Of a stretch of 64,000 nucleotides of DNA, positions 1 to 64,000 are shown piece after piece. Under the pieces are notes generated by a model. The model was not told where the DNA came from. It worked only from the letters and a program-made list of their open reading frames with translations, and ran no database searches. Numbering within the stretch: the first letter of the stretch is position 1; each line of letters starts with the position of its first letter. The position numbers were made by a program, and so were the translations under genes. The DNA comes from an uncultured candidate division Zixibacteria bacterium (GTDB lineage: Bacteria; Zixibacteria; MSB-5A5; UBA10806): contig CAWFQL010000017.1 of assembly GCA_963817915.1 (NCBI GenBank), positions 276,308 through 340,307 on the forward strand, read 5' to 3'.

Positions 1-1926
1 CAACGATTCGCCCACCTGGACAGTCTTCCTCCGCCAACTCTACTTAATACCCAAGCCATATTTGATTGGAGATTGCTCAATGGCGTAACTCCGGTCAAGG
101 ATCAAGGTCAATGCGGGTCATGCTGGGATTTCGCGGGTACAGGCGCATTTGAAGCGGCTTATCTTCTTGCCGAAGGTGTAGTAGCGGATTTTTCGGAGCA
201 GCAGGTTTTATCCTGCAATGGTGGTGGATCCAGCTGCAGCGGCGGATGGATGCAAGACGCATATCTGGTTTATATGAACTATGGTGCCATAGACGAAACC
301 AACATGCCATATCAGGGATCGGACGATGTTCCCTGTCTTCAATATCAATATGACCCTATTGCGACTCTTGAAGGATTTGAAGATATACCAAATAATGTTA
401 ATTCGATCAAGAATGCGCTGTTGAGCGGACCGCTTTCCACAACTTACACCGTGTATGATGATTTCTATGGCTATAGTGAAGGATGCTATGATCATTCAAG
501 CGGCGATAATATTAATCACGCAGTCGTCATTGTCGGTTGGGACGATAATATGTGCGATGGCGAGGGTGCCTGGATTGTAAAAAATAGCTGGGGCCCGGCC
601 TGGGGATTAGACGGATATTTTTATATAAAATATGGAGCGGCGCGTATTGGAAGCTATACCCAGCGTCCTATTTATGGCGTTCAGGGTGTGCCTGTCATGG
701 CGGTATCGGTTGATACGCTTGCGGATGGTTCATACGTTCCGATTGAAGAATTTTTGCCACAAAATAATTCAAGCATCAGAACCGTCCAATTATCCAATAT
801 TGGGGACGGCAATCTATTCTATCGTACTACTGCGATGCCTCCGCCCGATCAGGATGAATTTGGATATTACTGGCGCGATTCCAATATGTCGGATGGTCCG
901 ACATTTAATTGGATCGATATCACTAGCATCGGCCAGCCAATTAGCTTCCCATATGACCAGGATAATGGTAATTCCGGGACAAAGTATCTGGGATTCAGTT
1001 TTAATTATTATGGTAGGTCTGTGAATCGTCTGAGATTCTGCGTAAACGGCTGGGCAACATTCATGAACGCGATTTTCTATAATTGGGAAAATATGCCGAT
1101 TCCCGATCAATCGTACCCCAACGATCTTATGGCGCCCTGGTGGGATGATTTGACATTGGAATACGGCGGCCAGATCTTTTATTACACCAATAACGCCGAT
1201 ACCGCGATAATATCATGGAATGGTATTTCAGATACCCGTAGAGCAGGAACCTATACATTCCAGATTATTTTGGTAGCGCCGTCGACAATCAAATTCCAAT
1301 ATCTCAATATGGGCCCTGGTCGTCTCAATGAGGCTACTGTGGGTATCGAGAACCGCGAGGGTACTACCGGTCTGCAAATGGCTTACAATTCCAGCTATAT
1401 GCATGATTCACTGGCCACGCAATTCTATCTTGGAGCTCATGTAATTTCCGAATGGCTTTCTATTAGCCCTGCCTCTGGGAATATTTTCGGAGGAACCTCC
1501 GCGCCGATAAATATCAATTTTGCATCGGGCGATCTTCCCTCCGGGGCTTATCAGGCATCCTTGAAAATTCTAACCAATGACCAGGATAATATTACGACTA
1601 TAATTCCCATAACTTTGCATGTCGGGTTAGTTGGAATAGATGAAAAGTCAATCGAAATGCCGGCAAAATTTGGGCTAAGATCAGTTTATCCCAATCCATT
1701 TAATCCTTCCACCAACATAAGTTATAGCCTTTCGGCCGCTGGTCGTGTGCGATTGGACATATATAACCTCTTGGGACAAAACGTAGCCAATTTATTCGAT
1801 GATTACCAGCAGGCTGGCGAGCATGTTATAACTTGGAATGCAGAACGATATGGATCGGGTGTATATTTCGTTAAATTATCCGATGGTCAAAAAACATCAA
1901 CTTCAAGACTGCTATTCCTGAAATAG
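1..1926 (+). CDS. Papain-family (C1A) cysteine peptidase with C-terminal T9SS sorting domain; 5' end lies upstream of the window (frame is open back to nt 1)
   Basis: Catalytic Cys motif QGQCGSCWDF, His motif NHAVVIVGWD and Asn motif NSWGPAWG are present. The upstream in-frame translation reads ...IFDWRLLNGVTPVKDQ, typical of C1 propeptide/mature junctions. The C-terminus YPNPFNPSTNISYSL...VYFVKL is a Por/T9SS CTD. Confidence 0.85.
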   Translation, partial: QRFAHLDSLPPPTLLNTQAIFDWRLLNGVTPVKDQGQCGSCWDFAGTGAFEAAYLLAEGVVADFSEQQVLSCNGGGSSCSGGWMQDAYLVYMNYGAIDETNMPYQGSDDVPCLQYQYDPIATLEGFEDIPNNVNSIKNALLSGPLSTTYTVYDDFYGYSEGCYDHSSGDNINHAVVIVGWDDNMCDGEGAWIVKNSWGPAWGLDGYFYIKYGAARIGSYTQRPIYGVQGVPVMAVSVDTLADGSYVPIEEFLPQNNSSIRTVQLSNIGDGNLFYRTTAMPPPDQDEFGYYWRDSNMSDGPTFNWIDITSIGQPISFPYDQDNGNSGTKYLGFSFNYYGRSVNRLRFCVNGWATFMNAIFYNWENMPIPDQSYPNDLMAPWWDDLTLEYGGQIFYYTNNADTAIISWNGISDTRRAGTYTFQIILVAPSTIKFQYLNMGPGRLNEATVGIENREGTTGLQMAYNSSYMHDSLATQFYLGAHVISEWLSISPASGNIFGGTSAPININFASGDLPSGAYQASLKILTNDQDNITTIIPITLHVGLVGIDEKSIEMPAKFGLRSVYPNPFNPSTNISYSLSAAGRVRLDIYNLLGQNVANLFDDYQQAGEHVITWNAERYGSGVYFVKLSDGQKTSTSRLLFLK

Positions 1927-1951
1927 CCTGACTATACATTTTCGAAATTTG

Positions 1952-1979
1952 CAGGGCGTTCACAAGGACGCCCTTTTTC
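1952..1979 (+). terminator. Rho-independent terminator (GC stem gggcgt/acgccc followed by a T5 run)
   Basis: Hairpin agggcgttcacaaggacgccc followed by ttttt, directly after the stop of the C1 peptidase. Confidence 0.6.
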
Positions 1980-2197
1980 GTTTTTATGAATTAAATTACC
2001 TGTTAAATATAATTTGGAAAAATTGCATATTTAATTATATTGATTTCGCATGAGTTAATTGGAGATGCCGACAGGTACTGCCTGTTTAGGGCAGGATTAC
2101 GAACAAAGGCAGAAATATGCCTGTTATTGAATCGCACATAATATCATATTTAAAGTACAAATTCTATCTGATTTGAATAATTAAATTGGAGGATAAA

Positions 2198-4957
2198 ATG
2201 AGAAAAATGCTAATGATTTTTTCCGCAATCGCGCTGTTTTATGGCGGAATAGCTTTCGGGTCGGACGGCAAGCAGTCAATGGAATTTTCCAATTCCAATG
2301 GATTGAAGTCTGTCAGGATAGTTACACCCAACGAAGGGTACAGCCAGACGGCATTTGATCGTCAATTGCCGATTCGAAATCCCCATATACTGTCACAGGT
2401 TGTTTGGGTTGATCGCAATCATGAAAACGCGATAGCTAACGACGTCGCTGTCAGCCCCGATGGCGCGAGCATATTTGCGGGGTGGTGGCTGAATAATATG
2501 CGTTTTGCGTCCTATGTTTCAGCTGGTTTGGATGCGCCGCTCTGGCGTTATAATGTAACCACTCAATGGCAAATGCCGGTCAGCGCCAGGGCAAATAAAT
2601 ATGCAGGCACGGGATCGAGTTTGCCTGCATTGGCCTGGGGGAACGATTCACCACTGTATCAAAATTCATTTAATTATGATGCTGGCTATATAGGAGCAAG
2701 CGTATCTCTTTCAGGGAATGGAGAGCTATTGGCAGCGGCATCTTGGATTAGCGCGGATGACGCCATTCTCACGGTATACGATCTGGGTTCCAGTGACACT
2801 ATATTTGTGCGCCATTTCGTGCCGACTCAAGGGCTTCAGGGAGTCGATTTTTCGCGTGATGGATCGAGAGTATTGGTCACGAACTACGGCGGGCTGTTGG
2901 TTTACAGTGTCCCTAATGGCGACCTGCTTGGCCAGCTTCCGAATTATTCCCAGACAATCGCGAAAATTTCGGGCGATGGAAATCATGTCGTAAGCGGATC
3001 ATTTACAGGAGCCGTGGAATATTATAATTGGGATGGCTCTTCCTATGTAAGAAGATGGATAAGAGCTACCGGTCATGATTGGGTGACTGCAGTAGCTATA
3101 TCGGCTGACGGATCTACATTCGCCTGTGGAACATTGGATTTCGTAAATGGTCAAATCGCTGGCGGAAAATTCGAAATGTGGGATGCGTCGAATGGGAATA
3201 CCCTTATCGATTATCGGGATTACGGCGACGAGGTCGGATCGGTGGCGCTCTCAGCCGATGGCCGTTATGCGATTGCTGGCTGCTGGGGTGCTTATGCCAG
3301 AACTTATGGCGATGTCGTTACAGTATTTATACGTGATACCGATGTCCCGATATTTCAATTGCTTGATGATATAGACGAACCCGGTTCGATTTTTGGAGTA
3401 GCTATCTCCGATTCAGGCAACTACGCGGCCGCCGGTGGAAAAGCAGTTCATGCCAGAGATTGGGGCAATGGCGGCATGCTTTATTCTATAAAAATCAATG
3501 ATCCGGTTCAGCATGATGTTGCAGTATCATCAATCGATGCTCCCGGAGAATTAGTAAATCCCGGCGATACTTTTTCACCAACTGCCACATTCATTAATGT
3601 GGGATTGGAAACGGAGAGCTTCACCGCGAACTGCAAAATCACCGATATGGGACTCGATACGATAATTTATGAATCGTCATATAATATCAACAGCCTGATG
3701 TCATTCGGAACAAGTCAGGTTTATTTCGAGCCGCCATTCACTCTTCAAAGAAGTGGAAGATACAGGATTGATTTTTCCGCGCTTCTTCCGACAGATATGG
3801 ACACTGCCAATAATACACTGTCGCTGACATTTAGAAGCTGGCACGATATAAAGGCCATTTCAGTAACCAATCCTTTCAATGAAGCCACTGTCAATTGGTC
3901 AGGAATACCCTCCGCGATTTTCAAGAATTTCGGTTCTTATGATGAATCAGTCGACGTCACTCTCTCGATATTTGACTCGACCGGAATCGAAGTGTATACG
4001 TCGATAGCTAATATTTTTGGCCTGAGTCCTTACGCGTCGGAAGAGGTTCACTTTGATCCTTGGATTCCCGATCTAATTGGTACTTTTAGAGCGGTTTTTA
4101 ACGCTGAAGTGCCCGATGACGCGTCTCCAGAAGATAATACGATAACCAAATACATCTCCGCTGTTCAGGAGATGATGTATGACGATGGCCAATTTGACGC
4201 GACATACTGGGTGGGGTCGTATCCTGACGCCGACAATCGCAAGTTTCTCCAGGTTTTTGATCCGAATGTTTCGGCTCCGTTCACAATTGAGAATGTCAGA
4301 TTTTACCAGCCGCCTACCGCCTACGACGGCTATCTCGATTACCTGGCCATAGCTCTTGATGTAAACGATTTACCGGATACATTGGATTATCTTGCGAAGA
4401 TACCTTTTCCGGAGCTCGCAGGACCGGGACAATGGTCAGGCACTGATCTGAATGTTCATGTTCAGGAGTCGACACCCTTATGGGTAATTTTACATTGGCC
4501 GGATGAACCACTGAATGGGCCGTTTATAGGTGCCGATGCTACCGGATTGATAAATTGTAAATCATGGTGGTTTTCGAACACCGGCGGTTACAATAGCTGG
4601 CCATTTAATGATTGGATGATTCGCATGACCCTGCAAAGCGCAACCGGAGTGGAATCCGATTATCTCAGCGGCCTGCCGAATAAGATATCTCTAATGCAAA
4701 ATTACCCCAATCCATTCAATCCAACCACTACTATCAAATTTGCTATGCCGGTCCCCGGAAATGCCAGGATCGAGATCTTTAATTCTCTGGGCCAGAGAGT
4801 AAAATTACTCGCCGATTCTCATTTTGACACAGGATATCATTCTATTGTCTGGGATGGTAAAAACGACGTGGGAATCAGTGTTTCGTCCGGTATGTATTAT
4901 TATCGCCTGACTGCTGGCGACGCGAATATTTCCAGAAAAATGCTGATGCTAAAATAA
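2198..4957 (+). CDS. Secreted PD40/WD40-like beta-propeller repeat protein with CARDB-like domains and T9SS C-terminal sorting domain
   Basis: GGAGGA RBS 5 nt before the ATG at 2198, followed by a signal peptide. About seven repeats of the form VAxSxDGxxxxxG (VAVSPDGASIFAG, VDFSRDGSRVLVT, VAISADGSTFACG, VALSADGRYAIAG and others). CARDB-like segment DVAVSSIDAPGELVNPGDTF. C-terminus NYPNPFNPTTTIKFAMP...YYYRL is a T9SS CTD. Confidence 0.7.
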   Translation: MRKMLMIFSAIALFYGGIAFGSDGKQSMEFSNSNGLKSVRIVTPNEGYSQTAFDRQLPIRNPHILSQVVWVDRNHENAIANDVAVSPDGASIFAGWWLNNMRFASYVSAGLDAPLWRYNVTTQWQMPVSARANKYAGTGSSLPALAWGNDSPLYQNSFNYDAGYIGASVSLSGNGELLAAASWISADDAILTVYDLGSSDTIFVRHFVPTQGLQGVDFSRDGSRVLVTNYGGLLVYSVPNGDLLGQLPNYSQTIAKISGDGNHVVSGSFTGAVEYYNWDGSSYVRRWIRATGHDWVTAVAISADGSTFACGTLDFVNGQIAGGKFEMWDASNGNTLIDYRDYGDEVGSVALSADGRYAIAGCWGAYARTYGDVVTVFIRDTDVPIFQLLDDIDEPGSIFGVAISDSGNYAAAGGKAVHARDWGNGGMLYSIKINDPVQHDVAVSSIDAPGELVNPGDTFSPTATFINVGLETESFTANCKITDMGLDTIIYESSYNINSLMSFGTSQVYFEPPFTLQRSGRYRIDFSALLPTDMDTANNTLSLTFRSWHDIKAISVTNPFNEATVNWSGIPSAIFKNFGSYDESVDVTLSIFDSTGIEVYTSIANIFGLSPYASEEVHFDPWIPDLIGTFRAVFNAEVPDDASPEDNTITKYISAVQEMMYDDGQFDATYWVGSYPDADNRKFLQVFDPNVSAPFTIENVRFYQPPTAYDGYLDYLAIALDVNDLPDTLDYLAKIPFPELAGPGQWSGTDLNVHVQESTPLWVILHWPDEPLNGPFIGADATGLINCKSWWFSNTGGYNSWPFNDWMIRMTLQSATGVESDYLSGLPNKISLMQNYPNPFNPTTTIKFAMPVPGNARIEIFNSLGQRVKLLADSHFDTGYHSIVWDGKNDVGISVSSGMYYYRLTAGDANISRKMLMLK

Positions 4958-5001
4958 GATCAAACACTGATTTTCGATTAATTGGAGCAATTGAAATTGA
5001 A

Positions 5002-5031
5002 AAGGCGACATTAAGCGATGTCGCCTTTTTC
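5002..5031 (+). terminator. Rho-independent terminator
   Basis: aggcgacattaagcgatgtcgcc hairpin followed by ttttt. Confidence 0.6.
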
Positions 5032-5131
5032 ATTGAAATTACTCGTTTGAAAGCTTTTTGATTGCATATATTTCCGCTATAACTTATAAGTAATTCCGAT
5101 GAAAATTAGCCCGATACACGTATCATCAAAT

Positions 5132-8100
5132 ATGAGGTGGTTGCTTAGAGGGGTTCTGTGGGTATTATTTTGCCTGCCATTTTCGGCGAATGCTCAGGAT
5201 AAGACTGGTCCGTTAGTTCTCGAGCACGCTGATCGCTTGCTTTCCAGCGGCACAAATGGTGACATAGTTAATCTAATCGGCAACGTTCATCTTTCGCATG
5301 AGGGAGTTGATCTATACAGCAGCAGGGCAACCTGGTACAGGCTTGCCGGGCTCGTGCAATTTATCGATTCGGTAAAAGTAATAGACGAAAATCGCGTAAT
5401 CACCGCGCATTCCATGACCTACTATCGACGTGATAGAAGAGTGACGGCCATGGGCGATGTCAAAATCGATGATTCCAAACAAAAAGTTCAGCTTTGGGGC
5501 GATAAAGTCGATTATTATAGACTTTCCAAGCAGATGGAAGCCACCGGTCATCCTCATTTGATCATAAATCCGGAAGACGATTCCGCCAGAATGGATATCA
5601 AAAGCCTGAGAATGCAATATTTCGATCAGGACAGTAAAGGGATCGCCTATGATTCGGTAGTCATTACCCGCCGGGATATCGTAGCCAGGGCAGGGCAGGC
5701 TATTTTTTACAGAGAACCGGAAGGAGCGGTTTTATACAAGGACCCATCCTTGACGCAAAGTGAAAACAAACTTACCGGCGATACAATTTCTATTTATACG
5801 AAGGATAAAAAAATCGACAGGCTCCTGGTGATTGGAAATGCCAAAGCAGTCTATAAGACTCAGCCTGATACTCTGGTCGAGGCCTATACCACCGCGGAAT
5901 TGACGGGCAAAGAACTTGAAGCTTTTTTCTTCAATGAGAAAATCGATAAGGTAGTTACCAGAAAGAACGCGATCAGTGTCTATACGCCGGCTATCACGGA
6001 TACGCTAACGACCGGCACCAATACGGCTTCGGGGGATTCGATTACATTATATTTCGTGAAAAGCTCGATCAAACGAGTATTTATTTCTGGCGGGGCAGAG
6101 GGTCAGTATGCTGAGACCAAAGCAGATTCTCTTGGTAAAGCGCATGTCGATACTACCTATTATTCAGGCAATACAATCGATTATGACATGGATAAGTCCG
6201 AAATAAATCTTCTCGGCAGCGGGTCACTTAAATATCAGGAAATGGCGCTGACCGCGGGAGATATTCGATATAAAACAGATACGAAAATACTGACTGCCAA
6301 AGGTATTGAAAGCGATACCGGAAAAGCGAAGGAGCCTCCCATATTGAAGCAAGGGAGCGAGCAGCTCGATGGCCAGCGAATGACTTATAACTTGAATACA
6401 AGAAAAGGTCAGGTCAGGATGGCTCGCACCAAATACGACAGCGGATTTTACACGGGTGCCACTATCAGAGAAGTCACGAACAAAGAATTATTAGTGTCTT
6501 CCGGTACCTATACTTCATGCGATTTGGAGGAGGGGCCTCATTATCATTTCTATAGCACCAAGATGAAGATGATAAATAAGAATAAGGTCGTGGCAAGACC
6601 TGTCGTAATGTTTATCGGGCAACTGCCGGTATTCGCGATTCCATATTATGTTTTTCCAGTTAAAAAGGGACGGCATTCGGGTTTCACTTCATTCGAATTC
6701 GGTGATTTACGAAATAAACAACGGTATATAAGAAATGTCGGCTATTATTGGGCGGCGTCGCAGTACTGGGACACGCAAGCTCAAATAGATTACTACGAAA
6801 ATGTGAGGACAATTTTCAGGTATGATATCGCGTTTGTCCTGCGTGACAAGATAAATAGTCACATCAACGCCGAATATGATCACGAAGCCAACTGGCAAAA
6901 TTATAGCCAGAGGATAAGAAAACGATGGAAGATCGACTATTTTCATTCTCAGAAAATCAATAAATCATTAAGTCTCTCGGGTTCGGGCAGTTTCGTTTCG
7001 GACAAAAACTATATTGCTGATAATATCCTTGATCCTTCGCAAAGACTCGAAAGGACTATCCGTTCCACTGGAAGCCTTTTTAAACGTTGGGACTCTGCAG
7101 CACTAAATATAGGTTTCAATAACACTTGGAATCTTGATACTGGCGTCAAGGTGGCAGTGCTGCCTTCATTTAGCTTTTCGAAAAACCAATTTCAAATTTT
7201 CCCTGAAAAAGGCAAAACAACTAAAAAGAAAAGAGTCAGGCCAGGAGAAGAAACTGAAGAAGCTATCGTAAGATTTTACAATAAAACAATGCTGCAATTC
7301 ACAATCGATGGACAGAATCTACGGCAGACACTTCGGACAATTGGCATTTCAGATACGACATATTACCATAAAAATTATCAGTACATCAATACCGGTGCGT
7401 TGATTAACAGCCCGCAAAACATATCAAAGTATTTGACAGTCACGCCGGGTATTACTCTTGGCCAAACTTTATATAGGTTGGAACCCAATACCAAAGTCGA
7501 TAGTCTCGGCTTGAAAGCAAAATATATCGCAACTCGGGAAACTTATAGCCTCACACTTGATAGCAGAACTACGATGTATGGCACTGTAAATCCTAATATT
7601 TTCGGACTTATCGGACTTCGCCATGTAATGAGCCCATCAATAGGATATCGTTTTACTCCTGAGACAAAGAAGAATCAAGGATATTACTCGTATACTGGAG
7701 TCGGCGTAGCATCTGGCCGTTCCAAATCGCTAACATATTTGCTGGGCAATCAATTTCAGGCTAAATACAAATCAGGAGAAACAGAAAAGAAAATTGATTT
7801 GTTCAGGCTCACATTTAGTACCGGATATTCTTTTACTGCTTTGACCCGCAGAATTGCGCCGCTCTCTACGTCTCTTGAGTCTAATTCTATTCCTAAACTT
7901 AATGTCTCATTTCGTTCTACACATGACTTTTACAATGAAGATGACAGCCGCAGATCATTATTACGTCCTCGCCTTGACAAGTATGTCAATCACAACCGGC
8001 ACCGAATTCAAGTACCACCCGGGGACAAAATCGGAGAATGAAGGCGCCGCACCCGAGAAAGAATCGCCAAATATAACGGCATTTCCTTCCAAAAAGCAGG

Positions 8101-8444
8101 GCGAAGATATGTCGAATATCGGTCTTGATGTTAAATTAACCCATTATTATTCTTGGAATAGAGTTGGGAAAAATATAAGCAAGATACAATGGATCGGAGT
8201 GGGCATTTCGCTTCAGCCAACTACCCGCTGGAAGGTCAGCTATAATTTCCAGTATGATATTCAAAATAAAATAATGACATCGGGAACAGTGAATGTCACG
8301 CGAGACATGCATTGCTGGCAGGGAATGCTGGTCTGGGTCCCGTCGGGTGTAACTGCCGGTTATTATGTGCGAATTTATATAAAAGCAATACCTGATATCA
8401 AAGTAGAATCTACGCAGGGCGGCCTCAGGGGCCAATATTATTAG
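5132..8444 (+). CDS. lptD: LPS-assembly outer-membrane protein LptD (OstA family), interrupted by an apparent +1 frameshift around 7900-8040
   Basis: Signal peptide MRWLLRGVLWVLFCLPFSANA, then an OstA-like N-terminal domain (LVLEHADRLL...NLIGNVHLSHEGVDLYSSRATWY). A long beta-rich body runs in frame 2 to 8041. The C-terminal barrel strands continue in frame 0 (7854..8444: ...KVSYNFQYDIQNK...GYYVRIYIKAIPDIKVE). Confidence 0.6.
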
Positions 8445-8523
8445 TCGTTTCCTCGTAGATTATATTGACATTATGATTCTTATGGCATAAAAATCCAATA
8501 TAGTATTGGGATTGGAGCGAAAT

Positions 8524-8796
8524 ATGACCAAGAGTCAATTAATCGATTTGATCGCGAAGGATGCCGGGATTTCGAAGGCGCAATCCAGCAAAGCATTGAA
8601 TTCCATGCTTGCGAATGTGACCAGGAGCCTTCGAAAAGGCAGCAGTGTTTCATTCATCGGTTTCGGATCATTTGATGTCAAGCGACGGAAGGCATTCATC
8701 GGGCGAAATCCGCGAACCGGCGAAGCGATAAATATCCCGGCAACGAAATCTCCGAGATTCCGGCCCGGCAAAAATCTGCGCGACGCGATCAGATGA
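8524..8796 (+). CDS. hup: HU/IHF-family histone-like DNA-binding protein
   Basis: MTKSQLIDLIAKDAGISKAQ...FIGFGSF.VKRR.A..GRNPRTGE.I.IPA...P.F.PGK matches the HU fold signature over ~90 aa. Confidence 0.85.
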   Translation: MTKSQLIDLIAKDAGISKAQSSKALNSMLANVTRSLRKGSSVSFIGFGSFDVKRRKAFIGRNPRTGEAINIPATKSPRFRPGKNLRDAIR

Positions 8797-8926
8797 ATCT
8801 ACAATCGAATTCTTCCTATAATATCAGATGCTCTTTAGTGATTTTATCATAAAAACTCTTGCATAAATTTCAATATTGACCGATATAATAGTTGCAGAGC
8901 ATTTTTGGGGAATTAGATTGTTTAAG

Positions 8927-11224
8927 ATGAAGCTTTTAAAGGAATTAGAGAAAGACACCAGGGACAAGATATTGGGGCTGCTCTTTGTGGCTCTTGCCCT
9001 TCTCCTTTTCATCAGCCTGCTCACCTACGATTTTACTGAAGATCACGTTAATCTACAGGCGGCCCTCAATGGCGGTTCGCTTACCGATGTCATGGGGACA
9101 TTGCATAATAGCGGAGGCCTGGTTGGAGCTCTTATAGCCTATTTTCTATTTTCTATCTTCGGATTTTGTGCCATAGCTGTTCCGATATCGCTGTCTGCAT
9201 GGGGTGTAAATCGCTTTTTCGCGAAACCATCAACCGCGCAAGTGCGAAAATGGACGTTAATAATCGGCGGATTTATGCTGGCATTGATGACGCTCATTTC
9301 GCTTCCTCATGGCCAGGATTCGCTTGCCGGGCTTGGGGTAACATTTGGAGGAATTATAGGCCACGCCATCGCGTCTTTGCTCCTGACAATGTTCGGCGCG
9401 GTGTTCTCGTATACGCTGGTAATCTCGTCAATTATAACCGGATTAATGTTGGTTATTCCTTCGGCAATGAGCAAATGGAGCAACAAAGCGGCAATAGTCG
9501 CTCGGACTATTTATTCCAAAATTGCCATTGCGATAAAGTCCCAAAAGAAGATCAAGACAACAGTAATGACTGAGAAGGCGGTATCGGTTGACAGTTCTTC
9601 CCATGAGAAGAAAGGTTTATTGAGAAAGCTCATCTTCATCAAGAAGAAAACGCCTGCCGTTGAAAACATCGCGGCCGATGCAGCGCAGCCGACTATTCAG
9701 GAAGAAGAGGCCTCTTCTAATACTACAGATGATATCTCTCAAATGATCAAGGACAAGAAGGTGGTCAACCGTATCAAGCCGAAAATAACCCAACAGGCGA
9801 TCGGTTTGTATCATCTTCCAACCGTAGATCTTTTGGATGATCCCCCCGATGGCGGACCTGCAATCGATGAATCGTATTATCGAAAAACTGCGGAAGCGTT
9901 GAGACATACATTGCTGACATTCGGGGTCGAGATAGAGGGGGGAGAAGTAAATATATTCCCCGGCCCGATTATCACTCGATTTGAATTCAAGCCCGCCAGC
10001 GGTATTAAGGTTGCCCAAATCGTGAATCTTGCCGATGATCTGGCGCTATCGATGCAGGCGGAACGTATTAGAATTGTCGCGCCGATTCCGGGAAAACCGG
10101 CGGTTGGCGTGGAAATTCCCAATAAAGTTAAACGCGGAATTTTCGTTAAGGAAATTCTATCATCGAAGGCATTTAAGGAATCCGATTCCAAGCTGTTGAT
10201 AGCGTTAGGGAAGACTATTTCCGGCGAATCGTACTGCGCCGATCTGGCAAAAATGCCTCACCTGCTTATCGCCGGTTCGACCGGCTCAGGAAAATCGGTC
10301 TGCCTTAATTGTATTATCACGAGCCTGATCTTCAGGCTTCATCCGGATGAAATCAGATTTATATTGATCGATCCCAAGCGACTTGAGCTTTCAATTTATG
10401 ACGGCCTGCCCCATCTGGAAAAGCCGGTTGTTACCGAAATGAAAGATGCCGAAAAGCTCTTAACTGATGCGGTACTTGAAATGGAGAATCGTTATAGAAA
10501 ATTGGCGCGGGCTGGAGTGCGCAATATCACCGAATACAATCATAAAGAAAAAGAGGTTCTGCCGTATCTTGTGATTATAGTCGACGAGTTGGCGGATTTA
10601 ATGATGACAGGCTCTAACCGGGTCGAATCATTGATCACTCGATTAGCGCAAATGGCGCGCGCGGTGGGAATTCATCTGATACTTGCCACTCAGAGGCCAT
10701 CGGTCGATGTCATCACCGGATTGATTAAGGCCAATTTCTCTTCCCGAATAGCATTTCAGACAGCCTCGAAGGTCGATTCCAGAACAATTCTTGACGCAAA
10801 CGGTGCAGAAAAGCTTTTGGGCCGCGGCGATATGCTCTTCTCAAGCCCGGGTTTCCCGGAAGCCATGAGGATACATGGTGCATATATATCCGGCGGGGAA
10901 ACAGAACGATTAGTCGATTATATCAGCCAGCAGGAATATCGAACCCGGCCAATTGAGACATTCGAAAAAAGCCTTTCCGATACGATTCCAGGATTCGATC
11001 CGGCATCCGATCCGCTATTCAATGAAGCAATCGAATTGGTTATCCGACACAAGCAAGGTTCGGTTTCACTGTTGCAGAGACGATTGGGTGTTGGATACCA
11101 ACGAGCGGCACGGCTGATAGATCAACTCGAACAGGCGGGGGTCGTTGGGCCCTATGACGGCAGCAAAGCACGCGAAGTGCTGGTCGATGAAACCTATCTC
11201 AGTTCAAGAGAGAAGCGAAGTTGA
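8927..11224 (+). CDS. ftsK: DNA translocase FtsK/SpoIIIE
   Basis: N-terminal membrane domain; Walker A GSTGSGKSV; Walker B VIIVDELADLMM; C-terminal gamma (winged-helix) domain SLLQRRLGVGYQRAARLIDQLEQAGVVGP. Confidence 0.9.
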   Translation: MKLLKELEKDTRDKILGLLFVALALLLFISLLTYDFTEDHVNLQAALNGGSLTDVMGTLHNSGGLVGALIAYFLFSIFGFCAIAVPISLSAWGVNRFFAKPSTAQVRKWTLIIGGFMLALMTLISLPHGQDSLAGLGVTFGGIIGHAIASLLLTMFGAVFSYTLVISSIITGLMLVIPSAMSKWSNKAAIVARTIYSKIAIAIKSQKKIKTTVMTEKAVSVDSSSHEKKGLLRKLIFIKKKTPAVENIAADAAQPTIQEEEASSNTTDDISQMIKDKKVVNRIKPKITQQAIGLYHLPTVDLLDDPPDGGPAIDESYYRKTAEALRHTLLTFGVEIEGGEVNIFPGPIITRFEFKPASGIKVAQIVNLADDLALSMQAERIRIVAPIPGKPAVGVEIPNKVKRGIFVKEILSSKAFKESDSKLLIALGKTISGESYCADLAKMPHLLIAGSTGSGKSVCLNCIITSLIFRLHPDEIRFILIDPKRLELSIYDGLPHLEKPVVTEMKDAEKLLTDAVLEMENRYRKLARAGVRNITEYNHKEKEVLPYLVIIVDELADLMMTGSNRVESLITRLAQMARAVGIHLILATQRPSVDVITGLIKANFSSRIAFQTASKVDSRTILDANGAEKLLGRGDMLFSSPGFPEAMRIHGAYISGGETERLVDYISQQEYRTRPIETFEKSLSDTIPGFDPASDPLFNEAIELVIRHKQGSVSLLQRRLGVGYQRAARLIDQLEQAGVVGPYDGSKAREVLVDETYLSSREKRS

Positions 11225-11805
11225 GTTTTTTTCTAGCCCTAATAGTTTTTATAAATTCTCCCGATTCCACAGCTTTTGATAAAATTGCGCGTCTGTATTC
11301 ATCCGCTTCGGGAATTTCCTGGACAATTCAATCGATTACGAATTCAACTGTTTTTGAAGAATCGGATACATCCGAAGTCATTTTCAAATTTAACCCGCCT
11401 GATACCATATATATGAAAAGCGAAGTCGAGGAAATAATCGGTATCGGCGACACTCTCTGGACGATGTCGAAAAAAAATAAGCAGATCCAGAAAAAACTGA
11501 TGGGCGATTTCGTGATGCCGTCGGATTTGATAATCGGTTGGGATAGACAGTATGAATTGGCAAAAGTTACCGCAAACGACGGCACTCGTGAATTTCAGCT
11601 AATGGGGAAAAAGGGAGTATTCCCGTCGGAGGTTCGTATAGTCGCGAATCCGGAAAATAAAATAGTAAAAATATTGTACAAGAATTCAGCAGGCGACGAT
11701 GTCACTTTAACCGTAAAAAAAGAAAAACTCAAGCATTCCAATGATATTAGTTATTTTTATAAAAATATTCCACCTGGATATAAATTCTTAGACATTATCG
11801 AATAA
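11221..11805 (+). CDS. LolA-like outer-membrane lipoprotein carrier / lipoprotein-sorting protein (tentative)
   Basis: ATGA-type 4-nt overlap with the ftsK stop, and the classic ftsK-lolA order. ~190-aa secreted protein with weak LolA-like motifs (DTLWTMSKKNKQIQ). The call rests mainly on size and synteny. Confidence 0.35.
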   Translation: MSFFLALIVFINSPDSTAFDKIARLYSSASGISWTIQSITNSTVFEESDTSEVIFKFNPPDTIYMKSEVEEIIGIGDTLWTMSKKNKQIQKKLMGDFVMPSDLIIGWDRQYELAKVTANDGTREFQLMGKKGVFPSEVRIVANPENKIVKILYKNSAGDDVTLTVKKEKLKHSNDISYFYKNIPPGYKFLDIIE

Positions 11806-11916
11806 GCAAAAAAATAAATCCATATTTTCTTATCTATTGGCGCTTTAAATGCGTATATTGTTGTATATGTCCGGCCGCTGATTAATTATAGGCCTCGAAT
11901 TTATTGGAAGGATATT

Positions 11917-13215
11917 TTGAAAAAGACTTATTACCTGGCAACATTGGGATGCCCCAAAAATGACGTCGATTCTGAAGGCTTGGGGGCTGATCTTATTTCG
12001 GCCGGGATGAGCAGTGTCGATGACCCCGAGCAGGCCGACCTGCTTTTGGTCAATAGCTGCGCTTTTATTGAAGATGCCAAGATAGAGACTCTCGATACGG
12101 TTTTTGGCCTCCATAAGATCAGGAAAAAAGGTTCGACCCTTGTCCTATGCGGCTGTCTGCCGGCAAGATATAATCTCGACAGCGAATTAAAGGAAGTCGA
12201 TCTGTTTCTGAGTTCAAAAGAGCATTCGGAGCTTATAGAACGTCTCAATAGATTAGGCTGGAAGCTCGAAAACCACAAAGCAAAGCCGCCTCGATTGGCG
12301 CCAATATTGCCATTTAGCTATTTGAAGATTTCAGAAGGATGTGATAATCGTTGCAGCTATTGCGCTATTCCGGATATCAAAGGGCCATTCACGAGCAGGC
12401 CGAAATCGGAAATACTCAATGAAGCCGAATTTCTCAATTCAAAAAATGTCAAGGAATTGACATTGATCGGACAGGACACCACTCTTTATGGCAAGGACTT
12501 CAACGATGGCTATTCATTGTCCCATTTGTTAAAGGATCTGACGCAATTCGATTCAATCAGATGGATTCGATTAATTTACGCTCACCCGGCGCATCTCGAT
12601 AACGAGACTATCGCAGTTATCAGCCAAAGTGAAAGAATAGTAAAATATATTGATTTACCGTTGCAGCATGTCAATGATCGGATTCTAAGATTAATGAATC
12701 GCAGAACCGATAAGAATAGTATTGAATCCTTAATCCGAAAACTTAGGGCGAAAATGCCGGAAATTGTGCTAAGATCGACATTCATTGTGGGATTCCCCGG
12801 CGAAACCGAAAAGGAATTTGGAGAGCTTTTGGATTTTATTGAGGAATTTGAATTGGATAATGTTGGTGTTTTTAAATATTCGCCTGAGGAAGGCACACCA
12901 GCATTCAGGCTTTCCGACCGAATCGATTCATCGGTTATCGATGAAAGATACTTGACTCTTTTGGACCTTCAAAATAATATCTCTGCGGCGAAGCTTGCCG
13001 GACGAGTCGGCCGGACAGAGACGGTGCTCCTGCATGAGATCGATAGTGAAGGAACCGGCATAGCCAGAGGATGGTTTCAAGCGCCTGAAGTAGACGGGAA
13101 TGTTTTTGTAGAAAATTGTACAGAGGAACCGGGGAATTTCATTGATGTCGAAATTAAAAAGGCGGATGCCTATGACCTTTACGCGGTTCAAGTTCGATCA
13201 AAGGATAACAATTGA
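11917..13215 (+). CDS. rimO: Ribosomal protein S12 methylthiotransferase RimO (MTTase N domain, radical SAM CxxxCxxC, TRAM domain)
   Basis: LGCPKNDVDSE is the RimO-type MTTase N-terminus; CDNRCSYCAIP is the radical-SAM motif; there is a C-terminal TRAM-like domain. Confidence 0.8.
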   Translation: MKKTYYLATLGCPKNDVDSEGLGADLISAGMSSVDDPEQADLLLVNSCAFIEDAKIETLDTVFGLHKIRKKGSTLVLCGCLPARYNLDSELKEVDLFLSSKEHSELIERLNRLGWKLENHKAKPPRLAPILPFSYLKISEGCDNRCSYCAIPDIKGPFTSRPKSEILNEAEFLNSKNVKELTLIGQDTTLYGKDFNDGYSLSHLLKDLTQFDSIRWIRLIYAHPAHLDNETIAVISQSERIVKYIDLPLQHVNDRILRLMNRRTDKNSIESLIRKLRAKMPEIVLRSTFIVGFPGETEKEFGELLDFIEEFELDNVGVFKYSPEEGTPAFRLSDRIDSSVIDERYLTLLDLQNNISAAKLAGRVGRTETVLLHEIDSEGTGIARGWFQAPEVDGNVFVENCTEEPGNFIDVEIKKADAYDLYAVQVRSKDNN

Positions 13216-13874
13216 CTATCCTGACAAAGAATAAATACAAAAGCACGGGGCTTTTTATCTCGAGGCCTGTCGGGGTTGTGTTTTTTGTGATTTATATCAT
13301 TCAAGCGGCCATTATTGTCTGGTTGGTTCTGGCTTTTATGAAAAATAATAAGACAATAATGGAGCAAAAGCAAAAAATCGAAGAGCTCGAGCAAAAAGTC
13401 AAAATACTTGATATCATTGAAGAATATCAAATCGGATTTAATGACAATGAAGTTGGGCAGTTGACTAATGTTATTTATGATGAGAGCAAGAAATTCAGCA
13501 TAGACCCTTTGCTTATTTTGGCAGTAATAATCGCCGAGAGTTCATTTAAAAGACATCAGGAATCGAGCATGGGAGCCGAAGGATTGATGCAGGTTATGCC
13601 ATCGGTAGGTAAGGATGTGGCAGAAAAATGGCGAATAGAATGGCCGCAGAAACTCGACCTTAATAACCCGGGACTCAATATAAAAGTTGGGACTGCCTAT
13701 CTCTTTCAGATGATTCTAAAATTCAAGGATATTAAAAAGGCGTTAATCGCATATAATATGGGCGAGGGCGTGACCGATGAGTACATCCAGTTCAACGCCG
13801 CCCTTCCGCTGCAATACTATAAGAAAGTTGTAAAAATTTACAAAACCCTCCGGAGCCGTTTTGAGACCAAATAA
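13212..13874 (+). CDS. Membrane-anchored lytic transglycosylase (SLT domain)
   Basis: N-terminal TM helix; SLT catalytic region ESSF...GAEGLMQVMPSVG...AYNMGEG. Confidence 0.6.
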   Translation: MTILTKNKYKSTGLFISRPVGVVFFVIYIIQAAIIVWLVLAFMKNNKTIMEQKQKIEELEQKVKILDIIEEYQIGFNDNEVGQLTNVIYDESKKFSIDPLLILAVIIAESSFKRHQESSMGAEGLMQVMPSVGKDVAEKWRIEWPQKLDLNNPGLNIKVGTAYLFQMILKFKDIKKALIAYNMGEGVTDEYIQFNAALPLQYYKKVVKIYKTLRSRFETK

Positions 13875-14472
13875 GGTAATCCCCGTATTTACAGCAATAT
13901 TAATATCATCGTTGGCAGGAACCTCGGCTTACTGCCAGCCCCAAAGCAACGAACAGTTCGTGATGGAATCTGTATCGAAAGCTGTCAATGATAATGTTGA
14001 ATTATCCGGAATAAGCAGGATTTTATTGTCCGATGATAGCACCGGGATAAATCGTCCTATCTTATTCGGAATTGTTCAGGCGCTCAGCGGCAAAGGAATT
14101 TTATCCGTATTCGGTCCAACGTCAGATACTACTGATGCCGAGTTAAGTTTTAAAATATCCGGATTGGATTTTCATTACGCTAAAGGTTCCTCGATGGGTT
14201 TTTTGAAAAAACATAGAATCAAACGGGAACTGCAGGGCCAGATCATGATTACAATAAAAAGAAGCGCTGACAATGCGGCTCTGGTAATGAAGTCAGTTGA
14301 ATTTTCTAATAATGATGATATTGAACCGGAAGCTTTGAATTTTGTTAAAAGCCGCGATATTGTGGAATTGGCGCCGCAAGCGCCATCATCTCGATGGTCT
14401 AAATTTCTTGAACCTGCACTTGTGACAATTTCAGTTGGCGCATTGGTTTATCTTTTCTTTGCCAATAGATGA
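13861..14472 (+). CDS. Hypothetical exported protein with C-terminal TM anchor
   Basis: Signal peptide then ...AYCQPQ; C-terminal hydrophobic helix LVTISVGALVYLFF. No recognisable family. Confidence 0.35.
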   Translation: MRPNKVIPVFTAILISSLAGTSAYCQPQSNEQFVMESVSKAVNDNVELSGISRILLSDDSTGINRPILFGIVQALSGKGILSVFGPTSDTTDAELSFKISGLDFHYAKGSSMGFLKKHRIKRELQGQIMITIKRSADNAALVMKSVEFSNNDDIEPEALNFVKSRDIVELAPQAPSSRWSKFLEPALVTISVGALVYLFFANR

Positions 14473-14479
14473 GGAGATT

Positions 14480-15247
14480 ATGAAAGTTTTAATTGCTGTT
14501 CTTATTTCAGTTACGAGTATATCAACAATCATTATCGGATGCTCACGATCCGCTATGCGGGATCAGGCTACGCCTCACGGGCAATTTGATAATGCAATGG
14601 ATCTTTATAATCGTAAAAAATATTTCAAAGCCCAGGTGGAATTTCAGAGGATAATTTATAGTTTCCCCGGCCAGTCATTCAGCGATACGGCCCTATATTA
14701 TCTCGGAATGTCTTTATACGGCATGAAGAGCTATTCCGAGGCGACCTCGGAATTTGAGAAAATGCTCAATGCCTATTCGTCATCGCCATTGGCGGATAAG
14801 GCCCAATATCAACTCGCTATGTGTCACTACAATGACTCTCCCGGGTACGCGCTGGACCAGGCGGAAACATTCGAAGCGATAGATCAATTCAGTACGCTTT
14901 TGAGTAAATATCCTATGAGCCCATTGGTTCCGGACGCTAGAGATAAATTAGATAAATTAAATGACAAATTAGCCAAGAAGCTCTATAAGGCTGGAGAGAT
15001 TTATCTGAAATTGGACGATTACAATCCGGCTTTGCTTTATTTTTATAATGTCCGGGATAATTATCCCAATACTGAATGGGCGCAATATTCGTTCTTTTAC
15101 TCAGGCGTTGCGCAGATGAAACTAGGCAAAAACACAGAAGCGCTAGAAACATTCCAGAATTTTATTACGGCATTTCCCAACAATAAGCTTGTCTCAAAAG
15201 CTCATAAATATATTGCCCGAATAAAACCCCAAGAAGCCGGAGGCTGA
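14480..15247 (+). CDS. bamD: TPR-repeat outer-membrane lipoprotein, BamD(YfiO)-like
   Basis: GAGGAG RBS, signal peptide with lipobox (IIGCS). About 250 aa of TPR-like repeats, the size and architecture of BamD. Confidence 0.5.
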   Translation: MKVLIAVLISVTSISTIIIGCSRSAMRDQATPHGQFDNAMDLYNRKKYFKAQVEFQRIIYSFPGQSFSDTALYYLGMSLYGMKSYSEATSEFEKMLNAYSSSPLADKAQYQLAMCHYNDSPGYALDQAETFEAIDQFSTLLSKYPMSPLVPDARDKLDKLNDKLAKKLYKAGEIYLKLDDYNPALLYFYNVRDNYPNTEWAQYSFFYSGVAQMKLGKNTEALETFQNFITAFPNNKLVSKAHKYIARIKPQEAGG

Positions 15248-15250
15248 ACT

Positions 15251-15834
15251 TTGGCTCGGATCGGTATACTCGGGGGTACTTTCGATCCGCCGCATAACGG
15301 CCATATTGCATTAGCGTTCGCGGCTCTGGCTCAGCTACAACTGGATAGGATAATTTTTATTCCGGCCAATAAGCCTCCACATAAGCCGGAAACTGTAATT
15401 TCATCCGCAAATGACAGACTCAATATGCTGCGGCTGGCCATAGATTCGATAAAGGATTTTGACCTTTCCGAAATAGAATTACATCGGCCGGGGAATTCTT
15501 ATACGATTGAAACATTATCGGAGCTTAAAGCAGTTTATCCTGACGATGAGTTTTATTTTATAATAGGAGCTGATAATGTTGCCGAAATGGAAGGATGGCA
15601 TAAGCCCGAAGAGATTTTCAAATTGGCTACAATAGCGGCGGCCAACAGACCGGGCTATATGACCCAAAGGCAGGTTTGCCGATAAAGTCAAATACTTTGA
15701 GATGCCTTTAAAAGATATATCATCGACTGCGATTAGAGCGTTGGTAAGTGCCGGTAAATCGATACACGAACTTGTGCCGGACGCAGTAGAGAAATATATT
15801 TATAAGCATCACCTTTATGGAGCCAATGGATAGA
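15251..15834 (+). CDS. nadD: Nicotinate-nucleotide adenylyltransferase NadD, with an apparent -1 frameshift near 15655-15685
   Basis: [11 protein letters not shown] (HxGH) motif. The C-terminal part ([32 protein letters not shown]...YIYKHHLY) continues in frame 1 after the called stop at 15685. Confidence 0.75.
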
Positions 15835-18514
15835 CTGATATTAATCGACGGTTCCGCCGTCGCCTACCGCAGCTATTTCGCATTTATACGGAATCCTTTG
15901 ATCAATTCACGCGGTGAAAATACCGGGGCGATATTTGGCTTTGTCAATTCCATTACAAAGATTATCAATGATTTCAAGCCTCAATATTTCGGTGTTGTCT
16001 TTGATACTCCTGTACCGACATTCCGACATGAATATTATCCCGAATATAAATCGACCCGCGCGAAAACGCCTTTCGAATTAATAGAACAGTTTCCGTGGAT
16101 CGATCAGGCGATTCTCGGATTCAATATTCCGGTTATCAAGATGGACGGCTACGAAGCTGATGACGTAATCGGAACTTTGGCCCAGCAAGCGGCGGGTCAG
16201 GGGTTAGAAGTGTTGATGTTTACAGGAGATAAGGATTATTATCAGCTTGTAAACGATAAAATCAAGATACTCCATCCCAAGGATTTTTCGATTATAGATT
16301 CGGCCGGTGTTAAGGAAAAATTCGGCGTCCCGCCTGAGAAAGTCATAGATACGTTGGCCTTGATGGGTGATACTGCTGATAATATTCCGGGTGTTGCCGG
16401 GGTCGGGCCGAAAACCGCTATTTCGCTGATTGAGGAGTTCGGCGACCTCGACAATGTTCTCGAAAAGGGGCCCACAGAGAAAAAAGGCAAACTGGCTGAA
16501 TCTTTATCCAAATACAAAGACCAGGCGATTTTATCTAGACGATTAGCCACCATAAAACTTGATTGCCCGATTCAACTCGAATTGGATAAATTGATAATCG
16601 AGGAGCCGGACTATAAAACGTTGGCCGAGCTTTTCCGCCGACTGGAATTCAAGAATCTTGCCGATAAATACGCGTCGACCAAAGCCGAAAGTCTTTTCCA
16701 GAACGAAACCAAATCCGCCGCTTCTGATTATCGAACAATAGACAAAATAGAAGAACTGGATTCGGTCTTAGATAGAGATTGCAGAAAAAGAGGAATTCGC
16801 ATTAGATACTGAAACCACTTCGATCTCGGCCTTAGACGCGAAATTGGTCGGAATATCTTTATCTTTCGAGGCGAAGACAGGATTCTATATTCCACTGGGT
16901 CACAATGGCTACCATAACTTACCGTTGGAAGATGTCTTGAATCGATTCAGTAAGCTTTTTCAAACGGATATAAAAGTTATCGGCCAAAATATAAAATATG
17001 ATCGTCAGGTGCTCAAGAATCACGGTCTCCATCTGGATAAACCGTCATTCGATACAATGATAGCGGCATATCTTGTCGATCCCGGCAAGCGAATCTACAA
17101 TCTCGATTCAATGGCGCTCGAGCATTTTAATTATAAAATGATGCCGATCACTGATTTAATCGGGACGGGCAAGAAGCAATTGAATTTTTCCATGGTGAAT
17201 GTCGAAAAGGCCACATTTTATTCCAGCGAGGATGCTGACTATACCTTAAGGCTGAAAAATATATTCGCGCCGAAGTTGATAGAATTAAAATTAGATTCGC
17301 TTTTTGATAATATAGAGATGCCGCTTCTACCGGTTCTCGGAGATATGGAAGAAGTTGGAGTCAGGATCGATTCCGAATTTCTGGGTCAGCTCTCACACGA
17401 ATACGGCAAGAAAATGAAGAATGTCGAAAAAGAAATATTCGATGAAGTGGGCGAAGAATTCAATCTTAATTCGCCTCAGCAATTGGCCAAGATACTTTTC
17501 GAAAAACTGAAACTTACGTCGTCGCGACGCACCGCCAAGGGCGGCGCGCTGGCCACATCGGTGGATATTCTTGAAAAACTCGCGGAGACCCATCCGGTTC
17601 CCCGATTGGTTCTCGAGTACCGGCAATTGACGAAATTAAAATCGACCTATATCGACGCGCTTCCGGCGATTGTAAATAAAAGAACGGGAAGAGTGCATAC
17701 GAGCTTTAATCAAACCATAGCTGCCACCGGCAGGCTTTCATCGACTGATCCAAATCTCCAGAATATCCCAGTTCGCACCGATGAGGGCAGGGAGATTAGA
17801 CGCGCGTTTATACCCAAAGATGATAATTTCAAGATTATGTCAGCAGATTATTCTCAAATCGAATTAAGAATAATGGCACATTTCGCCAATGATGAAACGA
17901 TGATCAAATCGTTTGAGCTTGGCGAGGATATTCATCGCAGGACAGCCGCCGAAGTATATGGAGTGGATATTCGCGATGTCACCGATGAACAAAGGCGTTC
18001 GGCGAAAACCGCTAATTTCGCCATAATCTACGGAGTCTCGGCGTACGGGCTATCTCAACAATCTGAATTGACTCTGAATGAATCGAAGGATTTCATAGAT
18101 ATCTATTTTGAACGATACCCCGGAATAAAAAAATACATGGAGGACATCAAGAATTTCGCCCGCGAGCATGGGTATGTATCCACGCTGTTTGATCGGCGGC
18201 GCTATCTACCGGATATCCTCGCCAAGTCAGCGCAGGCACGCCAATTTGCGGAAAGAACAGCGATCAATACTCCGATTCAGGGAACTGCCGCCGATATGAT
18301 TAAAATCGCTATGATCAAAATCGCGGACTTAATCGGAAATTTCAAATCCAAAATGATATTGCAGGTACATGACGAGCTGGTTTTCGACGCTCACAAAGAT
18401 GAAGTGGATTCTCTGCGAAATATAGTAAAGCAGGAAATGGAGAATGCTGTTAAACTAAAGGCGCCGATCAGGGTAGATATCACAGTCGGAGATAATTGGC
18501 TTGAGGCCAAATAA
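15817..18514 (+). CDS. polA: DNA polymerase I (5'-3' exonuclease, 3'-5' exo-like and polymerase domains), with an apparent +1 frameshift near 16787
   Basis: 5' nuclease region with HhH ([18 protein letters not shown]). Deleting one base at ~16787 gives the continuous read ...[39 protein letters not shown]. Pol motifs: [18 protein letters not shown] (motif A), [14 protein letters not shown] (motif B), QVHDELVFD (motif C). Confidence 0.9.
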
Positions 18515-18554
18515 TATTTGCAGAATTTTAATTCTCATCATATGAAGCTTTAGC

Positions 18555-19160
18555 ATGATTGTAATTGGATTAACAGGAGGACCCGGTACCGGCAAGACAT
18601 TGGCGTCCGGATTTCTTAAGGAGAAAGGCGCGATTATTCTTTCGGGCGATGATGCTGGAAGGAAGGCTGTAGAAAAAAACCCAAAAATTCTTAAACGGCT
18701 GATTCGAGTCTTTAGCATGACGATCCTAACGCCCAATAGCCATTTAAACCGCCGGAAATTGGGAACATTAGTATTTTCCAATGTTGAAGCCCGTCAGAAA
18801 TTAAACGAGATAGTTCATCCTGAACTCCTGAAACTTCTAAAAGCAGATCTGCTTAAATATAAGAAAAATAAAAGAATCCAATTAATAGTCATAGACGCCG
18901 CGCTGATCTTCGAATGGGGAATCGCGGACTGGTGCGATTATATTGTGGTTGTCACTGCCAAAAGAGATGTTCGTATTAAACGGATGATGCTCAATGGGCT
19001 TTCCCGCGCCGATGCGATTAATAGAATAGCATCTCAAATTCCTCAAAAGGAAAAAGAGGCCCTGGCGGATTATGTAATAGTCAACAACGGAACCAAAGCT
19101 GAACTAAAAAGAAAAATATCCAAGTTTTTGATAGAATTAAAAAAGGCTAAAAATCGATAG
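18555..19160 (+). CDS. coaE: Dephospho-CoA kinase
   Basis: IGLTGGPGTGKT P-loop, ~200 aa; polA-coaE synteny. Confidence 0.85.
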   Translation: MIVIGLTGGPGTGKTLASGFLKEKGAIILSGDDAGRKAVEKNPKILKRLIRVFSMTILTPNSHLNRRKLGTLVFSNVEARQKLNEIVHPELLKLLKADLLKYKKNKRIQLIVIDAALIFEWGIADWCDYIVVVTAKRDVRIKRMMLNGLSRADAINRIASQIPQKEKEALADYVIVNNGTKAELKRKISKFLIELKKAKNR

Positions 19161-19316
19161 CCTGGCTGGCCCGTATATCTAAATTTACAATCATTCGATA
19201 AAATCCTATAAATTATTTTCAAAACGATTTAAAAATCCAATTACTTGTCTGATATCTGTTATTTTTAGAATCGATTTTCTCTTGATAATATTAATATTAA
19301 TCTATTAAATAGATTT

Positions 19317-20000
19317 ATGCATATCTGGGGTTTTTTAGTCAATAGTTTAACGGTTATAGCCGGCTCGATTTTAGGTCGTCTGCTTAGTTCGAGAATGCCT
19401 GAATCGTTGAAAAAAATAATCCTTTCCGCTTTGGGACTGTCTACCATATTGATTGGAGCGCAGATGGCCTTAGGCACGGAAAAGATGATAACCGTCATAG
19501 GTTCATTGATTGCAGGCGGTATCATAGGACAATTGATAGGCATCGAAGAATGGCTCGAAAGAATCGGCGAAATTCTGCAAAAAAGAGTGAAGACTACTTC
19601 AAGTACATTCGTGCCTGGGTTTGTCACCGCATCACTATTATTCTGCACCGGGCCCATGACGATTGTCGGATCGCTTCAGGATGGTTTCGCTCGAATTGGA
19701 AATTTAGTTTATATAAAATCGATAATGGATGGTGTCGCTGCGATAGCATTGGCCGCGAGCCTCGGCATAGGCGTGCTATTTTCAACATTAACAGTCTTTG
19801 TTATTCAGGGCGCTTTGACATTGGTGGGTGTATTGGTTGGCGGATCATTGGATAAGATGATTTTGAATGAAATAAGCGCCACTGGCGGCATATTGATCCT
19901 TGGACTCGGATTCAATATTTTAGGGATTGCTAAAATAAAGGTCGGCAATCTTCTCCCGGCATTATTCATTGTAGGGCCTTTGGTCTGGTATTTCGCATAA
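19317..20000 (+). CDS. DUF554 (YqgA/YdfK-like) membrane protein
   Basis: N-terminus MHIWGFLVNSLTVIAGSILGRLLSSRMPESLKK...ILSALGLSTILIGAQM fits the DUF554 family. Multi-TM, ~227 aa. Confidence 0.55.
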   Translation: MHIWGFLVNSLTVIAGSILGRLLSSRMPESLKKIILSALGLSTILIGAQMALGTEKMITVIGSLIAGGIIGQLIGIEEWLERIGEILQKRVKTTSSTFVPGFVTASLLFCTGPMTIVGSLQDGFARIGNLVYIKSIMDGVAAIALAASLGIGVLFSTLTVFVIQGALTLVGVLVGGSLDKMILNEISATGGILILGLGFNILGIAKIKVGNLLPALFIVGPLVWYFA

Positions 20001-20042
20001 ATTGGAACTGTCAAATAAAGTAGTTTTGTTAAAGGAGGTAGA

Positions 20043-21122
20043 ATGAGTTTCGATAAATTGCTCGATAGGCGTCCGGAATTTATAAAAAAGAAGCTTGGCT
20101 CAAAGTCTAAAGTTTGTTTGCTCAATGGTCATGACATCTTCAAGCATATTCGCGAAGACAAAATCATTGTAATGGCCTGCAACACTCGAATCAAACACGT
20201 GATTCCAGGAATTATGAAGGCTGCCATGGAAACCGATTCGTTGGTGGCGTTCGAATTGGCCAAATCAGAATCTGATCTTAAAGGCGGCTATGTCAATATG
20301 ACGCCCAAAGATTATTTCGAAACAATTATCGCTTATGCCGAGCAAATCGGATATACGCATCCATTTATTATTCATGCCGATCACTTGACTGTTAAAACCA
20401 ATAAAGAGGAAGAGATAGCTGAAACTGAAAAGTTAATGGCGGCCCAACTTGCGGCTGGCTATACATCATATGCTATCGACGCGTCATTTAACCCTGAAGA
20501 CGAAAATATTAAAATCACTATCAGGCTTGCAAAACCTGTTGTCGAACAAGGCCTTGGATTGGAAACAGAAGTCGGCGAAATAAAATCGGTCGGTTCCACG
20601 GGCGAAATTACGACAGTCGATGAAGCTCGCATCTTTATTGATGGTCTTCATGACGCCAAAATAACCCCTGATCTACTTGGAATCAACAACGGCTCCAAGC
20701 ACGGAAATTATCTTGAAGGCGAGGAAATCCATATTGATCTTAAGAGGACAGGGGATTGCTACAACGTGATAAAAGGTTATGGTGTTTGCATTGCCCAGCA
20801 CGGAATAACGGGAACGCCCCTACACTTGGTGGGCAAATTTGCCGATTATGGTATTAGGAAGGGCAATGTTGGGACGGAATGGCAAAATATAGCTCATCGC
20901 AATATGCCGCAAGACCTTATGCAGGCCATGAAGGATTGGGCTAAGGGAGTTAATAAAGATATTAAATTCACTACCAAGCAATTTTTCAAGGAAATCGATC
21001 AAATTCCCGAAAGTAATATGAAATCGATGGAAGAAGACGCCCGTAAAACTGCAATCGAATATTTCAAGGCATTTCGAGCAGTCGGTTCTGCATCATTATT
21101 CAGCAGAAAGTCGATTGGTTGA
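20043..21122 (+). CDS. Class II (metal-dependent) fructose/tagatose-bisphosphate aldolase family protein
   Basis: Aligns by eye to FbaA: the NTRIKHVIPGIMKAAMETDSLVAFELAKSE region, IIHADH (zinc His), ETEVGEI, NGSKHGNY, HGITGTP. Confidence 0.55.
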   Translation: MSFDKLLDRRPEFIKKKLGSKSKVCLLNGHDIFKHIREDKIIVMACNTRIKHVIPGIMKAAMETDSLVAFELAKSESDLKGGYVNMTPKDYFETIIAYAEQIGYTHPFIIHADHLTVKTNKEEEIAETEKLMAAQLAAGYTSYAIDASFNPEDENIKITIRLAKPVVEQGLGLETEVGEIKSVGSTGEITTVDEARIFIDGLHDAKITPDLLGINNGSKHGNYLEGEEIHIDLKRTGDCYNVIKGYGVCIAQHGITGTPLHLVGKFADYGIRKGNVGTEWQNIAHRNMPQDLMQAMKDWAKGVNKDIKFTTKQFFKEIDQIPESNMKSMEEDARKTAIEYFKAFRAVGSASLFSRKSIG

Positions 21123-21322
21123 AAATTATACTTGACAATTTTGGTATGAACAATATCTTAGACGTAATTTGAATTGACGAAAGGAAACGCTTATCGTAAT
21201 TGGCTAAAGGGTAGTTGTAGAAAAGCGAAGAGATTGTAAAAAGGCTTTACCTACATGCCCAGTGGCTAATTTTTTGTCTTTGGCCGAATGGCCGAAGATG
21301 AAATGTATTCATCGGAGGATTG

Positions 21323-24300
21323 ATGCTCTGCCGAAAAAAACTGATTTTGTTAGGACAGGCATTTTTTTCGATTAGTATCTTAATAAGCATATCTTCAGCT
21401 TCGACCATTTTTGACGGCGATGTAGAAATTTTAAAATCCGATAATTCAGGCGTAACCCTGAAATATAAAGTTCCTTCGAGTTCGTTTACGCCGTTTGAAC
21501 AGGGCAATAACAAATATCATTCTCTTAATATTGAGCGAACGGCTCAAAATCGCGTTGAAGGACAATCAATAATTCCTATAAAGATTGTGCCGTTGGCCTT
21601 GCCTCCCGGCGCCACTGCCAAAATCCAGGTGATCGACGCAAATTATAAGGATGCGGAATTTAAAAAATTGCCGCCATTTTTTGCTCGTTCTTCAAAGGAA
21701 GAATACGACAAGGCATACGAAGATGCCTCATTAAAGAGCACCGTGACGCATAGCGATCCATATATAGTATCATTCGATAATTTGAGGGGATTAAAAATTG
21801 CCAGAATTGGCATCCCTGCGATTAGGTACTCTGAAAACCCGCCAAGTTTATCGATGCTCCAGACCATCACGCTTAGAGTGGATTTTGTGGGCGGACAGTC
21901 AAATTTGCCGGTGTCATTCCAGCATCCTGGAAATGCGTTTAATAAGATTTTTTCCAAGGTGGTCGCCAACTATGATGTCGGGGCCAATTGGGTCGCCAAA
22001 GAACAGAAAATTGCTCTTGGAGCGTCAGCGACTTCAAGCGTATTCGATTCAGCATCCACATGGTTCAGAATGGAGCTTACAACAGAGGGGATTTATTCTA
22101 TCGGCTGGAATCAATTTCGATCATTAGGGATAGCTAATCCAGATGTGGATATTGATCCTTCGCGCGTGCGTGTCTTCTATGGAGGCGGCAGGGAACTACC
22201 TCCCAATAATAGTACGCCCCGTCCGGAATTTAGGGAAATCCCAATACAGTTTATCGATGCAAATGGCAATGGTGTATTCGATGGTTTGGATTTATTTGTA
22301 TTTTACGCCGACGGAGTCGATAGTTGGGAATATGATTCGACCTTGAATAATTTTATTCGGTATAAAAATCATTATACCAGCAAGAATGTATTTTGGCTCA
22401 CAATCGACGGGAATTTTTCCGGACCTGCCAAACGATATCCAAGCTGGGATGGAAATCCCAATGGGGCATATGATGTCTCTACTGATTCATACACTGCAAT
22501 GTTTAATAAAGAAGAAGATATTCTATTCTGGAAATATTCACCAATCCAACAGGATTATAATGATTATTTTGAATGGTATTGGGCTTCGGGAAAATCATTT
22601 TCAACCAGCGCGCAGTTGTATGATGTTGTTTCTGGCGGAACGGCGGAAATAATAGTCAGGCATAGGGCAGGTAATCTTTCGCTGACGGTAAACAGCTCAA
22701 GTGCAACCCCGATGCGCCAATTACCTCCTTTTTCGATATTTTCGGCATCGAATCTTAGGGACGGACTCAATAGTATCACATTACAGTCAGTTACCAATTT
22801 CTATACTGATTATATAAATATTCTTTATCCCAGATGGCTGAGGACAATTGACGGCAATTTGCGATTCTCGCAACCGGATACTTTTGGGGTTGTCCGTTAT
22901 AATCTTACCAATGTAGATTCGGATTATTTGCTTCTGGATATATCCGACAAGATGAATCCCGTTAAAATAGCAGGCGGGTCATGGAGTGGGCAGAATCTAT
23001 CATTTCTTGATACTGTATCAGCGCAATCGCATAAACAGTATTATATTTCAAACAAGAATCGATTCAAGACTCCCAGTTCGATAACGACCTATCAAATTGA
23101 TAATTTGAAAGATGTGAATTCATCAAACAACCGCGCTGATGAGATTATATTGACTTACGATGGATTCTATGATCAGGCAGTGCGCTTGGCCCAGCATCGT
23201 CAGAACGTATATGGTCTGGCCACAAGAATAGTCAAAATATCAGATGTCTATAATCAATTTTCTTACGGCCTTTTGGATGCCATTGCCATAAGGGATTTTC
23301 TGAAATATGCTTATGAAAATTGGCAATCGCCAGCGCCATCCTACGTGGTTTTGCTGGGAGATGGCAATTATGATTATAGAAATTACATGGGTTCAAGTTC
23401 TCATATTTATATACCGCCATATGAATATCTGCCTCTATTCGGCAGCGACCTCGGAATGTCGGACGAGCTTTTTGTCTATTTTGGGAGTTACGGTAATCTC
23501 GATTCGGATTCAAATTCAATTCCCGACATGATGATTGGAAGAATTTCTGCCCGATCGGTACAAGATGCTTCCGAGATGATTGATAAGATAATCGATTACG
23601 ACAGCAATCCGGATCTTGGCCCCTGGAGAAACAGGGTAGTCGTTGCTGCAGATGATAATCTTCACCCTCCGCATGATAACGATTGGAATCATACCGCGCA
23701 AGCCGAGGATCTGGCTAATCACCATGTGCCCAATAGCTTTGAAACCGGTAAGATTTATTTGATTGAATATCCAATGGGGGCAGGCGGCGAAAAACCGCAG
23801 GCAAGAGAAGCCCTTATGAGCGCATATAATCAGGGCTCATTGATCATCGATTGGATTGGACACGGGAGCGCCGGTCTTTGGGCTGACGAGCACATTTTCC
23901 GGAGAATCGAAGATATTCCACGTTTGCATAACGGCAAAAGACTTTCTCTGGTATTCACCGCCTCATGCTCGATTGGCGCATTTGATTTTCCGGCATTTGA
24001 AAGCATGGCGGAGGAATTGGCTCGCACTTATGGACGCGGGGCAATTGCGGTAATCTCGGCAACAAGAGGAGTATATGCCACATCCAATGGCCAATTCAAT
24101 AATGCAGTATTCGATCAGTTATTGAATTCAGATTCAGTTGGAATAGGCGCCGCGATGTATATAGCGAAATTTTTGAGGCAATCAGGCGATAGCGGAACTA
24201 ATACAAATGACAGAGTATATGTGCTTTTTGGAGACCCGGCGCAGCTTTTGCAATTTCCCAAGTATAAGGTGAGATTCAATTCTGTCCCGGATTCATTGGC

Positions 24301-25351
24301 CGCGCTTACCGAGAACGAGGTTTCAGGTGAAATTACCGATGTTGCCGGCAATATTATGAGCGATTTTAACGGCACTGTTTGGGTTTCCGTTAAAGATGGA
24401 GCGACCTTAAGATCTGTGGCCCTGCTCGATCGATATAATAATCCGATATCTCCACCCCAATTCATAAGCTTTATTAAATCCGGCGCCACCATTTTTCATG
24501 GCCCTACGGATGTCGTCAATGGTCATTTTACTGGCCGATTTTTTACTCCGAAAGATATTTCTTATGGCAGCGCTGATGCCAGGATATATGCTTATGGTGA
24601 AAATGGGGTTTACGATGCCGTCGGAGTAGCAGATTCCCTTAGAATTTCTGGTTCAATGCCGACCGATCAAGATTCGACCGGCCCTGTTATACATCTATTT
24701 GTTGACGGGAGGCCGTTCAGACAAGAAATAACACAGGTTCCATCGGCTTTTGTACTTACAGCGGATATTACCGATGATCACGGGGTCAATATTACCGGTC
24801 AGTTGGGTCATGGAATAGTTTTAAGTATCGACGATGGCAGAGTATTAGAAATGGATATCACCGGCAACTTTAGTTACGGTAGAGGAAATTATCAGGGCGG
24901 TGTTTTGACATTCCAAACGCCCGAACTGCCGCTTGGACAGCATACTTTGTCTTTGAAGGCCTGGGATAATTTCAATAATTCCACGCTGACTAATTCAAAT
25001 ATTGAAGTGGTTTCAACTCAAAATCTTGCTATCTCCAATGTTATGAATTATCCGAATCCTGTGAAGGGAATCGGAGTGAATACATCATTCCAATACTGCC
25101 TGAATGAAAATGTAGATAAAATTATAATCAAAATATTCACTGAAGCGGGGAGAAAGATAAAGACGTTGGAATTTACAAGTCCGGATTATACGCAGATGGA
25201 TTGTCATCAGGTTGATTGGAATCTTAGAGATGGCGATGGCGATCCTATTGCCGATGGAATTTATTTATATAAAGTTATAGCGGAAAAGCAGGATGGGAAC
25301 GGTTCCCATTCGGAAGCTGACGATACCAGAAAATTAGTAATACTGAGGTAA
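21323..25351 (+). CDS. porU: PorU-like T9SS C-terminal signal peptidase / sortase (gingipain C25 family) with its own T9SS CTD
   Basis: GGAGGA RBS and signal peptide. C25-like catalytic His (LIIDWIGHGSAG) and Cys (LVFTASCSIGAFD). ~1340 aa. C-terminus NYPNPVKGIGVNTSFQYCL...IYLYKV is a CTD. Directly upstream of a PorV-like gene. Confidence 0.7.
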   Translation: MLCRKKLILLGQAFFSISILISISSASTIFDGDVEILKSDNSGVTLKYKVPSSSFTPFEQGNNKYHSLNIERTAQNRVEGQSIIPIKIVPLALPPGATAKIQVIDANYKDAEFKKLPPFFARSSKEEYDKAYEDASLKSTVTHSDPYIVSFDNLRGLKIARIGIPAIRYSENPPSLSMLQTITLRVDFVGGQSNLPVSFQHPGNAFNKIFSKVVANYDVGANWVAKEQKIALGASATSSVFDSASTWFRMELTTEGIYSIGWNQFRSLGIANPDVDIDPSRVRVFYGGGRELPPNNSTPRPEFREIPIQFIDANGNGVFDGLDLFVFYADGVDSWEYDSTLNNFIRYKNHYTSKNVFWLTIDGNFSGPAKRYPSWDGNPNGAYDVSTDSYTAMFNKEEDILFWKYSPIQQDYNDYFEWYWASGKSFSTSAQLYDVVSGGTAEIIVRHRAGNLSLTVNSSSATPMRQLPPFSIFSASNLRDGLNSITLQSVTNFYTDYINILYPRWLRTIDGNLRFSQPDTFGVVRYNLTNVDSDYLLLDISDKMNPVKIAGGSWSGQNLSFLDTVSAQSHKQYYISNKNRFKTPSSITTYQIDNLKDVNSSNNRADEIILTYDGFYDQAVRLAQHRQNVYGLATRIVKISDVYNQFSYGLLDAIAIRDFLKYAYENWQSPAPSYVVLLGDGNYDYRNYMGSSSHIYIPPYEYLPLFGSDLGMSDELFVYFGSYGNLDSDSNSIPDMMIGRISARSVQDASEMIDKIIDYDSNPDLGPWRNRVVVAADDNLHPPHDNDWNHTAQAEDLANHHVPNSFETGKIYLIEYPMGAGGEKPQAREALMSAYNQGSLIIDWIGHGSAGLWADEHIFRRIEDIPRLHNGKRLSLVFTASCSIGAFDFPAFESMAEELARTYGRGAIAVISATRGVYATSNGQFNNAVFDQLLNSDSVGIGAAMYIAKFLRQSGDSGTNTNDRVYVLFGDPAQLLQFPKYKVRFNSVPDSLAALTENEVSGEITDVAGNIMSDFNGTVWVSVKDGATLRSVALLDRYNNPISPPQFISFIKSGATIFHGPTDVVNGHFTGRFFTPKDISYGSADARIYAYGENGVYDAVGVADSLRISGSMPTDQDSTGPVIHLFVDGRPFRQEITQVPSAFVLTADITDDHGVNITGQLGHGIVLSIDDGRVLEMDITGNFSYGRGNYQGGVLTFQTPELPLGQHTLSLKAWDNFNNSTLTNSNIEVVSTQNLAISNVMNYPNPVKGIGVNTSFQYCLNENVDKIIIKIFTEAGRKIKTLEFTSPDYTQMDCHQVDWNLRDGDGDPIADGIYLYKVIAEKQDGNGSHSEADDTRKLVILR

Positions 25352-25409
25352 GAAACTGTATGAATTTGACCGACAATAATATAGATCATCATTGTAATCG
25401 GAGGATGGA

Positions 25410-27986
25410 ATGAGGCAGTATAAATTAGTAATATTACTTTTATTGGCGATGTCAGCATTAGCCGCGGCCCAGGTTTCGCAAACTGCGGTCCAGTTCTTGT
25501 TGATAGCACCGGGGGCCAGGGCCGGAGGCATGGGAGAGACATTTATTGCGATTTCGGATGATGCCACGGCCGTACATTGGAATCCAGCGGGTCTTGGACG
25601 GTATCCGCTCACTGCTTCGTGGCTCGATTTTAACTCCGCTCCCGGCGATACAATTCAATCATTATCAATGGTTAAAAATAATTTGCCCGAAAATAATTAT
25701 CGTCAATATGATCTTTGGAGCATTATTAACGGTCACCTTACCAAATGGGACGGCGCTCACTGGGTTGCGGGCACGTTACAGCCATTGAGAGCTGGAGCTT
25801 CACTGGAATCAGTGATAATGCGCTATACCGGCTTGGGCGAAAACGAAGCGGCGCCATATATTGATAAATTGGCCAGAGCCAATAATACTATCATGCCTGA
25901 AACAATGGATTCATTGAAAACAGAAATAATGGCGGCTCTTCCTCAGGATTATTTATATAAAGAAGATCTCCAATATGGCTTTGAAAAACTCCATAAGGCA
26001 TGGCTTCAGCTTCGAATAAATGTCAAAGGATTTTCCGCAATTCGGAATGATATAAACAATGTCCTGGCTGATTCAATAGCCACCACCGATGAAATGGATA
26101 AAGTGACATTCGGTTTTGATAGAGGAATCGAAGCCAAGGGCGACAGAGAAGTCTGGCTGCCGTACGACTTGACTCTTCCGGATAAGATTAATTGCCTCAA
26201 TTCCGATGAAGAAATTCTTTATCTCGGAACCAATAATGGCTTATACAGATTCGATCCTCAAAAGAGCATCTGGTCATTTTTTACGGTCGCCAAAGATTCG
26301 CTGCCATCGGATAATATCACGGCGATTGAAAAAGGCTCCAAGAAAATGATGTATATAGGCACGTCAAATGGGCTGGTGAAATTCACCGGCAGGAATATTA
26401 CCAAATTCCCGCCCAATTCCGATGTGCCTACAGGTCAGATTGACGCTATTGCCGCGTCAAGCGATCGTGATGCCTGGCTGGCATCGGATGGCATCCTTTA
26501 TCACTATGACGGCGCCAAATGGAGCCAATTCAAGGAAAAAGAATTATCGATCGGGGAGAGCATTCCCAAAGTTGTCGAGAAATTTTATGGTGAAATAGGC
26601 ACTGTCATGTATGATACAGTTATGAGCATGGTAACTGCCTACAATTCAACAAAGGGAGATACAACTCAAACCGGGAAGCCGATAAAATTGCCGTATAATC
26701 TCGGATACAGAGGAAAGATAACAGCTCTCGGTGTCGATGAAAGATACCGTCTCTGGATCGGTACTACTTACGGAGTAAGTCTTTTCACCGGCGATGATTT
26801 CAAGCTATTTGGATACAAGATATATCAGGCGCCGGAGTCCACTTCAGTGCAGTCAGTTGCCGCTCAATATATAACCGATCGTGATCCTCAAAAGATCGAG
26901 CTGCTTTCATCGAAGATAAGGCAGTTTAACGGGCTTGAGTCCGATCAGATCAATTCCGGCAAAAAGCTTTTGGTTTATTCCAATTCACTGGGATCGGAAA
27001 TAAAAGCTATCAGACCAATTACCGGAAAAAAAGTTGCGGTCGCTACATCGTACGGCGCGGTCGAATATGATAATGGCAAATGGAGTCGAATTCAGAATCT
27101 GGATATTGCCAGGTCTAATGTCTCCAATATATATGCCAAGTCTGGCGATATGTGGTTTGCATCTCCTAAAAAAGTCTCGGTCTATGCCGCAGCCAAAAAA
27201 CAGGTGACATTCATGCATTCCAATTATCTGGTGCAGCTTGCCAGCGATCTTTATTACGATTTCTTTTCGATCGTATATCCAACAGCCGATTGGGGGACAT
27301 TTGGTTTCGGAGTTCATTTCATTTCATATGGAGAGCAACTGCGCACAAATGAAAACAATTTGCCCGAAGGCTCGTTTACTTCTTATGATATAGCGTTTAC
27401 AGTATCATACGGCACGAATCTAATGAACAACCTCTATGGAGGACTTTCAGTTCGCTATATAAATTCGCATCTTTCAGTGGTAGGCGCCGGTGCTGAAAGA
27501 GGTAAAGGTGTAGGGTATTCGCTGGCAGTTGATGCCGGCGTGATCTATGATATGACCCGCCGACTCACTCTGGCCGCGACCGTAACCAACCTCGGCCCCG
27601 ATATAGCCTATATCGATGCTGATCAGGCGGACCCGTTACCAAGAAAATTGGCGCTCGGTTTTGCCTATAAACTTATCGATTCGCCATTTAATAAATTGAC
27701 AGTTTTGGGCGAAGCCACAAAACTATTGGTTGATTTGAATCACAGTGTCAAGACGGAGATTGAAGAGATTATTCCGCATATCGGAATCGAGTACTGGTAT
27801 TCGAATTATGTGGCTTTAAGAGCGGGATATGTCTACGACAAAATCGGCGTGCAAAAATACTTTACTTTGGGCACGTCGCTGCAATACAGCAGTTATCGAT
27901 TTGATTTCTCTTATATTCCAGCGTCGAGCGAGGAGACTAATAGGTTGGCCAATACTATGCGTTTTTCCATGAATGTGGGGTTCTAA
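25410..27986 (+). CDS. porV: PorV(LptO)/PorQ-like FadL-type outer-membrane beta-barrel carrying a large inserted Reg_prop-type beta-propeller domain
   Basis: Signal peptide, then the PorV-family N-terminal motif QTAVQFLLIAPGARAGGMGETFIAISDDATAVHWNPAGLG. About 500 aa follow with repeats of the form (L/M)(Y/W)IGT..GL..F (EILYLGTNNGLYRFDP, MYIGTSNGLVKFTG, LWIGTTYGVSLFTG, and so on). The C-terminal ~280 aa is a beta-barrel ending ...MRFSMNVGF. Confidence 0.55.
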   Translation: MRQYKLVILLLLAMSALAAAQVSQTAVQFLLIAPGARAGGMGETFIAISDDATAVHWNPAGLGRYPLTASWLDFNSAPGDTIQSLSMVKNNLPENNYRQYDLWSIINGHLTKWDGAHWVAGTLQPLRAGASLESVIMRYTGLGENEAAPYIDKLARANNTIMPETMDSLKTEIMAALPQDYLYKEDLQYGFEKLHKAWLQLRINVKGFSAIRNDINNVLADSIATTDEMDKVTFGFDRGIEAKGDREVWLPYDLTLPDKINCLNSDEEILYLGTNNGLYRFDPQKSIWSFFTVAKDSLPSDNITAIEKGSKKMMYIGTSNGLVKFTGRNITKFPPNSDVPTGQIDAIAASSDRDAWLASDGILYHYDGAKWSQFKEKELSIGESIPKVVEKFYGEIGTVMYDTVMSMVTAYNSTKGDTTQTGKPIKLPYNLGYRGKITALGVDERYRLWIGTTYGVSLFTGDDFKLFGYKIYQAPESTSVQSVAAQYITDRDPQKIELLSSKIRQFNGLESDQINSGKKLLVYSNSLGSEIKAIRPITGKKVAVATSYGAVEYDNGKWSRIQNLDIARSNVSNIYAKSGDMWFASPKKVSVYAAAKKQVTFMHSNYLVQLASDLYYDFFSIVYPTADWGTFGFGVHFISYGEQLRTNENNLPEGSFTSYDIAFTVSYGTNLMNNLYGGLSVRYINSHLSVVGAGAERGKGVGYSLAVDAGVIYDMTRRLTLAATVTNLGPDIAYIDADQADPLPRKLALGFAYKLIDSPFNKLTVLGEATKLLVDLNHSVKTEIEEIIPHIGIEYWYSNYVALRAGYVYDKIGVQKYFTLGTSLQYSSYRFDFSYIPASSEETNRLANTMRFSMNVGF

Positions 27987-27990
27987 GATA

Positions 27991-30900
27991 GTGAATTTAT
28001 CGAAACGCACTTTAATAATTGCTATTGGCATACTATTTTTGGTCTCGGCCCACTTTTCATTTGCCCAAAAGATTCTCAAGCCGCTTTCATTGAGATCAAT
28101 TCCCAGAGAAAGTACGGTTAAGAGTGACGAATTCCGATCCGGCGTATCCGAAAAGAATTTGCTGGGATTGGAGCGGCCGTCGCTTTATGCATTGCCGACT
28201 GCGAAACACGGTATGCCATTAACTGCCGCGAGCATTATGTCTGATTCGATCAGGGTATTGGTTTTGAAGGTTGAATTTCAGAAAGAAATACCGGATGATC
28301 CATACACGACCGGCGATGGCACATTCGATCTTAGAACATATGATCAATTTGTAGCCGCGGAAGGACATTATATCGATCCCGCGCCTCATAATACATCATA
28401 TTTCAATGCTCACATGCAAGCTTTGCACAATTATTGGTATTATGTTTCCGAAAAGCAGCTGCAGATTCAATGGGATGTATATCCTCAACCAGAAAGCGTT
28501 TCGATTCAATTGCCGGTGCCAATGGCCTATTACGGATCGAATATGAATTGGGAAAGTATCGGCGACAGACTCGGTAATTTTCTGATCCGCGCAATTACAC
28601 TTGCCGATTCATTATATCCTGAGATCGATTTCGGCCGTTACCAGGCGGTCATTGTTTTCCATGCTGGTTCGGATCAACAAAATAATCTTTCCTATTTCCC
28701 TCAATTCGATACGCCATACGATTTCTATACAGGGTTCCTAAAGCTCAGCAAGCCAGTTATGGTGGATGATAGCACAGTTGCTATTCAGGAGGGGACGATA
28801 CTCCCGGAATTTGCAAGTCAGGATAACCGTATTACCGCCCTAAATGGTGTAGTAGCCCATGAATTTGGACATCAATTAGGACTCGTAGACCTATACAAAA
28901 CCGACAATTTCTTTACGCAGGTTGGCGATTTTTCGCTGATGGACAACAATGGAATGTCGGTCGGTGTCCAATTCCCTGATATAGGGCCGACAGTCGGCGG
29001 TACGATGCCTGTTTACCCCGATGCCTGGTCGAGGGCTTATCTTGGATTCGATATACCTCGTGAAATTACCGATGGGAATAATGTGCCAATTTCAGCGGCC
29101 GCTCAAAATCATGGAAGTACAGAGATAATCAAAGTGCCAATTACCGAATACGAATATTTCCTGATTGAAAATAGACAGCAGGACGCCGACACATTGGATC
29201 CATCCAACCCATTTGCTGATATTTTAGTTGGCGATCCGGCTACAGGAGTGATTTTAGGCCCGGGGTTTGCATATTTTCAGGGAAACGATACAATTTTGGT
29301 TTCCGATGGCGAATACGATCGGATTACTCCCGGCAATGGTGCCGTAATATGGCACGTCGATGAAGCAGTCGCTTATCAGGATACTCTCCACAATGGCGAT
29401 AATAACTTTTTTAATAATACACTGCAATGGGACCCCGCCAGGAGATTTCTGTCATTGGTAGAAGCTGATGGCGTAATCGATTTCGGAGGGTATTACTACC
29501 GGGGTTATGGCGATGATAATGATTATTTTAAGGGACCGAATAGGGTATCATTTACGCCCAGCACTAATCCATCATCGAATTCCATTCTGGGATGCGATTC
29601 TCATATTTCTGTTACGGATATTTCCAATTCGGATACTTTGATGTATGTTGATATAAATATCGATTGGCTGATGGCCGGATGGCCCCAAATGGGATTGCCC
29701 AATCAAATGTCCGATCCGATAATAGCCGATCTTCTGTCGAATGATACTTCGGAAGTTTTGATTACGGCGTCCAATAGATTGCTTATCTGGAAGCCAAATG
29801 GACAAAAATTTATTTCCAATGGCGATTCCGTAGGAATCTTGAGATACGATAGCAGTATCGCAATCTATCCCTGGGCTATTGCCGCCGAATGCGATAGTAC
29901 GATTTCGACCAGGCCCGTGATTTTCGATTATAATGGCGACGGCGAAAATGATATCGCGTTGACTTCGAATTCGGGACGATTGTACGCGTTTAATCCTCGT
30001 GATAACAACTCCGATGGCCGACTCGATCCGATTGTCGGTTTCCCTCTGGATCTGCATTTAAATACGCGGTTGGCTCCGATAACAGTGAATTTCCTACCAG
30101 GCGCTGAGAACGAGCTCATCGCATTCGATGATTCCGGCAAGGTGCATATGGTTTATAATGTCCTGGAAGACAGTGTCGTGTACAATTTTAACGGGATAGT
30201 AATTTCTGCCGCCGCGTATCAGGTTGCCGGGAAAAACGTAATCGACGCTTTGGTCAGTCAGCCAGGCGGAACGAGCCTGAATCGAATCGCGGCCGATTCC
30301 GGGACTGCGGTTTTCGCGCAGGAATTTTCGCCGGTAGCATTTCCATTTTATCATTATGTTCCCTCTATACCGGTTTCTATAATTGCAGTCGATATAGACA
30401 GGGATGGAAATTTGCCCGAAATCCTGATTACATTTTCCTACAAAATAGAGCTTATAAAAAATGACGGTTCAGTCGCGTGGTCTATCGATACTGATCGTGA
30501 GCTTTATCATACCGCAATTGGCGATATTAATTCCGATGGTTATCCTGAAATCGTGATAGGCGCCGAATCGGCAATATACGCATTTAATTATACAGGCTCT
30601 TTAATGCAGAATTTCCCCATCGATATGAACAAGTATAAACTCGGTGGAGCGATAATATCGTCGCCGATATTGGGGGATATTGATAACAATGCAGCACCGG
30701 AAATTATAGTCGGTTTGCCGGGCGGCGGCATTTACGCATTTGATCAATACTCTGACCGTGTCGCAGGATTCCCATTGCCGAGTTCATTTGGAGTCAGTAA
30801 CTCGGCGGCGTTAGGCGATTTAAATAATGATGGGGAAATTGACCTGGTCACGGAGGAAAATTCGGGATTTGTCAAGGCCTGGAATTTATCAGCGCCATAC

Positions 30901-31278
30901 GAATTCGCGAATGTTCCCTGGGGCATGGCAGGCGGCAATATCTTCAATAATTCTTATCTTTCGACAGTCTATCAAAAAAATATTGCGGCGACCGATCAGC
31001 AGTTGCCGGTGAATTCCGTATTCAATTATCCCAATCCCGCGACCAACAGTACAACCATCCGTTTTTACCTGAACAGCAATTCGAATGTGAAGATAGAGAT
31101 GTTTGATTTGATGGGCGACAGGATTCACGACGCAACCATTGCCGGGCAGGCGCACGCGGATAACGAGTATGTTTGGAATTGCCAAAATGTAGCTTCAGGA
31201 GTATACTATTGTCGTGTTGAAGCCGCGAATAATACGGGAAAAACATCGAGAATGATTAAAATTGCCATCGCCAAGTAG
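27991..31278 (+). CDS. Secreted M6 (immune inhibitor A-like) zinc metallopeptidase with FG-GAP/VCBS repeats and T9SS C-terminal sorting domain
   Basis: Signal peptide; HEFGHQLGLVDLY zincin motif; at least five FG-GAP-like repeats (FDYNGDGENDIALT, VDIDRDGNLPEILI, IGDINSDGYPEIVIG, LGDIDNNAAPEIIVG, LGDLNNDGEIDLVTE). C-terminus VFNYPNPATNSTTIRFYL...VYYCRV is a CTD. Confidence 0.7.
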   Translation: MNLSKRTLIIAIGILFLVSAHFSFAQKILKPLSLRSIPRESTVKSDEFRSGVSEKNLLGLERPSLYALPTAKHGMPLTAASIMSDSIRVLVLKVEFQKEIPDDPYTTGDGTFDLRTYDQFVAAEGHYIDPAPHNTSYFNAHMQALHNYWYYVSEKQLQIQWDVYPQPESVSIQLPVPMAYYGSNMNWESIGDRLGNFLIRAITLADSLYPEIDFGRYQAVIVFHAGSDQQNNLSYFPQFDTPYDFYTGFLKLSKPVMVDDSTVAIQEGTILPEFASQDNRITALNGVVAHEFGHQLGLVDLYKTDNFFTQVGDFSLMDNNGMSVGVQFPDIGPTVGGTMPVYPDAWSRAYLGFDIPREITDGNNVPISAAAQNHGSTEIIKVPITEYEYFLIENRQQDADTLDPSNPFADILVGDPATGVILGPGFAYFQGNDTILVSDGEYDRITPGNGAVIWHVDEAVAYQDTLHNGDNNFFNNTLQWDPARRFLSLVEADGVIDFGGYYYRGYGDDNDYFKGPNRVSFTPSTNPSSNSILGCDSHISVTDISNSDTLMYVDINIDWLMAGWPQMGLPNQMSDPIIADLLSNDTSEVLITASNRLLIWKPNGQKFISNGDSVGILRYDSSIAIYPWAIAAECDSTISTRPVIFDYNGDGENDIALTSNSGRLYAFNPRDNNSDGRLDPIVGFPLDLHLNTRLAPITVNFLPGAENELIAFDDSGKVHMVYNVLEDSVVYNFNGIVISAAAYQVAGKNVIDALVSQPGGTSLNRIAADSGTAVFAQEFSPVAFPFYHYVPSIPVSIIAVDIDRDGNLPEILITFSYKIELIKNDGSVAWSIDTDRELYHTAIGDINSDGYPEIVIGAESAIYAFNYTGSLMQNFPIDMNKYKLGGAIISSPILGDIDNNAAPEIIVGLPGGGIYAFDQYSDRVAGFPLPSSFGVSNSAALGDLNNDGEIDLVTEENSGFVKAWNLSAPYEFANVPWGMAGGNIFNNSYLSTVYQKNIAATDQQLPVNSVFNYPNPATNSTTIRFYLNSNSNVKIEMFDLMGDRIHDATIAGQAHADNEYVWNCQNVASGVYYCRVEAANNTGKTSRMIKIAIAK

Positions 31279-31307
31279 ATGTTATATTTAAAATATCGGA
31301 GGATTAA

Positions 31308-32144
31308 ATGAAGAAAAGCATTCCAATTATAATTATGATAGGTGTCATATTGTGTCTTGCGGCTGAATCCTTTGCGGGTGGAATAACTAAAACTACATCT
31401 GCTAAAGAACTATTTTTGCAGAATGGATTAACATTGGAAAAGTATTTCAGCCGAAAATTATATTTAGCCAAAAAAGATGATTTAACAAATACTGATGTTT
31501 ACGAGTATGGTACCAAATCGCCTATGAAGGCCTTCGGCCTATCGTTGTTGGTGCCGGGTGCTGGTCAATATTATGTGGAGGCATCGAGGATAAAAACCGG
31601 CGTATTTTTGGGCGCCGATATTCTTCTATGGTCCGGATATCTCGTTTATCATCATAAAGGCGCCAACGGGGAAAAGGATTATCGGAGTTTCGCTGACCAG
31701 CATTATCTCTGGCAGACCTATGATCAATGGTGGTGGTCGCTGCCAGAGCCTACAAGAAACCACTATTCCCATTCTTTGCCGTGGGATCAAACTTTGAATC
31801 AGCCGATTAGAAATCGAGAGTATTATGAAAATATCGGGAAGTATGATCAGTTCCAGGTCGGCTGGGATGATGTTGGATTAAACAATCCTCCCGATTCGAC
31901 AAATAGCGTTACTTATGGCAATAGATTGCTTTATCTTAATATGCGCAAGAAGGCCAACGATTATTTTTCAAATGCCACGACCATGGCCATGATTTCTATT
32001 GCCAACCATATTATCTCGGCATTTGATGCCGCAATTGGCGCCAAGAAATTCAACAGAGGCGGCAAGCAATATTCAATGGCTCTAAAAGCCAAGAGATATA
32101 ACGGCAAAACAATACCATATCTTTCATTGGCGATGAAGTTTTAG
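31308..32144 (+). CDS. Hypothetical exported/membrane protein, paralog A (shared A-F-G-L-S-L-L-V-P-G-A-G-Q-Y-Y-V motif; ends ...AMKF)
   Basis: Signal peptide; the motif FGLSLLVPGAGQYYVE is followed by a hydrophobic helix; C-terminal Phe. Confidence 0.4.
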   Translation: MKKSIPIIIMIGVILCLAAESFAGGITKTTSAKELFLQNGLTLEKYFSRKLYLAKKDDLTNTDVYEYGTKSPMKAFGLSLLVPGAGQYYVEASRIKTGVFLGADILLWSGYLVYHHKGANGEKDYRSFADQHYLWQTYDQWWWSLPEPTRNHYSHSLPWDQTLNQPIRNREYYENIGKYDQFQVGWDDVGLNNPPDSTNSVTYGNRLLYLNMRKKANDYFSNATTMAMISIANHIISAFDAAIGAKKFNRGGKQYSMALKAKRYNGKTIPYLSLAMKF

Positions 32145-32153
32145 GTGGGAGAA

Positions 32154-32900
32154 ATGGCCAGGATAGTATCAATCATTCTCATATTGACGATATCGCTATC
32201 AGGCAGCGGTTTCGCTCAGACTATTTCTCAGAAGGTAATGTCATCGATACAAAAGCCGAACGACGATGATGGTCTTAATGAGCCAACTTACGCCCCTGAT
32301 AAAGCAAATGCCGATAAGTCTAAATATAAGGCGTTGGGCCTTTCGATTTTATTACCAGGCGCGGGACAATATTATGTTGGCAGCAAAAAGAAGATGGTGA
32401 TATTTGCCTCGGCGGAAGCCCTGATATGGTCCGGTTTTTTTGGATTCAGGATGTACGGATCATGGAAAAAGGAAGACTACAAAGCCTGGGCTGCATTTCA
32501 CGCTGGCGCCGATATTAACGGCAAATCTGATCGTTTCTTCGAAAAAATGACATACTATGATAATGTTAATGAATTTAATCAGCTTGAGCTTCTTTACGAA
32601 GGTACCAACGCCCAGCCATTTCCATCCAATTCATCATATTACTGGAATTGGGATTTCAAATCTTCGAAAGATCATTATCGAAACCTGCGGAATCTCAGCA
32701 AGACGGCATATCGTCGATCGCTATTATTTATAGGGGCGGCAATTGCCAATAGAATTCTTTCCGGAATCGATGCTTATAGAGCGGCGAATGCCTATAATAG
32801 CGGCAAAGAATTCAGTGAAAAAGGGTGGCAGATATACAGCTCATCCGATAGCCCATTGGGGGCTGGTGGATTTGAAATTGGTCTTGCCCTCAAGTTTTAA
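32154..32900 (+). CDS. Hypothetical exported/membrane protein, paralog B (same PGAGQYYV motif; ends ...LALKF)
   Basis: LGLSILLPGAGQYYVGSKKKMVIFASAEALIWSGFF parallels paralog A. Tandem duplication. Confidence 0.4.
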   Translation: MARIVSIILILTISLSGSGFAQTISQKVMSSIQKPNDDDGLNEPTYAPDKANADKSKYKALGLSILLPGAGQYYVGSKKKMVIFASAEALIWSGFFGFRMYGSWKKEDYKAWAAFHAGADINGKSDRFFEKMTYYDNVNEFNQLELLYEGTNAQPFPSNSSYYWNWDFKSSKDHYRNLRNLSKTAYRRSLLFIGAAIANRILSGIDAYRAANAYNSGKEFSEKGWQIYSSSDSPLGAGGFEIGLALKF

Positions 32901-32904
32901 ATTG

Positions 32905-33846
32905 ACTGCGGCTTTTTTCTGCCTTTTATGGCTGAATTGCGCGTCGACCAGCAAAGCGCCTGCGCAATTAGAAAATACAATCTCAGGCCCTATAATAAAT
33001 CTCCGCCTCGCAAATTCCATAGGCCCCTTTATCGATGAAAATAACTCATTTACTGAGCCCGCGGGAATAACATTCAACGCTTTAGGCGAAATTTATGTCT
33101 CAGACAGGCTGAGCAATTCGATATATAAATTCTCACCTGAACTAAGGCTGTTGGCTCGGGAGGGCGGTGTTGGAATGTCTTCCGGCGGTTTCAATAAACC
33201 ATTGGGGATCGCCTGCGATGCGGCACTAAATCTCTATGTCGCCGATAATGGCAATCGGCAAATTCAGATTCTCGACCGCGATCTTCATTTTGTTAATACT
33301 ATAAGTTCTTACTATAATGACAAAGGCGAGTCTATCAATTTCGATTTACCATCGGATATTTCAATAGACAGGGAAGGCAATCTCTGGATCGCCGACAACG
33401 ACAAGATATTAGAAATAAACCCATTCTATAATTTGACGCTCGAAATATCAAATAGAGTGCCCGGTGGAGTATTTATTGGAAAGTCATCATCGGCTGAAGT
33501 ATCCTCTCAAAATATGGTTGCTGTAGGCGACCCGGATAACGGCGATGTTCTGTTGTTATCAATATACGGCAATCTCACGAAGAGGATTGCAGCCGGTAAT
33601 GCTTATGCGGTTGCCTGGGACAATTATGGAGAAATTTGGGTAGCTGACCCTGAATCCAATCGAATCTCGGCTTATGATAAAAATGGAAGGGTCTTATTTA
33701 TTTTTTCTGATACTGAGCGAGGATCCAGTCCGGCTTGGATTGCATTTGATTCTAACGGCAGATTGGGGGTAGCTGATAAGGGGCTTCGCAAAATACGTAT
33801 TTACGATATTATCCGCGGTACAAAGCAGCCTGACCTCCCCAAATAG
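32905..33846 (+). CDS. NHL-repeat (six-bladed beta-propeller) lipoprotein
   Basis: TTG start, signal peptide with lipobox LWLNC. Repeated NHL-like units (PAGITFNALGEIYVSD, PLGIACDAALNLYVADNGN.QIQILD, DISIDREGNLWIADN, AWDNYGEIWVADPESNRISAYD, IAFDSNGRLGVADKG). Confidence 0.65.
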   Translation, partial: TAAFFCLLWLNCASTSKAPAQLENTISGPIINLRLANSIGPFIDENNSFTEPAGITFNALGEIYVSDRLSNSIYKFSPELRLLAREGGVGMSSGGFNKPLGIACDAALNLYVADNGNRQIQILDRDLHFVNTISSYYNDKGESINFDLPSDISIDREGNLWIADNDKILEINPFYNLTLEISNRVPGGVFIGKSSSAEVSSQNMVAVGDPDNGDVLLLSIYGNLTKRIAAGNAYAVAWDNYGEIWVADPESNRISAYDKNGRVLFIFSDTERGSSPAWIAFDSNGRLGVADKGLRKIRIYDIIRGTKQPDLPK

Positions 33847-33852
33847 CTTTTA

Positions 33853-36800
33853 ATGAATAAATGGCCAGTCATATTATTTTCAATTCTACTTTCATCTAAC
33901 ATCTTCGCCCAAATTCCGGATACAAGCGTCATAATCCATGGCAAGGGTTCACGAGGCCCATATCAGATCGGTTTCAAGAACCTTATAAGTGGCTCCTCGA
34001 AGATAATAAGGGATAATATCGAGCTCTCTCCCGATAGCTTTTCAGTTATATATGAGGATGGCCTGATAAATCTTTCCAGACCATTAAATATCGAAGATTC
34101 TATAATCGTATTTTTCAAATATTTGCCTCTTAATCTTGAATCGACCTACTATCTCCATCGCCCCGTCGAAGCAGGTGAAGCTCCCTCAGAAAATTATCAA
34201 TCCGAAGTTAAAACCAGCGCGAGTGCAGGTAATGATCTCTCAATCGTGGGAAGCAAAGGTTTTTCGATTGAAACCGGCGGAGGAAACGGGCTTTCACAAT
34301 CGTTGAATTTGACAATCAAAGGAAATCTACTGCCGGGCTTAAAGACGTCGGCGCACATATCTGATAAATCTCAAGGCAATTCTTCCGTCACTCGAAAATT
34401 AAATGAATTGGATAGAATTTATATCGAAGCAGAGTCGGATCACTTTAAGGGAATATTCGGCGATTTTGATTATATCCATTCCGGTTCCAATTTCATGAAT
34501 TTCCAACGAAAATTATCCGGGTTGAATATGAAATATTCCAAAGCGAATACCAATCTCGGCGCGGCCGCCGCATTTTTCCCTGGAGACTATTCTTCAATCG
34601 CAATCAATGGTCGCGATGGCCGTCTCGGCCCATACTATCTAACCGATATTGGAGGGCGTCAGGGGGCGCAGGTCTTGCCTGGCTCGGAACGAGTATATCT
34701 TGATGGCGTTCTTCAAAAGCGAGGTAATGAAAACGACTATGAGATTGATTATGAGGCCGGCAGCATTCAATTTGCGCCTTCAAAGGTGCTGCGGAATGAG
34801 AGCCGGATTGTCGTAGATTATGAAATTGCCCGCGAAGAATATAATCGTTCATTCTACACAATCTCCGGCGGATCGTCGCCTATCGGAAGCTTAAAAATCA
34901 CTGCAGATCTGGTTCAGGAGGGTGATAATAAAAATTCGCCAAAGAGCTTTGAGATGACGTCTGATAATCTTCAGATTTTGCAAGATGCCGGGGCAGAAAG
35001 GCTGAATGCCGCAAGAAGCGGTGTGCAATTTGTAGGGACGGGATTAGGAAATTACACTCTTGCCACCGATACCCTGGGCAATCCTTTTTACATTTATGCC
35101 GGCCCTAATCGAGGCGATTATAATGTCAGTTTTTCGTTTATAAGTACGAATGGAGGTTCATATAAATTTCTCGGCACCGGTATTTATCAATATGGTGGCA
35201 AACTTGCGGGCGACTACGAGCCGATTATTCTTATTCCTCTTCCACAAACAAAGCGGTATGCCTCGGTTGGTTCGTCATGGTCATCGGCCGACAGCAATTT
35301 AACAATCGAAGCCGAACTTGCGGGCTCAATGTTCGATAGAAACAGCTTGTCGGATAAGGATGCCTTGAATAAGGGTGTTTCGTCATTCGTAGCGGCGAAT
35401 TATCGGAAAAAGCTTTACTCCGATGATGGTTCGCTTATGGTAAACGCCAAGGCAAGAAATATTGGCGGAAGTTCGATTTTCCCCGGGAGAATAGACGATG
35501 TCGAGCGATATCGAATTTATGATATCGATCCAAATTCATCCGCGAATGGCGAGAAAGTTCAGGAAATTGGAATCGTAAATTCATTTAATCGCACAAACAA
35601 AATCCAATATCTTATAGGTCATTTAAGCCGCCCATTGATCAGCGACAGGGTTCATCATTTGGGAGAGGCAAATTGGAATCTGTTCGATATGCTCGATCTT
35701 TATGGGCGAATAGAAAAAACTTCAGGCAGCAGGGATTGGTGGAAGCGTGGTGGCGCAATGACAGCCAACTTCGCCCGCCTTCAGCCTTCATTTCGAATAG
35801 ATTATGAAAGACAAAATGGAGCCGGCGGTTTTAAATTCAATGAATTGACAGGGATAATTCCGGCCACGTATCTGCAATCAGTAACGGGCAGCACTGAAAT
35901 CGTTTACAGAATAGAGCAAGCATTAGATAATCAAATCAATATCTGGAAGCCGAAATTCAAGTCGGGCTCATTCAGCCAGCAGATAAGTTTTTTGCCGGGG
36001 AAGGCGGGATTTTCAGGCGACTTATCCGGAGTATATTACAAAAAACACTATTCCGATTTTTCCGGGAGTAATGTCGAACAAAAAACAGGCTGGGGCAGGC
36101 TATCATTCAGCGACCCTCAAAGCAGGGGGAGTTTCAGCGTCAATGAACGATTGAGCTCATCCAACGAACGACTGCAAGCGCAAAACTATATCTTATGTGG
36201 GACAGGGCAAAGGGGAATATCGCTTTGAAGACGGTGAATATATTAAGGATCAGCAAGGAGACTATGTTCTCATTATAGAAGAATTAGGCGAAGGCTCGAA
36301 AATCAGCGATATTTCTACCGAGCTTAACGCGTCGATCGCGCCATTTTTGCTGGCGGGAGCTGGACAATCCTCCCGGAGCTCGATAGGAAAATTAAATATA
36401 GAAACCGATCTTTCTTACAGGCAGAAAAAATCATCCGATATCCTTGAGTGGCGCGATTTCTATCCATGGAGAACAACCACTCTCCAAAATATTGTCTATC
36501 GAAATGGTCAGCTGAATTTTAGAATATATTATTACCCGCCTTTTGAAAGACAACGATTCAAATACTCCGGTTCAAGATCATTTGAGGCCGGAAGTCCTTT
36601 TGCCAATGAAACTACAAACGGCAATTCTCGATCGGACGAAATTTCATGGGCATTTCCGGCGAGCGCGAAGATCGATATTATTGTCAATGGATCATTGTCA
36701 TCAAGACAAAATTCTACGAATCTTTCCGTCTATTCCATTGATAGCCGGCTGGTTTCCATGTCTGCTGATTATCGTTTCGCAGATGGCTGGACTGTAAATT

Positions 36801-37135
36801 TAAAACCTTCATACGAAACGGCCAAGCAAAAGACTACCTCCGTTAAGTCGCAAATACCATCGATGGGATTGGGATTGGTTTGGAATCTAAAGAATCGGGG
36901 ACAGGTATCCACGGTCCTCGAATATTCCCAAATTACTTCATCTCCCAAGGGCTCATATATCCCATTTCAACTGGCTCAGGGCAAAAACGAAGGTAATAAT
37001 TATCTGGCAACCGTCTCGGCCAGAATGGAAATCACCAAAAACGGGCGACTTGATTTCAGCTACAGATACGAGAATTTTCCCAAAAGGCCGCTTCGCCAAA
37101 TTATGCGGCTGGAGTTTACGGCGTTATTCAGATGA
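33853..37135 (+). CDS. Large (~1090 aa) beta-rich outer-membrane protein of unknown function; two ORFs (33853..36228 and 36197..37135) joined by an apparent +1 frameshift near 36205
   Basis: Cleavable signal peptide (NIFAQ). The sequence reads through ...ERLQAQNYIL / YVGQGKGEYRFEDGEY if one base is removed. The C-terminal region has alternating aromatic/hydrophobic beta-strand patterns (LDFSYRYENF...RLEFTALF). Confidence 0.45.
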
Positions 37136-37186
37136 AAAGATCTTCTCACAATTATTTCGGCTATCTATTTTCTAACGTCTATTAGT

Positions 37187-38797
37187 ATGGCCAAATCGGG
37201 ATTTGAGATTGCGGGCAATAAGCTATATTCGAAAACCGAACTTGCCAGACTGTTAAATTACTCCGTGGGGAACGATTCGATTTTAGCTCAATTAAGATCG
37301 CTTTATGGTCAAGCAGGATATTTCTCGGCTGATTTTAGGTGGCAGAGCGAAAACAATGGAATCAAAACCCTGCATTTTTCCGAAGGAAGCCCGACATTGA
37401 TCGGGAATTTGGATGTGCGATTAATACCAGAGAACAGCGAAATCAATTTTGAGGATATAATCAGGCAAGTGACTGGTGAAATTGCCTCGAAGAACTTCTT
37501 GAATTCCTTTTCCGCGGAATGCATCTCCCGCCTCGCTGATATCGGGATGCCATTTGCTCAAGGCACCTGGAGAGATTTTTCATTCGATGAATCCGGGCGA
37601 CTTTCGGCTGTATTTGAAATACTGCCCGGGCCGGTGATTTTTATATCGGGCTTCGAGTTTGATGGTATTTCGAGAACTCGCCATCCGACCTTGGAAAGAG
37701 CTGCTGATATTAAAATAGGACAGCGATATTCCGAATCTATTGTGGTTCGATCGCAGGATGAATTGGATAAAATGCCGTTTATTGAAATTTCGTCACCGTT
37801 TATTCTGCAGCAGTCATCTGCCGGTGATTCTTGTAAGATCATATATCATCTGAAAGAACTCCCATCGACGAAATTTGACTTTTCATTGGGATTTCTAAAT
37901 CAAGATAGAAAGGCGCAGGTGGCTGGCAGATTATTGCTCGATTTCGGCGATATTATGGGGTCGGGCAAAAGCGCGGGGCTTTTCTGGGAGAAAAAGGATA
38001 AATTTTCGAGCCAATTAAGAATCAGATATCATGACCCATTTGTATTGGGCACCAGATTCGGCTTAAGCCTCGAAGCATTTCAAAATGATCATGATAGCCT
38101 TTTTCTTGAAACAGGTGGATCTGCAGGTATTGGCCATAATTTCTCAGGCGGGCTCTACGCCGAGGCTCAATTAACAGTTCAAAGGACAGAACCCGAACCA
38201 GGGAGCATAGTTTCGTCGTCAAGCAGTAATAAAATAACGGCCGTATTTGGATATTCGAATTTGGATTTTAAGGATAATCCATCGGCGGGGTATGAAGCAT
38301 TGACATCACTGAGCAATAAATACCGATCGAATGGCAGGGTAGTTTTAGGCAATCCGGCTACCCATTTAACTTCGGTCGAACTTAAGGGAAACTATTACTT
38401 GAGAATTATTGGTCGACTGGTACTCGAGTTGGGGCTAAACGGCTGGGGAATCGTGAATAATGACGGTGATATTTCAGCGGATGAGCTTCGTTATATAGGC
38501 GGCTCCGATGATTTACGAGGATATTCATTCCAACGTTTTCCCGCGTACCGATATTTTATTACCACATTCGAATCCAGATTATTATCGGGTCGTGCCGGAA
38601 GAGCCTATATCTTTATGGATATTGCCACCATAAAATCCTCGCCGAATTCTGGCTCGAGATATAAAATATATCCCGGATATGGAATAGGAATCGCGGCCCC
38701 AACCACATTGGGACAGGTCAAGGTGGAAGTAGGTTGGGGGAAAAGCGGATTCCCGAAAGAGGCGATAGTGAATTTCGGATTGGCCGGAGGATTTTGA
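37187..38797 (+). CDS. Omp85-family (BamA/TamA/TpsB-like) outer-membrane protein with N-terminal POTRA-like domain
   Basis: POTRA-like IAGNKLYSKTELARLL...GYFSADF; conserved loop-6 motif YIGGSDDLRGY; ends ...VNFGLAGGF. No signal peptide in the called ORF. An ATG at 37132 overlaps the upstream stop (ATGA) and encodes MKRSSHNYFGYLFS in another frame, so the true start may be 37132 with one more indel. Confidence 0.55.
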   Translation: MAKSGFEIAGNKLYSKTELARLLNYSVGNDSILAQLRSLYGQAGYFSADFRWQSENNGIKTLHFSEGSPTLIGNLDVRLIPENSEINFEDIIRQVTGEIASKNFLNSFSAECISRLADIGMPFAQGTWRDFSFDESGRLSAVFEILPGPVIFISGFEFDGISRTRHPTLERAADIKIGQRYSESIVVRSQDELDKMPFIEISSPFILQQSSAGDSCKIIYHLKELPSTKFDFSLGFLNQDRKAQVAGRLLLDFGDIMGSGKSAGLFWEKKDKFSSQLRIRYHDPFVLGTRFGLSLEAFQNDHDSLFLETGGSAGIGHNFSGGLYAEAQLTVQRTEPEPGSIVSSSSSNKITAVFGYSNLDFKDNPSAGYEALTSLSNKYRSNGRVVLGNPATHLTSVELKGNYYLRIIGRLVLELGLNGWGIVNNDGDISADELRYIGGSDDLRGYSFQRFPAYRYFITTFESRLLSGRAGRAYIFMDIATIKSSPNSGSRYKIYPGYGIGIAAPTTLGQVKVEVGWGKSGFPKEAIVNFGLAGGF

Positions 38798-39639
38798 TGA
38801 ATCGAATCTGGGGAGCTATTCTGATTTCCCGTCCGCTAAATTGCCTGATTACATTTCCTGGCAGTATGGTCGGGAGCGATAATAGCAAATAATATTTATT
38901 TTTCATGGAAGATTGTCTTTGCCGCAATTTCGGCATCATTGATAGCCGCGTTCGGGAATATCATTAATGATATTTGGGATATTGCTGTTGATAAGATAAA
39001 TAAACCCTATAGACCATTGGTTAAGGGTTCACTGAGTGTTAGGATTGCCAAAATTCTTGCTATCATATTTGCGCTTTTGGGAGTAATACTGTCGTTAAAA
39101 ATTAGCGTGACAGCGACAATTCTTGCTTCCGCCGTGACAGTATCACTCCTCGTGTACACACCAATTTTCAAGAGGATTCCATTTTTGGGCAATATATTGA
39201 TAGCATTCATCTCGTCATTGGCGTTTGTATATGGCGGAATAGCTGTGGGCAAGCCCTTCGGTGCAATTATTATTGCAACTTTCTCATTTCTACATCATTT
39301 TGGACGCGAAATCGTAAAGGATATTCAAGATAGGGCGGCCGATGATGCAGTAGGTATTAGAACCGGGGCAACCGGATCTAATATCGTAATTGCCAGAAGC
39401 TGGCGCAGATCGTTTTCGCGGTTTTAATTATCGCTACATTTATACCTTATGCCACGAGTATCTATAATTTTGGATATCTGATTTTAGTGCTTATAGGTGT
39501 AGATTCAATTTTGGTATTTGCTATTTATATTATTTCCTCGACTGCCGATGAAGTTGCTATGCGAAATTTATCCGGATGGCTCAAGGCGGCCATGCCTTTC
39601 GGGATATTGGCTGTGTATATCGGCAGCCGCGGATATTAA
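38797..39639 (+). CDS. UbiA-superfamily membrane prenyltransferase, short (~270 aa) form, interrupted by two apparent frameshifts (~38875 and ~39395)
   Basis: N-terminus MNRIWGAILISRPLNCLITFPGSMVG (frame 1). Then NIINDIWDIAVDKINKPYRPLVKG (the NDxxDxxxD Asp-rich motif 1, frame 2; called ORF 38939..39427). The C-terminal TM helices continue in a third frame to 39639 (...LAQIVFAVLIIATFIPYA...ILAVYIGSRGY). Confidence 0.55.
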
Positions 39640-39829
39640 AAATACCGGATTTGTTCGGCATTTCCGTCACGAATGATATTTCGATAATACCACGAGCCCT
39701 TGACATACAGTTTCGATCGATATATTTTGTAAAATTCGCCAAATTTGTGTTCGATTGAAGGCGGAGTTGGGGGGAACAAAGGTTGTCTTTTGAGTGTATA
39801 ATCGACCTGAAATAGGAGGCTTAATAATG

Positions 39830-40813
39830 GATCAACAGATTACCGAAATTCAGGAATTTATCAAGCAAAAATCATTATTTATTAACCGTCTGACTACAGA
39901 AATATCCCAGGTCATTGTAGGTCAAAAATACTTAATCGATAGGTTAATAATTGGCCTTTTAGCAGACGGTCATATCTTGATCGAGGGCGTGCCCGGGCTG
40001 GCAAAAACATTATCAGTCAAGACCCTGTCCGATGCCATCCAAACCGGATTTCAGAGGATTCAATTTACACCTGACCTGCTCCCCGGCGATCTTGTAGGTA
40101 CGCTCATATATTCCGCCAAAGATGGGAAGTTTTCGGTGCGCAAAGGACCGATATTCTCAAATTTAATATTGGCTGATGAAATCAACCGGGCACCCGCAAA
40201 AGTGCAATCGGCGTTGCTCGAATCGATGCAAGAACGTCAGGTGACAATCGGCGACGAGACATTCAAACTACCCGAACTCTTTTTGGTGTTGGCGACTCAA
40301 AACCCGATAGAGCAGGAAGGTACTTATCCGCTTCCGGAAGCCCAGGTCGACCGGTTTATGCTAAAACTGAAAGTGACCTACCCGACTCCGGACGAGGAGT
40401 TTTTGATTCAGGAAAGAATGACATCCGGCAGCAAATTTACCGTGAATAAAATAACTTCGCCGGGCGAAATTCTCGAGGCACGCAAGGCCATGCTGCAGAT
40501 ATATATCGACGACAAGGTCAAAAAATATATAGTCGATATTGTATGCGCAAGCCGCGAACCCAAAAAGTACGGGCTCGATTTCGAGGATTTAATCAGCTAC
40601 GGCGCATCGCCGCGAGCGACGATATATCTGAATTTGGCCGCCAAAGCTCACGCATTTATGCGAGGCCGCGCTTATGTTACTCCGGACGATGTTAAGATTA
40701 TAGGCCATGATGTGCTCCGTCATCGAATAATTCTATCCTACGAGGCCGAAGCTGAGGAACTAACCTCGGATGACATTATCACTAAGATTTTCAATGGGGT
40801 AGAGGTACCGTAG
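39830..40813 (+). CDS. MoxR-family AAA+ ATPase
   Basis: GGAGG RBS; Walker A GVPGLAKT; Walker B LILADEINRA; MoxR signature QERQVTIGDETFKLP.LF.VLATQNP.E.EGTYPLPEAQ.DRF. Confidence 0.85.
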   Translation, partial: DQQITEIQEFIKQKSLFINRLTTEISQVIVGQKYLIDRLIIGLLADGHILIEGVPGLAKTLSVKTLSDAIQTGFQRIQFTPDLLPGDLVGTLIYSAKDGKFSVRKGPIFSNLILADEINRAPAKVQSALLESMQERQVTIGDETFKLPELFLVLATQNPIEQEGTYPLPEAQVDRFMLKLKVTYPTPDEEFLIQERMTSGSKFTVNKITSPGEILEARKAMLQIYIDDKVKKYIVDIVCASREPKKYGLDFEDLISYGASPRATIYLNLAAKAHAFMRGRAYVTPDDVKIIGHDVLRHRIILSYEAEAEELTSDDIITKIFNGVEVP

Positions 40814-40814
40814 A

Positions 40815-41696
40815 ATGCTCCCGCGGGAGATCCTTAAAAAAGTAAAAAAGATTGAGATTAGAACTTCGAGAATGGTCAACGAAGTATTCTCCGGGGAATA
40901 TCATTCCATTTTCAAGGGTATCGGAATGGAATTTTCCGAGGTCCGCGAATACCAGCCGGGCGATGACATCCGTAATATCGATTGGAACGTTACCGCTCGT
41001 TACGGGCATCCATACTTGAAAATATACCGCGAAGAGCGCGAGCTTACAGTCATGTTGGTTGTCGATCTTTCCGCGTCGCAGCGATTCGGCACCGGCGAGA
41101 GATTTAAAACAGAAGCCGCGGCCGAAATTACGGCCGTACTTTCGCTAGCCGCAATCAAGAATAATGATAAGGTAGGCCTTTTGGCATTTACCGATCAGAT
41201 TGAAATCTATATTCCTCCCAAAAAAGGCAAGAACCACGTCCTCCGGCTAATCCGTGAAATTCTCTATTTTAAGCCAAAGGGGAGGGGCACGAATACCGCC
41301 GCCGCGCTGGAATACCTTCTTGGAGTCGCGAAGAAAAAAAGCGTTATCTTTTTGATTTCAGATTTTCTCGATACCAAATTTGAAAAGCCGCTGGGAATTA
41401 TCGCCAAAAAACATGATTTGATCGCTTTGAAGATAAATGATCGTTTGGAGATGTCGTTCCCTAAAGCCGGACTTGTCAGGTTTTATGATCTTGAAAGTGG
41501 CGCGGAGGAATTGATTGATACATCAAGCAAAGGCTTTAAAGAGCAGTTTACTGCCAGGGTACTGGCACGAAACCAGCAATTTGAACGAATGATGCTAAAA
41601 ATGGGAATTGATAGAATTCACATTCCGGCAGGCGGTGATTATTCCAAACCATTGATTAGATTTTTTGAAATGAGAGCTAAAAGGATCAGACATTAA
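40815..41696 (+). CDS. DUF58 (vWA-like) protein, MoxR partner
   Basis: EYQPGDDIRNIDWNVTAR and VVDLSASQ(R)FG motifs; immediately downstream of moxR. Confidence 0.8.
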   Translation: MLPREILKKVKKIEIRTSRMVNEVFSGEYHSIFKGIGMEFSEVREYQPGDDIRNIDWNVTARYGHPYLKIYREERELTVMLVVDLSASQRFGTGERFKTEAAAEITAVLSLAAIKNNDKVGLLAFTDQIEIYIPPKKGKNHVLRLIREILYFKPKGRGTNTAAALEYLLGVAKKKSVIFLISDFLDTKFEKPLGIIAKKHDLIALKINDRLEMSFPKAGLVRFYDLESGAEELIDTSSKGFKEQFTARVLARNQQFERMMLKMGIDRIHIPAGGDYSKPLIRFFEMRAKRIRH

Positions 41697-41700
41697 TATC

Positions 41701-42717
41701 ATGATTAAATTGCATCTCAGATGGCTTATTATAAATCCGTTAAAAATATTCTTTAGAATATTCGAGATAAGCTTATTGACATTAGCACTGGTCATTGGAA
41801 TGTATCTGATGGCTCAGACGCAGGATGTCAGTATTAAGGCTTCGATCAAACCGGATAGCCTAACTGTCGGAGACAGGTTTTTGTATGTTAATAGAATCAG
41901 CAATATCGGGTCGAAATCGATAGTTCCAACGACTACAGGCGAGAGCCTTGGCGATGTGACCATTTTATCGAAAATATTTACACTCGATAAGCAGCCTGCA
42001 GGCACAATCGCTTATGCCTGCACCGCGGCGGTCTATAAACCCGGCCAAATTAATATACCGTCATTCAGTTTTGCTGTATCCGATTCTTCTGGAAAAATTC
42101 AGCAGATTCAAGGTGACTCACTCGCAGTTATGATACACAGTATCCTGCCCGCGGATACCGCAGGACTTGATATAGCCGATATCAGGGGGCCGAGAAAAAT
42201 TCCAGGGCCGATATGGCCGTATATACTGGCGGTCGCGATTATTGCGCTCGGAATATTCGCCTATATCAAATTGAGAAAGTATTTTACGCGCAAAATTTCG
42301 ACTCCGATAATCCCGGGGCGCCCGGCCTGGGATATCGCAATAGAGAAGTTGGATGAATTAAAAAAAGCTCGTCATCGGGATTTTGGGCGTTTCAAGGAAT
42401 TTTATTTTGAATTAACCATGATATTGCGCGGTTATATAGAAGGCCGTTATGGAATCCAGGCTGTTGAAAGCACAACATATGAATTAGAAAATGATGCCAA
42501 ATTGGCCGCGATAGAAAATGAGCTTTATAAACGGCTATTTGAGCTTTTCTATCACGCCGATCCTGTTAAATTCGCCAAATCGGTGCCAACTTCCGAGGAG
42601 GCACTTGCAGATATTGAATTCGCTTATGAATTTATATCTAAAACCAAACCAATTGTAGCGACTCAATCGATACAGCCGGAAGATCAGAAAGTGAATAAGA
42701 TAGATGTTCAGGTTTAA
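41701..42717 (+). CDS. Hypothetical membrane protein of the Bat/aerotolerance operon
   Basis: Two TM segments. Its position between the DUF58 gene and batA matches the B. fragilis bat operon layout. Confidence 0.4.
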   Translation: MIKLHLRWLIINPLKIFFRIFEISLLTLALVIGMYLMAQTQDVSIKASIKPDSLTVGDRFLYVNRISNIGSKSIVPTTTGESLGDVTILSKIFTLDKQPAGTIAYACTAAVYKPGQINIPSFSFAVSDSSGKIQQIQGDSLAVMIHSILPADTAGLDIADIRGPRKIPGPIWPYILAVAIIALGIFAYIKLRKYFTRKISTPIIPGRPAWDIAIEKLDELKKARHRDFGRFKEFYFELTMILRGYIEGRYGIQAVESTTYELENDAKLAAIENELYKRLFELFYHADPVKFAKSVPTSEEALADIEFAYEFISKTKPIVATQSIQPEDQKVNKIDVQV

Positions 42718-43699
42718 AGATCCATTGTGGCTGCTGCTTTTAGTGATACCAGCGGCATATATCTACCTGCGGTATTTCACTAGATATCTGCGCGCGCCCT
42801 CGATGCCCTATCCTGATTTGAATATATTCGAGAAAATCGGCAAATCCTGGCGCACAAGGCTCGTATCGGTTCTTCCCATAATCAAGGCTGCGGGGCTTTC
42901 TATTTTGATAGTAGCCATGGCAAGACCTCAATCCGGTTATGGACAAAATAAGCAGTCGGTCGAAGGAGTCGATATCATGCTGGCGCTGGATATCTCCGGG
43001 AGTATGCGATCAGAGGATTTCAAGCCTAAGAATCGACTTTATGTATCCAAAGAAGTAATCAGAAAATTCATCGAAGGAAGAGAAACTGACCGGCTCGGAC
43101 TGGTGGTTTTCGCGCGAAGGAGCTTTACCCAGTGTCCATTGACAACGGACTATGAACTTCTCAAGAGCCTGCTTGACCGCGTCGATTTTGGGATGGTTGA
43201 AGATAAAACGGCAATCGGTCTGGCGATAGCCAATGCCGCCAATCGTTTGAAAGATTCACAGGCGAAATCGAAAATTATAATTCTGCTAACTGACGGTGTT
43301 AATAATGTCGACGATCTCAGTCCGATAGACGCCGCCAAGGCCGCCGCGGCATTGGGTATCAAAATATATGCAGTGGGCGCAGGTCGGCCCGGCCTGGTTG
43401 ATATTCCAATCGATAACGGCTTCGGGGGATTTCGCTATGTTCAGATGCAGTCCGAAATCGACGAAGAGACCTTAAATGAAATCGCGGATATCACTGGCGG
43501 GAAATTCTACCGTGCAAAAGACGAGACCGCACTGCAAAATATCTACGATGAAATATCGAAGCTTGAAAAAACGAAAATAGAAGTGCACAGATATTATCGC
43601 TATGATGAATTGTTCGGGCAATTCCTGATAGCGGGACTGTCATTATTGATGATAGAGTTTCTGCTATCAAAAACAATCCTCGGAGGTTTGCCGGAATGA
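42704..43699 (+). CDS. batA: vWA-domain membrane protein BatA
   Basis: N-terminal TM helices; vWA MIDAS motif LALDISGSM; C-terminal TM. Confidence 0.75.
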   Translation: MFRFKDPLWLLLLVIPAAYIYLRYFTRYLRAPSMPYPDLNIFEKIGKSWRTRLVSVLPIIKAAGLSILIVAMARPQSGYGQNKQSVEGVDIMLALDISGSMRSEDFKPKNRLYVSKEVIRKFIEGRETDRLGLVVFARRSFTQCPLTTDYELLKSLLDRVDFGMVEDKTAIGLAIANAANRLKDSQAKSKIIILLTDGVNNVDDLSPIDAAKAAAALGIKIYAVGAGRPGLVDIPIDNGFGGFRYVQMQSEIDEETLNEIADITGGKFYRAKDETALQNIYDEISKLEKTKIEVHRYYRYDELFGQFLIAGLSLLMIEFLLSKTILGGLPE

Positions 43700-44703
43700 G
43701 ATTCGATAGTCCGCAATTTCTTTGGATATATTTTGCTATTCCGGCTCTATTCCTGATCCTGTTATTAGGCGGGAAGCTCAAAAAATCAGCCCAAAACAAA
43801 TTTGGCCATTCGTCGACCGTTTCAAGATTATTCGGCCAATTGAATTTATCAACGCGGAATATATCTTTCATATTGCTTTTGGGCGGAATAGCTTTTGTTG
43901 TCACTGCCCTGGCTCGCCCGCAATACCCCGGGGGGGTTGAAAAAATCGAAGCTCGCGGCGGAAAAGTTGTCGTGGCCTTAGATATCTCGCTATCGATGCT
44001 GGCAAATGATTTTCAGCCCAACCGACTTGAGAAGGCCAAACGTGAGATAATCAGCTTAATCGAAAAGCTACAGGCCCAAACTCTTGGATTGGTCGTATTC
44101 GCCGGCGAGGCGTTTGTTCAATGTCCTCCGACTATCGATTATTCAGCATTCAGGATGTTTCTTGATGTCGCGGACGTAGGCATGATATCCGATACCGGGA
44201 CCAATTTGGCTGACGCAATCGATGTTTCCGCCAAGCTTCTCGATGATGGCTCGCCGATGGATAAGGCCATAATTATCTTCACTGATGGCGAATCATTTCA
44301 AGGCGATGCCGAAAAATCTGCTGACGAAGCCGCTAAAAAAGGAATAAAAGTCTATGCTGTCGGAATAGGAAGTCAAACCGGACGTCCGATTCCTGATTAC
44401 AAATCGAATGAAGGTTCATTAAAGAAGAATGACAGCGGCGAAATAGTCATATCACGCCTTGATGAAGCAAGCCTGACTAAAATCGCGGCTAATGGCAACG
44501 GAAAATACTTTACGGCTACTTCCGGCGAAAAAGAAATCGATGATCTTTTTGCGGATATTAAAGGATTAAAAGGGGAAGAGAAAGATAAGAAATTCAGAAC
44601 CCTATATAATGAAAAATACCGCTGGCTATTATTGCCGGGTGTATTGCTGATATCCGCCGCAATGTTTTTGCCGTTAAGCAAGGATGACGACTATGAAAAA
44701 TAG
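43696..44703 (+). CDS. batB: vWA-domain membrane protein BatB
   Basis: VVALDISLSM MIDAS motif, flanking TM segments, 4-nt ATGA overlap with batA. Confidence 0.75.
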   Translation: MRFDSPQFLWIYFAIPALFLILLLGGKLKKSAQNKFGHSSTVSRLFGQLNLSTRNISFILLLGGIAFVVTALARPQYPGGVEKIEARGGKVVVALDISLSMLANDFQPNRLEKAKREIISLIEKLQAQTLGLVVFAGEAFVQCPPTIDYSAFRMFLDVADVGMISDTGTNLADAIDVSAKLLDDGSPMDKAIIIFTDGESFQGDAEKSADEAAKKGIKVYAVGIGSQTGRPIPDYKSNEGSLKKNDSGEIVISRLDEASLTKIAANGNGKYFTATSGEKEIDDLFADIKGLKGEEKDKKFRTLYNEKYRWLLLPGVLLISAAMFLPLSKDDDYEK

Positions 44704-45427
44704 AATTCTATATGCCATAATTCTAATATTACCATTTACAAATGCGATAGCCGATGAATACCGCTCCAAAATCAATGATGGTTATGATTATTACAAAAAC
44801 GGCGAATACGAAAAGGCCGCGGATAATTTCAAACAGGCGGCGATTTTAAAACCCGATCGCGCGCTGCCGTTATTCGATAAAGGAACCGCGCTTTATAAAT
44901 CTAACGATTATGAAGGTGCCGCCAAGGAATTCGGCAGTACCAACGGCAAGATCGACAATAAGGATATCAAGAGCGATTCGTACTATAATATGGGCAATGC
45001 ATTATTTAAGGCGGGAAAATACGATGACGCCATAAAATCATATGTAGACGCGTTAAAGTTGAATCCCAAGGATAAGGATTATAAACATAATCTCGAGACT
45101 GCTCTTATAAAAAAACAAATCCAGCAACAGCAACAACAGCAACAAAAACAAGACCAGAATAAAGACAAAAATAAAGATCAGCAGAAGCAGGATCAACAGA
45201 AACAAGATCAGCAAAAACAGGACCAGCAGAAGAAAGATCAACAGCAAAATCAGCAGGACCAAAAGAAAGACGAGCAAAAAGATCAGCAGCAGGCCGGCGC
45301 CCAGGATAAAAAGATGTCAAAAGAACAGGCGCAACGACTATTGGCTCAGTTCGCCGAAGACGAAAAAGAAATTCAAAAGCAGTTAAAACAGGTAAATCTG
45401 AGGAGCCGTTCTCGTAATGATTGGTAG
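44684..45427 (+). CDS. batC: TPR-repeat protein BatC-like with a long Q/K/D-rich low-complexity tail
   Basis: Three TPR-like repeats (YYKNGEYEKAADNFKQA..., YYNMGNALFKAGKYDDAIKSYVDALKLNP). Then QQQQQQQKQDQNKDKNKDQQKQDQQKQDQQKQDQQKKDQQ... encoded by imperfect tandem DNA repeats. Confidence 0.6.
   Translation: MTTMKNRILYAIILILPFTNAIADEYRSKINDGYDYYKNGEYEKAADNFKQAAILKPDRALPLFDKGTALYKSNDYEGAAKEFGSTNGKIDNKDIKSDSYYNMGNALFKAGKYDDAIKSYVDALKLNPKDKDYKHNLETALIKKQIQQQQQQQQKQDQNKDKNKDQQKQDQQKQDQQKQDQQKKDQQQNQQDQKKDEQKDQQQAGAQDKKMSKEQAQRLLAQFAEDEKEIQKQLKQVNLRSRSRNDW
45121..45293 (+). repeat. Imperfect tandem repeat / low-complexity DNA (gatcagcaRaaRcagga) encoding the (DQQKQ)n tract of BatC
   Basis: Repeated gatcagcagaagcaggatcaacagaaacaagatcagcaaaaacaggaccagcag units visible in the sequence. 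Confidence 0.6.
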
Positions 45428-47201
45428 AAAAATAAAATATCTTCTGATTGGATTAATATCGATCGCGGCTACCTCTGTTTTTGGAGCGACTATTACGGCT
45501 TCTGTCGACCGCAATGATGTCGGAGTTGGCGAACAGATTGTCTTATCTATTTCTATATCAGGAAAAGGCGGAAGCCTTCCCGATCCCACTCTACCGGATC
45601 TTTCGCCATTTGAAGTATATTCATCCGGAAGAAGTCAAAATATTTCGATCGGCATGGGCGGATATGTCTCATCGGTCGAAATAAATTACGTTCTTGTACC
45701 CAAAAAGGCCGGTGACTTCATGATCGGGCCGGTGACAGTCAAGGACAATGGTGGAATTGTATCGACGCAACCGATAAAGATAACCGTACGCCAACAAAAC
45801 CAGAACGCTATCCCTCAACAGAAATCTTCCCAGGGAGCTAAATCCCAACCCGCGAGAAAAGGGGATGATTTCTTCATGGAACAATCGGTCGATAAGACAA
45901 ACCCCTATATAGGCGAACAAGTCGTCATTAGCGCCCGTTTTTATCAAGGTGTGAATTTATGGAATGCCCCGCAATGGGTCCTGCCAAAATATAATGGTTC
46001 TATTGCCGAAGACCTTCCGCCCGTTCCTCGCTATTATGTGAATATCAACGGAAGAAGATATTTAGTCACGGAATATAAAAGGGCAATTTTCCCCATCTTA
46101 TCCGGCCAGCTTACAATCGATTCCCCACAATTAACAATCAGGCCGGATGATTTCGGGGCCAATATGGATCCCTTCAGTTTTTTTAATCAAAACATGCGGG
46201 ATCTTTTCAAACGGGGCCAACCGAAGCTTATTACCGCTCCGCCCATAACGCTGCGAATACGTCAGCTGCCCGAAGCTGGCAAGCCCATTGATTTCGCCGG
46301 CGCAGTAGGGAAATTTAAAATCAATGTCGAGGCCGATAAGGACTCAGTTGGAGTCGATGAGCCGATAACTCTTAAATTCACTTTGGCAGGAACGGGTAAT
46401 ATAAAATCGATATCGACTATCAAATTACCCGAATTGCCGGATTTCAGGGTTTACGAATCTGGCAACACCGAATCCATTTCTAATACCAGTGGAGTCATCT
46501 CCGGTACCAAGACCTTCGAGCAGGCGGTAATACCGAAAACATCCGGGAAATTTATATTACCATCCGTTAAATTCAGCTATTTCGACCCCGGAGTCGGAGC
46601 TTATAAGACTGTCCAGACTCAATCGCTGAACGTGGTGGCGAGCGGGCAGGGCTTATCGGATGTTGGAGGTGCTCCAAAAAATATTATAGGCACGGCGCAG
46701 AAATCATTTGGGTACATTATTACCGATTTCTCCAGGCCATCAAGTCGGCTGGAGCTGGCCGGCAGTTTTTGGTTTTGGATTCTACAGATATTACCTTTGG
46801 GTGGGATAGTTGCCGCTTTCATTTATAAATCCCACTATCGAAAATTGCTAACCGATAAAAACTATGCGCGCAAAATCAACGCCGGCAGGAATCTTAAAAT
46901 ATTATTTAAGAAAGCCGAGACCAGCAAGACTAACAGCCAGTTTGCGGAATTTTACGAAAATATAAATGATGCCATACTTGGCTTTGTGGCCGACCGATTA
47001 GGTTTTGAAAAATCAGGACTGACAATAGACAGCCTAAAAAGTGAAGATCGAATTGATATTGCGCTTCGAAATAATCTAACGTCGTTTCTGGAAATATGTC
47101 AGACGGCACGTTTCTCACCTCAGGGATTCAGCGCCATGAGAACCGGCGGAATATTAAATGATGCCCAAAATCTCATAAGCCGTCTGGAGAAATCATTATG
47201 A
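45417..47201 (+). CDS. batD: BatD-like oxygen-tolerance protein (secreted, C-terminal TM anchor)
   Basis: Signal peptide, ~590 aa, a TM segment near the C-terminus (FWFWILQILPLGGIVAAFIY), position after batC. Confidence 0.55.
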   Translation: MIGRKIKYLLIGLISIAATSVFGATITASVDRNDVGVGEQIVLSISISGKGGSLPDPTLPDLSPFEVYSSGRSQNISIGMGGYVSSVEINYVLVPKKAGDFMIGPVTVKDNGGIVSTQPIKITVRQQNQNAIPQQKSSQGAKSQPARKGDDFFMEQSVDKTNPYIGEQVVISARFYQGVNLWNAPQWVLPKYNGSIAEDLPPVPRYYVNINGRRYLVTEYKRAIFPILSGQLTIDSPQLTIRPDDFGANMDPFSFFNQNMRDLFKRGQPKLITAPPITLRIRQLPEAGKPIDFAGAVGKFKINVEADKDSVGVDEPITLKFTLAGTGNIKSISTIKLPELPDFRVYESGNTESISNTSGVISGTKTFEQAVIPKTSGKFILPSVKFSYFDPGVGAYKTVQTQSLNVVASGQGLSDVGGAPKNIIGTAQKSFGYIITDFSRPSSRLELAGSFWFWILQILPLGGIVAAFIYKSHYRKLLTDKNYARKINAGRNLKILFKKAETSKTNSQFAEFYENINDAILGFVADRLGFEKSGLTIDSLKSEDRIDIALRNNLTSFLEICQTARFSPQGFSAMRTGGILNDAQNLISRLEKSL

Positions 47202-47954
47202 GAAAAACGCTATTGGGTATTTTCCTGTTTATAACGATATTCTCGATCTCAGGCTTTCGCGCAGGATAATAATACACTTTGGAAAAATGCTGCGGATGAA
47301 TATGATAGAAGCCAATATGACCAGGCCATTGATAATTACAATCGTCTCCTTGAAAGGGGCTATATTAACCCTGAGATATACTATAATATTGGTAATTCGT
47401 ATTTTAAGAATGGCGATGTCGGTCGGGCGATCTGGGCGTATCGGCGCGCCTTGATCATCAATCCCGATTTTAAACCGGCCAAGGCCAATCTCGCTTATGT
47501 TAGATCGTTCAATACTGATCAGATCGAAATCGGGAAAAAAGGATTTATCCTGGATATCTGGGATTTTTTGACGGGGCTTTTTTCCACAAATGGGTTCCTC
47601 ATACTCTTTTGCATTGTATGGTGGACTCTGGTATTGTTATTGGCATATATTATTATTAGGCTGGATAGATCGTCGTGGCCATATTATTTCTTGATAGTCT
47701 CAATCATAGTTGTTATCTTTTCAGGCGCCTCCGCGGCCCGACGAATTCATGATGACAAACTTACAAGGTGGGGGGTGATTGTCGCGTTATCGGCCGATAT
47801 CAGGGAAGGGCCCGGCGACGAATTCAATAAAATCGAAATTGGCCACGAAGGTCTGGAATGTATTATTCTGAGCGAACGTGAAAATAACTATTTAATAGAA
47901 CTTGGAAACGGTCTCAAGGGATGGGTACAGAAAAAATCCGTGCTTGAAATTTGA
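47198..47954 (+). CDS. batE: BatE-like TPR + SH3b protein, interrupted by an apparent frameshift near 47265
   Basis: The ATG at 47198 overlaps the batD stop and encodes signal peptide MRKTLLGIFLFITIFSISGF, then stops. The next frame continues AQDNNTLWKNAADEYD...TPR...TM..., ending in an SH3b-like domain (called ORF 47451..47954). Confidence 0.55.
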
Positions 47955-49009
47955 AATCTTCTAAGATAAAAAAACTGCTCGGTCTATTGCTGGCAATAGC
48001 ACTCCTTGTATATTGTTTTTATGATTTTGATTTTGACAGCGTCATAAAAGCAATCTCGAAAATAGACTATTACTATCTGATACCTCTAGTCTTCATGGAA
48101 GCGTTTATAGCCTTTGTTCGCGCAGTTCGGCTTAAATACATAATCGATCCTGTTAAGCATGTCTCTATAGTGGCGCTTTATCCGATTTACTGTATCGGTA
48201 TGATGACAAATCTTATAATGCCGTATCTTACCGGACAGGTCGCAAGGATTTATCTCCTCAGTAAAAAGACTCGTTTAAAGAAGGCATTTTTGGTGACCAA
48301 TACGGTTCTTGAAGTGCTGTTTGACGCTTTGACGTTGATCGGAATGGTAATGGTTATTTCGCTGTTTTTCGCGCTTCCTCAGAATTTTGGCGCCTGGTAT
48401 ATCATAATATTGGCCGGGGCGATATTATTGCTCTATATCGGATTATTCATATTATCCCGATCCCGCGGAAAAAGCAGTCGTCTTTATAGTTTCATTACTC
48501 TAAAATTGCCAGTGGCTGCCAAGAAGAAAATCGACGAAATCAGAAATTCGATCCTTTCCGGCCTTGAGACCTTAAAAAGCACCAGACACTTCATGCTGGT
48601 TTCCGCCTTATCCATATTGTCATGGCTGTGCCAGGCCGGGATTGTTTATCTACTTATATTGGCGTTCGGCTTTCCAATATCGATATGGGGAGCGGTAGTA
48701 ATCACGATCGTGGTGACGCTGATGATGACCATAGTTATTTCCCCGGTCAATATCGGCACTTTCCAGGGTGCTACCGTTGCCGCACTGCATCCATTTGGAA
48801 TAGATAAATCATCAGCGCTTGCATTTTCGTTTTTGCTCCATATTGCGGTCTATATTCCGCCGATAATTCTTGGAGCCCTTTTTTCATTCAAGGAAGGGCT
48901 GACTTTTAAGCAATTGCATGATGAAGGCGAAAAGGGGGTTGGCAGTATCGAGCTTCAACCATCTACTGTTCCTCATAAGGCCAAACGAAGCAGTTCCCAT
49001 GACGAATAG
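47951..49009 (+). CDS. Integral membrane protein of the lysylphosphatidylglycerol-synthase TM-region / UPF0104 (flippase-like) family
   Basis: About 8 predicted TM helices; N-terminal LLAIALLVYCFYDFDF...LIPLVFMEAFIAFVRAVRLKYII pattern typical of UPF0104. Confidence 0.5.
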   Translation: MKSSKIKKLLGLLLAIALLVYCFYDFDFDSVIKAISKIDYYYLIPLVFMEAFIAFVRAVRLKYIIDPVKHVSIVALYPIYCIGMMTNLIMPYLTGQVARIYLLSKKTRLKKAFLVTNTVLEVLFDALTLIGMVMVISLFFALPQNFGAWYIIILAGAILLLYIGLFILSRSRGKSSRLYSFITLKLPVAAKKKIDEIRNSILSGLETLKSTRHFMLVSALSILSWLCQAGIVYLLILAFGFPISIWGAVVITIVVTLMMTIVISPVNIGTFQGATVAALHPFGIDKSSALAFSFLLHIAVYIPPIILGALFSFKEGLTFKQLHDEGEKGVGSIELQPSTVPHKAKRSSSHDE

Positions 49010-49069
49010 ATCGTTTATTATTTGCAGACTTTGAACAGTATTTTCCATAATATCACTACATAAATCCAG

Positions 49070-49759
49070 ATGAATAAACTGCAGATTACTAAAAAGATTG
49101 TCTCGATTGACGGCGTTTTGGAGAGCATGTACGGTCCCAAGAAAAGGACAAAATTCACAGCGCCCGTAGATGAATTGATTTTAACTATCCTTTCACAGAA
49201 TACCAACGATATCAATCGCGATAAAGCCTATAATTCATTAAGGGCAATATTCCCTGCATGGAGCGATGTGGCTGAGGCGAAAAAAACTGAAATAGCCAAA
49301 GCAATCAAGGTCGGCGGGCTGGCAAATATAAAATCGGGACGGATCAAGAGCATATTAGGGCAAATTGGCAAACTCTCACCGGATTACAGCCTGTCTTTTT
49401 TGAAAGATATGGGTGATAAAGCCATAATGGAATTTCTGCTTAAATTCGATGGAGTAGGTCCCAAAACCGCATCATGTGTCCTATTGTTTTCCCTCGGCCG
49501 AAAAGCGATGCCGGTTGATACGCATGTCTATAGAATTGGGCAGAGGTTAGGAATAATTCCTGATGATGCTGATGTGGAGAAGGCTCATCAATGGTTCCAT
49601 GATTTGAATCCCGATGTTGATATTCTTAAGCTTCATCTGAATCTAATTCAACATGGCCGAATTCTTTGCCGCCCCAGGAATCCCAAATGCGGGAACTGCC
49701 AATTAAGAAAATATTGCCTTTATTTTAAGCAAATGGCGCCAAAACAGTCAAAATCATGA
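49070..49759 (+). CDS. nth: Endonuclease III-like HhH-GPD base-excision DNA glycosylase with [4Fe-4S] cluster loop
   Basis: HhH-GPD motif FDGVGPKTASCVLLF...PVDTHV; C-terminal CRPRNPKCGNCQLRKYC (C-x6-C-x2-C-x5-C). Confidence 0.7.
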   Translation: MNKLQITKKIVSIDGVLESMYGPKKRTKFTAPVDELILTILSQNTNDINRDKAYNSLRAIFPAWSDVAEAKKTEIAKAIKVGGLANIKSGRIKSILGQIGKLSPDYSLSFLKDMGDKAIMEFLLKFDGVGPKTASCVLLFSLGRKAMPVDTHVYRIGQRLGIIPDDADVEKAHQWFHDLNPDVDILKLHLNLIQHGRILCRPRNPKCGNCQLRKYCLYFKQMAPKQSKS

Positions 49760-49830
49760 TAATGATATTTAATTGACACATACGCACATGATTGCTATTT
49801 TAAGATAACATATGATAGTGGAGAAATAGA

Positions 49831-50310
49831 ATGGACAACGTGAATGTAATCAGAACGGGGTTTTTTGCGCCGGATTTTTCGCTTCCCGATAGCGAAGGGC
49901 ACATGGTGTCTCTAAAGGAAAATTTAGCGAATAGTTTCGTCTGCCTGTGCTTTTTCCCGGATGGCGACAATGACAAAATTAACGGCATTCTTAAGGATCT
50001 CAATTCAGATATGCCCAAAACAGCCGCCGGTTTGCTGGTGAATATACTCGCAGTCTCACCCGAAAAAGTATTCCGCCTTAAAGCGCTAAAGGATAAATTG
50101 AAAATAAATTTCCCGCTCCTTTCGGATCTAAAATTAAAAGCGGCCAAACAATATTATGTTGTTGACTCAAATAGCTTGAAACGAAATGTACACTTTTCCG
50201 TATTTATTATCGATGATGCCGGAATTGTTCGGCATCGTTTTAGTGAAGTAATTGGTGTTTCGAAATTTGCGATGGAGAATTTGAAGATAGAAATTGCTAA
50301 GCTGCTTTAA
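49831..50310 (+). CDS. Thioredoxin-fold redoxin/AhpC-TSA-like protein (tentative)
   Basis: FFAPDFSLPDSEGHMVSLKE...FVCLCFFPDG resembles the peroxiredoxin N-terminus, but there is no canonical CPTE-type motif. Confidence 0.35.
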   Translation: MDNVNVIRTGFFAPDFSLPDSEGHMVSLKENLANSFVCLCFFPDGDNDKINGILKDLNSDMPKTAAGLLVNILAVSPEKVFRLKALKDKLKINFPLLSDLKLKAAKQYYVVDSNSLKRNVHFSVFIIDDAGIVRHRFSEVIGVSKFAMENLKIEIAKLL

Positions 50311-50385
50311 ATTTCTGAAACGATAATCACAAAAAAGCGGTTTATACTCGATCCGGGCATCTGCCCGTTTTGATATAGGTAGGAA

Positions 50386-51750
50386 ATGATGATGAAAAAA
50401 AGTATTTGGTCCCCGGGAATATATCTAATTCTAGCATTTTTAATACTATCTAATGGCCATGATGCCGTCAAGGCCGATGAAATATTGGCGGTGGATTTGA
50501 AGTCAGCTATCAATATGGCGGTCGAACATAATGAGAATTATCAGATCGCCAAAAAGGAAGTAGATAAAGCCGACGGCAAAGTGATGGAAGCTACATCAGG
50601 CGCGTTTCCGCAAATCACCAGCGGCATAACCTGGATGCATAACTGGGAAGTCCCTGTCGCGGTATTCAGCATGAATGGCGAACAAACTCGGATTAAATTT
50701 GGCACCGCCAATAATTATACCGCCGATCTGACTCTTACTCAGCCAATTTATGCCGGAGGCAGAACCTTCACTGCGCTGAGAATTGCCAAACTGTATAAGC
50801 GGCTTGCACATGAAATGTTGAGCCAGGCGAGACAGGATTTGAAGGTTCAAGTATATAATGGTTTCTATGGGGCTTTGCTGGCAAATGATGTACGGCTTGT
50901 CAACGAAGAATCAAAAAAAGTCGCGGACGAAAACCTCGATGTGGTCACAAAAATGTATAATCAGGGTATGGTGGCGGAGTATGATTTTTTGAGGGCGAAA
51001 GTAGAAGTTGCCAATCTTGAACCAGCAGTGATAAAAGCCAAAAATGACGCCGAAGTCGCCATGAACGCGTTCAAGAATTTGCTGGGATTGCCTTTGGATT
51101 CCCAAATTGAATTGAAGGCAGATTACGATTCATCACTATTTATTCTTCCGCCCGTTGATGATTCATCGGCACAGGCGGAGCTGCTAGCCAATCGACCCGA
51201 AATAAGGATGAGTGATTTGCAGTCTCAGATGCTAAAGCAGGCGGTCTCGATTTCAATGTCAGGCTATCGGCCCTCGCTGTATTTTTCCACCAGCCTGCAA
51301 TATTCCGCTCAATTTGATTACGGCAGCGTATTTGATCAATCCTGGGCTCGGAGTATTACCAGTGTGTTGTCATTTACAATGCCGATATTCGATTCATGGA
51401 AAACACCAAGCCAGGTAAAGCAGGCTCGGATTGACTATAAACAAAGTCTGCTCCAAGAAGATGCAACAAAAAAAGCGATGATTCTGGCATTCCAACAAAG
51501 CCGCGGCAATTATCATGAAGCCAGAAACAGATTGTCGGCTCAGGGCAACGCTGTCGAATTGGCCAAAAGAGGCCTGAGCATTGCCAAAGTCAGGTATGAA
51601 AGCGGAGTCGGGACACAATTGGAATTTTCCGATGCCAGACTATCGCTTTCAATGGCTGAAATTAATAAGGCTGTCGCTTTTCATGATCTGGCTGTCAATT
51701 ATGTTGCCTTGATGAGAGCGTTAGGAAGAGAATTAGAACCTGTGAATTAG
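50386..51750 (+). CDS. TolC/OprM-family outer-membrane efflux protein
   Basis: Signal peptide; two internally repeated OEP halves; ~450 aa; upstream of MFP and RND genes. Confidence 0.75.
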   Translation: MMMKKSIWSPGIYLILAFLILSNGHDAVKADEILAVDLKSAINMAVEHNENYQIAKKEVDKADGKVMEATSGAFPQITSGITWMHNWEVPVAVFSMNGEQTRIKFGTANNYTADLTLTQPIYAGGRTFTALRIAKLYKRLAHEMLSQARQDLKVQVYNGFYGALLANDVRLVNEESKKVADENLDVVTKMYNQGMVAEYDFLRAKVEVANLEPAVIKAKNDAEVAMNAFKNLLGLPLDSQIELKADYDSSLFILPPVDDSSAQAELLANRPEIRMSDLQSQMLKQAVSISMSGYRPSLYFSTSLQYSAQFDYGSVFDQSWARSITSVLSFTMPIFDSWKTPSQVKQARIDYKQSLLQEDATKKAMILAFQQSRGNYHEARNRLSAQGNAVELAKRGLSIAKVRYESGVGTQLEFSDARLSLSMAEINKAVAFHDLAVNYVALMRALGRELEPVN

Positions 51751-51773
51751 AATATAGATGAAGGATTATTAAG

Positions 51774-52844
51774 ATGAAAAAGACAGTTTTATCATTATTG
51801 ATCATAGCGGTTATTGCATCAATTGTTGCTTGCGGGGGCAAGAAGCAGGAGATTGTTAAAGAAGAAAAGCCGGTGGCCGTGACAGTCGCTTTGGCACAGC
51901 CGCGCGATATTTCAATAGAAAAATCCTATAGCGGCTCGCTTGAGGGAATAAGGCAGGCCAATATATACGCTTCGATCCCCGAAGCCGTAGTGGAATTGCC
52001 GTATGGCAAGGGGAACAGGGTCGAGGCCGGTCAGCCGGTGATATTGCTCGATAAAAATGGAGTGGCATCACAATATAAACAGGCCTATGCCGGTTTTGTG
52101 AATGCGAAAGACAATTATGAAAAGATGGGCAAGCTATTCGCCCAGGGTGCAATTTCGGAGCAGACATATAACGGAGTTAAAACGGCATTCGAAGTAGCTC
52201 AGGCCAATTATGCCTCGGCGCGCCAGCAGGTCGAATTGACGACTCCAATCTCCGGAGTACTAACTGATCTATCGGTTAATGTTGGCGACTATGTTCATCT
52301 TGGTGTGCCGTTAGCCACGATAGCGCAAACCGATAAAATGAGAATGACTATTTTTGTTGAAAGCCGAGGCGCAAGCTATATCAATAAAGGCCAGGACGCC
52401 AGAGTATTAGTCGATCTCGCCGGTAGTACTCCTTATCAATCGGCAGGCGTTGTTTCCGAAGTATCCAAATCCGCCGATCCCGCTACTCGCATGTTCAGGG
52501 TTGAGATTCAAATTGATAATAAAGAAAATTTGCTGAGGCCTGGCATGTTTGCGAAGGCATCGATCATCGTAAATGAGCTTAAAGATGTCCTGGTGGTTCC
52601 TAAAGAATCAGTCTATTCCATAGAAGGAGTATTCAAGACATTTAAGCTTGAGGGGGATAGAGCCAAAGAGGTCACGGTCACTGTCGGAGAATCAACCAAC
52701 GGTTACTATCAAATAACATCAGGCTTGAATATTAATGATAGCGTGATTGTGCTGGGCAGGACCGTGGTGATCGATGGTTCATTGGTAAAGGTTATCTCTG
52801 ATTCATTGGGCGCGTCGTATAGCGACAGCAAGCAAGAAGGTTAG
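51774..52844 (+). CDS. RND efflux periplasmic adaptor (membrane fusion protein, HlyD family) lipoprotein
   Basis: Lipobox IVACGG; biotinyl/lipoyl-like and beta-barrel MFP motifs; operon context. Confidence 0.8.
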   Translation: MKKTVLSLLIIAVIASIVACGGKKQEIVKEEKPVAVTVALAQPRDISIEKSYSGSLEGIRQANIYASIPEAVVELPYGKGNRVEAGQPVILLDKNGVASQYKQAYAGFVNAKDNYEKMGKLFAQGAISEQTYNGVKTAFEVAQANYASARQQVELTTPISGVLTDLSVNVGDYVHLGVPLATIAQTDKMRMTIFVESRGASYINKGQDARVLVDLAGSTPYQSAGVVSEVSKSADPATRMFRVEIQIDNKENLLRPGMFAKASIIVNELKDVLVVPKESVYSIEGVFKTFKLEGDRAKEVTVTVGESTNGYYQITSGLNINDSVIVLGRTVVIDGSLVKVISDSLGASYSDSKQEG

Positions 52845-52849
52845 TCGAT

Positions 52850-55800
52850 ATGTATTTATCCAATACTTCCATCAAACGGCCCGTATTCACCACCATGGTC
52901 ATATTGGCCCTGGTCGTCTTAGGCGTTGCTTCATACAACTTGATGAGCGTCGATCTGATGCCTGACGTCGATTTTCCATTTGTTGTCGTTACCATAGTAT
53001 ATCCGGGCGCTGGACCAGAAGCTGTCGCAAATGATGTCACGAAAAAAGTCGAGGACGCTGTCAATCCTATCAATGGAGTCAAGCATGTCACTTCGAACTC
53101 CATGGAAGGCTTCTCACAGGTCATGATCGAATTTTCACTGGAGACAAAATCACTCGATGCCGGGCAGGAAGTGCGCGAAAAGGTAGCCACAATCCGCGCC
53201 GATTTGCCCAGAGATATCGAAGCTCCAGTTATTCAGCGATTCGATCCCGCCAGCCAGCCCATTCTTTCGCTCGTAATGGCCAGCCCCCGTTCTTCGAAGG
53301 AATTGACTTCCATTGCAAAAAATATTTTAAAAAAGCGATTGGAATCGATCGAAGGAGTCGGCGCGGTTCAAATCATCGGCGGCAGTGAACGTGAATTCCA
53401 AGTCTTCCTCGATCTGGATGCGCTTAATGCTCGCCAGCTTACTTTCAATGAGGTTTCCAATGCCATCGCCGCCTCAAATTTCGAACTACCTGCCGGGCGT
53501 TTGGATCAAGGCCCCACAGAGATGCTGGTTCGTACAATGGGCCGGTTCCAGACAGTTAATGATATAAAAAATGTAGTCGTTAAAAATACTGAGGGAAAGG
53601 TAATTCGTCTCAGCGATATCGCCTCTGTAGCTGACACTATCAAAGAACAGCGCAGTATATCGCGCTATAATGGCAAAGAAGCGGTTACCCTTCAGATAAC
53701 CAGGCAATCCGGCTCCAATACTGTCAAGGTCGCCGAAAGCATCAAAGCCCGGCTTCAGAAAATTCAAGCAGAATTGCCTGCCGATGTCAAGGTAGAGATA
53801 GCAACCGACGGCTCCGTATTTATCAGAGAATCGGTAGATGATGTTCAGGTTACTATTCTTTATGGTGGCCTCTTAGCTATAGTTTGTATATTCCTATTTC
53901 TTACCAATATACCTTCAACGGTAATATCAGCCATCGCGATTCCCACTTCAATCGTGGCCACTTTCACGGTCATGAAGGCGCTGGGATTCACTCTCAATCT
54001 AATCACTTTGATGGGACTTTCGCTGGCTGTAGGGCTTCTTATCGATGATGCCATTGTCGTAATCGAGAATATCTACCGGCATTTGGCACAAGGCGAATCA
54101 TCGGAAGATGCGGCTCGAAACGGAACGTCTGAGATCGGCCTGGCCGTCATGGCAACGACCTTTTCGATTGTTGTAGTGTTTGTGCCTATTGCATTTATGT
54201 CGGGCATCGTAGGACGATTTTTCTATCAGTTCGGTTTGACTGTCGCGTTTGCGGTGATGGTTTCGCTCTTTGTCGCGTTTACATTGACTCCAATGCTTTC
54301 GGCCCGCTGGCTGCACAAAGAAGAAATGATTGAAAAGGGTTCTAAGAATCCCATAAAGATTATTTTGTATTATTGGAATCATGCCTTCGCAAGATTGAGC
54401 GATTTTTATAAGATCACTCTTCGCTGGGTCCTTCATCACAGGGCCATAACTCTTACCGCCGCAATTATCGGCTTTTTAGTATCCATGTATCTGGCAAAAT
54501 ATCTTGGAAGTACATTTACGCCTGACCAGGATAGATCGGAGCTCTATGTGTCCTTTGAGACTCGCCCCGGTTCGAGTATCGATAGAACCTCTCAGTTAGC
54601 CCAGGAACTCGAGCGCAAAATTGCGTCGCACAAGGATGTAGTTTATGCCCAGCTACTAACGGTCGGCGGTGAGAACATTCCAGTTAATCAAGGCAATATC
54701 TATGTAAAAATGGTGGAAAAAAACAAAAGAGATATTTCGGTTTTCAAATTCGTTACGATTCTGCGCAAGGAGTTGGCCGATATACCCGGGATGACACTTA
54801 ATATCAGCTTGGAACAGGGCCATGGTGGAGAAATGGCTGTAGAATATTCTGTCTGTGGACCTGATTACGATAAGTTGATTGTCCTTGCCGATAAAGTGGA
54901 AAAAACAATAAAAAATGCCCCCGGCGCGGTAGATGTTGAAAATAGCGAAAAGCAGGCGCGGCCGGAGCTTCGAATAGCAATTGATCGCGATGTTGCCGAT
55001 GATGCCGGCTTGAATTTGGCGGCAATAGGAACAACAGTGAGAAGCATGGTTGATGGCGCTGATGTCAGTCGTTTTAAAGAGGGCGAAGAGGAATATTATA
55101 TCAACGTAAGGTTAGCCCCCAAGTTCAGAACCGATATCGATAATTTGAATAATATCTTTATTCCGTCCTTCAAGAAAGTTGCGGGCAATGATTATAGTGT
55201 TCCATTAAGACAAGTGGCTCAAATATATGAAGCCAGCGCTCCCCAACAGATAAATCGTTATGACCGCCAGAGAGAAATAAAAATCGGCTCCAACGTAGGT
55301 GAAGGATTCAGCATGGGCGATATAACCAAGCACCTCGAAAGCAAAAGGGCTGAGCTTAATATACCGACAGGATACAGCGTCCAGACATCGGGTATGACTC
55401 AGATTCAAGAGGAATCCTTTACCAGCATTTTCACCGCGCTCGCGCTGGCAATCATCTTCATATATATCCTGTTGGCGTCACAATTTGAATCCTTTGTCGA
55501 TCCTTTTTCGATGGGAATGTCTCTCTTGATGGCTCCGGTCGGCGCCATTTTGGCGTTGCTCTTATTCGGTTCTCCGCTCTCGATAATGTCTTTGATAGGA
55601 ATGGTGCTTCTTATGGGACTTGTGACTAAAAACGCCATCCTGCTTGTCGACTTTATAAAGCAGGCGCGGCGTAGAGGAGTTGAAAGGGAAGAGGCAATCT
55701 TACAGGCAGGACCGATCAGGCTGCGCCCGATCATGATGACTTCTCTCGCCATGATCTTCGCCATGACACCGCTCGCCTTTGCTATCGGTCCGGGAGCCGA

Positions 55801-55942
55801 AATGCGTGCGCCGATGGCGCAGGCAGTCATTGGTGGCCTGGTATCGTCAACTATGCTGACATTGATTGTTGTGCCTATCGTATATACTCTACTCGATGAT
55901 TTAGTCGTGGCTCTTTCGGGAAAAGGCAAAAGTAAAAAGTAA
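52850..55942 (+). CDS. RND multidrug efflux permease (AcrB/HAE1 family)
   Basis: 1030 aa, 12 TM + two large periplasmic loops, conserved TM4 segment [17 protein letters not shown]. Confidence 0.9.
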
Positions 55943-55989
55943 GGAGACGCCGCAAATAGCAATAAGGGAACGCGGCGACTAAGCGGGGC

Positions 55990-57623
55990 ATGAAAATGCG
56001 ACCAGTAGATTTCAAAGAACTTGCCGGTTCCACCCGGCTATTCATTGATTTTATTGATTGCAACAAGCAAGGATTAGGTCTTTTTGATTGCGATTTCAGA
56101 TCGATCGAATCTTATAAAAAAGCGGCTGTAGAGATTGATAAAAATTCCTACAGCCGTAATCTTTTGGTTTCCAGCATCGAAGCCGCGACATCTTCCATAC
56201 ATCTTTCGAATAAAACCAGAGACAATATAAAAAGGCTTTCTCAGCCCGATTCGCTTATCGTATTTGCCGGACAGCAGGTAGGCATGCTCCTGGGGCCGAT
56301 GTATACAATGTATAAGGCATTGACAGCCTATAAACTGGCGAAATGGCTGGAATCAGAATTGCATCGTCCAGTTATACCCTGCTTTTGGATGGCAACAGAC
56401 GATCATGATTTTGATGAAATAAAAAGCTCGAATTTCCTGAGTAGAGATGGCGATATTAATATATCGACCTATTCTCCATCCGTCCCCAAACCCGGTCTAC
56501 CGATTGCTGAACTTAAAATTGATGATGGAATCCAGGGCTTTTTGCAGTCTATCAAAGAGAATTTGATCGAGACCGAATTTACCGGCCAAATCGTCAAATT
56601 GATCGAGGAATTTTATACTCCGGATAGGACATTGGTCGACTCATTCACCCTGCTTTTTGATCGATTGCTCGGCGATTACGGAATTGTCCCGGTCGATCCC
56701 AATTATCCTGGCATGAAAAAACTAATGGCCCCGGTATTTCAATCCGAAATCGAGAATCATAAAGAAGCGTTCGATCTCTTTGAAAGTAAATCCAGCGAGC
56801 TGCTGAAAGCCGGTTACCATAGGCAGGTTCACAAAACAGGTTCGACTCTTAATCTTTTTTACTTCGATGGCATCCGCCGCAATATCGTTTTTGCGGATGG
56901 TAAATTTCAGCTGGACGGGCATTCGGAAAAATTCGACAAAAATCGATTGCTGGAAATGCTGGCCTCGTCACCAGAGAAATTTTCTCCCAATGTCCTGCTT
57001 CGCCCCATAGCGCAATGCTGCGCGTTTCCTACCATAGCGCAAATTGTTGGGCCATCTGAGGCGGCTTATTTTGCCCAGATTGAGCCCCTATATCGGTTCT
57101 ATAATATTCCGCTGCCGGTTGTCAGGCCGAGAATCTTCGCCTCGTTTGTAGAGCCCCATATTTCAAAAGTAATGAAAAAACTATCTATTGATTTTGCTTC
57201 GTTGCATAATGATCGAGAACATGAAATCAGCAGAGTGATCGAGGATAATTTTCTTACCGATCTGCAGGGTGATATCGAATCGTGAAAACTCGGATTGAGC
57301 AAGCATTCGATGATTTCGCCAGGCCTCTGGAAAATACTGATAAAGAAAGCTTTCAGGTAATTGATCGTCATAAAAAGAAAATAGATTACGAGTTGAATCA
57401 TATGACTGAAAGACTGCTCGCCACTCACAAAAAAAGACATGATATGGTCAGGGGACAAATAGGCCGAACAGCATCATTCCTTTTTCCTGAAGGTAATTTT
57501 CAGGAGAGAGTACTTTCACCGATTTATTTCGTAAACAAATTCGGGCCGAATATTTTCCAAAATATGGAAATTGAACTTGATTTAAATTCATTTGGCCACC
57601 AACTGATCGAGGTTGAGCCGTGA
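55990..57623 (+). CDS. bshC: Bacillithiol biosynthesis cysteine-adding enzyme BshC, with an apparent frameshift near 57280
   Basis: BshC N-terminal signature LIVFAGQQVGMLLGPMYTMYKALTAYKLA...PCFWMATDDHD. The C-terminal coiled-coil part continues in ORF 57282..57623. Confidence 0.75.
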
Positions 57624-58744
57624 AAGTCGGTATTGTGTGCTATCCGGTGAAGGGCGGCTCCGGCGTTGTCGCGTCGGAGCTTGGACTGGCGCTATCAACA
57701 ATGGGAGTGGAGGTGCATTTCTTTTCTTACGCGCTGCCGTTTAGATTAACAGGATTTGACTCCAAATTTATTTTTCATGAAGTCGAAGTATCCCAATATC
57801 CATTATTTAAGCATCCTCCTTACACACTTACCCTGGCTTCAAGGCTGGCCGAGGAATCCAAGCGAAATGGTCTTGATATCATTCATGTGCACTATGCGAT
57901 CCCCCATGCTATAAGCGGCTATATCGCCAAGCAAATACTCGGCACGAAAAAGCCTAAACTCATTACGACCCTCCATGGAACCGATATTACTTTGATCGGT
58001 CTTGATCCTTCATTTTTCGCGGTCACCAAATTTTCCATGGAATCATCCGATGCCTTAACAACGGTCAGCAAATATATTCATGATAAAACTTATTCGTCGT
58101 TCGGGATAAAGAAGCCAATCAAGGTTATTCCGAATTTTGTTGATAATGACCGTTTTAAACCGAACCAGGCAGGATGCGATCGGTCGATATTCGCTCTGCC
58201 GAATGAAAAAATTATCATGCATTTATCCAATTATAGGTCTGTCAAGAATTCCAGGGACGTTGTTCGGATATTCAAAATTGTAAATGAAAAAATGCCATCA
58301 AAATTAGTTCTCGTTGGGGATGGACCTGATGCGCCCAACGTTATGTCATTGGCCAATGATATGGGAATAGGAGATAGAACAATATTTCTGGGCGCGCAGG
58401 ACGCTGTCGAATCGATTCTTTGCAAGGCTGATCTGTTTCTGCTGCCATCGGCTTCAGAAGCTTTCGGATTGGCGGCGCTGGAAGCATTGGCTTGCGGAGT
58501 ACCGGTGGTTGGTACGATCGTTGGCGGATTACCCGAACTTATTAAGGATGGGGAAGTAGGATATCTCGAGCCGGTCGGCGATTATGAAGCGATGGCGAGA
58601 CGATCATTGGAGATTTTATCAAATGACGGACTTCATGCAAAGATGTCTAAAAACGCAAGGACTTTAACGGTTGAAAAATATGACACAAAAGATATCGTCA
58701 AGCAATATTATAAATATTATCAAGAGGTGCTAAATGAAGCTTGA
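57620..58744 (+). CDS. bshA: N-acetyl-alpha-D-glucosaminyl L-malate synthase BshA (GT4 glycosyltransferase)
   Basis: MKVGIVCYPVKGGSGVVASELGLALSTMGVEVHFF N-terminus typical of BshA; GT4 C-terminal domain. Confidence 0.8.
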   Translation: MKVGIVCYPVKGGSGVVASELGLALSTMGVEVHFFSYALPFRLTGFDSKFIFHEVEVSQYPLFKHPPYTLTLASRLAEESKRNGLDIIHVHYAIPHAISGYIAKQILGTKKPKLITTLHGTDITLIGLDPSFFAVTKFSMESSDALTTVSKYIHDKTYSSFGIKKPIKVIPNFVDNDRFKPNQAGCDRSIFALPNEKIIMHLSNYRSVKNSRDVVRIFKIVNEKMPSKLVLVGDGPDAPNVMSLANDMGIGDRTIFLGAQDAVESILCKADLFLLPSASEAFGLAALEALACGVPVVGTIVGGLPELIKDGEVGYLEPVGDYEAMARRSLEILSNDGLHAKMSKNARTLTVEKYDTKDIVKQYYKYYQEVLNEA

Positions 58745-59444
58745 TGTCTTAGCCATTGCGGCTCATCGCGATGATACCGAAATTGTCAGCGGCGGGACTA
58801 TAATAAAAATGGTCGACCTGGGGTATTCTGTCGGCATTCTTGATCTAACCGCGGGCGAGGCTGGTTCTCGCGGCGATGCCAATACCCGCGCCGAAGAATC
58901 TGCCAATGCAACAAAGATCATGGGCCTGCAATATCGCTATAACCTCCAGTTGCCCGACGCCGGGTTATTTCTTACTCAGGAAAACGCTCTCAAGGTCGCG
59001 ATGATTATCCGTGAAACCAGACCCGAAATGGTAATCTTGCCATATTGGAAGCAAAGACATCCAGATCATTCAACAGCAGGCGATATAGGATATCGAGGAT
59101 GCTTTTTGGCAGGGCTTTCAAAAATGCGAATCCCGGGCGATGCTTATAGGCCCCGGAAAATCATTTATTCGACTTCATTCACCGAAACCGAACATGCGTT
59201 CATTGTCGATATCACCGAACAATACAAACGAAAATGCGAAGCCGTAGCCTGCTATAAAACTCAATTCGAAGAAAAACCCGGCCAGCGGGAAGTATACCCA
59301 CCTGCCCGCGATATTTTCGATTACATGGAAATCCGTAATAGACAGTATGGATATATGATTGGTGTTCGTTATGGCGAGGCCTTCATTCAGAAGGAAATGC
59401 TATCCGTCGAAGACCCGCTAAAATTGCCCGGCAAATCGATATAG
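58734..59444 (+). CDS. bshB: LmbE/PIG-L family deacetylase, BshB-like
   Basis: AHRDDTEIVSGGT (AHPDDE-type zinc motif) ...HPDH; adjacent to bshC and bshA. Confidence 0.7.
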   Translation: MKLDVLAIAAHRDDTEIVSGGTIIKMVDLGYSVGILDLTAGEAGSRGDANTRAEESANATKIMGLQYRYNLQLPDAGLFLTQENALKVAMIIRETRPEMVILPYWKQRHPDHSTAGDIGYRGCFLAGLSKMRIPGDAYRPRKIIYSTSFTETEHAFIVDITEQYKRKCEAVACYKTQFEEKPGQREVYPPARDIFDYMEIRNRQYGYMIGVRYGEAFIQKEMLSVEDPLKLPGKSI

Positions 59445-59466
59445 AATTTAGTGATTTATATTATGC

Positions 59467-59506
59467 AGAGACTTGCGTTCGCAAGTCTCTATGCTGTTTT
59501 CTTTTT
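59467..59506. terminator. Convergent-gene intrinsic terminator (11-bp perfect stem agagacttgcg/cgcaagtctct, then a T-rich tract on the + strand)
   Basis: The hairpin lies between the bshB stop and the stop of the minus-strand polyferredoxin gene. Confidence 0.6.
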
Positions 59507-61156
59507 TCTCAATAACAGCGATCGGCTTGGATCGCGGGTTTCGCCCGCCGATGTGATATAGACTCCCGGTTTCCCGGAGACCGGACAAACATTTTCGCAA
59601 ACGCCGCAGCCGGTGCATTTGTCAGGATCAATATGCGGCAATTTTATTTTAGTCATGTTGCCGTTTCTATCCTTGATCTCGGTCTCTTCCAACCAGATAG
59701 CTTTGGGAGATGTTGGACACCATTCCTCGCAGACTATACATGGCACTCCCATTGCCCAGGGCAGACATCGACCCTTATCATAAAATGCGGTCCCGATCTT
59801 CGTGGCCGGATTATTTTGATCGCCGATTTTAGTTTTGACATCGATATTTGCAATCGCCCCGGTCGGACAGGTATTGCCGCAAAGCACGCAATAATGCTCA
59901 CAATATCCTATTCTGGCAATCAATACAGGCGTGAAAATGCCTTCCCAGCCGGTTTCGAGTAGGGCGGGATGCAACGCATTATTAGGACATATCTTCATGC
60001 ATTGGCCGCAACGAATGCATCGCTTCAGAAAATCCTCTTCTATCAAGGAGCCCGGCGGCCTGATAAATGACTCATCGCTTACGAATTTTTCGCTTGATCT
60101 TAAAATCGGATATGTGATAACCCCCGCAACGCTGGCGATAACTGCTCGGCGAGTTGTCAGATCAGGAATAGCTTTATATTGATCAGTCTTAGCCTGAAAT
60201 CTAAATGAAATGACATTTTCGGGACAGATCGCCTGGCAATTCAGACACATATGACATTCAGCTCTGCGGTGAGGAACTAATCCCTGAGGATCATCGCCCC
60301 CCTGGCAATTCAAAAGACAAAGATTACATTCTGTGCATTTATCATTATCCTTATGAAGTCCAAATATCGAATAACGGCTTAGTAGCCCCAACGTCGCCCC
60401 CAACGGACACAGGCCTCTGCACCAGAATCGGGTGAAGACGCGATTGGCAGCTAAAATCGCCGCGAACATAATAGCCAACCAGAAAACTCCCTGGAAATGC
60501 GGCTGCTTAAAATAAATTATCGTGCCCGATCCAAGTGCATATATGCCTTTGCCGATCAGAGCCAGAATCTGAAAATGCGAGTTGCTCAACTGATTTGCCA
60601 GGCTGCTCAACCCGTAATTGAATGCCGGAATCAGCACCAATCCAATTGACCTGCCTGCAATTGTAATTGGGTCCAGCAATCCTGTTTGCAGCGAACCCAT
60701 TAAGGCGAGGGCAATCAGCCCTAAAAGCAGATAATATTTCCAAGCCTGATACTTATGATATTTATTGGATTCGATAAGTTTTTTGCCGCGACGGCTTTCT
60801 CTTTCCGAGGAAAAACTCGAAAACAATTGATTGATTGTGCCGAGCGGGCAAATCCAGCCGCAAAAAAATCTACCGAAGAAGATTGTCGCGATTATTATAA
60901 ATAGAGATAATAAAATCGAGCCATAAACTATCCGCGATGACAGACCGGTAGCAATCCCGGTAAGGGGATCAATATTAAAAAAGAGATTTAGCCACGGAGA
61001 TATGGTTGTCGCAATTTCGGGGTTCTTAAACGATGTGAATGAAAATTCGGTCAAATACAGAAGGACTATAAAAAATGATAGAAATATACCTTGGATAATT
61101 CTACGTAATGATCTGATGCGCTTGATAGTCTGAGTTGGATATTGCTCGCTTGGCAC
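59489..61156 (-). CDS. NapH/MauN/CcoG-like integral-membrane polyferredoxin (TM domain with two CxxxCP motifs plus ~6 [4Fe-4S] CxxCxxCxxxCP motifs)
   Basis: FCGWICPLG and CRGLCPLG sit in the TM region. Ferredoxin motifs: CTECNLCLLNC, CHMCLNCQAICP, CIRCGQCMKICP, CVLCGNTCPTG, CIVCEEWCP, CTGCGVCENVCP. Confidence 0.7.
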   Translation of the reverse strand: MPSEQYPTQTIKRIRSLRRIIQGIFLSFFIVLLYLTEFSFTSFKNPEIATTISPWLNLFFNIDPLTGIATGLSSRIVYGSILLSLFIIIATIFFGRFFCGWICPLGTINQLFSSFSSERESRRGKKLIESNKYHKYQAWKYYLLLGLIALALMGSLQTGLLDPITIAGRSIGLVLIPAFNYGLSSLANQLSNSHFQILALIGKGIYALGSGTIIYFKQPHFQGVFWLAIMFAAILAANRVFTRFWCRGLCPLGATLGLLSRYSIFGLHKDNDKCTECNLCLLNCQGGDDPQGLVPHRRAECHMCLNCQAICPENVISFRFQAKTDQYKAIPDLTTRRAVIASVAGVITYPILRSSEKFVSDESFIRPPGSLIEEDFLKRCIRCGQCMKICPNNALHPALLETGWEGIFTPVLIARIGYCEHYCVLCGNTCPTGAIANIDVKTKIGDQNNPATKIGTAFYDKGRCLPWAMGVPCIVCEEWCPTSPKAIWLEETEIKDRNGNMTKIKLPHIDPDKCTGCGVCENVCPVSGKPGVYITSAGETRDPSRSLLLRKKKTA

Positions 61157-62131
61157 TTATGAAAGTTCCTTTTCTGTCAGGCTATATCCGCTTAATTTCC
61201 CCAAGCCTCGTTTTTCACCCATCGATAAATATTCAAGGTCCTCCGGCTTTAATTTCAAAAATTTGCTCGAATATGAATCCGCGGCTACTTGATCTGTTGA
61301 TGCTATTACCGTATCGTGAATTTCGACATCCGATGGACTTCCACCAACCGGGCCATTCCGCATCATCACTCGAGTCGCGTCGACTACTATCAACGATGGG
61401 CGGAAGAAATCAGATAAATCGACAATCGATGTGTCGATCTGTTGATGAAGCTTATTGCGCGCGCCCCCCAGAACACCAAACCAGTTTTTCATCCCGATAG
61501 TCGCTTTCGACATGCCATGGTGTTTGACTACCGGCATATTGATTAGCTTATCGCATTCGACAAAGGGCCTCAATACCTGCCATTCACCGAGAATCTCGCC
61601 GCCCAGGTCAATGTTGACATACATCCTATCCTCAGGCAAAATCAACTCTACTCCCAAGTCTTTCATAGCCGCCGTGATTCCAGAACGTGGAAAGCATCTG
61701 CGTGGGTCATTGCAGGAGATATCGGTAACAATGACTTTCTTGGCCCCGGCGTTTAGGCATTCCAAAGCAACCGCCTTTACCAATTCAGGGTGGGTATTGG
61801 CTCCCTGTTCGGGCGTCCTGTCCCATCCGATATTCGGCTTGATCGTGACTATGTCGCCTTTTGATATGAATCTGCCAATGCCTCCAATCAGGCCTATCGC
61901 GGCCAGCGTCGCCTTCGCGTAATCCGATGATTTTACTGACACGACATCGGGAAATCCGGTATCGACCGGAATCCTTCGATCCCCCTTATAAATACCCTTA
62001 GCTGTTTCAGTTGGTGTATATTCATTTTGAGCCAGGAGATAACCGCCCCCGCCGAAAACTGTGGCCATCAGAGCCGCCTTGCCGGTGAGAGTCATAAAAT
62101 CGCGTCGCTTTAGTTTGTCATCGGACATCAA
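61157..62131 (-). CDS. Tat-signal (twin-arginine) exported DUF362-domain protein
   Basis: N-terminus MMSDDKLKRRDFMTLTGKAALMATVFGGGG (RRxFxK Tat motif). The rest matches the DUF362 family pattern. Its stop abuts the start of the downstream polyferredoxin gene (0-nt gap). Confidence 0.6.
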   Translation of the reverse strand: MMSDDKLKRRDFMTLTGKAALMATVFGGGGYLLAQNEYTPTETAKGIYKGDRRIPVDTGFPDVVSVKSSDYAKATLAAIGLIGGIGRFISKGDIVTIKPNIGWDRTPEQGANTHPELVKAVALECLNAGAKKVIVTDISCNDPRRCFPRSGITAAMKDLGVELILPEDRMYVNIDLGGEILGEWQVLRPFVECDKLINMPVVKHHGMSKATIGMKNWFGVLGGARNKLHQQIDTSIVDLSDFFRPSLIVVDATRVMMRNGPVGGSPSDVEIHDTVIASTDQVAADSYSSKFLKLKPEDLEYLSMGEKRGLGKLSGYSLTEKELS

Positions 62132-62373
62132 AGTCTCCTTTCAATGGTTAGCCCAATATCATCAAAATATCGCGGATAATCAAGGAAATGGTCGATTGAT
62201 TCCCTAAATGGTTGATTCAAAAATAGCTTGTTTTTGTAGAAATGCATCCTAAATTAATGCGGTGAAGATATGAATGAAAGTAAGTCGAATTAGTTGAAGG
62301 ATGGTTACAGGTAAGTTCTAAAAGAATATAGATTAAGCTGGATATTTAATTTCCGATATTTTATATTAGCCTT

Positions 62374-62399
62374 AACGGGAATGGTCCCGTTTTTGTTTT
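62374..62399 (+). terminator. Terminator-like hairpin (aacggga-atgg-tcccgtt + T5) in the divergent intergenic region ~35 nt upstream of valS
   Basis: Perfect 7-bp stem plus ttttt. Confidence 0.4.
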
Positions 62400-62435
62400 A
62401 GAATTATTTGAAGAGGTTTAGATAGTTTAGAAGCC

Positions 62436-64000
62436 ATGAAAGAAATTCCAAAAGCTTACGAGCCGCAACTCGCTGAAGAGAAATGGTATCCCCGTTGGAT
62501 TAAGTCCGGATTATTCCATGGACAGCCCAATTCAACGAAAAAGCCATATTCGATTGTAATCCCCCCGCCTAATGTCACTGATGTTTTGCATATTGGCCAT
62601 GCGCTTAACACGACTCTGCAGGATATTCTGATACGTTGGAAGAGATCGCGAGGGTATGAGGCGGAATGGGTGCCAGGGGTTGATCATGCGGGTATCGCTA
62701 CTCAGGTTGTAGTCGAAAAAAATCTGGCTAAAGAAGGGATATCCCGCCAAAAAATAGGGCGCGATAAATTTGTCAAACGTGTATGGGAATGGAAAGAGCA
62801 AAAATTTAATAGAATTATCGATCAGCTCAAACGAATCGGCTGCAGCTGCGACTGGGAAAGAACTCGTTTTACCATGGACGAGGGCCTCTCGCGGGCAGTG
62901 CTGGAAGTGTTCGTAACCCTGTATGAAGAGGGGTTGATTTACCGCGGCAACCGCCTGATTAATTGGTGTCCGCGATGCCTGACATCATTATCGGATGACG
63001 AACTCGAAAGAGAAGAAATCGATTCTCATTTATGGTATATCAAATACAAGATTAAAGGCCTCGATGAATACCTCGAAGTCGCCACCACTCGTCCAGAGAC
63101 GATGCTCGGCGATACTGCTCTGGCGGTCAATCCCCACGATAGAAAATACCGAAAATTGGTGGGGAAAACGGCTATACTGCCCATCTTGGATCGTGATCTA
63201 ATTATCGTCGCAGATGACTATGTCGATGTCGATTTCGGCACCGGCGTTGTTAAGATAACCCCGGCGCATGATCAAAACGATTTCGAAGTCGCGGAACGGC
63301 ATTCATTGCCCAAGATTAATATTCTCAATCCCGATGGTTCATTAAATGAAAATGCCGGGAAATTCGCCAAAATGGATCGTTATGAAGCCCGCACAAAAAT
63401 CGTGGCTGAGCTTAAAGAACGTGGTCTATTAGAAAAGGTCGAGGAATATAAGCTATCAGTATCGACATGCTATCGCTGTCATACAGTTATAGAACCATAT
63501 CTTTCGGAGCAATGGTTTGTGAAGATGAAACCATTGGCCGAACCTGCAATTGCGGCGTTGAAAAATAACGAGCTCAAGTTCCATCCCGAACATTGGGGCA
63601 AAACCTATCTCTACTGGCTTGAGAATATTCGAGATTGGTGCATTTCCCGTCAGCTTTGGTGGGGCCATCGAATACCAGCATATTATTGCAAGGAATGCAA
63701 TGAAATTGTTGTCGCGCGGCAGGCTCCCAAAGAATGTCCCAAATGCCATTCGACCAAAATCGAACAAGACCCCGATGTGCTCGATACCTGGTTTTCGTCA
63801 TGGCTGTGGCCATTTTCGACTCTTGGATGGCCTGATAAAACTCCCGAATTCGAGAAATTTTTCCCGACCGGATCTCTTTTTACAGCCTCCGAAATAATTT
63901 ATCTCTGGGTTGCCCGAATGATAATGGCGTCATACAAATTTACCGGTAAATTGCCATTTTCAGATGTCTATATTCACGGGACAGTCAGAGATGCCGACGG
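62436..64000 (+). CDS. valS: Valyl-tRNA synthetase, N-terminal ~521 codons (3' end beyond window; missing from the supplied ORF track because no stop codon lies inside the window)
   Basis: Manual translation gives an uninterrupted frame: PPPNVTDVLHIGHAL (HIGH motif), WVPGVDHAGIATQ, IGCSCDWERTRFTMD, TTRPETMLGDTALAVNP, DFGTGVVKITPAHDQND, DTWFSSWLWPFSTLGWP. Confidence 0.9.
   Translation, partial: MKEIPKAYEPQLAEEKWYPRWIKSGLFHGQPNSTKKPYSIVIPPPNVTDVLHIGHALNTTLQDILIRWKRSRGYEAEWVPGVDHAGIATQVVVEKNLAKEGISRQKIGRDKFVKRVWEWKEQKFNRIIDQLKRIGCSCDWERTRFTMDEGLSRAVLEVFVTLYEEGLIYRGNRLINWCPRCLTSLSDDELEREEIDSHLWYIKYKIKGLDEYLEVATTRPETMLGDTALAVNPHDRKYRKLVGKTAILPILDRDLIIVADDYVDVDFGTGVVKITPAHDQNDFEVAERHSLPKINILNPDGSLNENAGKFAKMDRYEARTKIVAELKERGLLEKVEEYKLSVSTCYRCHTVIEPYLSEQWFVKMKPLAEPAIAALKNNELKFHPEHWGKTYLYWLENIRDWCISRQLWWGHRIPAYYCKECNEIVVARQAPKECPKCHSTKIEQDPDVLDTWFSSWLWPFSTLGWPDKTPEFEKFFPTGSLFTASEIIYLWVARMIMASYKFTGKLPFSDVYIHGTVRDAD

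Follow-up and report, generated by a model that had tools for sequence, protein, structure and literature searches.

A phylum-conserved Zixibacterial operon for a type IX sortase, an M6-like protease and a PorV carrier with a large, probably periplasmic, inserted domain

The DNA analysed here, a stretch of 64,000 nucleotides from an uncultured candidate division Zixibacteria bacterium (the window), encodes a PorU sortase, a PorV-family outer-membrane protein more than doubled in size by a 534-residue insert, and an M6-like metalloprotease. It is probable, in our judgment, that this locus specifies the outer-membrane sorting part of a Zixibacterial type IX secretion (T9SS) pathway, organized as a phylum-conserved operon and working by the mechanism outlined below. 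The initial annotation recognized a known system correctly; its "PorV-like gene" does encode a PorV-family barrel, not an ordinary PorV but an undescribed variant. The principal features are listed below (CTD, C-terminal sorting domain).

21132..21159, plus strand: promoter-like site TTGACA-16-TATCTT in the 198-bp gap upstream of porU (consensus match alone)
21323..25351, plus strand: porU, C25-family T9SS sortase, 1342 aa (profile and structure-sequence matches)
23861..23968, plus strand: PorU catalytic dyad, His847 (codon 23861-23863) and Cys882 (codon 23966-23968) (alignment)
25410..27986, plus strand: porV with insert, PorV-family outer-membrane protein, 858 aa (NF033709, AF2, Foldseek)
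25470..25598, plus strand: PorV N-terminal plug/hatch segment, residues 21-63, with NPAGLG at its end (alignment)
25599..27200, plus strand: inserted module of PorV, residues 64-597, 534 residues (F. johnsoniae PorV alignment; propeller matches)
26529..26693, plus strand: LysM-derived beta-alpha-alpha-beta unit 1, residues 374-428, degenerate (DSSP pattern; P0068 alignment)
26805..26981, plus strand: LysM-derived unit 2, residues 466-524, degenerate (DSSP pattern; P0078 alignment)
27201..27983, plus strand: PorV 14-strand FadL/PorV-type beta-barrel, residues 598-858, C-terminal Phe (AF2 model; PorV structure matches)
27973..31278, plus strand: M6-like zinc metalloprotease with FG-GAP repeats and type A CTD, 1101 aa (profile matches)
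28858..28890, plus strand: zinc-binding/catalytic motif HEFGHQLGLVD (HEXXHXXGXXD), residues 296-306 (motif conservation)
31027..31260, plus strand: type A T9SS CTD of the M6-like protein, residues 1019-1096 (TIGR04183, PF18962)

The public gene call for porU uses the same start ATG as the ORF at 21323, which is preceded by the SD-like TCGGAGGAT. Its product comprises a signal peptide, a Propeptide_C25-like N-terminal region (residues ~32-219), the catalytic domain and a C-terminal Ig/CTD region. Peptidase_C25 (PF01364) is matched in Pfam with an E-value of 4.6e-86, and the T9SS_sortase model NF033707 scores 687.6 bits (cutoff 420), spanning model positions 4-1095 of 1095. The Porphyromonas gingivalis PorU structure 6za2 matches at 8.5e-70 and gingipain R (1cvr) aligns too, placing His847 (GHGS) and Cys882 (SCSIG) on RgpB His211/Cys244 and on the GHG/TATC motifs of 6za2; both residues are unchanged in 65 of 65 relatives. 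The profile search returned no separate TIGR04183 match in PorU, and FlgD_ig reached 23.3 bits, below its Pfam cutoff of 27; the CTD-like end is known from the 6za2 alignment, which extends through the CTD (residue 1326 against 6za2 chain residue 1143). The description of this gene as a C25 homolog with catalytic His/Cys and a CTD of its own is thereby borne out.

The porV gene begins 58 nt downstream. Its product scores 235 bits on the PorV/PorQ family model NF033709 (cutoff 90), in a match split between residues 8-63 and 591-858; the equivalog model for PorV (NF033710) gives 175.8 bits against a cutoff of 250, and that for PorQ 85.9 against 220. The AF2 model of the whole protein (pLDDT 84.7, pTM 0.79) contains 14 barrel strands, all located after the insert, with turns of 2-4 residues alternating with longer loops. 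In Foldseek comparisons the barrel matches F. johnsoniae PorV 8gl6_F (E 8e-18, TMt 0.61) as well as 6h3i_F, and the plug corresponds to residues 6-64 of F. johnsoniae PorV in the alignment. Among 48 homologs, 20 columns are invariant within residues 29-67, 17 of them inside the plug (21-63), and the NPAGLG motif is invariant. As in the Bacteroidota pair (P. gingivalis PorU 6ZA2; F. johnsoniae PorV 6H3I/8GL6), porU and porV are adjacent and co-directional, the C25 sortase has its His/Cys dyad and a retained C-terminal domain, the substrates carry type A CTDs, and PorV combines a 14-strand FadL-type barrel with an N-terminal NPA plug. The differences are the host, a Zixibacterium instead of a member of the Bacteroidota, an extra N-terminal region of ~240 residues in PorU with weak Propeptide_C25 similarity, and a PorV of 858 aa instead of ~390-400 aa (~370-400 aa for the compact PorV architecture), owing to the 534-residue insert that takes the place of a 7-residue linker.

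The insert lies between the plug and strand 1, at the position of this linker (residues 64-72 of F. johnsoniae PorV), and consists of a beta-propeller of about seven Reg_prop blades, a helical bundle (residues 132-239) and the two LysM-derived units. Reg_prop (PF07494) scores 29.3 bits (cutoff 20.4) and is matched in 45 of 48 homologs. The sensor propeller of the Bacteroides HTCS protein 3ott is recovered by sequence (phmmer, 2.3e-11), and Foldseek matches the insert to HTCS propellers 3ott/4a2l (E ~1e-10) and to PorZ 5m11 (1.2e-8). No LysM match (PF01476) was obtained in the window PorV at E <= 0.01 in Pfam, and a YneA (LysM) match over residues 476-522 is weak; some homologs have genuine LysM domains at the two beta-alpha-alpha-beta positions, the segment aligned to unit 1 in P0068 being a full LysM (42.6 bits, cutoff 20.9) and that aligned to unit 2 in P0078 scoring 25.5 bits. 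Since both units of the window protein miss Pfam significance, wall binding by this particular PorV is uncertain. The insert is full-length in relatives, with 25 invariant positions among sequences as low as 24% identical. Two other interpretations were set aside. Identity of the insert with PorZ was rejected, as NF052228 has no match on the protein and PF21544 appears weakly in 2 of 48 homologs; P0082, a candidate free-standing insert, proved to be a fragment, its contig being riddled with errors and none of the cluster genes on it intact.

The Reg_prop repeats and the fold are shared with the Bacteroides HTCS propellers (BT4673 3OTT/3VA6, BT4663 4A2L) and PorZ (5M11); unlike these, the insert has one propeller instead of two, lacks a kinase or CTD, is broken by the helical bundle and the two LysM-derived units, and is embedded in an outer-membrane barrel protein. 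BT4663 binds periplasmic glycans, and PorZ an anionic LPS glycan. A further likeness, in domain composition, is to PorE, a periplasmic T9SS lipoprotein of P. gingivalis with TPR, beta-propeller and OmpA_C peptidoglycan-binding domains: like PorE, the insert would join a periplasmic propeller to a module of peptidoglycan-binding type within a T9SS component, PorE however being a separate lipoprotein with OmpA_C in place of LysM.

The orientation of the insert can be approached through F. johnsoniae PorV, in which Asn87 and Phe115 touch the cargo CTD and residues 193-199 form a periplasmic loop (PMC10994853). These positions correspond to S612 (S1-S2 loop), Y640 (top of S3) and 714-716 (S6-S7 turn) of the window PorV. 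According to the alignment to these experimentally assigned loops, strand 1 therefore has its start on the periplasmic side, and the insert comes just ahead of it. From sequence alignment and the topology rules of outer-membrane proteins, rather than from geometry, we infer that residues 64-597 lie on the periplasmic face. LysM domains of diderms are typically periplasmic. The periplasmic face of PorV is a site known to be contacted by SkpA, and the release of PorV requires energy input (PMC10994853, PMC12365241). The attachment complexes are located on the PorKN rings.

The M6-like gene and porV share 14 nt, the ATG of the former lying ahead of the stop of the latter. Its product has the zinc motif at residues 296-306, an FG-GAP_3 match of 46.6 bits and a CTD recognized by TIGR04183 (40.9 bits, cutoff 23) and by Por_Secre_tail PF18962 (40.1, cutoff 27), in agreement with the earlier description of a 1100-aa M6 protein with HEFGHQLGL, FG-GAP repeats and a T9SS CTD. 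Like immune inhibitor A and peptidase M6 it has HEXXHXXGXXD, with partial matches that stay under both curated cutoffs (PF05547, 20.9 bits against 22; TIGR03296, 77.3 against 110.8); unlike them it adds the FG-GAP region and the CTD. HEXXH is kept in 119 of 120 database homologs and the extended motif in 67 of 67 locus homologs; with this motif unbroken and invariant, the enzyme is presumably an active protease. The initial annotation counted this protein as one of three cargoes; the CTD is there, and the protein is more than that, being encoded directly downstream of PorV in 78 of 78 assessable loci, with the overlap just described in the window.

The co-directional run continues beyond the M6-like gene:

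31308..32144, plus strand: D1, DUF5683-like secreted or membrane-associated protein, 278 aa (weak PF18935)
32145..32900, plus strand: D2, paralog of D1, ~250 aa (hhalign; likelier start ATG 32154)
32866..33846, plus strand: NHL-repeat beta-propeller protein, probably a lipoprotein (NHL match; start uncertain, 32866-32902)
33853..37135, plus strand: giant outer-membrane beta-barrel protein, frameshifted (~1,091 aa in relatives)
37187..38797, plus strand: Omp85/POTRA protein, 536 aa (PF01103 and PF07244; weak BamA match)

PF18935 gives 22 bits on D1, under its cutoff, and D1 and D2 align to each other with a probability of 100% and an E-value of 5e-44 in hhalign. The NHL protein (PF01436, 1.4e-19) has an N-terminus ending ...FFCLLWLNC. 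The giant barrel is interrupted in the window by a frameshift near 36190-36230 that yields ORFs of 791 and 312 aa. Like the SprA/Sov translocon it is very large, with ~40 predicted strands; its top four Foldseek PDB matches are SprA, and a beta-sandwich motif of ~50 residues matches TIGR04189 in 21 of 33 members. The protein nevertheless falls outside SprA/Sov as defined by the TIGR04189 cutoff, a length of ~2,300 aa and a 36-strand capped barrel. The Omp85/POTRA gene comes after the giant barrel in closer relatives. Fusion of the NHL propeller to the giant barrel, considered for loci L070, L073 and L076, was rejected, one stop codon standing between the two genes.

The synteny survey covered 83 loci of Zixibacterial genomes (82 distinct), the denominators given being assessable loci. 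The order PorU, PorV with insert, M6-like protein and two DUF5683-like paralogs is invariant: porU and porV are paired in 77/77, the M6-like gene follows porV in 78/78, D1 follows the M6-like gene in 58/58, and D2 is present in 55/55. The NHL gene is found in 45 of 55 loci and the giant barrel in 47 of 54. This order holds without exception in 78 loci at protein identities as low as 31-35%; the related genomes are all MAGs from one phylum, and the synteny is phylogenetically non-independent. About 80 full-length homologs of the insert-bearing PorV were found. A profile search with the full-length PorV alignment detected relatives in 365 species genomes, the best 80 of which match nearly the whole query including the insert, save for three contig-truncated loci; in about 50 representative clusters the insert is at about residue 68-72. 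The genes share an SD motif, the 14-nt overlap and gaps of <= 60 nt are further signs of an operon, and a scan revealed no terminator-like sites in the intergenic gaps of the block. Promoter and terminator counts are near shuffle expectation, the sole noteworthy site being that upstream of porU, which at 10/12 ties for the best sigma-70-like match in 20000-39900 and heads the list. The three ORFs of 21323-31278 are co-directional on the plus strand and placed as first described; the conserved unit, however, is not these three genes but an operon of at least five, usually seven with the NHL propeller and giant barrel added. An order that never varies inside a single phylum could stem from operon inheritance, not physical partnership.

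Two additional CTD proteins are encoded at the start of the window:

1..1926, plus strand: cysteine peptidase of the C1 (papain) family, type A CTD (N-terminus lost at the window edge)
2186..4957, plus strand: propeller protein of WD40-like type, type A CTD (start 2186 or 2198)

The peptidase, whose frame is open from base 1, matches PF00112 at 1.8e-49 and TIGR04183 with 49.4 bits (cutoff 23) and contains the motifs CGSCW, NHAV and NSWG, which confirms the earlier label of a C1 peptidase with a CTD. Its neighbor, previously labelled a PD40/CARDB propeller, does have the CTD (TIGR04183, 37.9 bits, cutoff 23), but Pfam assigns it WD40-type repeats (4.6e-09) and no PD40 or CARDB at E <= 0.01. The E-values behind these gene identities are far beyond chance. 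Neither porK/L/M/N, canonical sprA, porZ nor porQ was found within the 64-kb window. Given a PorU equivalog, a PorV-family barrel and no fewer than four proteins with type A CTDs, the presence of a T9SS-type sorting pathway is very likely, in line with the earlier call of a T9SS-positive organism.

In the mechanism that we favor, the CTD proteins (M6-like protein, C1 peptidase, WD40 protein and PorU) would use Sec to traverse the inner membrane and a translocon to traverse the outer one, after which the CTD would be bound by the extracellular loops of PorV and cleaved by PorU held on PorV. The propeller, helical bundle and LysM-derived units would hang below PorV on the periplasmic face, where they may act as a wall anchor or periplasmic handle, positioning PorV against the cell wall or periplasmic T9SS parts. 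The M6-like protease would be an obligatory co-translated partner, either dedicated to processing at the cell surface or structural in the manner of PorZ, rather than incidental cargo. The Bacteroidota use separate proteins for contact with this side of PorV (SkpA/SprE, PorG-PorKN) or for linking the system to the wall (PorE). A bolder extension, speculative and on balance unlikely, is a compact Zixibacterial T9SS in which the insert, as a 60-kDa handle from PorV to the wall or energy chain, replaces SkpA-SprE, PorG-PorKN and PorE, and in which the M6-like protein, the DUF5683-like pair and the half-size SprA-like barrel are integral.

The locus might instead hold an ordinary PorU-PorV pair next to an unrelated cargo protease, the insert being a lineage-specific decoration that plays no part in secretion, and the order of the genes merely inherited. 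Known families do explain the three genes independently, the relatives come from a single phylum, and giant-barrel homologs in Rhodothermaceae and Cloacimonadota have no linkage to porU/porV. Yet the exceptionless order, the overlap of porV stop and M6 start, and the full-length conservation of the insert render this improbable, as does the suggestion, from a paralogous NCBI set, that the three-way association recurs. An insert exposed at the surface, as a PorV/PorQ-PorZ fusion offering PorU a glycolipid anchor outside the cell, would fit the Foldseek match to PorZ, the occasional PorZ_N_b_propeller hits (PF21544), the lack of a separate porZ or porQ in the cluster and the arrangement in P. 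gingivalis, where a PorV-like barrel holds PorZ. It is very improbable given that the insert precedes strand 1 and the S1-S2 loop aligns to the extracellular loop of F. johnsoniae PorV that touches the CTD, so that both insert ends come to the periplasmic rim; moreover, periplasmic sensor propellers are the better structural matches, the PorZ model NF052228 is silent, and LysM domains of diderms generally reside in the periplasm.

The NCBI set in question comprises NF052324 (PorU2), NF052325 (PorV2) and NF052323 ("T9SS-dependent M6-like inactivated metalloprotease"), which likewise bring together a sortase-like C25 protein, a barrel of PorV/Q type and an M6-like CTD protein and which, to judge from their names and consecutive accessions, may be syntenic. 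NF052323 is the best family match of the window M6-like protein (residues 87-562, 364 bits against a cutoff of 600). This match, the ~40-strand barrel with its SprA-like motif co-encoded at most loci and the absence of core T9SS genes from the window would suit a separate, non-canonical PorU/PorV-like sorting system dedicated to the M6-like protein and comparable to the PorU2/PorV2 set, with the giant barrel as its own small translocon, a reading to which we give very little credence. Unlike the PorU2 set, the window sortase is a true PorU equivalog (688 bits, versus 136 on PorU2), the window proteins score under the cutoffs of all PorU2, PorV2 and M6-like models, and HEXXHXXGXXD is intact, in contrast to the "inactivated" family.

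To our knowledge, T9SS beyond the Bacteroidota is almost unstudied, and our literature search found no reports on T9SS in Zixibacteria or on an insert-bearing PorV. The invariant PorU-PorV-M6 order, together with the PorU2/PorV2/M6-like naming at NCBI, suggests an unrecognized third partner of the sortase-carrier pair. The PorV carrier draws cargo from the T9SS translocon, a step that needs periplasmic energy, and its periplasmic face touches parts of the machine (PMC10994853, PMC12365241). The route by which force reaches PorV is unsettled, and a phylum whose PorV has a large, conserved and probably periplasmic domain provides a natural fusion. Were the insert a passive decoration, the finding would shrink to a routine annotation; otherwise, the fusion could reveal what PorV must contact on the periplasmic side.

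The three large co-directional open reading frames that the initial annotation had placed at 21323-31278 are all found on the + strand of the window:

21323-25351, + strand: PorU, 1342 aa, matching NF033707 and Peptidase_C25.
25410-27986, + strand: insert-bearing PorV, 858 aa, matching PorV models.
27973-31278, + strand: M6-like protein, 1101 aa, with HEFGHQLGLVD, FG-GAP repeats and a type A T9SS C-terminal sorting domain (CTD).

The reading of the first gene as a C25-family PorU with catalytic His and Cys is confirmed by profile matches (NF033707, "T9SS sortase PorU", 687.6 bits against a cutoff of 420; Peptidase_C25, E 4.6e-86) and by alignment of the dyad. The protein aligns with P. gingivalis PorU (6za2; E 8.5e-70), C-terminal domain included, and also with gingipain R (1cvr); the catalytic residues of these structures correspond to His847 (GHGS) and Cys882 (SCSIG), both unchanged in 65 of 65 relatives. 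About 240 N-terminal residues (1-244, window 21323-22050) lie outside the PorU model and, because they show weak similarity to Propeptide_C25 (24.5 bits), may constitute a gingipain-like prodomain.

The gene following porU does belong to the PorV family, as annotated, but its product is not an ordinary PorV. Known PorVs are about 390-400 aa long; the window protein has 858 aa, and PorV models match it over two separate segments (8-63 and 591-858). In an alignment with F. johnsoniae PorV (6h3i_F), these segments part between positions 64 and 72 of the latter, and 534 residues stand where the F. johnsoniae protein has a 7-residue linker. A confident AlphaFold2 model built from 48 homologs (pLDDT 84.7, pTM 0.79) has all 14 of 14 barrel strands C-terminal to the insert, connected by turns of 2-4 residues and longer loops in alternation, and a C-terminal Phe. 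Using Foldseek, the barrel was matched to PorV 8gl6_F (E 8e-18) and the insert to the Reg_prop propellers that serve Bacteroides hybrid two-component systems as periplasmic sensors (E about 1e-10), PorZ being a poorer match (E 1.2e-8). The insert further has, at residues 132-239, a helical bundle, and a pair of beta-alpha-alpha-beta units. The two units are bona fide LysM domains in homologs (P0068, 42.6 bits; P0078, 25.5 bits; cutoff 20.9) and are both degenerate in the window protein. Among the homologs, those of about 1,047 aa (P0072-P0074, L056-L069) form a subclade with a longer insert, the N-terminal beta/helical-bundle part of which is seemingly duplicated, and one of 806 aa (P0079) has no helical bundle.

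The side of the membrane on which the insert lies can be approached through F. johnsoniae PorV, in which two residues of extracellular loops, Asn87 and Phe115, form hydrogen bonds to the cargo CTD and a periplasmic loop spans residues 193-199 (PMC10994853). In a phmmer alignment, Asn87 corresponds to S612 of the window protein (strand 1-2 loop), Phe115 to Y640 (top of strand 3) and residues 193-199 to 714-716 (strand 6-7 turn). From these three positions strand 1 is predicted to go from the periplasm to the outside, and by alignment and topology rules the insert, which precedes it, would lie on the periplasmic face. SkpA contacts this face of PorV, and forcing PorV off the translocon requires energy input (PMC10994853); the PorU/V/Q/Z attachment complexes sit on the PorKN ring (PMC12365241). 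The periplasmic face is thus already a functional surface, and a role for the insert there is put forward as a proposal.

Full-length homologs, about 80 in number and 855-880 aa long (some about 1,047 aa), range down to 30% identity, and all the named ones come from candidate division Zixibacteria. When species were scanned with one genome each, relatives were detected in 365 genomes; the best 80 of the 365, including the founding RBG-1 genome, cover nearly the whole query with its insert, except at three contig-truncated loci. With the insert only as query, an exhaustive HMMER search returned 83 representatives (E <= 1e-30); the whole insert is present in about 50, starting near residue 68-72 in proteins of 850-1,050 aa, the remainder being ordinary Reg_prop proteins. 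Together, these three sets of results indicate that the insert architecture is a phylum-level trait. In the databases such homologs are labeled just "PorV/PorQ family protein".

The third gene has the features first noted (about 1100 aa, HEFGHQLGL, FG-GAP repeats and a CTD, the latter scoring 40.9 bits to TIGR04183 against a cutoff of 23). Since its scores for PF05547, TIGR03296 and NF052323 are all under the curated cutoffs, "M6-like" is the right label. HEXXH is kept in all but one of 120 database homologs, and all 67 locus homologs have the full HEXXHXXGXXD; by its sequence the protein is presumably an active zinc protease. The best match is NF052323, "T9SS-dependent M6-like inactivated metalloprotease", whose accession is consecutive with those of PorU2 (NF052324) and PorV2 (NF052325), which may be a sign that a sortase-carrier-M6 trio recurs in paralogous form.

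The conserved block exceeds three genes. Window proteins were compared by tblastn with 83 fetched loci (82 distinct), and only loci with sufficient contig reach were counted:

PorU, upstream of PorV: 77/77 assessable loci.
M6-like protein, downstream of PorV: 78/78.
D1 (DUF5683-like, 31308-32144), after the M6-like gene: 58/58.
D2 (DUF5683-like, 32145-32900), after D1: 55/55.
NHL propeller (32866-33846), after D2: 45/55.
Protein of about 1,100 aa, after the NHL propeller: 47/54.

No rearrangement of gene order was seen, although protein identities drop to about 31-35%. D1 and D2 are paralogous (hhalign probability 100%, E 5e-44) and weakly resemble DUF5683; in Zixibacteria the pair (31308-32900) invariably follows the M6-like gene. 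The window genes are closely packed, with a 14-nt overlap of the PorV stop and the M6 ATG, and a sequence scan places a promoter-like site upstream of porU. A common SD-like TCGGAGGAT lies 5-8 nt 5' of the ATG in porU, porV and D1 (21305-21322, 25395-25409, 31293-31307). At one locus (L086, ERZ25039527 contig_126424) the porU-porV-M6 cluster is seemingly all in fragments, a typical result of indel errors left uncorrected in a long-read assembly.

Downstream of the NHL propeller, one gene is broken:

33853-37135, + strand: giant barrel gene, with a frameshift near 36190-36230 that yields 791- and 312-aa ORFs.

The frameshift reflects an assembly error, or else the gene is a true pseudogene; some 40 other genomes have it unbroken (about 1,091 aa), and the public record has an identical 791-aa product. 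A homolog modeled with AlphaFold2 (pLDDT 84.8) has about 40 long strands, and its top four Foldseek PDB matches are SprA, at TM-scores of only 0.13-0.26. TIGR04189 is matched by 21 of 33 family members via a 50-residue motif, far under cutoff, and homologs in Rhodothermaceae and Cloacimonadota have no adjoining T9SS genes. The giant barrel is possibly a relative of SprA, not SprA itself.

At the left edge, the C1 cysteine peptidase with a CTD was found as described, its gene cut by the window edge. The neighboring propeller does carry a type A CTD, but in Pfam it matches repeats of the WD40 type, not PD40 or CARDB. Neither porK/L/M/N nor a canonical sprA is present within the 64-kb window, which otherwise encodes LptD, FtsK, Pol I, a Bat operon, RND efflux, BshC and other genes. 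Situated between ftsK and the genes for the CTD proteins is the LptD homolog (5099-8041), which has 980 aa and N-terminal repeats of the OstA/LptA type. DNA polymerase I is split over two separate genes (15817-18514), one for a 331-aa 5'-3' exonuclease and one for a 556-aa protein combining 3'-5' exonuclease with polymerase. A UbiA prenyltransferase ORF (38939-39427) has only 162 aa and covers profile positions 32-178 of 250; a truncation or a wrongly called start may account for this. The Bat-type aerotolerance operon (39794-47201) comprises MoxR ATPase, DUF58, a 338-aa ORF, two BatA/VWA proteins, one TPR protein and BatD, and the RND efflux operon (OEP, HlyD-type adaptor, RND permease) is followed by a homolog of BshC, of bacillithiol biosynthesis (50386-57285).

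The initial annotation was broadly correct and of an ordinary kind, and missed both the PorV variant and the larger operon. What is gained is an undescribed variant of PorV, with a propeller/LysM-derived domain predicted to be periplasmic, set in an operon whose gene order is invariant across Zixibacteria.

Follow-up and report, generated by a model that had tools for sequence, protein, structure and literature searches.

How does a type IX secretion system (T9SS) carrier accommodate an extra module larger than the carrier itself, and what might such a module do? The question is raised by a gene in a window of 64 kb (the whole stretch of DNA that was analysed, 64,000 nucleotides) from an uncultured Zixibacteria bacterium. 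The current picture of type IX secretion is drawn from the Bacteroidota, in which PorV is a small outer-membrane carrier that moves freely, with the scaffolding in the periplasm left to separate proteins. PorV binds the C-terminal sorting domain (CTD) of its cargo through extracellular loops, and its partner is the sortase PorU. From its sequence, the gene described here is best read as an orthologue of this carrier, enlarged by a module of ~530 residues (hereafter, long PorV).

The gene is a single unbroken reading frame with an even GC content along its length (0.43-0.46), and its parts and neighbours are listed in Table 1. The signal peptide is recognized by a hydrophobic N-terminus of low pLDDT that aligns with the PorV signal peptide; cleavage probably follows residue 21. 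An AlphaFold model of the whole chain is confident (pLDDT 85.8, pTM 0.77). Elsewhere in the 64-kb window, a frameshift in polA is the sole sign of sequence error.

Table 1. Features of the long porV locus (window coordinates; residues are those of long PorV)
Feature	Position	Strand	Residues	Remarks
PorU (T9SS sortase)	21320..25351	+		58 nt upstream of long porV, same strand
Shine-Dalgarno-like GGAGGA	25400..25405	+		4 nt 5' of ATG; read from sequence
Long PorV-family gene	25410..27986	+	1-858	858 aa plus stop codon
Signal peptide	25410..25472	+	1-21	ends ...ALAAAQ
N-terminal plug/hatch segment	25473..25598	+	22-63	FadL-type NPA motif
Inserted module	25599..27197	+	64-596	seven-bladed Reg_prop-type propeller; predicted periplasmic
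LysM-like unit 0, N-terminal part	25770..25901	+	121-164	strand, helix 1, helix 2
Helical hairpin	25902..26126	+	165-239	nested in LysM-like unit 0
LysM-like unit 0, C-terminal strand	26127..26171	+	240-254	GDREVWLPYDL; from hhalign and P0079 alignment
LysM-like unit A	26529..26702	+	374-431	between blades 4 and 5
LysM-like unit B	26805..26987	+	466-526	between blades 5 and 6
14-strand FadL/PorV barrel	27198..27983	+	597-858	conserved L1 loop (SNYLVQLASDLYY); terminal Phe
M6-like metalloprotease	27973..31278	+		FG-GAP repeats and T9SS type A C-terminal sorting domain
Conserved downstream genes	31308..36228	+		two weak DUF5683 matches, NHL-repeat protein, 791-aa protein (Pfam and NCBIfam scans)

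The module is a seven-bladed propeller of the Reg_prop type that carries three LysM-like units, between blades 1 and 2, 4 and 5, and 5 and 6. As read from the AlphaFold model, the blades lie at about residues 82-126, 260-291, 303-330, 344-378, 437-467, 531-560, and 573-593, the last being closed by a strand at 70-75. The Reg_prop profile (PF07494) matches the window protein with 29.3 bits against a cut-off of 20.4, and is matched in 48 of 51 family members. By sequence, the structurally solved proteins closest to the blades are sensor propellers from Bacteroides hybrid two-component systems (PDB 3ott, 3va6, 4a2l, and 3v9f), of which 4a2l is titled a periplasmic heparin-sensing domain. However, in those sensors the propellers come in tandem and lead into a Y_Y_Y domain, a membrane helix, and kinase modules, whereas long PorV has a single propeller, interrupted by LysM-like insertions and built into a protein of the outer membrane.

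The LysM assignment is based on the profile of unit A, profile-profile links between the units, homologues that pass the Pfam model, and comparison of folds. When PDB is searched with the family profile of unit A (E 1.4e-6), nearly all of the proteins matched are LysM proteins, and its consensus retains the hallmark positions (IGExL ... N ... GQxIKLP). Units A and B are linked in profile-profile comparison by hhalign (probability 97.3%, E 1.6e-11), while the match of unit B's own profile to PDB is suggestive only (LytE, E 0.053). Unit 0 is split in the window protein; residues 121-164 spliced to 240-254 match the unit A profile with an hhalign probability of 95.8% (E 7e-9), against a best E of 0.0025 in 20 column shuffles. 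The same unit is contiguous in P0079, a homologue of 806 aa from which the helical hairpin is missing. Another variant, of ~1050 aa, has one more LysM-hairpin unit. In the AlphaFold model the hairpin consists of helices at 163-176, 184-199, 205-220, and 226-239. When its region is compared to LysM profiles, the flanks alone match, and in a search with the insertion only, it found no match outside proteins of the size of long PorV. The LysM-like units show the strand-helix-helix-strand (beta-alpha-alpha-beta) fold. Pfam LysM (PF01476) has no match in the window protein itself, even at E up to 1. However, it passes in 8 of the 51 family members (best E 5.7e-11), with the matches mapping onto units A and B (that of P0078 onto unit B). 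The LysM-like units and the hairpin had been missed in an earlier, sequence-only reading of this DNA.

By analogy with known systems, we think it probable that long PorV is orthologous to PorV and carries its own periplasmic platform for anchoring or docking. The divergent LysM-like units would bind glycan, presumably peptidoglycan, and in this way hold the PorV-PorU unit on the cell wall; periplasmic T9SS partners or incoming cargo would find a docking face on the propeller. The module would then do the job of separate Bacteroidota proteins, namely PorE, with its propeller and OmpA_C domain placed on PorP, and SprE/Skp, a structure in contact with PorV on its periplasmic side. In P. gingivalis, the peptidoglycan-binding site of PorE (PG1058) is needed for secretion, and its WD40 propeller contacts the PorP barrel (PMC12773672). 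PorE with PorP thus resembles long PorV in placing a periplasmic beta-propeller and a peptidoglycan-binding domain on a T9SS outer-membrane barrel. The likeness is one of functional analogy only: the peptidoglycan-binding fold is OmpA_C in PorE and LysM-like in long PorV, the partner barrel is PorP and not PorV, and no homology between the module and PorE was detected in this analysis. Scans of long PorV with Pfam and NCBIfam found no match to TPR, CRD, or OmpA_C, the domains by which a PorE would be recognized. A precedent for LysM under a barrel is found in intimin and YeeJ, outer-membrane barrels whose periplasmic LysM binds peptidoglycan (PMC5595812). These inverse autotransporters, however, have a single canonical LysM, no propeller, and a different barrel family and secretion system, and the units of long PorV are divergent.

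The module could also be a periplasmic docking platform that does not bind the wall. The LysM-like units would then be structural or protein-binding decorations, and the propeller would bring in CTD cargo or chaperones, or link PorV with parts of the translocon or motor. The module would in that case stand in for the periplasmic extension that SprE, Skp, and PorD give the Bacteroidota translocon. The topology described below fits this arrangement exactly as it fits anchoring, and the LysM signature is weak in the window protein. Moreover, the periplasmic face of PorV in F. johnsoniae is the docking site for SkpA, and the SprE/SkpA dish lies beside PorV (PMC10994853). Against docking without wall binding, the three LysM-like units are kept across the whole family, several members give full Pfam LysM matches, and the unit A consensus keeps its hallmark residues. 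Also, the presence of several LysM units on one scaffold is typical of glycan-binding proteins. We consider docking alone unlikely, if still a serious contender, and continue with the anchoring and docking platform.

Both of these readings take the protein to be PorV. Pfam PorV (PF19572) matches it in two stretches (75.3 bits, cut-off 27, E 7e-21), and the NCBIfam PorV/PorQ family model (NF033709) scores 235.2 bits on the native protein against a cut-off of 90. When the insertion is excised, the score rises to 254.9 bits, and a single stretch spans all 326 profile positions. The solved structure that long PorV matches best is PorV itself, with the 14-strand FadL-type barrel and the N-terminal plug both present. 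A phmmer alignment to F. johnsoniae PorV (PDB 6h3i_F) pairs residues 6-61 with PorV 6-64, 597-775 with 72-259, and 780-858 with 315-395, leaving ~535 aa inserted between PorV residues 64 and 72. The L1 loop, which aligns to the CTD-contacting Asn87 of F. johnsoniae PorV, is conserved.

The gene order is also that of a porV. The upstream reading frame scores 687.6 bits with the NCBIfam PorU model (NF033707, cut-off 420), and PorU lies directly upstream of long porV in all 67 related loci with room for it. Downstream, the start of the M6-like gene overlaps the porV stop by 14 nt, and a CTD-bearing M6-like T9SS cargo gene follows immediately in all 66 related loci with room. The genes that follow are also found among 83 related loci, the two DUF5683-like genes in 60 and 59, the NHL-repeat gene in 44, and the gene of the 791-aa protein in 48. 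Neither sprA nor porKLMN was recognized among the window reading frames included in the scan, roughly half of all those with 180 aa or more; the reading frame at 33853..36228 has an SprA-like stretch of 19.6 bits, far under the cut-off. The Bacteroidota PorV (LptO; F. johnsoniae, PDB 6h3i/8gl6) likewise has the L1 loop, a gene right after porU, and CTD cargo genes nearby. Thus the sequence-only reading was right in finding a PorV-family protein with a FadL-type barrel, encoded directly after PorU, and an inserted Reg_prop-type propeller of ~500 aa.

Long PorV differs from Bacteroidota PorV in the ~530 extra residues between the plug and the first barrel strand (S1), in a shorter S9-S10 extracellular loop, and in its score with the NCBIfam PorV equivalog (NF033710, cut-off 250), which is below cut-off at 175.8 bits for the native and 195.9 bits for the insertion-excised protein. 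The S9-S10 loop lacks about 25-30 residues of the short PorVs, and the cargo handling of long PorV may differ in consequence. If tethered to the wall, long PorV, unlike the Bacteroidota protein, could not act as a freely diffusing shuttle. The low equivalog score, the short loop, and the apparent conflict between a tether and a shuttle could each be taken to mean that long PorV is not a cargo carrier at all, but a PorV/PorQ-family barrel of another kind, such as a fixed PorQ-like anchor for PorU within an attachment complex, or an envelope tether, with a separate short PorV from elsewhere in the genome acting as the shuttle. The search for such a paralogue covered the 64-kb window and the 8-10 kb flanks of the 83 related loci, a range that leaves room for this reading; no second PorV-family gene was found there. 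The scores argue for PorV: the PorQ model (NF033711, cut-off 220) gives 85.9 bits for the native protein, and with the insertion excised PorV stands well above PorQ (196 versus 104 bits), on which a PorQ identity is rejected. The best structural match, the conserved CTD-contacting loop, and the porU-porV order kept in every locus point the same way. We therefore hold a non-carrier to be quite improbable, and long PorV is predicted to bind cargo CTDs in the SprA translocon and carry them to the attachment complex.

The location of the module depends on the order of the chain. In the AlphaFold model all 14 barrel strands (598-857) come after the insertion, which is flanked by S1 and by the NPA plug (27-63), itself free of strands; the propeller's final strand stops at 593, with four residues left before S1. 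In F. johnsoniae PorV, Asn87 and F115 are in extracellular loops that contact the cargo CTD, and residues 193-199 form a periplasmic loop, as defined by experiment (PMC10994853). The S1-S2 loop (L1) of long PorV aligns with Asn87, the S3-S4 hairpin with F115, and the S6-S7 turn with 193-199. Since the S1-S2 loop corresponds to the Asn87 loop and the S6-S7 turn to the periplasmic loop, S1 should begin on the periplasmic side. The module would thus be joined at both ends to the periplasmic rim of the barrel and hang under PorV in the periplasm. Counting the strands and aligning the protein with F. johnsoniae PorV, we infer a periplasmic location: the insertion follows the plug and ends four residues short of S1 on the periplasmic side, and is not in an extracellular loop.

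This does not bear out the sequence-only reading in its view of the propeller, which it thought might be inserted in an extracellular barrel loop and could be an extra module for cargo or substrate recognition. Placed so, the module would act at the cell surface. A related idea is that a PorZ-like surface propeller has been fused to PorV. PorZ, a surface component of the T9SS, does have propellers of similar type, and weak matches to PorZ models are seen: NF052228 matches the insertion in one blade-sized stretch (24.4 bits, E 8.8e-6), and Pfam PorZ_N_b_propeller is found in 2 of the 51 members (best E 2.6e-4). However, the NF052228 cut-off is 260 and the likeness is at the level of blades, on which a PorZ-like fusion is rejected. 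PorZ itself has two propellers and a CTD, and long PorV has no CTD. An extracellular insertion is rejected on chain topology: all 14 strands follow an insertion point that equals PorV residues 64/72, S1 begins at the periplasmic face, and over a four-residue linker to S1 the chain cannot return from the surface. With the module in the periplasm, a role in surface recognition of cargo becomes untenable, and we regard a surface propeller as very improbable.

The long form is not peculiar to the source genome but is the general form among the Zixibacteria-type genomes recovered. Relatives of the protein fall into ~80 independent clusters at 90% identity (856-878 aa; from NCBI, ENA, JGI, and Logan assemblies), collinear with long PorV at full length. 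Among GTDB species-representative genomes, nearly all of the best 80 loci span query residues ~1-858, four being shortened by a contig end. The full-length architecture is common to relatives down to 30% identity, which are labelled Zixibacteria wherever the label is informative. The sequence-only reading had named misassembly as one thing that would refute it, and had suggested a search for orthologues with the same insertion; these were found, and misassembly is excluded by conservation across assemblies rather than by read mapping. An artefact, be it chimeric assembly, gene fusion, or gene decay, has a negligible chance of explaining an architecture shared by ~80 protein clusters and 80 genome loci from many studies, in an unbroken reading frame of even composition with a confident single-chain model.

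All parts of the module are retained, with ~100% occupancy, in an alignment of 51 homologues reaching down to 32% identity. The insertion evolves faster than the barrel in this alignment: the mean frequency of the top residue is 0.89 in the plug, the highest in the protein, 0.74-0.78 in the barrel, and about 0.5-0.6 in the insertion. A search with the insertion only found the complete module solely inside PorV-sized proteins, starting at residue ~64-72. The closest relatives of the barrel are short PorV/PorQ proteins of KSB1 and Calditrichota (~350 aa), which match the protein sequence without its insertion at 45-51% identity over 94-100% of the length; plug and barrel are the same, but the insertion is wholly absent. 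One of them, P0130 of KSB1, passes the PorV equivalog model with 257.4 bits, whereas long PorV does not. The short proteins align contiguously across the junction, leaving one clean gap from query residue 63 to 593. These alignments show the module to be a single, self-contained insertion into PorV, between the plug and S1.

We found no paper that joins PorV, T9SS, or type IX secretion with Zixibacteria, and no description of a PorV with a propeller-LysM module, in agreement with the earlier impression that no such architecture had been described; PorV, LysM, beta-propeller, and T9SS were found mentioned together only in an unrelated work. The present results correct an annotation gap, such proteins being filed merely as 'PorV/PorQ family protein' or 'hypothetical protein'. 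In a set of related genomes, all with a Zixibacteria label where the label is informative, PorV has a conserved 60-kDa module that combines a propeller of the glycan-sensor type with three LysM-like units. If the anchoring and docking platform is real, long PorV would shuttle by diffusion far less freely than its Bacteroidota counterpart. A bolder proposal, possible but rather doubtful, is that Zixibacteria PorV is permanently tied to the wall through its own propeller and three LysM-like units, with carrier and anchor or docking site in one polypeptide, and that cargo is handed over in a fixed assembly without lateral shuttling. Were that so, the shuttle step would not be universal in type IX secretion. 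More generally, if the module binds the wall or docks partners, long PorV would be a natural fusion showing which functions are needed under PorV, a test of the generality of the shuttle model, and a compact object for structural studies of the coupling between the outer-membrane part of the system and the rest of the envelope.

The long PorV (858 aa) has a signal peptide at its start and ...MNVGF as its last residues. It belongs to the PorV/PorQ family, and both its fold and its synteny are PorV-like. It matches Pfam PorV (PF19572, E 7e-21) in two stretches, Reg_prop (PF07494, 29.3 bits, cut-off 20.4) and the NCBIfam PorV/PorQ family model (235 bits, cut-off 90). Its score against the NCBIfam PorV equivalog (176 bits) is below the cut-off of 250. 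PorQ (86 bits, cut-off 220), PorZ and PorE are ruled out as its identity by the models of those families. In a phmmer comparison with PDB sequences, residues 6-61, 597-775 and 780-858 align with positions 6-64, 72-259 and 315-395 of Flavobacterium johnsoniae PorV, so that about 535 residues are inserted between PorV positions 64 and 72. These matches confirm the sequence-only reading in its description of PorV ends joined by a large propeller insertion.

The architecture is real and lineage-wide. A search over 5.8 billion protein clusters yielded about 80, of 856-878 aa and derived from NCBI, ENA, JGI and Logan assemblies, that are collinear with the long PorV over 98-100% of its length (30-64% identity); those that are named are Zixibacteria, titled 'PorV/PorQ family protein' or 'hypothetical protein'. 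Among GTDB genomes, scanned at one per species, 365 loci encode relatives. Nearly all of the best 80 span query residues ~1-858, four being truncated by a contig end, and among them are RBG-1, the founding genome of the Zixibacteria, and two complete chromosomes. The search for orthologs suggested earlier thus found the same insertion in clusters and genomes alike, and an assembly artefact is rejected. GC is even (0.43-0.46) over the gene and its neighbors. Many of the MAGs with a long porV are titled 'uncultured Ignavibacteria' (L010, L012, L014, L027-L029 and others; binchicken assemblies) and one 'Terriglobales bacterium' (L040); these titles probably reflect placeholder names, wrong taxonomy or mis-binning of contigs.

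The insertion (residues 64-596) searched alone against 1.84 billion representatives matched 83 proteins at E up to 1e-30. Matches to the whole module all lie within proteins of ~850-1050 aa, in which it starts at ~64-72 (~260 in a subgroup of ~1050 aa); the remainder are generic multi-repeat Reg_prop proteins matched by blades only, and no free-standing module was seen in this search. All parts of the module are ~100% occupied across 51 homologues, and it evolves more quickly than plug and barrel, its top-residue frequency averaging 0.46-0.64 against 0.89 and 0.74-0.78, respectively.

An AlphaFold2 model built on the 51 homologues is confident (mean pLDDT 85.8, pTM 0.77) and places 14 of 14 barrel strands after the insertion, from S1 (598-605) to S14 (850-857). 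Residues 27-63, strandless and bearing a FadL-type NPA motif, form the plug. A construct of residues 1-66 joined to 594-858, which lacks the insertion, matches canonical PorV-family proteins of ~350 aa (KSB1, Calditrichota and others) with an identity of 40-49% across 94-100% of the construct; in a multiple alignment these short PorVs are continuous over the junction, with one clean gap opposite residues 63-593. The extracellular loops of F. johnsoniae PorV that hold the cargo C-terminal sorting domain (CTD) contain Asn87 and Phe115, and 193-199 is a periplasmic loop touched by SkpA (PMC10994853). By phmmer alignment, these fall in the S1-S2 loop (L1), the S3-S4 hairpin and the S6-S7 turn, respectively, of the long PorV, so that S1 runs outward from the periplasm. 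Between the last propeller strand (588-593) and S1 there are four residues. The first propeller strand (70-75) directly follows the plug and, in our reading of the predicted secondary structure, would close the last blade. Both module termini should therefore lie at the barrel's periplasmic rim, a placement that chain order and alignment constrain tightly on topological grounds. The extracellular-loop insertion envisaged in the sequence-only reading is untenable, since the model puts the module between plug and S1.

The model's secondary structure suggests seven four-stranded blades (Table). The only non-PorV PDB sequences matched significantly by phmmer are propellers of Bacteroides hybrid two-component sensors (E 2e-11). 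Between the blades are three additional elements, units 0, A and B. Pfam LysM matches in two divergent homologues, P0068 (5.7e-11) and P0070 (2.1e-7), map exactly onto unit A, whose profile finds almost exclusively LysM proteins in the PDB (LytE, E 1.4e-6; 4uz2, E 1.5e-4; YkuD; Ecp6) and which, modelled alone (AlphaFold, pLDDT 77), has a strand-helix-helix-strand fold. Profile-profile comparison shows unit B to be a homologue of unit A (probability 97.3%, E 1.6e-11), and a Pfam LysM match in the homologue P0078 falls in the same place; the profile of unit B itself is no more than suggestive against the PDB (E 0.053). Unit 0, spliced post hoc once the pattern had been seen, matches the profile of unit A at a probability of 95.8% and E 7e-9; of 20 column shuffles, the best reached E 0.0025. 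The splice is independently confirmed by P0079, a homologue of 806 aa in which the two halves are naturally contiguous and the hairpin is missing. Since the long PorV itself has no Pfam LysM match, the units are best called divergent LysM-like.

Features of the long porV, its neighbors and polA in the window
Feature	Position	Strand	Context	Evidence
long porV	25410..27986	+	single open frame, 858 codons	
GGAGGA	4 bases before long porV ATG	+	upstream of long porV	read from sequence
Propeller blades	residues ~82-126, 260-291, 303-330, 344-378, 437-467, 531-560, 573-593 (+ strand 70-75)		long PorV	secondary structure
LysM-like unit 0, split	residues 122-164 + 240-254		long PorV	match to unit A profile
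Helical hairpin	residues 165-239		splits unit 0	without counterpart in P0079
LysM-like unit A	residues 374-431		long PorV	homologues' Pfam LysM matches, PDB profile matches, model
LysM-like unit B	residues 466-526		long PorV	homology to unit A, P0078 match
PorU	21320..25351		precedes long porV	NCBIfam 688 bits, cut-off 420
M6-like protease, FG-GAP repeats, type A T9SS sorting domain	27973..31278		follows long porV	Pfam, NCBIfam
polA part 1	ORF 15817..16812			matches PolA positions 2-312
polA part 2	ORF 16844..18514			matches PolA positions 335-889

The family has variants. The P0079 gene (L001/L002, 10001-12421; sole source name 'bacterium') adjoins a ribosomal protein operon and has the usual gene order, with PorU upstream and a CTD protein and DUF5683 match downstream. 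A subgroup of ~1047-1052 aa (P0073 at L003 10001-13144; representatives P0224, P0226 and P0231) has ~190 additional residues between plug and first blade. On visual inspection, this extra stretch, which ends ...RPWQIRVPYTVLL, resembles unit 0 and its helical hairpin repeated in tandem, and the subgroup would then carry four LysM-like units.

That the gene directly follows PorU, as noted before, is borne out by the PorU match. By tblastn on 83 fetched related loci, PorU is directly upstream in 67/67 loci with enough upstream sequence and the M6-like gene, whose ATG here overlaps the long porV stop by 14 nt, directly downstream in 66/66; DUF5683-like, NHL and 791-aa genes come next in most of the 83. 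The best NCBIfam model for the M6-like protein is 'T9SS-dependent M6-like inactivated metalloprotease' (364 bits, cut-off 600); its zinc motif HEFGHQLGLVD is intact, so it may be an active enzyme. Next (31308..38797) come two genes with weak DUF5683 matches, one for an NHL-repeat protein and one for a protein of 791 aa that belongs to no family (its sole resemblance is a 19.6-bit SprA-like stretch). These four are found again in 44-60 of the 83 loci; the other two genes encode a 312-aa unknown and a POTRA-bearing Omp85/BamA-like protein. Two further proteins with type A T9SS sorting domains, one with WD40 repeats, lie upstream (73..1926 and 2186..4957) and, with PorU and the M6-like protein, show that the genome encodes T9SS cargo. 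Neither sprA nor porKLMN was recognised among the scanned window ORFs. Elsewhere (15817..18514), DNA polymerase I is split over two ORFs in different frames, with the junction near 16770-16800. The second frame already reads PolA before the first frame's stop, so polA is broken by one frameshift close to an A-run, and either the gene is a pseudogene or the sequencing or assembly is in error here.

The long PorV is thus a PorV-like barrel with conserved plug and L1 loop, its gene a fixed partner of PorU and a CTD cargo gene, and its propeller with three LysM-like units is joined at what topology indicates is the periplasmic rim. The most economical reading is that the module would serve as a periplasmic anchoring or docking platform, because there are three precedents. 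The P. gingivalis T9SS requires PorE, a lipoprotein of the periplasm that combines a WD40 propeller with a peptidoglycan-binding OmpA_C domain; the propeller provides the contact to the outer-membrane barrel PorP, and the residues that bind peptidoglycan are essential for gingipain secretion (PMC12773672). In F. johnsoniae, SkpA contacts the periplasmic face of PorV, and a SprE/SkpA 'dish' lies beside PorV at the SprA mouth (PMC10994853). Periplasmic LysM on the outer-membrane barrels intimin and YeeJ binds peptidoglycan (PMC5595812). The Zixibacteria-type long PorV would unite these roles in one chain, and a wall-tethered 60-kDa appendage would restrict its lateral mobility. Such mobility of PorV is assumed in the shuttle model.

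The main rival is a periplasmic module that does not bind peptidoglycan and offers purely a protein or cargo docking surface. It is also possible that the long PorV has a role other than cargo carrier, since even minus the insertion it scores 196 bits against the equivalog cut-off of 250, and its extracellular S9-S10 loop (residues ~776-787, 27735..27770) is ~25-30 residues shorter than in the short PorVs of KSB1 and Calditrichota; the corresponding region of F. johnsoniae PorV (260-314) is far longer. Against such a role, no second, short PorV was found in the window or the flanks of the 83 loci.

In full-text literature searches, no paper linked Zixibacteria to PorV, T9SS or type IX secretion and, in agreement with the sequence-only reading, none described a PorV that carries a propeller or a LysM module; public annotation goes no further than 'PorV/PorQ family protein'. 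The architecture is so far undescribed. The host organisms are uncultured, and the structural inference is solid. Given the periplasmic placement, the likely meaning of the module shifts from the extra cargo recognition at the surface first proposed to built-in envelope coupling.

Follow-up and report, generated by a model that had tools for sequence, protein, structure and literature searches.

The window analysed here, a stretch of 64,000 nucleotides from an uncultured Zixibacteria bacterium, contains on its forward strand a tightly packed nine-gene envelope operon, the distal part of which includes the genes for an NHL-repeat lipoprotein, a predicted giant outer-membrane beta-barrel and an Omp85-family protein (Table 1). 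The intergenic distances, read in order from the PorU gene to the UbiA gene, are 58, -14, 29, 0, 1, 6, -4 and -1 nucleotides (negative values being overlaps), and the start codon of the UbiA gene overlaps the Omp85 stop codon in the sequence TGATG; a scan of the locus for promoters and terminators returned counts at the level expected from shuffled sequence. An earlier note, made from the letters of this DNA, had described three linked outer-membrane genes at this place, and all three were found on the forward strand with domain matches. [quoted passage not shown] Elsewhere in the window (positions 5099-8041), a separate LptA/LptD-like protein is encoded.

Table 1. Genes of the envelope operon, with positions counted from the first nucleotide of the window
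Product	Coordinates	Strand	Match or remark
PorU, T9SS sortase, C25 peptidase family	21320..25351	+	NCBIfam NF033707 (T9SS_sortase); opens the cluster
PorV/PorQ-family outer-membrane protein, 858 aa	25410..27986	+	NF033709 (PorV_fam)
M6-like metalloprotease, carrying FG-GAP repeats and, at its C-terminus, a T9SS type A sorting domain	27973..31278	+	
DUF5683-like envelope protein a, with signal peptide and C-terminal end AMKF	31308..32144	+	Pfam DUF5683
DUF5683-like envelope protein b, paralogue of a	32145..32900	+	Pfam DUF5683
NHL-repeat beta-propeller lipoprotein	32902..33846	+	Pfam NHL; lipobox
Predicted giant outer-membrane beta-barrel ('BIG'), ~1093 aa, one frame-broken gene	33853..37135	+	
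Omp85-family protein, 554 aa once the frame is corrected	37132..38797	+	Pfam Omp85 and POTRA
UbiA-family prenyltransferase	38797..39639	+	Pfam UbiA, E 7.6e-31

The T9SS genes of the cluster encode PorU (E 2.6e-206; 687.6 bits against a cut-off of 420) and a PorV-family protein (235.2 bits against a cut-off of 90), the latter being matched by PorV models at residues 8-63 and 591-858 and carrying an insertion of approximately 530 residues, with a Reg_prop repeat lying between the two matched parts. The M6-like protein matches NF052323 (E 1.3e-108, below the equivalog cut-off) and Por_Secre_tail (40 bits, against cut-offs of 23 and 27), retains an intact HEFGH motif at residue 296 and may be either a T9SS cargo protein or a PorZ-like partner. 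The two DUF5683-like proteins match their Pfam model below its cut-off (E 1.5e-4 for a and E 6.9e-5 for b), and their genes keep their position in the cluster in 16 loci. The co-encoding of PorU, a PorV-family barrel and a propeller-rich sorting-domain protein resembles the PorU-PorV-PorQ-PorZ attachment complex of P. gingivalis, from which the present cluster differs in the long insertion within its PorV protein; we know of no description of an attachment-complex operon that includes an NHL lipoprotein, DUF5683-like proteins, an Omp85 protein or a giant barrel. The P. gingivalis 'Aim' operon (PorG-UppS-BamA-Skp; PMC12773653) was considered as a counterpart and rejected, as it is a different locus that corresponds to housekeeping bamA.

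The product of the NHL gene scores 69.5 bits against a Pfam NHL cut-off of 20 and carries a signal peptide that ends in a lipobox cysteine (FFCLLWLNC followed by AS, as read from the sequence), and is thereby assigned as an NHL-repeat lipoprotein; its homologues all possess a lipobox (LIGC, FSSC, IASC). An in-frame TTG at 32902, one nucleotide past the upstream stop codon, is followed by MTAAFFCLLWLNC, and lies one codon before the position (32905) that was given in the earlier note. A homologue of this lipoprotein is encoded directly 5' of the barrel gene in 17 loci, and the pairing has been seen in three unrelated contexts, two of which are without PorU (locus L010, E 3e-16, and the Cloacimonadota loci L003 and L004, E 5.5e-7).

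The open reading frames at 33853-36228 and 36197-37135 are parts of a single gene, as demonstrated by full-length homologues of 1087-1142 amino acids (45-54% identity) that cover 98-100% of the joined 1093-residue sequence, and by blastx comparison with Zixibacteria loci, in which the subject runs on unbroken through the frame change at 36173-36210. The responsible one-nucleotide insertion can be placed near 36192-36196, where the DNA reads TAT ATC T TAT GTG, and the Y-x-x-V-G spacing that is typical of the family is restored once one extra T is taken into account. In the main frame, homology to Omp85 proteins can likewise be followed to 37130-37148, 5' of the ATG (37187) at which the gene had been called, and removal of one A from the AAAA run at 37135-37138 yields MKDLLTIISAIYFLTSISMA followed by KSGFEI from an ATG at 37132, which overlaps the stop codon of the barrel gene as ATGA. 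Homologues of the Omp85 protein (547-556 amino acids) all begin with a signal peptide of the form M[RK]xxxIISA...A followed by xEIxGN. These results uphold the earlier note on both counts: that the large protein had been split by a single-nucleotide indel, and that correction of a second such indel would return a signal peptide to the Omp85 protein.

Structure prediction for the joined large protein, which had been suggested as a check, produced an AlphaFold2 model (pLDDT 85, pTM 0.74) with approximately 40 long strands, in which the chain is predicted with good confidence to consist almost wholly of long antiparallel strands, together with a beta domain at the N-terminus and two small domains inserted into the chain. 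A C-terminal aromatic signal is also present, and the model suggests an integral outer-membrane protein that would form a single giant barrel on the scale of the T9SS translocon SprA/Sov (PDB 6H3I, 6H3J, 8GL6 and 8GL8), whose barrel of 36 strands is, by one description, the largest that is known (bioRxiv 10.64898/2026.03.07.710327). When the PDB was searched with Foldseek, the top four matches were all SprA chains (E 1.8e-11 to 1.9e-8), the match ranked after them had an E of 1.7e-7, and the TM-scores were low (0.23-0.26). The SprA model TIGR04189 gives a local match at residues 271-324 (E 1e-4); the same local match was found in 22 of 42 diverse members of the family (best E 5.3e-8), and falls at the same model positions (approximately 600-652) in the two members for which coordinates were listed. 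Membership of the SprA/Sov family itself was rejected, both on score (19.6 bits against a cut-off of 200) and on length (1093 against approximately 2300 amino acids), and sequence-profile searches of the PDB, made with the whole family and with the conserved inserted domain, returned chance-level matches and no solved F. johnsoniae SprA chain. The suggestion that the large protein might prove to belong to a known family such as SprA, with no need of an Omp85 partner, is borne out in part, in that SprA provides its closest solved structures and in that most of its relatives (see below) have no adjacent Omp85 gene.

Searches for other identities were consistently negative: no Pfam family matched the large protein at E <= 0.01, including those for two-partner secretion (haemagglutination activity) and for TamB/DUF490, and the TpsA and TamB identities were rejected; no OstA/LptD domain was matched, which removed LptD; and a single weak Autotransporter match (E 0.0023, below the cut-off) was regarded as generic barrel similarity. 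The protein is instead one of a very large and uncharacterised family from the Fibrobacteres-Chlorobi-Bacteroidetes (FCB) group, which comprises 5800 clusters at 50% identity and lacks a Pfam model, and whose members are mostly labelled hypothetical in their source databases (while some UniRef entries title members of approximately 1154 amino acids 'Cell surface protein SprA'). Every lineage in which the family was found lies in or near the FCB group, and, among outer-membrane families, its members show a likeness in sequence or fold only to the T9SS translocon SprA.

Beyond the recurring local match to its model, the likeness to SprA consists of a giant single-chain barrel (here predicted) of comparable strand number, an occurrence of both proteins in the FCB group, and the proximity of the present barrel gene to those for PorV and PorU; in Flavobacterium, PorV docks on SprA. 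The differences are these: at approximately 1100 amino acids, as opposed to 2300-2400 for SprA, the present barrel is half as long and would therefore be without SprA's large extracellular cap; its proposed partner is the NHL lipoprotein rather than the Plug or PPI proteins; no sequence similarity to solved SprA can be detected; and the family is named separately in Cytophagales genomes.

The Omp85 protein scores above the cut-offs of both Pfam Omp85 (PF01103; 36.4 bits against 24) and POTRA (22.4 against 21.3), and its model displays three POTRA domains and 16 strands across residues 247-553. The DDLRGY motif in loop 6 and the C-terminal GGF, from which the earlier note had correctly recognised the protein, are both conserved columns in the alignment of its homologues, and together with the barrel and POTRA matches place it in the Omp85 superfamily. 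Its best PDB sequence matches are BamA chains (E 1e-26, over POTRA3-5 and the barrel, with the alignment covering BamA only from residue 176 or so onward), TamA is matched more weakly (2.5e-9), and TpsB chains are absent from its 50 sequence matches in the PDB. These comparisons identify it as a BamA-type paralogue with three POTRA domains, whereas a TpsB protein would have two, together with an N-terminal plug helix. It shares with BamA and TamA a 16-strand barrel, the loop-6 pattern (V/I/L)RG(F/Y) and a C-terminal aromatic residue, while its POTRA domains are homologous to POTRA3-5 of BamA and, as in TamA, three in number. Housekeeping BamA was rejected as an identity (TIGR03303, 67.3 bits against 297.15; three POTRA domains rather than five). 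Since the signal peptide is without a cysteine, the protein is not a lipoprotein of the TamL type found in Bacteroidota; unlike TamA, it has no TamB gene nearby; and unlike both BamA and TamA, it is encoded beside the gene for one specific giant barrel, within a T9SS cluster.

The distribution of this arrangement was examined in 90 loci, 80 of which were ranked by their similarity to the Zixibacteria query using a single pattern, so that this larger set is biased towards Zixibacteria and Ignavibacteria. The gene order of the window is also found in Zixibacteria RBG_16_53_22 (L002) and in locus L007 (29% barrel identity); L008 (26%) keeps the order through the barrel gene, with the Omp85 gene absent from the cluster; and in L005 (24%) the order is retained with a single DUF5683-like gene, a further protein that bears a sorting domain, an NHL match that is no more than marginal (E 0.0019) and a BamA-like protein of 440 amino acids. 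The same order recurs in loci L011-L018, L037, L064 and L086, and a UbiA gene also lies 3' of the Omp85 gene in L002, L007 and L011. Gene order is thus conserved across deep divergence in Zixibacteria-like lineages, down to a barrel identity of 24-29%. In 13 loci the Omp85 and barrel genes are neighbours; one of these loci (L081) encodes a trio of a 282-amino-acid protein, the barrel and Omp85, and has neither PorU nor PorV. In approximately 60 of the 90 loci (from Ignavibacteria, Melioribacteraceae, Bacteroidota metagenome-assembled genomes, Rhodothermaceae and Penaeicola), the barrel gene stands amid housekeeping genes with no PorU, PorV, NHL or Omp85 gene nearby, and members of the family occur without PorU or Omp85 in Ignavibacteria, Cytophagales and Rhodothermales. 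In Ignavibacteria, the gene is flanked on its 5' side by an ABC ATPase and three MacB/FtsX-type permeases, and on its 3' side by NUDIX, PfkB, MtnA, RecO, HtrA and AroC; nothing related to the T9SS was found near the barrel genes of Rhodothermaceae and Penaeicola. Because so many loci are without T9SS neighbours, the link to that system may be specific to certain lineages. A search of the literature returned nothing on type IX secretion in Zixibacteria or on an operon that combines PorU, PorV and Omp85, and the broader T9SS literature held nothing relevant to the barrel family.

The interpretation that we tentatively favour, while regarding it as somewhat short of probable, is that the locus encodes a T9SS-linked complex of barrel and lipoprotein with its own dedicated Omp85 insertase, a function that is read from gene context. 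In such a complex, (i) the NHL beta-propeller lipoprotein would be a stoichiometric partner of the barrel and would plug or cap its very wide lumen, or provide it with a periplasmic adaptor, comparable in this to LptE for LptD, or to the Plug protein and PorV for SprA; (ii) the co-encoded Omp85 protein would assist the folding and insertion of this unusually large assembly; and (iii) the complex would cooperate with PorV and PorU late in type IX secretion, at the outer membrane, that is, in the exit, hand-over or surface attachment of proteins bearing a C-terminal sorting domain. The comparison with LptD and LptE draws upon a conserved lipoprotein gene that lies immediately 5' of a large-barrel gene; a lipoprotein that plugs or caps a barrel is a plausible logic, and co-assembly of the two would need a machine of the BAM type. 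Unlike LptE, the lipoprotein here has a different fold, that of a beta-propeller, and its interaction with the barrel is putative.

A general role for the barrel in envelope housekeeping, either in outer-membrane biogenesis and homeostasis or in transport of a substrate unrelated to the T9SS, is the strongest competitor, although we consider it unlikely. Under such a role the adjacency to porU and porV would reflect co-regulation of envelope genes rather than a shared machine, and the Omp85 protein would still act as an assembly factor. The great size of the family, the usual occurrence of its genes alone among housekeeping genes, the loci from Rhodothermaceae and Penaeicola, and the L081 trio are all in keeping with it. 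However, several separate lineages keep the order from PorU to Omp85 at such low barrel identity, which is not easily accounted for unless the genes are functionally coupled, and both the resemblance to the T9SS translocon alone and the position of all lineages found so far in or near the FCB group, where the T9SS occurs, also weigh against it.

A bolder form of the favoured interpretation, which we hold to be rather improbable, would make the barrel, whose approximately 40 predicted strands would equal or exceed those of SprA, a second or (in Zixibacteria-like phyla) the primary T9SS pore or sorting platform, gated by the NHL lipoprotein, served by PorV and PorU and built by its own Omp85 protein. 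More doubtful again is the narrower proposal that the barrel is the T9SS pore of Zixibacteria-like lineages, a half-size SprA without the large extracellular cap, with the NHL lipoprotein as its gate and with direct service from the co-encoded PorV. It would account for the SprA chains at the head of the structural matches, for the recurrence of the local SprA-model match within the family, for the company of PorV, PorU and a sorting-domain cargo protein, and for a predicted strand number at or above the 36 of SprA. Against it, members of the family are carried by Cytophagales, which are expected to carry canonical SprA as well, and the family would thus not simply be a replacement for SprA. 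In addition, a 2025 paper in Nature (PMC12611786) states that Chlorobiota are the only FCB phylum without SprA, which suggests that Zixibacteria may have it. Canonical SprA was sought among the open reading frames of at least 1400 amino acids in the 90 loci, a search that covered gene neighbourhoods rather than whole genomes, and none was present; the reading frames of that size encode sorting-domain proteins, a histidine kinase and an AAA protein.

To our knowledge, work on type IX secretion has been confined almost entirely to Bacteroidota, with SprA regarded as the sole outer-membrane pore of the system. If the link drawn here is functional, it would add a component or an alternative pore to that system, would offer a natural system (with a dedicated Omp85 protein) for the assembly of very large barrels and barrel-lipoprotein complexes, and would provide a name and a testable role for a large block of proteins now labelled hypothetical, which have cultured carriers in Algoriphagus, Echinicola, Belliella (Belba_3780 of Belliella baltica) and Melioribacter (M. 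roseus). If it is not, the family would still represent a large and unstudied class of giant outer-membrane proteins.

That the locus is instead decaying, with real frameshifts that leave the barrel, Omp85 and UbiA genes as pseudogenes in this genome, appears very unlikely. The UbiA gene contains two further frame changes (near 38856 and 39350), such that four fall within 3.2 kb (36.2-39.4 kb), and the remaining 20 kb or so that were compared with Zixibacteria homologues are clean, a clustering that decay might produce. However, a split is also present in the DNA polymerase I gene (at 16.8 kb), each lesion fits an indel of a single base without aligned residues being lost, in-frame stops and other signs of decay are not seen, protein identity flanking each junction is as high as elsewhere, and the source contig, at approximately 594 kb, suggests a long-read assembly. 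The frame changes are probably assembly errors.

Finally, the view that corresponds to the resemblance proposed in the earlier note, a two-partner or TamA/TamB-like system in which the large protein is the substrate or passenger that the Omp85 protein exports or assembles, could draw on the adjacent and translationally coupled genes and on the TamA-like number of POTRA domains, and is already largely refuted, being scarcely credible for a large protein that is without the hallmarks of TpsA or TamB (as the same note had rightly remarked), that is predicted to be a membrane-embedded barrel throughout, with a C-terminal aromatic signal, rather than a beta-helical passenger or a periplasm-spanning TamB-like groove, and that has no TamB/DUF490 match among its neighbours, and for an Omp85 protein that sides with BamA over TamA and TpsB, is not of the TamL type and is missing beside most members of the barrel family. 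A weaker form of that view, in which the Omp85 protein assembles the large protein, survives within the favoured interpretation of a barrel-lipoprotein complex with a dedicated insertase.

The large protein (~1093 aa) was found to belong to a big, unstudied family of predicted giant barrels; the modelled fold and, in some lineages, the conserved gene neighbourhood tie it to type IX secretion (T9SS). The earlier note had grouped this protein with an NHL lipoprotein and an Omp85 protein as a candidate outer-membrane translocation module resembling two-partner secretion or TamA/TamB; its observations (three genes, two of them with broken frames) were borne out, while its interpretation stood only in part. 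The three genes lie in a cluster running from the T9SS sortase PorU to UbiA, and all substantial ORFs within 21.3-39.6 kb are on the + strand, with tiny or negative intergenic gaps.

Genes of the barrel cluster, and a separate LptD-like gene, in the window
Feature	Position	Strand	Support or remark
LptD-like gene	5099-8041		distinct from the large protein
PorU sortase	21320-25351	+	NF033707, 687.6 bits (cut-off 420)
PorV/PorQ-family protein	25410-27986	+	858 aa; NF033709, 235 bits (cut-off 90)
M6-like protein	27973-31278	+	FG-GAP repeats, T9SS type A sorting domain
DUF5683-like paralogue (weak)	31308-32144	+
DUF5683-like paralogue (weak)	32145-32900	+
NHL protein	32902-33846	+	TTG start at 32902
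Large protein	33853-37135	+	homologue coverage
Omp85 protein	37132-38797	+
UbiA prenyltransferase	~38797-39639	+

The large protein is the product of a single gene: homologues of 1087-1142 aa span 98-100% of the joined 1093 aa at 45-54% identity, and in blastx comparisons with syntenic Zixibacteria loci the subject continued unbroken through the frame change at 36173-36210, where the junction (TAT ATC T TAT GTG) carries a single surplus T without which the family's Y-x-x-V-G spacing is regained. The Omp85 signal peptide was similarly regained from the ATG at 37132, by taking one A out of an AAAA run, as MKDLLTIISAIYFLTSISMA followed by KSGFEI; homologues (547-556 aa) begin with a signal peptide and then EIxGNxL, and main-frame similarity reaches 37130-37148, upstream of the called ATG. 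The NHL protein and its homologues have a cysteine at a lipobox-like position. Because UbiA (two further frame changes) and DNA polymerase I (split into 15817-16812 and 16844-18514, the DTET exonuclease motif reading through an apparent stop) also carry frame breaks, the frame changes are probably assembly indels. The clustering of four single-base changes (barrel gene, Omp85 start and two in UbiA) within 3.2 kb (36173-39400) is odd, with ~20 kb of neighbouring sequence clean in the same homologue comparison.

Pfam contained no family matching the large protein, and NCBIfam gave just two weak local matches, the stronger to the model (TIGR04189) of the T9SS outer-membrane translocon SprA (19.6 bits, aa 271-324). 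In the AlphaFold2 model (45 sequences; pLDDT 85, pTM 0.74) the signal peptide precedes a small beta domain at aa 23-90, which a disordered linker (aa 93-126) separates from the remainder. This remainder, aa 130 up to the C-terminal end, is made of long strands, most of them joined by short connections, and is broken by one inserted domain at aa 253-317 and another at aa 364-465. The model's secondary-structure string holds 42 strand segments; since two short segments resemble the tip of a long hairpin, the number of membrane strands would be ~40. In Foldseek the top four matches were SprA chains (E 1.8e-11 to 1.9e-8), followed by TbpA (E 1.7e-7), all with low TM-scores (0.23-0.26). A local TIGR04189 match recurred in 22 of 42 diverse family members (best E 5.3e-8), which matched no other outer-membrane family, and spans the family's best-conserved motif, GPY...VLxG[ST]ExVYLDG...RG..NDYxIDY..GxIxF. 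Neither profiles of the family nor one of the TIGR04189-matching domain retrieved the solved SprA chain of F. johnsoniae. With the sequence link to SprA thus thin, consisting of a weak, local match, the large protein was rejected as a SprA by membership; in fold and scale, it comes closer to a SprA than anything else.

Searching 1.84 billion representatives with a family profile gave 5800 clusters at E <= 1e-3, of which 2659 reached E <= 1e-30, and almost all of the best 150 matches listed were 1090-1230 aa with end-to-end alignment. Named members annotated 'hypothetical protein' derive from Zixibacteria, Cloacimonadota, WOR-3, Rhodothermales and Cytophagales, and a search with the Penaeicola member showed it to extend throughout Cyclobacteriaceae (Algoriphagus, Echinicola, Belliella baltica Belba_3780, Indibacter), where several UniRef entries for the ~1154-aa members are titled 'Cell surface protein SprA'. 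A literature search found no paper on the family. In a 2026 preprint (bioRxiv 10.64898/2026.03.07.710327), SprA, with 36 strands, is still described as the largest known beta-barrel.

In the Omp85 model (AlphaFold2, 9-sequence alignment, pLDDT 80), the signal helix is followed by three alpha/beta units that resemble POTRA domains (aa 25-83, 89-164 and 170-242) and then by sixteen strands (aa 247-553). In a search with its family profile BamA chains came top (E 1.2e-26), aligned from approximately BamA residue 176 (POTRA3-5 plus barrel); TamA scored E 2.5e-9, and no TpsB chain was among the 50 matches listed. The two-partner-secretion and TamA/TamB reading consequently failed, the Omp85 protein having three POTRA domains and being BamA-like and the large protein being a predicted barrel; TpsB and TamA (with TamB) identities for the Omp85 protein were rejected, as was that of a housekeeping BamA (67 bits, far below the equivalog cut-off of 297) and, since the signal peptide is without a cysteine, that of a TamL-type lipoprotein. 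The protein is an Omp85 paralogue of the insertase type; it looks ordinary for this known superfamily, and it is its genomic setting that is unusual.

Gene context was compared across 90 loci, with ORFs classed by phmmer against the window proteins and neighbouring genes clustered; 80 came from a genome scan that used one peptide pattern and ordered loci by their likeness to the Zixibacteria query; context proportions are therefore not a census. As far as the contigs reach, the complete PorU-to-Omp85 order was present in Zixibacteria RBG_16_53_22 and other Zixibacteria-like MAGs (L002/L013, L011, L012, L014, L017, L037), and also in L007 (29% barrel identity), L064 and L086. Locus L005 (24%) keeps the order with a single DUF5683-like gene, an additional sorting-domain protein, a 231-aa protein marginally matching an NHL profile (E 0.0019) and, as final gene, a 440-aa BamA-like protein. 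A zinc-ribbon protein stands where Omp85 is expected in L008. The barrel gene there is followed (13270-18173) not by an Omp85 gene but by genes for this zinc-ribbon protein (496 aa), a propeller protein of 526 aa, a protein of 312 aa and, last, another small PorV-like protein; by eye, the C-terminal ~80 residues of the propeller protein resemble a T9SS sorting domain. In L081 the barrel is accompanied by a 282-aa protein and an Omp85-like one, with neither PorU nor PorV present, and NHL homologues directly precede the barrel gene in the non-T9SS contexts of L010 (E 3e-16) and Cloacimonadota L003/L004 (E 5.5e-7).

The barrel gene stands alone in ~60 loci (Ignavibacteria, Melioribacteraceae, Bacteroidota MAGs), with an ABC ATPase and three MacB/FtsX-type permeases upstream and NUDIX, PfkB, MtnA, RecO, HtrA and AroC downstream, and likewise in Rhodothermaceae and Penaeicola. 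In Ignavibacteria and Melioribacteraceae this neighbourhood is envelope-flavoured and T9SS-free: within ~6 kb each side (L019-L090) the permease paralogues are Lol-like, an L,D-transpeptidase (YkuD) gene lies immediately 5' in 10 loci, and the periplasmic protease HtrA is encoded ~3 kb downstream. One main rival explanation is accordingly a general envelope component with a lineage-specific T9SS neighbourhood; the other is that, in phyla outside Bacteroidota, the barrel is itself the secretion pore.

Well supported are: (i) the existence of the family of predicted giant barrels; (ii) a frequent lipoprotein gene beside it; (iii) an adjoining BamA-type paralogue in several deep lineages; and (iv) a constant location, in the same lineages, at the 3' end of the PorU-PorV operon. 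From these we infer that the NHL lipoprotein and barrel may form one complex, with the Omp85 protein as its putative dedicated insertase, that would act late in type IX secretion, in its outer-membrane steps. By standard barrel geometry, ~40 strands would enclose a lumen comparable to that of SprA; speculatively, such a barrel would need a plug, for which the lipoprotein with its six-bladed propeller and the inserted domains are candidates.

Within the cluster, the PorV-family protein (the T9SS shuttle; usually 330-390 aa) matches PorV models at residues 8-63 and 591-858, and the ~530 residues between hold a Reg_prop (two-component regulator propeller) repeat; Zixibacteria-like clusters keep this long form (857-940 aa), and the L005 PorV has a normal 329 aa. 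The top NCBIfam match of the M6-like protein, under cut-off, was 'T9SS-dependent M6-like inactivated metalloprotease'; because HEFGH is intact at aa 296 it may be an active protease, and its repeats and sorting domain could suit a PorZ-like role. The DUF5683-like paralogues have signal peptides, a GAGQYY motif and C-termini ending in KF, and in 16 loci the pair is conserved, flanked by the M6-like protein on one side and the NHL lipoprotein on the other. The UbiA start overlaps the Omp85 stop (TGATG), and UbiA also comes after Omp85 in L002, L007, L011 and L013; a cluster-tied polyprenyl-linked step is conceivable.

Elsewhere in the window, a BshC (bacillithiol biosynthesis) homologue (55990-57285), unrelated to the cluster, follows a TolC-HlyD-AcrB efflux operon (50386-55942). 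A complete aerotolerance-type operon (MoxR, DUF58, BatA, BatB, BatC-like TPR, BatD; 39794-47201) begins after a ~150-nt gap downstream of the cluster and is syntenic in Zixibacteria loci. The LptD-like protein (980 aa, with LptA/LptC-like and LptD-like matches) adjoins a probable T9SS cargo, a 923-aa protein (2186-4957) that carries a T9SS type A sorting domain.

Follow-up and report, generated by a model that had tools for sequence, protein, structure and literature searches.

A DUF362 protein with a Tat-type signal and a predicted LarA-like fold is encoded together with a NapH-NapG fusion polyferredoxin: a candidate redox module of Zixibacteria and other phyla

The 64,000-nucleotide stretch of Zixibacteria DNA analyzed here (the window) contains a pair of genes, coding for a member of the DUF362 family and for a membrane polyferredoxin (PFD), through which nickel-pincer chemistry may be tied to electron transport, a combination not described so far. 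We give about an even chance to the reading in which the two products constitute one redox module, with a periplasmic DUF362 enzyme, probably bearing the nickel-pincer nucleotide (NPN), wired to a transmembrane chain of Fe-S clusters.

The DUF362 gene (61157..62128, minus strand; identified as an ORF matching PF04015) encodes 323 aa plus stop, a probable catalytic subunit with predicted Tat export, and is followed by the PFD gene (59489..61156, minus strand; 555 aa plus stop), which encodes a polytopic protein. Use of the first TTG would place the DUF362 gene at 61157..62131; the ATG at 62128 is the likelier start, with GGAG 6 nt upstream, a Shine-Dalgarno-like GAAAGGAG read from the sequence at 62135..62141 (minus strand), and a 323-aa product that is a 100% match to the database protein P0001. 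The sequence-only reading had reported a two-gene module at 59489-62131 as the only minus-strand unit; the ORF coordinates in the window bear this out, and the uniqueness holds if ORFs with a minimum length of 150 aa are considered, as the two further minus-strand ORFs are both nested in larger plus-strand ORFs. The pair is flanked by bshC, bshA, bshB1 and valS, and a 10-bp GC-containing hairpin (59467..59490), terminator-like on the plus strand, lies where the bshB1 and PFD genes converge and overlaps the PFD stop codon. The TAA of the DUF362 gene directly abuts the GTG of the PFD gene (TAAGTG, 61154..61159, minus strand, read from the sequence; no gap between the codons), and relatives show either the same abutting arrangement or a 1-nt overlap, so the translational coupling proposed earlier is plausible and conserved.

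The association of the two genes extends well beyond this genome. PFD was found on the same strand in 65 of 80 GTDB species loci anchored on DUF362, as the next gene downstream in 25 of the 65 (with 5-443 nt separating the aligned regions); conversely, a DUF362-family gene was present on the same strand in 35 of 38 well-flanked metagenome loci anchored on PFD, and immediately upstream in all five PFD look-ups, which covered four phyla. At least seven phyla share the conserved pair, including Zixibacteria, Ignavibacteria, Gemmatimonadota, Acidobacteriota, Myxococcota, Verrucomicrobiota and KSB1. The idea that DUF362 and PFD are chance neighbours with unrelated functions is hardly credible: it is contradicted by this conserved same-strand adjacency, seen in both anchoring directions, and by the abutting stop and start codons. 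The searched literature contains no paper linking DUF362 to this polyferredoxin or to NPN, and the suggestion of an undescribed, periplasm-facing module made of a Tat-type DUF362 protein and a NapH-like partner is supported, with electron transfer as its predicted activity. There are also 11 loci in which DUF362 orthologues occur without PFD, beside an unannotated protein of ~790 aa and mostly a radical-SAM gene. A cultured carrier of the module with a complete genome is Sorangium sp. So ce1335.

The DUF362 family has no assigned function and is very large (at E<=1e-3 its profile matches 10,115 clusters at 50% identity), and the protein from the window is a member (PF04015: 179.6 bits with E=1e-52, against a gathering cut-off of 24; the match spans positions 1-198 of the 200 in the profile). 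Its N-terminus (aa 1-33; 62030..62128, minus strand) resembles a Tat-type signal or signal anchor: K-R-R-D-F-M-T (aa 7-13) is followed by a Gly/Ala-rich hydrophobic stretch up to ~aa 32, and AF2 predicts a helix at 8-33 with low pLDDT. The motif quoted in the sequence-only reading, KRRDFMTLTGKAALMA, corresponds to aa 7-22. The twin arginines R8 and R9 (codons at 62102..62107, minus strand) are invariant in 33/33 orthologues, and the pattern RRx## (# being F, L, I, V, M, A, T or G) is present in 115 of 129 full-length representatives of the 50% clusters. The twin-arginine signal claimed earlier stands as far as motif, hydrophobic stretch and RR conservation are concerned; of the Tat profiles, the curated HMM TIGR01409 gave 13.8 bits (E=0.057), below its cut-off of 16.7, and Pfam TAT_signal (PF10518) did not match (a DUF362 paralogue from a related locus reaches 24.7 bits). 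Since the profile score is sub-threshold, the Tat call rests on the motif, the hydrophobic stretch and their conservation, according to which the protein is probably exported to the periplasm in folded form.

The globular domain (about aa 50-323; 61160..61981, minus strand) was modeled by AF2 with a pLDDT of 89, and a Foldseek search with the model returned exclusively the LarA family among matches at E<=1e-3 (19/19), by which the predicted structure is shown to have the fold of the LarA (NPN) enzymes. The Pfam DUF362 HMM scores 26.1 bits on a bona fide LarA, above its gathering score of 24, and the two families share the Pfam clan CL0471 (PMC11770544). The DUF362 protein itself matches only PF04015, with no match to Lar_N (PF09861) or LarA_C (PF21113) even at E<=10; true LarA proteins match both of these. 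Residues conserved to at least 95% are K97, N99, D136, K202, H204, K214, R224, H228 and D250, and within the H204-x9-K214-x13-H228 block (61445..61519, minus strand; delimited by conservation, hhalign and Pfam HMM coordinates) each of the three is at least 97% conserved among 130 DUF362 sequences (H204 and K214 at least 98%). Four hhalign runs placed H204 on LarA His174 and K214 on Lys184, and the Pfam HMM coordinates agree; these profile-profile alignments have negligible statistical support (probability <6%), and what backs the equivalence of the residues is consistency rather than significance. With this reservation, we propose H204 as the counterpart of the catalytic His174 and K214 as that of the NPN-tethering Lys184, and, less certainly, H228 as that of the Ni ligand His200 (aligned manually, not by hhalign; 97% conserved in the orthogroup, not in paralogues). 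H204 and K214 are present in every DUF362 paralogue examined, H228 is not, and some paralogues lack both H228 and R224. The position of LarA His108 is taken by Cys139/Asn140, i.e. the second catalytic His is absent; single-His LarA homologues exist (PMC12611868). From the fold and the His/Lys pair we infer that DUF362 probably binds NPN.

Alternatively, DUF362 could be a non-enzymatic accessory, assembly or stabilizing subunit of PFD, e.g. a Tat "proofreading" or docking partner. The tight coupling of the genes would fit such a role, as would the paralogues without H228 and R224, which could be non-catalytic, and the substrate or activity of DUF362 is not known. We nonetheless find this explanation improbable, given that charged and polar residues conserved to at least 95% on an enzyme fold are typical of an active site and that the orthologues at the 11 loci mentioned above do without PFD.

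The second gene product of the proposed redox module, PFD, matches NapH-like NCBIfam models over aa 16-318 and NapG-like models over aa 335-527, both below the equivalog cut-offs (NapH: 65 bits vs 234; NapG: 109 vs 269), and by its sequence fuses a NapH-like to a NapG-like part, with a twin-arginine motif inside the chain. The NapH-like membrane domain (aa 1-262; 60371..61156, minus strand) was delimited by hydropathy, Cys motifs and AF2 helices (9-41, 79-94, 135-152, 163-191, 222-240), and the two CxxxCP motifs that had been noticed in it were located at C99/C103 (60845-60862) and C246/C250 (60404-60421, both minus strand), with Cys 100% conserved. Two CxxCxxCxxxC motifs follow (aa 274-312; 60221..60337, minus strand; assigned from Cys motifs and conservation), which by the topology of NapH and of the PFD studied by Tooke et al. 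2017 would form a cytoplasmic 2x[4Fe-4S] domain. Next comes a segment (60086..60166, minus strand) comprising R336 and R337 (60146-60151), a fifth transmembrane segment (TMD5, aa 338-352) and the basic R353. R336 is found in 175/175 homologues (the neighbouring column has R in 147/175, or K/R at 337), G345, P350 and R353 are conserved to 100%, 97% and 98% in the same 175 sequences, and TMD5 is only weakly hydrophobic, below the hydropathy threshold of 1.3 used to flag segments. The C-terminal NapG-like domain (59567..60061, minus strand) has four four-Cys motifs (C380-390, C419-430, C464-480, C514-524) and is predicted to be periplasmic, given the Tat motif within the protein and the findings of Tooke et al. 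2017. Altogether PFD has six ferredoxin-type four-Cys motifs and the two CxxxCP motifs; these 28 Cys (7 x 4) are all at least 99% conserved in the 175 homologues, and judging from them the protein can hold seven clusters. The earlier description as NapH-like with about six [4Fe-4S] motifs therefore captured the membrane part and the six ferredoxin-type motifs correctly; the total of six clusters is superseded by a capacity of seven in a NapH-NapG fusion. AF2 modeled PFD poorly (overall pLDDT 58, about 27-46 over the NapG-like part).

The architecture of PFD is already described, as a dual Sec/Tat substrate of unknown function (PMC5449189). The PFD of the delta proteobacterium MLMS-1 (Q1NSB0) is inserted by Sec and Tat (Tooke et al., eLife 2017, PMC5449189); that study deals with membrane insertion only, assigns no function to PFD and contains 0 occurrences of DUF362 (PMC5449189). 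MLMS-1 PFD is 35% identical to the protein from the window over 328 aa (E=1e-50), its residues 43-361 being colinear with aa 56-356 and the RR/TMD5 segments aligned. Both are NapH-NapG fusions with five TMDs and seven four-Cys sites (three on the cytoplasmic side, four outside), and both have RR directly ahead of TMD5, which is weakly hydrophobic and is followed by a basic residue. We therefore infer Sec/Tat insertion and the topology of PFD in the window from this tested homologue.

Two known systems were considered for PFD and rejected: the NapGH quinol dehydrogenase of the nap operon (PFD is a fused polypeptide, scores far below the equivalog and has no napA/napB/napC/napD context) and CcoG/FixG (the C-terminal half is NapG-like and there are no adjacent cco genes). 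No nap, nos or mau genes were found around the locus in the window, Pfam annotation called no nap gene in the surroundings of related loci, and no CcoG model is among the best 25 of 48 NCBIfam matches to PFD. The view that the pair is no NapGH, NosGH or CcoG system with its usual partner agrees with these results. CcoG/FixG carry a NapH-type membrane domain, and one may ask whether electrons from PFD reduce periplasmic Cu, Fe or Ni in a CcoG-like manner, with DUF362, which has conserved His, Asp and Lys, as the metal-binding partner. We regard this as highly improbable: besides the lack of cco genes nearby, the C-terminal domain of PFD is a NapG-like one with four clusters and not the periplasmic domain of CcoG, and the fold of DUF362 indicates nucleotide-cofactor enzymes.

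A link between the DUF362-PFD module and NPN comes from the genomic context in relatives. In 27 acidobacterial loci larE-larC-larB lie directly upstream of PFD-DUF6599-DUF362b-DUF362a, with NCBIfam equivalog scores all above cut-off (LarE: 297; LarC1: 199.7; LarC2: 132.3; LarB: 292.8 bits). These loci form one clade with PFD identity of 78-100%, so the lar linkage counts as roughly one evolutionary event. Canonical LarA was found in 1 of 167 loci. Of the 27 lar-linked loci, 8 have an aldo-keto reductase (AKR) gene adjacent to the module and 19 show none, while DUF362 genes are present in every locus whose contig reaches far enough; no AKR gene was found in the window. The neighbouring AKR has a Tat-type signal, has the NPMN enzyme NphT as its closest relative and retains the H144/K200 motif of NphT, which suggests that exported pincer enzymes exist in this gene context. 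Both the LarA-like fold of DUF362 and the larE/larC/larB operon in relatives escaped the first reading of the sequence. Taken together, they suggest which cofactor, NPN, would make Tat export of DUF362 necessary.

The same observations leave room for a module of identical layout with another cofactor, a simple metal site or none, in which DUF362 is a periplasmic catalytic subunit, PFD serves it as the wire just as NapGH/NosGH serve terminal reductases, and the His/Lys pair is an inherited feature of the fold put to a new role; we rate this as a serious possibility, though less likely than not. Co-occurrence and architecture fit it equally well. Linkage to lar genes occurs in a single clade, where the NphT-like AKR could be the true NPN client, and no larB, larC or larE was found within the 64-kb window or, at distances of up to 10 kb, called in two further Zixibacteria; the absence of H228 from paralogues points the same way. 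Against it, tethering of NPN is the sole known role of the equivalent LarA Lys (PMC13524815), and His and Lys are both retained in all paralogues examined. Furthermore, the 19 lar-linked loci without a visible AKR have DUF362 genes wherever the contig suffices, and the conserved Cys of DUF362 (C124 79%, C139 55%) are too few for an Fe-S site.

Under the NPN reading of the module, the following mechanism can be envisaged. PFD would act as a transmembrane electron wire, with TM1-4 holding a Cys4 site formed by the two CxxxCP motifs and the two [4Fe-4S] motifs coming next on the cytoplasmic side. The internal RR and the weakly hydrophobic fifth helix would pass the NapG-like domain with its four [4Fe-4S] to Tat, so that this domain would fold with its clusters before reaching the periplasm. 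DUF362 would be the catalytic partner, its retained His and Lys putatively matching the general base and the covalent NPN tether of LarA. LarB, LarE and LarC may supply the NPN with which it is loaded while still in the cytoplasm, which would explain the twin-arginine signal and the folded export. In the periplasm DUF362 would then dock on the NapG-like domain, as strict co-occurrence and translational coupling suggest, and the seven clusters would connect oxidation or reduction of a substrate at the pincer cofactor with the quinone pool or a cytoplasmic redox partner. In a variant of this scheme the Fe-S chain would merely hold the cofactor reduced in the oxidizing periplasm. By analogy with the chemistry of LarA and NphT, the substrate would most likely be a hydroxy acid, a sugar or a carbonyl compound. 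The fullest version of this proposal, namely that the DUF362 orthogroup is a new class of nickel-pincer enzymes loaded with NPN in the cytoplasm, exported folded by Tat and exchanging electrons with the seven-cluster PFD, seems to us possible but doubtful.

If the proposal is true, it connects three orphans: DUF362, PFD, and NPN biosynthesis without LarA. Hundreds of prokaryotes make the nickel-pincer cofactor yet lack LarA, and further NPN enzymes await discovery (PMC13524815); part of this puzzle of "NPN biosynthesis genes without LarA" would be accounted for, and PFD, an experimentally studied dual Sec/Tat membrane protein, would gain a function. If DUF362 binds NPN and communicates with Fe-S clusters, pincer chemistry would extend from cytoplasmic isomerization and hydride shuttling to periplasmic redox catalysis linked to the respiratory chain. 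The module is carried by phyla that are widespread in soil and sediment (Acidobacteriota, Zixibacteria, Gemmatimonadota, Myxococcota, Ignavibacteria).

To our knowledge, all known NPN enzymes shuttle hydride only within the active site or between substrates, and we know of no precedent for electron transfer between the NPN cofactor and an Fe-S cluster. Members of the LarA superfamily (5HUQ, 7S91, 9EIA, 9Q3J) have about 420 aa, compared with about 270 aa in mature DUF362; unlike them, DUF362 has predicted Tat export and a polyferredoxin partner, and this pairing implies net redox chemistry rather than the internal return of hydride as in LarA. The LarA-family papers found by our literature search mention neither a Tat signal nor an Fe-S partner. 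NphT, an NPMN-dependent aldo-keto reductase (PDB 9YEB), is a precedent for a non-LarA fold tethering a pincer cofactor by a His/Lys pair (PMC13524815), although its TIM-barrel is unrelated to the DUF362 fold. Enzymes of this type are discoverable through co-occurrence with larB, larC and larE (Nat Chem 2026, PMC13524815); the words "twin-arginine", "periplasm" and "ferredoxin" have 0 occurrences in that paper (PMC13524815).

As for PFD, NapGH, NosGH and MauMN consist of the same building blocks, i.e. a NapH-type membrane protein (CxxxCP and cytoplasmic clusters) and a NapG-type periplasmic ferredoxin with four clusters, and PFD is likely to act as in NapGH, by analogy providing the electron path that joins an enzyme in the periplasm to the membrane or the cytoplasm. 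The differences are that NapGH is made of two proteins whereas both are fused in one polypeptide here, and that the partner is DUF362 instead of a molybdo- or copper enzyme. MsrPQ (YedYZ), the split counterpart of the second dual-targeted family according to Tooke et al. (PMC5449189), is a functional analogy only, as its sequences are unrelated and it has molybdopterin and haem b in place of the putative NPN and the Fe-S clusters; in it, too, a Tat-exported, cofactor-bearing periplasmic enzyme receives its electrons from a dedicated membrane partner.

The two genes of the module lie on the minus strand. The upstream ORF spans 61157..62131 if read from its first TTG; the likelier start, with GGAG 6 nt 5' of it in the sequence, is the ATG at 62128, giving the 323-aa DUF362 protein, identical to a database protein of the same length. 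The downstream ORF (59489..61156, minus strand) encodes the 555-aa polytopic polyferredoxin (PFD) from a GTG start, which abuts the TAA stop of the DUF362 gene (TAAGTG), a junction that makes translational coupling of the two plausible. The sequence-only reading had described such a two-gene unit as the sole one on the minus strand, and this is borne out: both ORFs are present, and in the 64-kb window every other ORF of 150 aa or more, nested ones excluded, is on the plus strand. The strand bias is thus extreme across 1-59444, where the cumulative GC skew also climbs steadily; both are consistent with a single replichore.

The unit is convergent with bshC (two ORFs), bshA and bshB1, with a hairpin (59467-59490) between the ends of bshB1 and the PFD gene, and divergent from valS (start 62436). 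bshC is found in two overlapping plus-strand ORFs, 55990-57285 (positions 3-409 of the BshC HMM) and 57282-57623 (HMM 421-528), which could reflect a frameshift, a sequencing error or a truly split gene. As bshA and bshB1 are intact 3' of it, this organism apparently produces bacillithiol. The divergent intergenic region between DUF362 and valS (62132-62435, ~300 bp) contains a plus-strand hairpin (62374-62391) followed by a T-run, ~45 nt 5' of the valS start, which looks like a leader or attenuator; this region matched no Rfam family. Rfam and tRNA scans of the whole window gave no matches, and a promoter scan of the window did not rise above the shuffled expectation. Among the loci of relatives (referred to by L numbers), the order valS-DUF362-PFD recurs in L085 and L086, and in L005, L006 and L040 an unannotated ~886-aa ORF occupies the divergent position held elsewhere by valS.

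PFD exhibits NapH-like (aa 16-318) and NapG-like (aa 335-527) regions according to NCBIfam, both far under the equivalog cut-offs. Its 28 Cys residues form, from the N-terminus on, C99/C103 and C246/C250 (the CxxxCP motifs of the membrane domain), two CxxCxxCxxxC motifs (aa 274-311) and, past a TT-R336-R337-AVIASVAGVITYPIL-R353 segment, four further four-Cys motifs. Among 175 homologues all 28 Cys are kept at >=99%, R336 in 100% with R or K as its neighbour, and G345, P350 and R353 in about 97-100%. This architecture was found bioinformatically and then tested on Q1NSB0 from MLMS-1 by Tooke et al. (eLife 2017, PMC5449189), who term it a NapH-NapG fusion: Q1NSB0 has five TMDs, four clusters outside and three towards the cytoplasm, and an RR motif ahead of the weakly hydrophobic TMD5; the protein is inserted by Sec plus Tat. 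The window PFD is colinear with it (35% identity, E=1e-50), and the RR/TMD5 segments line up (PDLTTRRAVIASVAGVITYPILRSSE in the window vs PDLGRRRLLGAAAAGLVVGPLLRVSN in MLMS-1, the latter TMD sequence taken from the supplementary file of Tooke et al.). Four PFD clusters very probably lie in the periplasm. The earlier label of a "NapH-like polyferredoxin" is right but incomplete, as the NapG-like half and the internal RR motif place the protein in the PFD class, whose biogenesis has been described (Tooke et al. 2017). Neither the scores nor the gene context agree with a true NapGH, NosGH or CcoG system, and this reading was rejected. The AF2 model of PFD (pLDDT 58) supports helix positions only and is too poor for a fold search.

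The DUF362 product matches Pfam DUF362 with E=1e-52 and carries K-R-R-D-F-M-T near its N-terminus, ahead of a hydrophobic stretch rich in Gly/Ala. Among 33 orthologues R8 and R9 do not vary, unlike the other N-terminal positions, and an RRx## motif (# being F, L, I, V, M, A, T or G) occurs within the first 70 residues of 115 of the 129 full-length representatives (50% clustering). A curated Tat HMM scored 13.8 bits, under its cut-off of 16.7. The twin-arginine signal claimed previously is thus a well supported prediction as regards motif, hydrophobic stretch and conservation, but it is not confirmed by the profile.

The co-occurrence of a Tat-signal DUF362 protein with a NapH-like gene, for which the sequence-only reading had asked, was found in two samples. 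In the first, one genome per GTDB species was scanned for DUF362, with at least 596 carriers, of which 80 loci were kept; PFD is present in 65/80, on the same strand every time, as the next gene downstream in 25 (5-443 nt between aligned regions) and upstream in 40. The 15 loci without PFD comprise 3 incomplete ones, 11 with another context, and L035. The 11 encode an unannotated ~790-aa protein (the one tested matches no Pfam family), mostly with a radical-SAM gene and in several cases with an extra DUF362 paralogue; clustering reveals the ~790-aa protein in L035 as well. In Terriglobia this alternative context (L002:10601-14799, L007, L015, L023, L027, L043, L058, L064, L066, L070) has the DUF362 orthologue divergent from the ~790-aa protein, with a radical-SAM gene and a signal-less DUF362 paralogue adjoining and PFD absent within 6 kb. 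The second sample consisted of 80 metagenome loci anchored on PFD. DUF362 is present at orthologue level in 44 of them; of the 38 loci whose flanks suffice, 29 contain this orthologue and 6 others a paralogue (35/38), always on the same strand. In all five individual look-ups (including Gemmatimonadota, Acidobacteriota and KSB1) DUF362 is directly 5' of PFD, and one of these contigs has the Zixibacteria-type valS synteny. Taxa named in the records of the pair include Zixibacteria, Ignavibacteria, Gemmatimonadota, Acidobacteriota, Verrucomicrobiia, KSB1 and Myxococcota, the last with a cultured carrier, Sorangium sp. So ce1335.

After DUF362 and PFD, the most constant gene of the module is DUF6599, located 3' of PFD in many loci and matched in 45/80 GTDB and 61/80 metagenome loci. 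Its product is a predicted lipoprotein (lipobox Cys near residue 20) that keeps a W/Y-x-Y-I-D-G-G-A-E motif and occurs in a long (~300 aa) and a short (~165 aa) form; examples are L009:8454-9353, L086:11632-12543, L087:11695-12603 and L030:4387-4875, with ~100 further loci. DUF6599 does not appear in the literature searched.

The predicted structure of the DUF362 protein shows the fold of LarA, the lactate racemase with a nickel-pincer nucleotide (NPN): with the AF2 model (pLDDT 89, >90 from about residue 51) as a query, 19/19 Foldseek matches at E<=1e-3 were LarA-family structures. DUF362 and the LarA N-terminal domain share one Pfam clan (PMC11770544), and authentic LarA proteins match the Pfam DUF362 HMM above its gathering score, whereas our own DUF362 HMM did not match LarA. 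PDB sequence and profile searches with the protein or its alignment reported nothing relevant. Among 130 DUF362 sequences (<=50% mutual identity), K97, N99, D136, K202, H204, K214, R224, H228 and D250 are >=95% conserved. The DUF362 segment VVK-H-H204-GMSKATIGM-K214 aligns with LarA IES-H174-FFAGFSGGR-K184, where His174 is a catalytic acid/base and Lys184 the covalent cofactor tether (PMC13524815). This placement was obtained by hand, in four hhalign runs and from shared Pfam-HMM coordinates, using a LarA reference whose sequence equals that of 5HUQ chain A. It was reproducible but is no statistical proof: when DUF362 profiles (Neff 2.6-4.7) were compared with LarA in hhalign, as sequences or as alignments, the probabilities stayed <6%. 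A LarA-seeded homologue search added little profile diversity, because it returned close relatives (75-99% identical to LarA, except a few at 53% and one unaligned). H228, a candidate for the LarA Ni-ligand His200, is orthogroup-specific and is placed elsewhere by hhalign, and the position of LarA His108 is Cys139/Asn140 in DUF362. An Fe-S site in DUF362 was rejected, as its conserved Cys do not suffice for one. Nor was a connection with the Ni-S cofactor in the fibres of cable bacteria retained, since the paper on it cites no more than a nickel-pincer model compound.

Genes for NPN synthesis adjoin the module in 27 loci (11 GTDB and 16 metagenome), in the order larE-larC-larB-PFD-DUF6599-(DUF362b)-DUF362a on one strand. 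The products of L046 exceed the curated equivalog cut-offs (LarE 297 bits, LarC1 199.7, LarC2 132.3, LarB 292.8), and a canonical LarA is found in 1/167 loci. The records that carry a name are from Acidobacteriaceae, Terracidiphilus and other Acidobacteriota/Terriglobia MAGs; as all 27 loci belong to one clade (PFD identity 78-100%, GC 0.55-0.64), the linkage is one conserved arrangement rather than many independent ones. An orphan 90-aa ORF (L001:13081-13354, Gemmatimonadota, 3.4 kb 3' of PFD) resembles LarC in the C-terminal LarC2 part only (tblastn E=0.008; the precomputed annotation gives Pfam Ni_insertion), a likeness too weak to be taken as independent lar linkage. In three lar-linked acidobacterial loci (L025:7030-8904, L029, L061) a GH127 (beta-L-arabinofuranosidase-like) gene is directly 3' of DUF362a, a faint hint at sugar-derived substrates. 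The window itself gave no match to larB, larC, larE or DUF6599 and, for aldo-keto reductases, one at chance level (E=0.009) inside the PFD gene. The main rival explanation, that the module is real and DUF362 uses another cofactor or none, is in our opinion possible, if short of probable: it agrees with the confinement of the lar linkage to this single acidobacterial clade and with the lack of lar genes in the window and among the genes called within 10 kb in two other Zixibacteria, but H204 and K214 are kept in each DUF362 paralogue examined, cytoplasmic ones included.

An aldo-keto reductase (AKR) with a Tat signal is encoded convergently in 8/27 lar-linked loci. The best PDB match of the L029 representative is the recently discovered NPMN-dependent AKR NphT (9YEB, E=3.8e-34), of which H144, K200, D47 and H106 are kept, H144/K200 being the NphT cofactor motif. 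Tat-signal AKRs beside PFD/DUF362 are found in L029:9029-10105(-), L046:7774-8886(-), L053, L119, L161, L166 and others. NAD(P)H could not serve an AKR in the periplasm, hence these neighbours may be exported pincer enzymes, and their predicted signals suggest independently that pincer enzymes are exported in the setting of this module; the NphT paper (PMC13524815) does not mention exported pincer enzymes. The AKR, rather than DUF362, could then be the pincer client at the lar-linked loci it adjoins; however, it is absent from most lar-linked loci whose downstream sequence is visible for 5-6 kb, and on contigs of sufficient reach larECB constantly share their operon with the PFD, DUF6599 and DUF362 genes. 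Verrucomicrobiia and some acidobacterial loci (L076:7966-9156(+), L068:4865-6106(+), L060:9384-10616(+)) have a second AKR type 3' of DUF6599, with a Tat signal and a 2x[4Fe-4S] domain fused at its C-terminus; it is nearer to AKR14A1 than to NphT. L086, with Zixibacteria-type synteny, contains an ornithine cyclodeaminase/mu-crystallin family gene (552-1532) 8 kb from the module past valS; an ornithine cyclodeaminase dependent on NPAD (pincer dinucleotide) was recently reported, as cited in PMC13524815, and the proximity is probably a coincidence.

The mechanism that we propose, about as likely as not, is that of a periplasmic NPN enzyme served by PFD; that DUF362 represents a new class of nickel-pincer enzyme linked to the respiratory chain is a more speculative reading, less likely than not. 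The NPN would be loaded in the cytoplasm, which would be why DUF362 needs Tat; the protein would then dock on the periplasmic NapG-like domain of PFD, and the seven clusters would conduct electrons from or to the substrate, with the quinone pool or a cytoplasmic partner at the other end. In a milder variant, the PFD chain would merely hold the cofactor in its active redox state. The least secure step is the coupling of the pincer cofactor to Fe-S carriers, since we know of no precedent for a hydride-accepting pincer cofactor coupled to one-electron carriers of this kind.

The literature searched for DUF362, PF04015 or nickel-pincer together with twin-arginine or periplasm yielded nothing pertinent, mentioned DUF362 solely as an outgroup for the LarA phylogeny, and mentioned neither a Tat signal nor an Fe-S partner for the LarA enzymes or NphT, which are the known pincer enzymes; Tooke et al. 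(PMC5449189) nowhere mention DUF362. Like the MLMS-1 protein, the window PFD joins NapH-like and NapG-like halves, with seven four-Cys sites and an RR motif between the halves; NapGH and NosGH are its split relatives and have different partners. Compared with these systems, we rate DUF362 as a LarA-clan protein with a predicted new cellular location and a new kind of partner.
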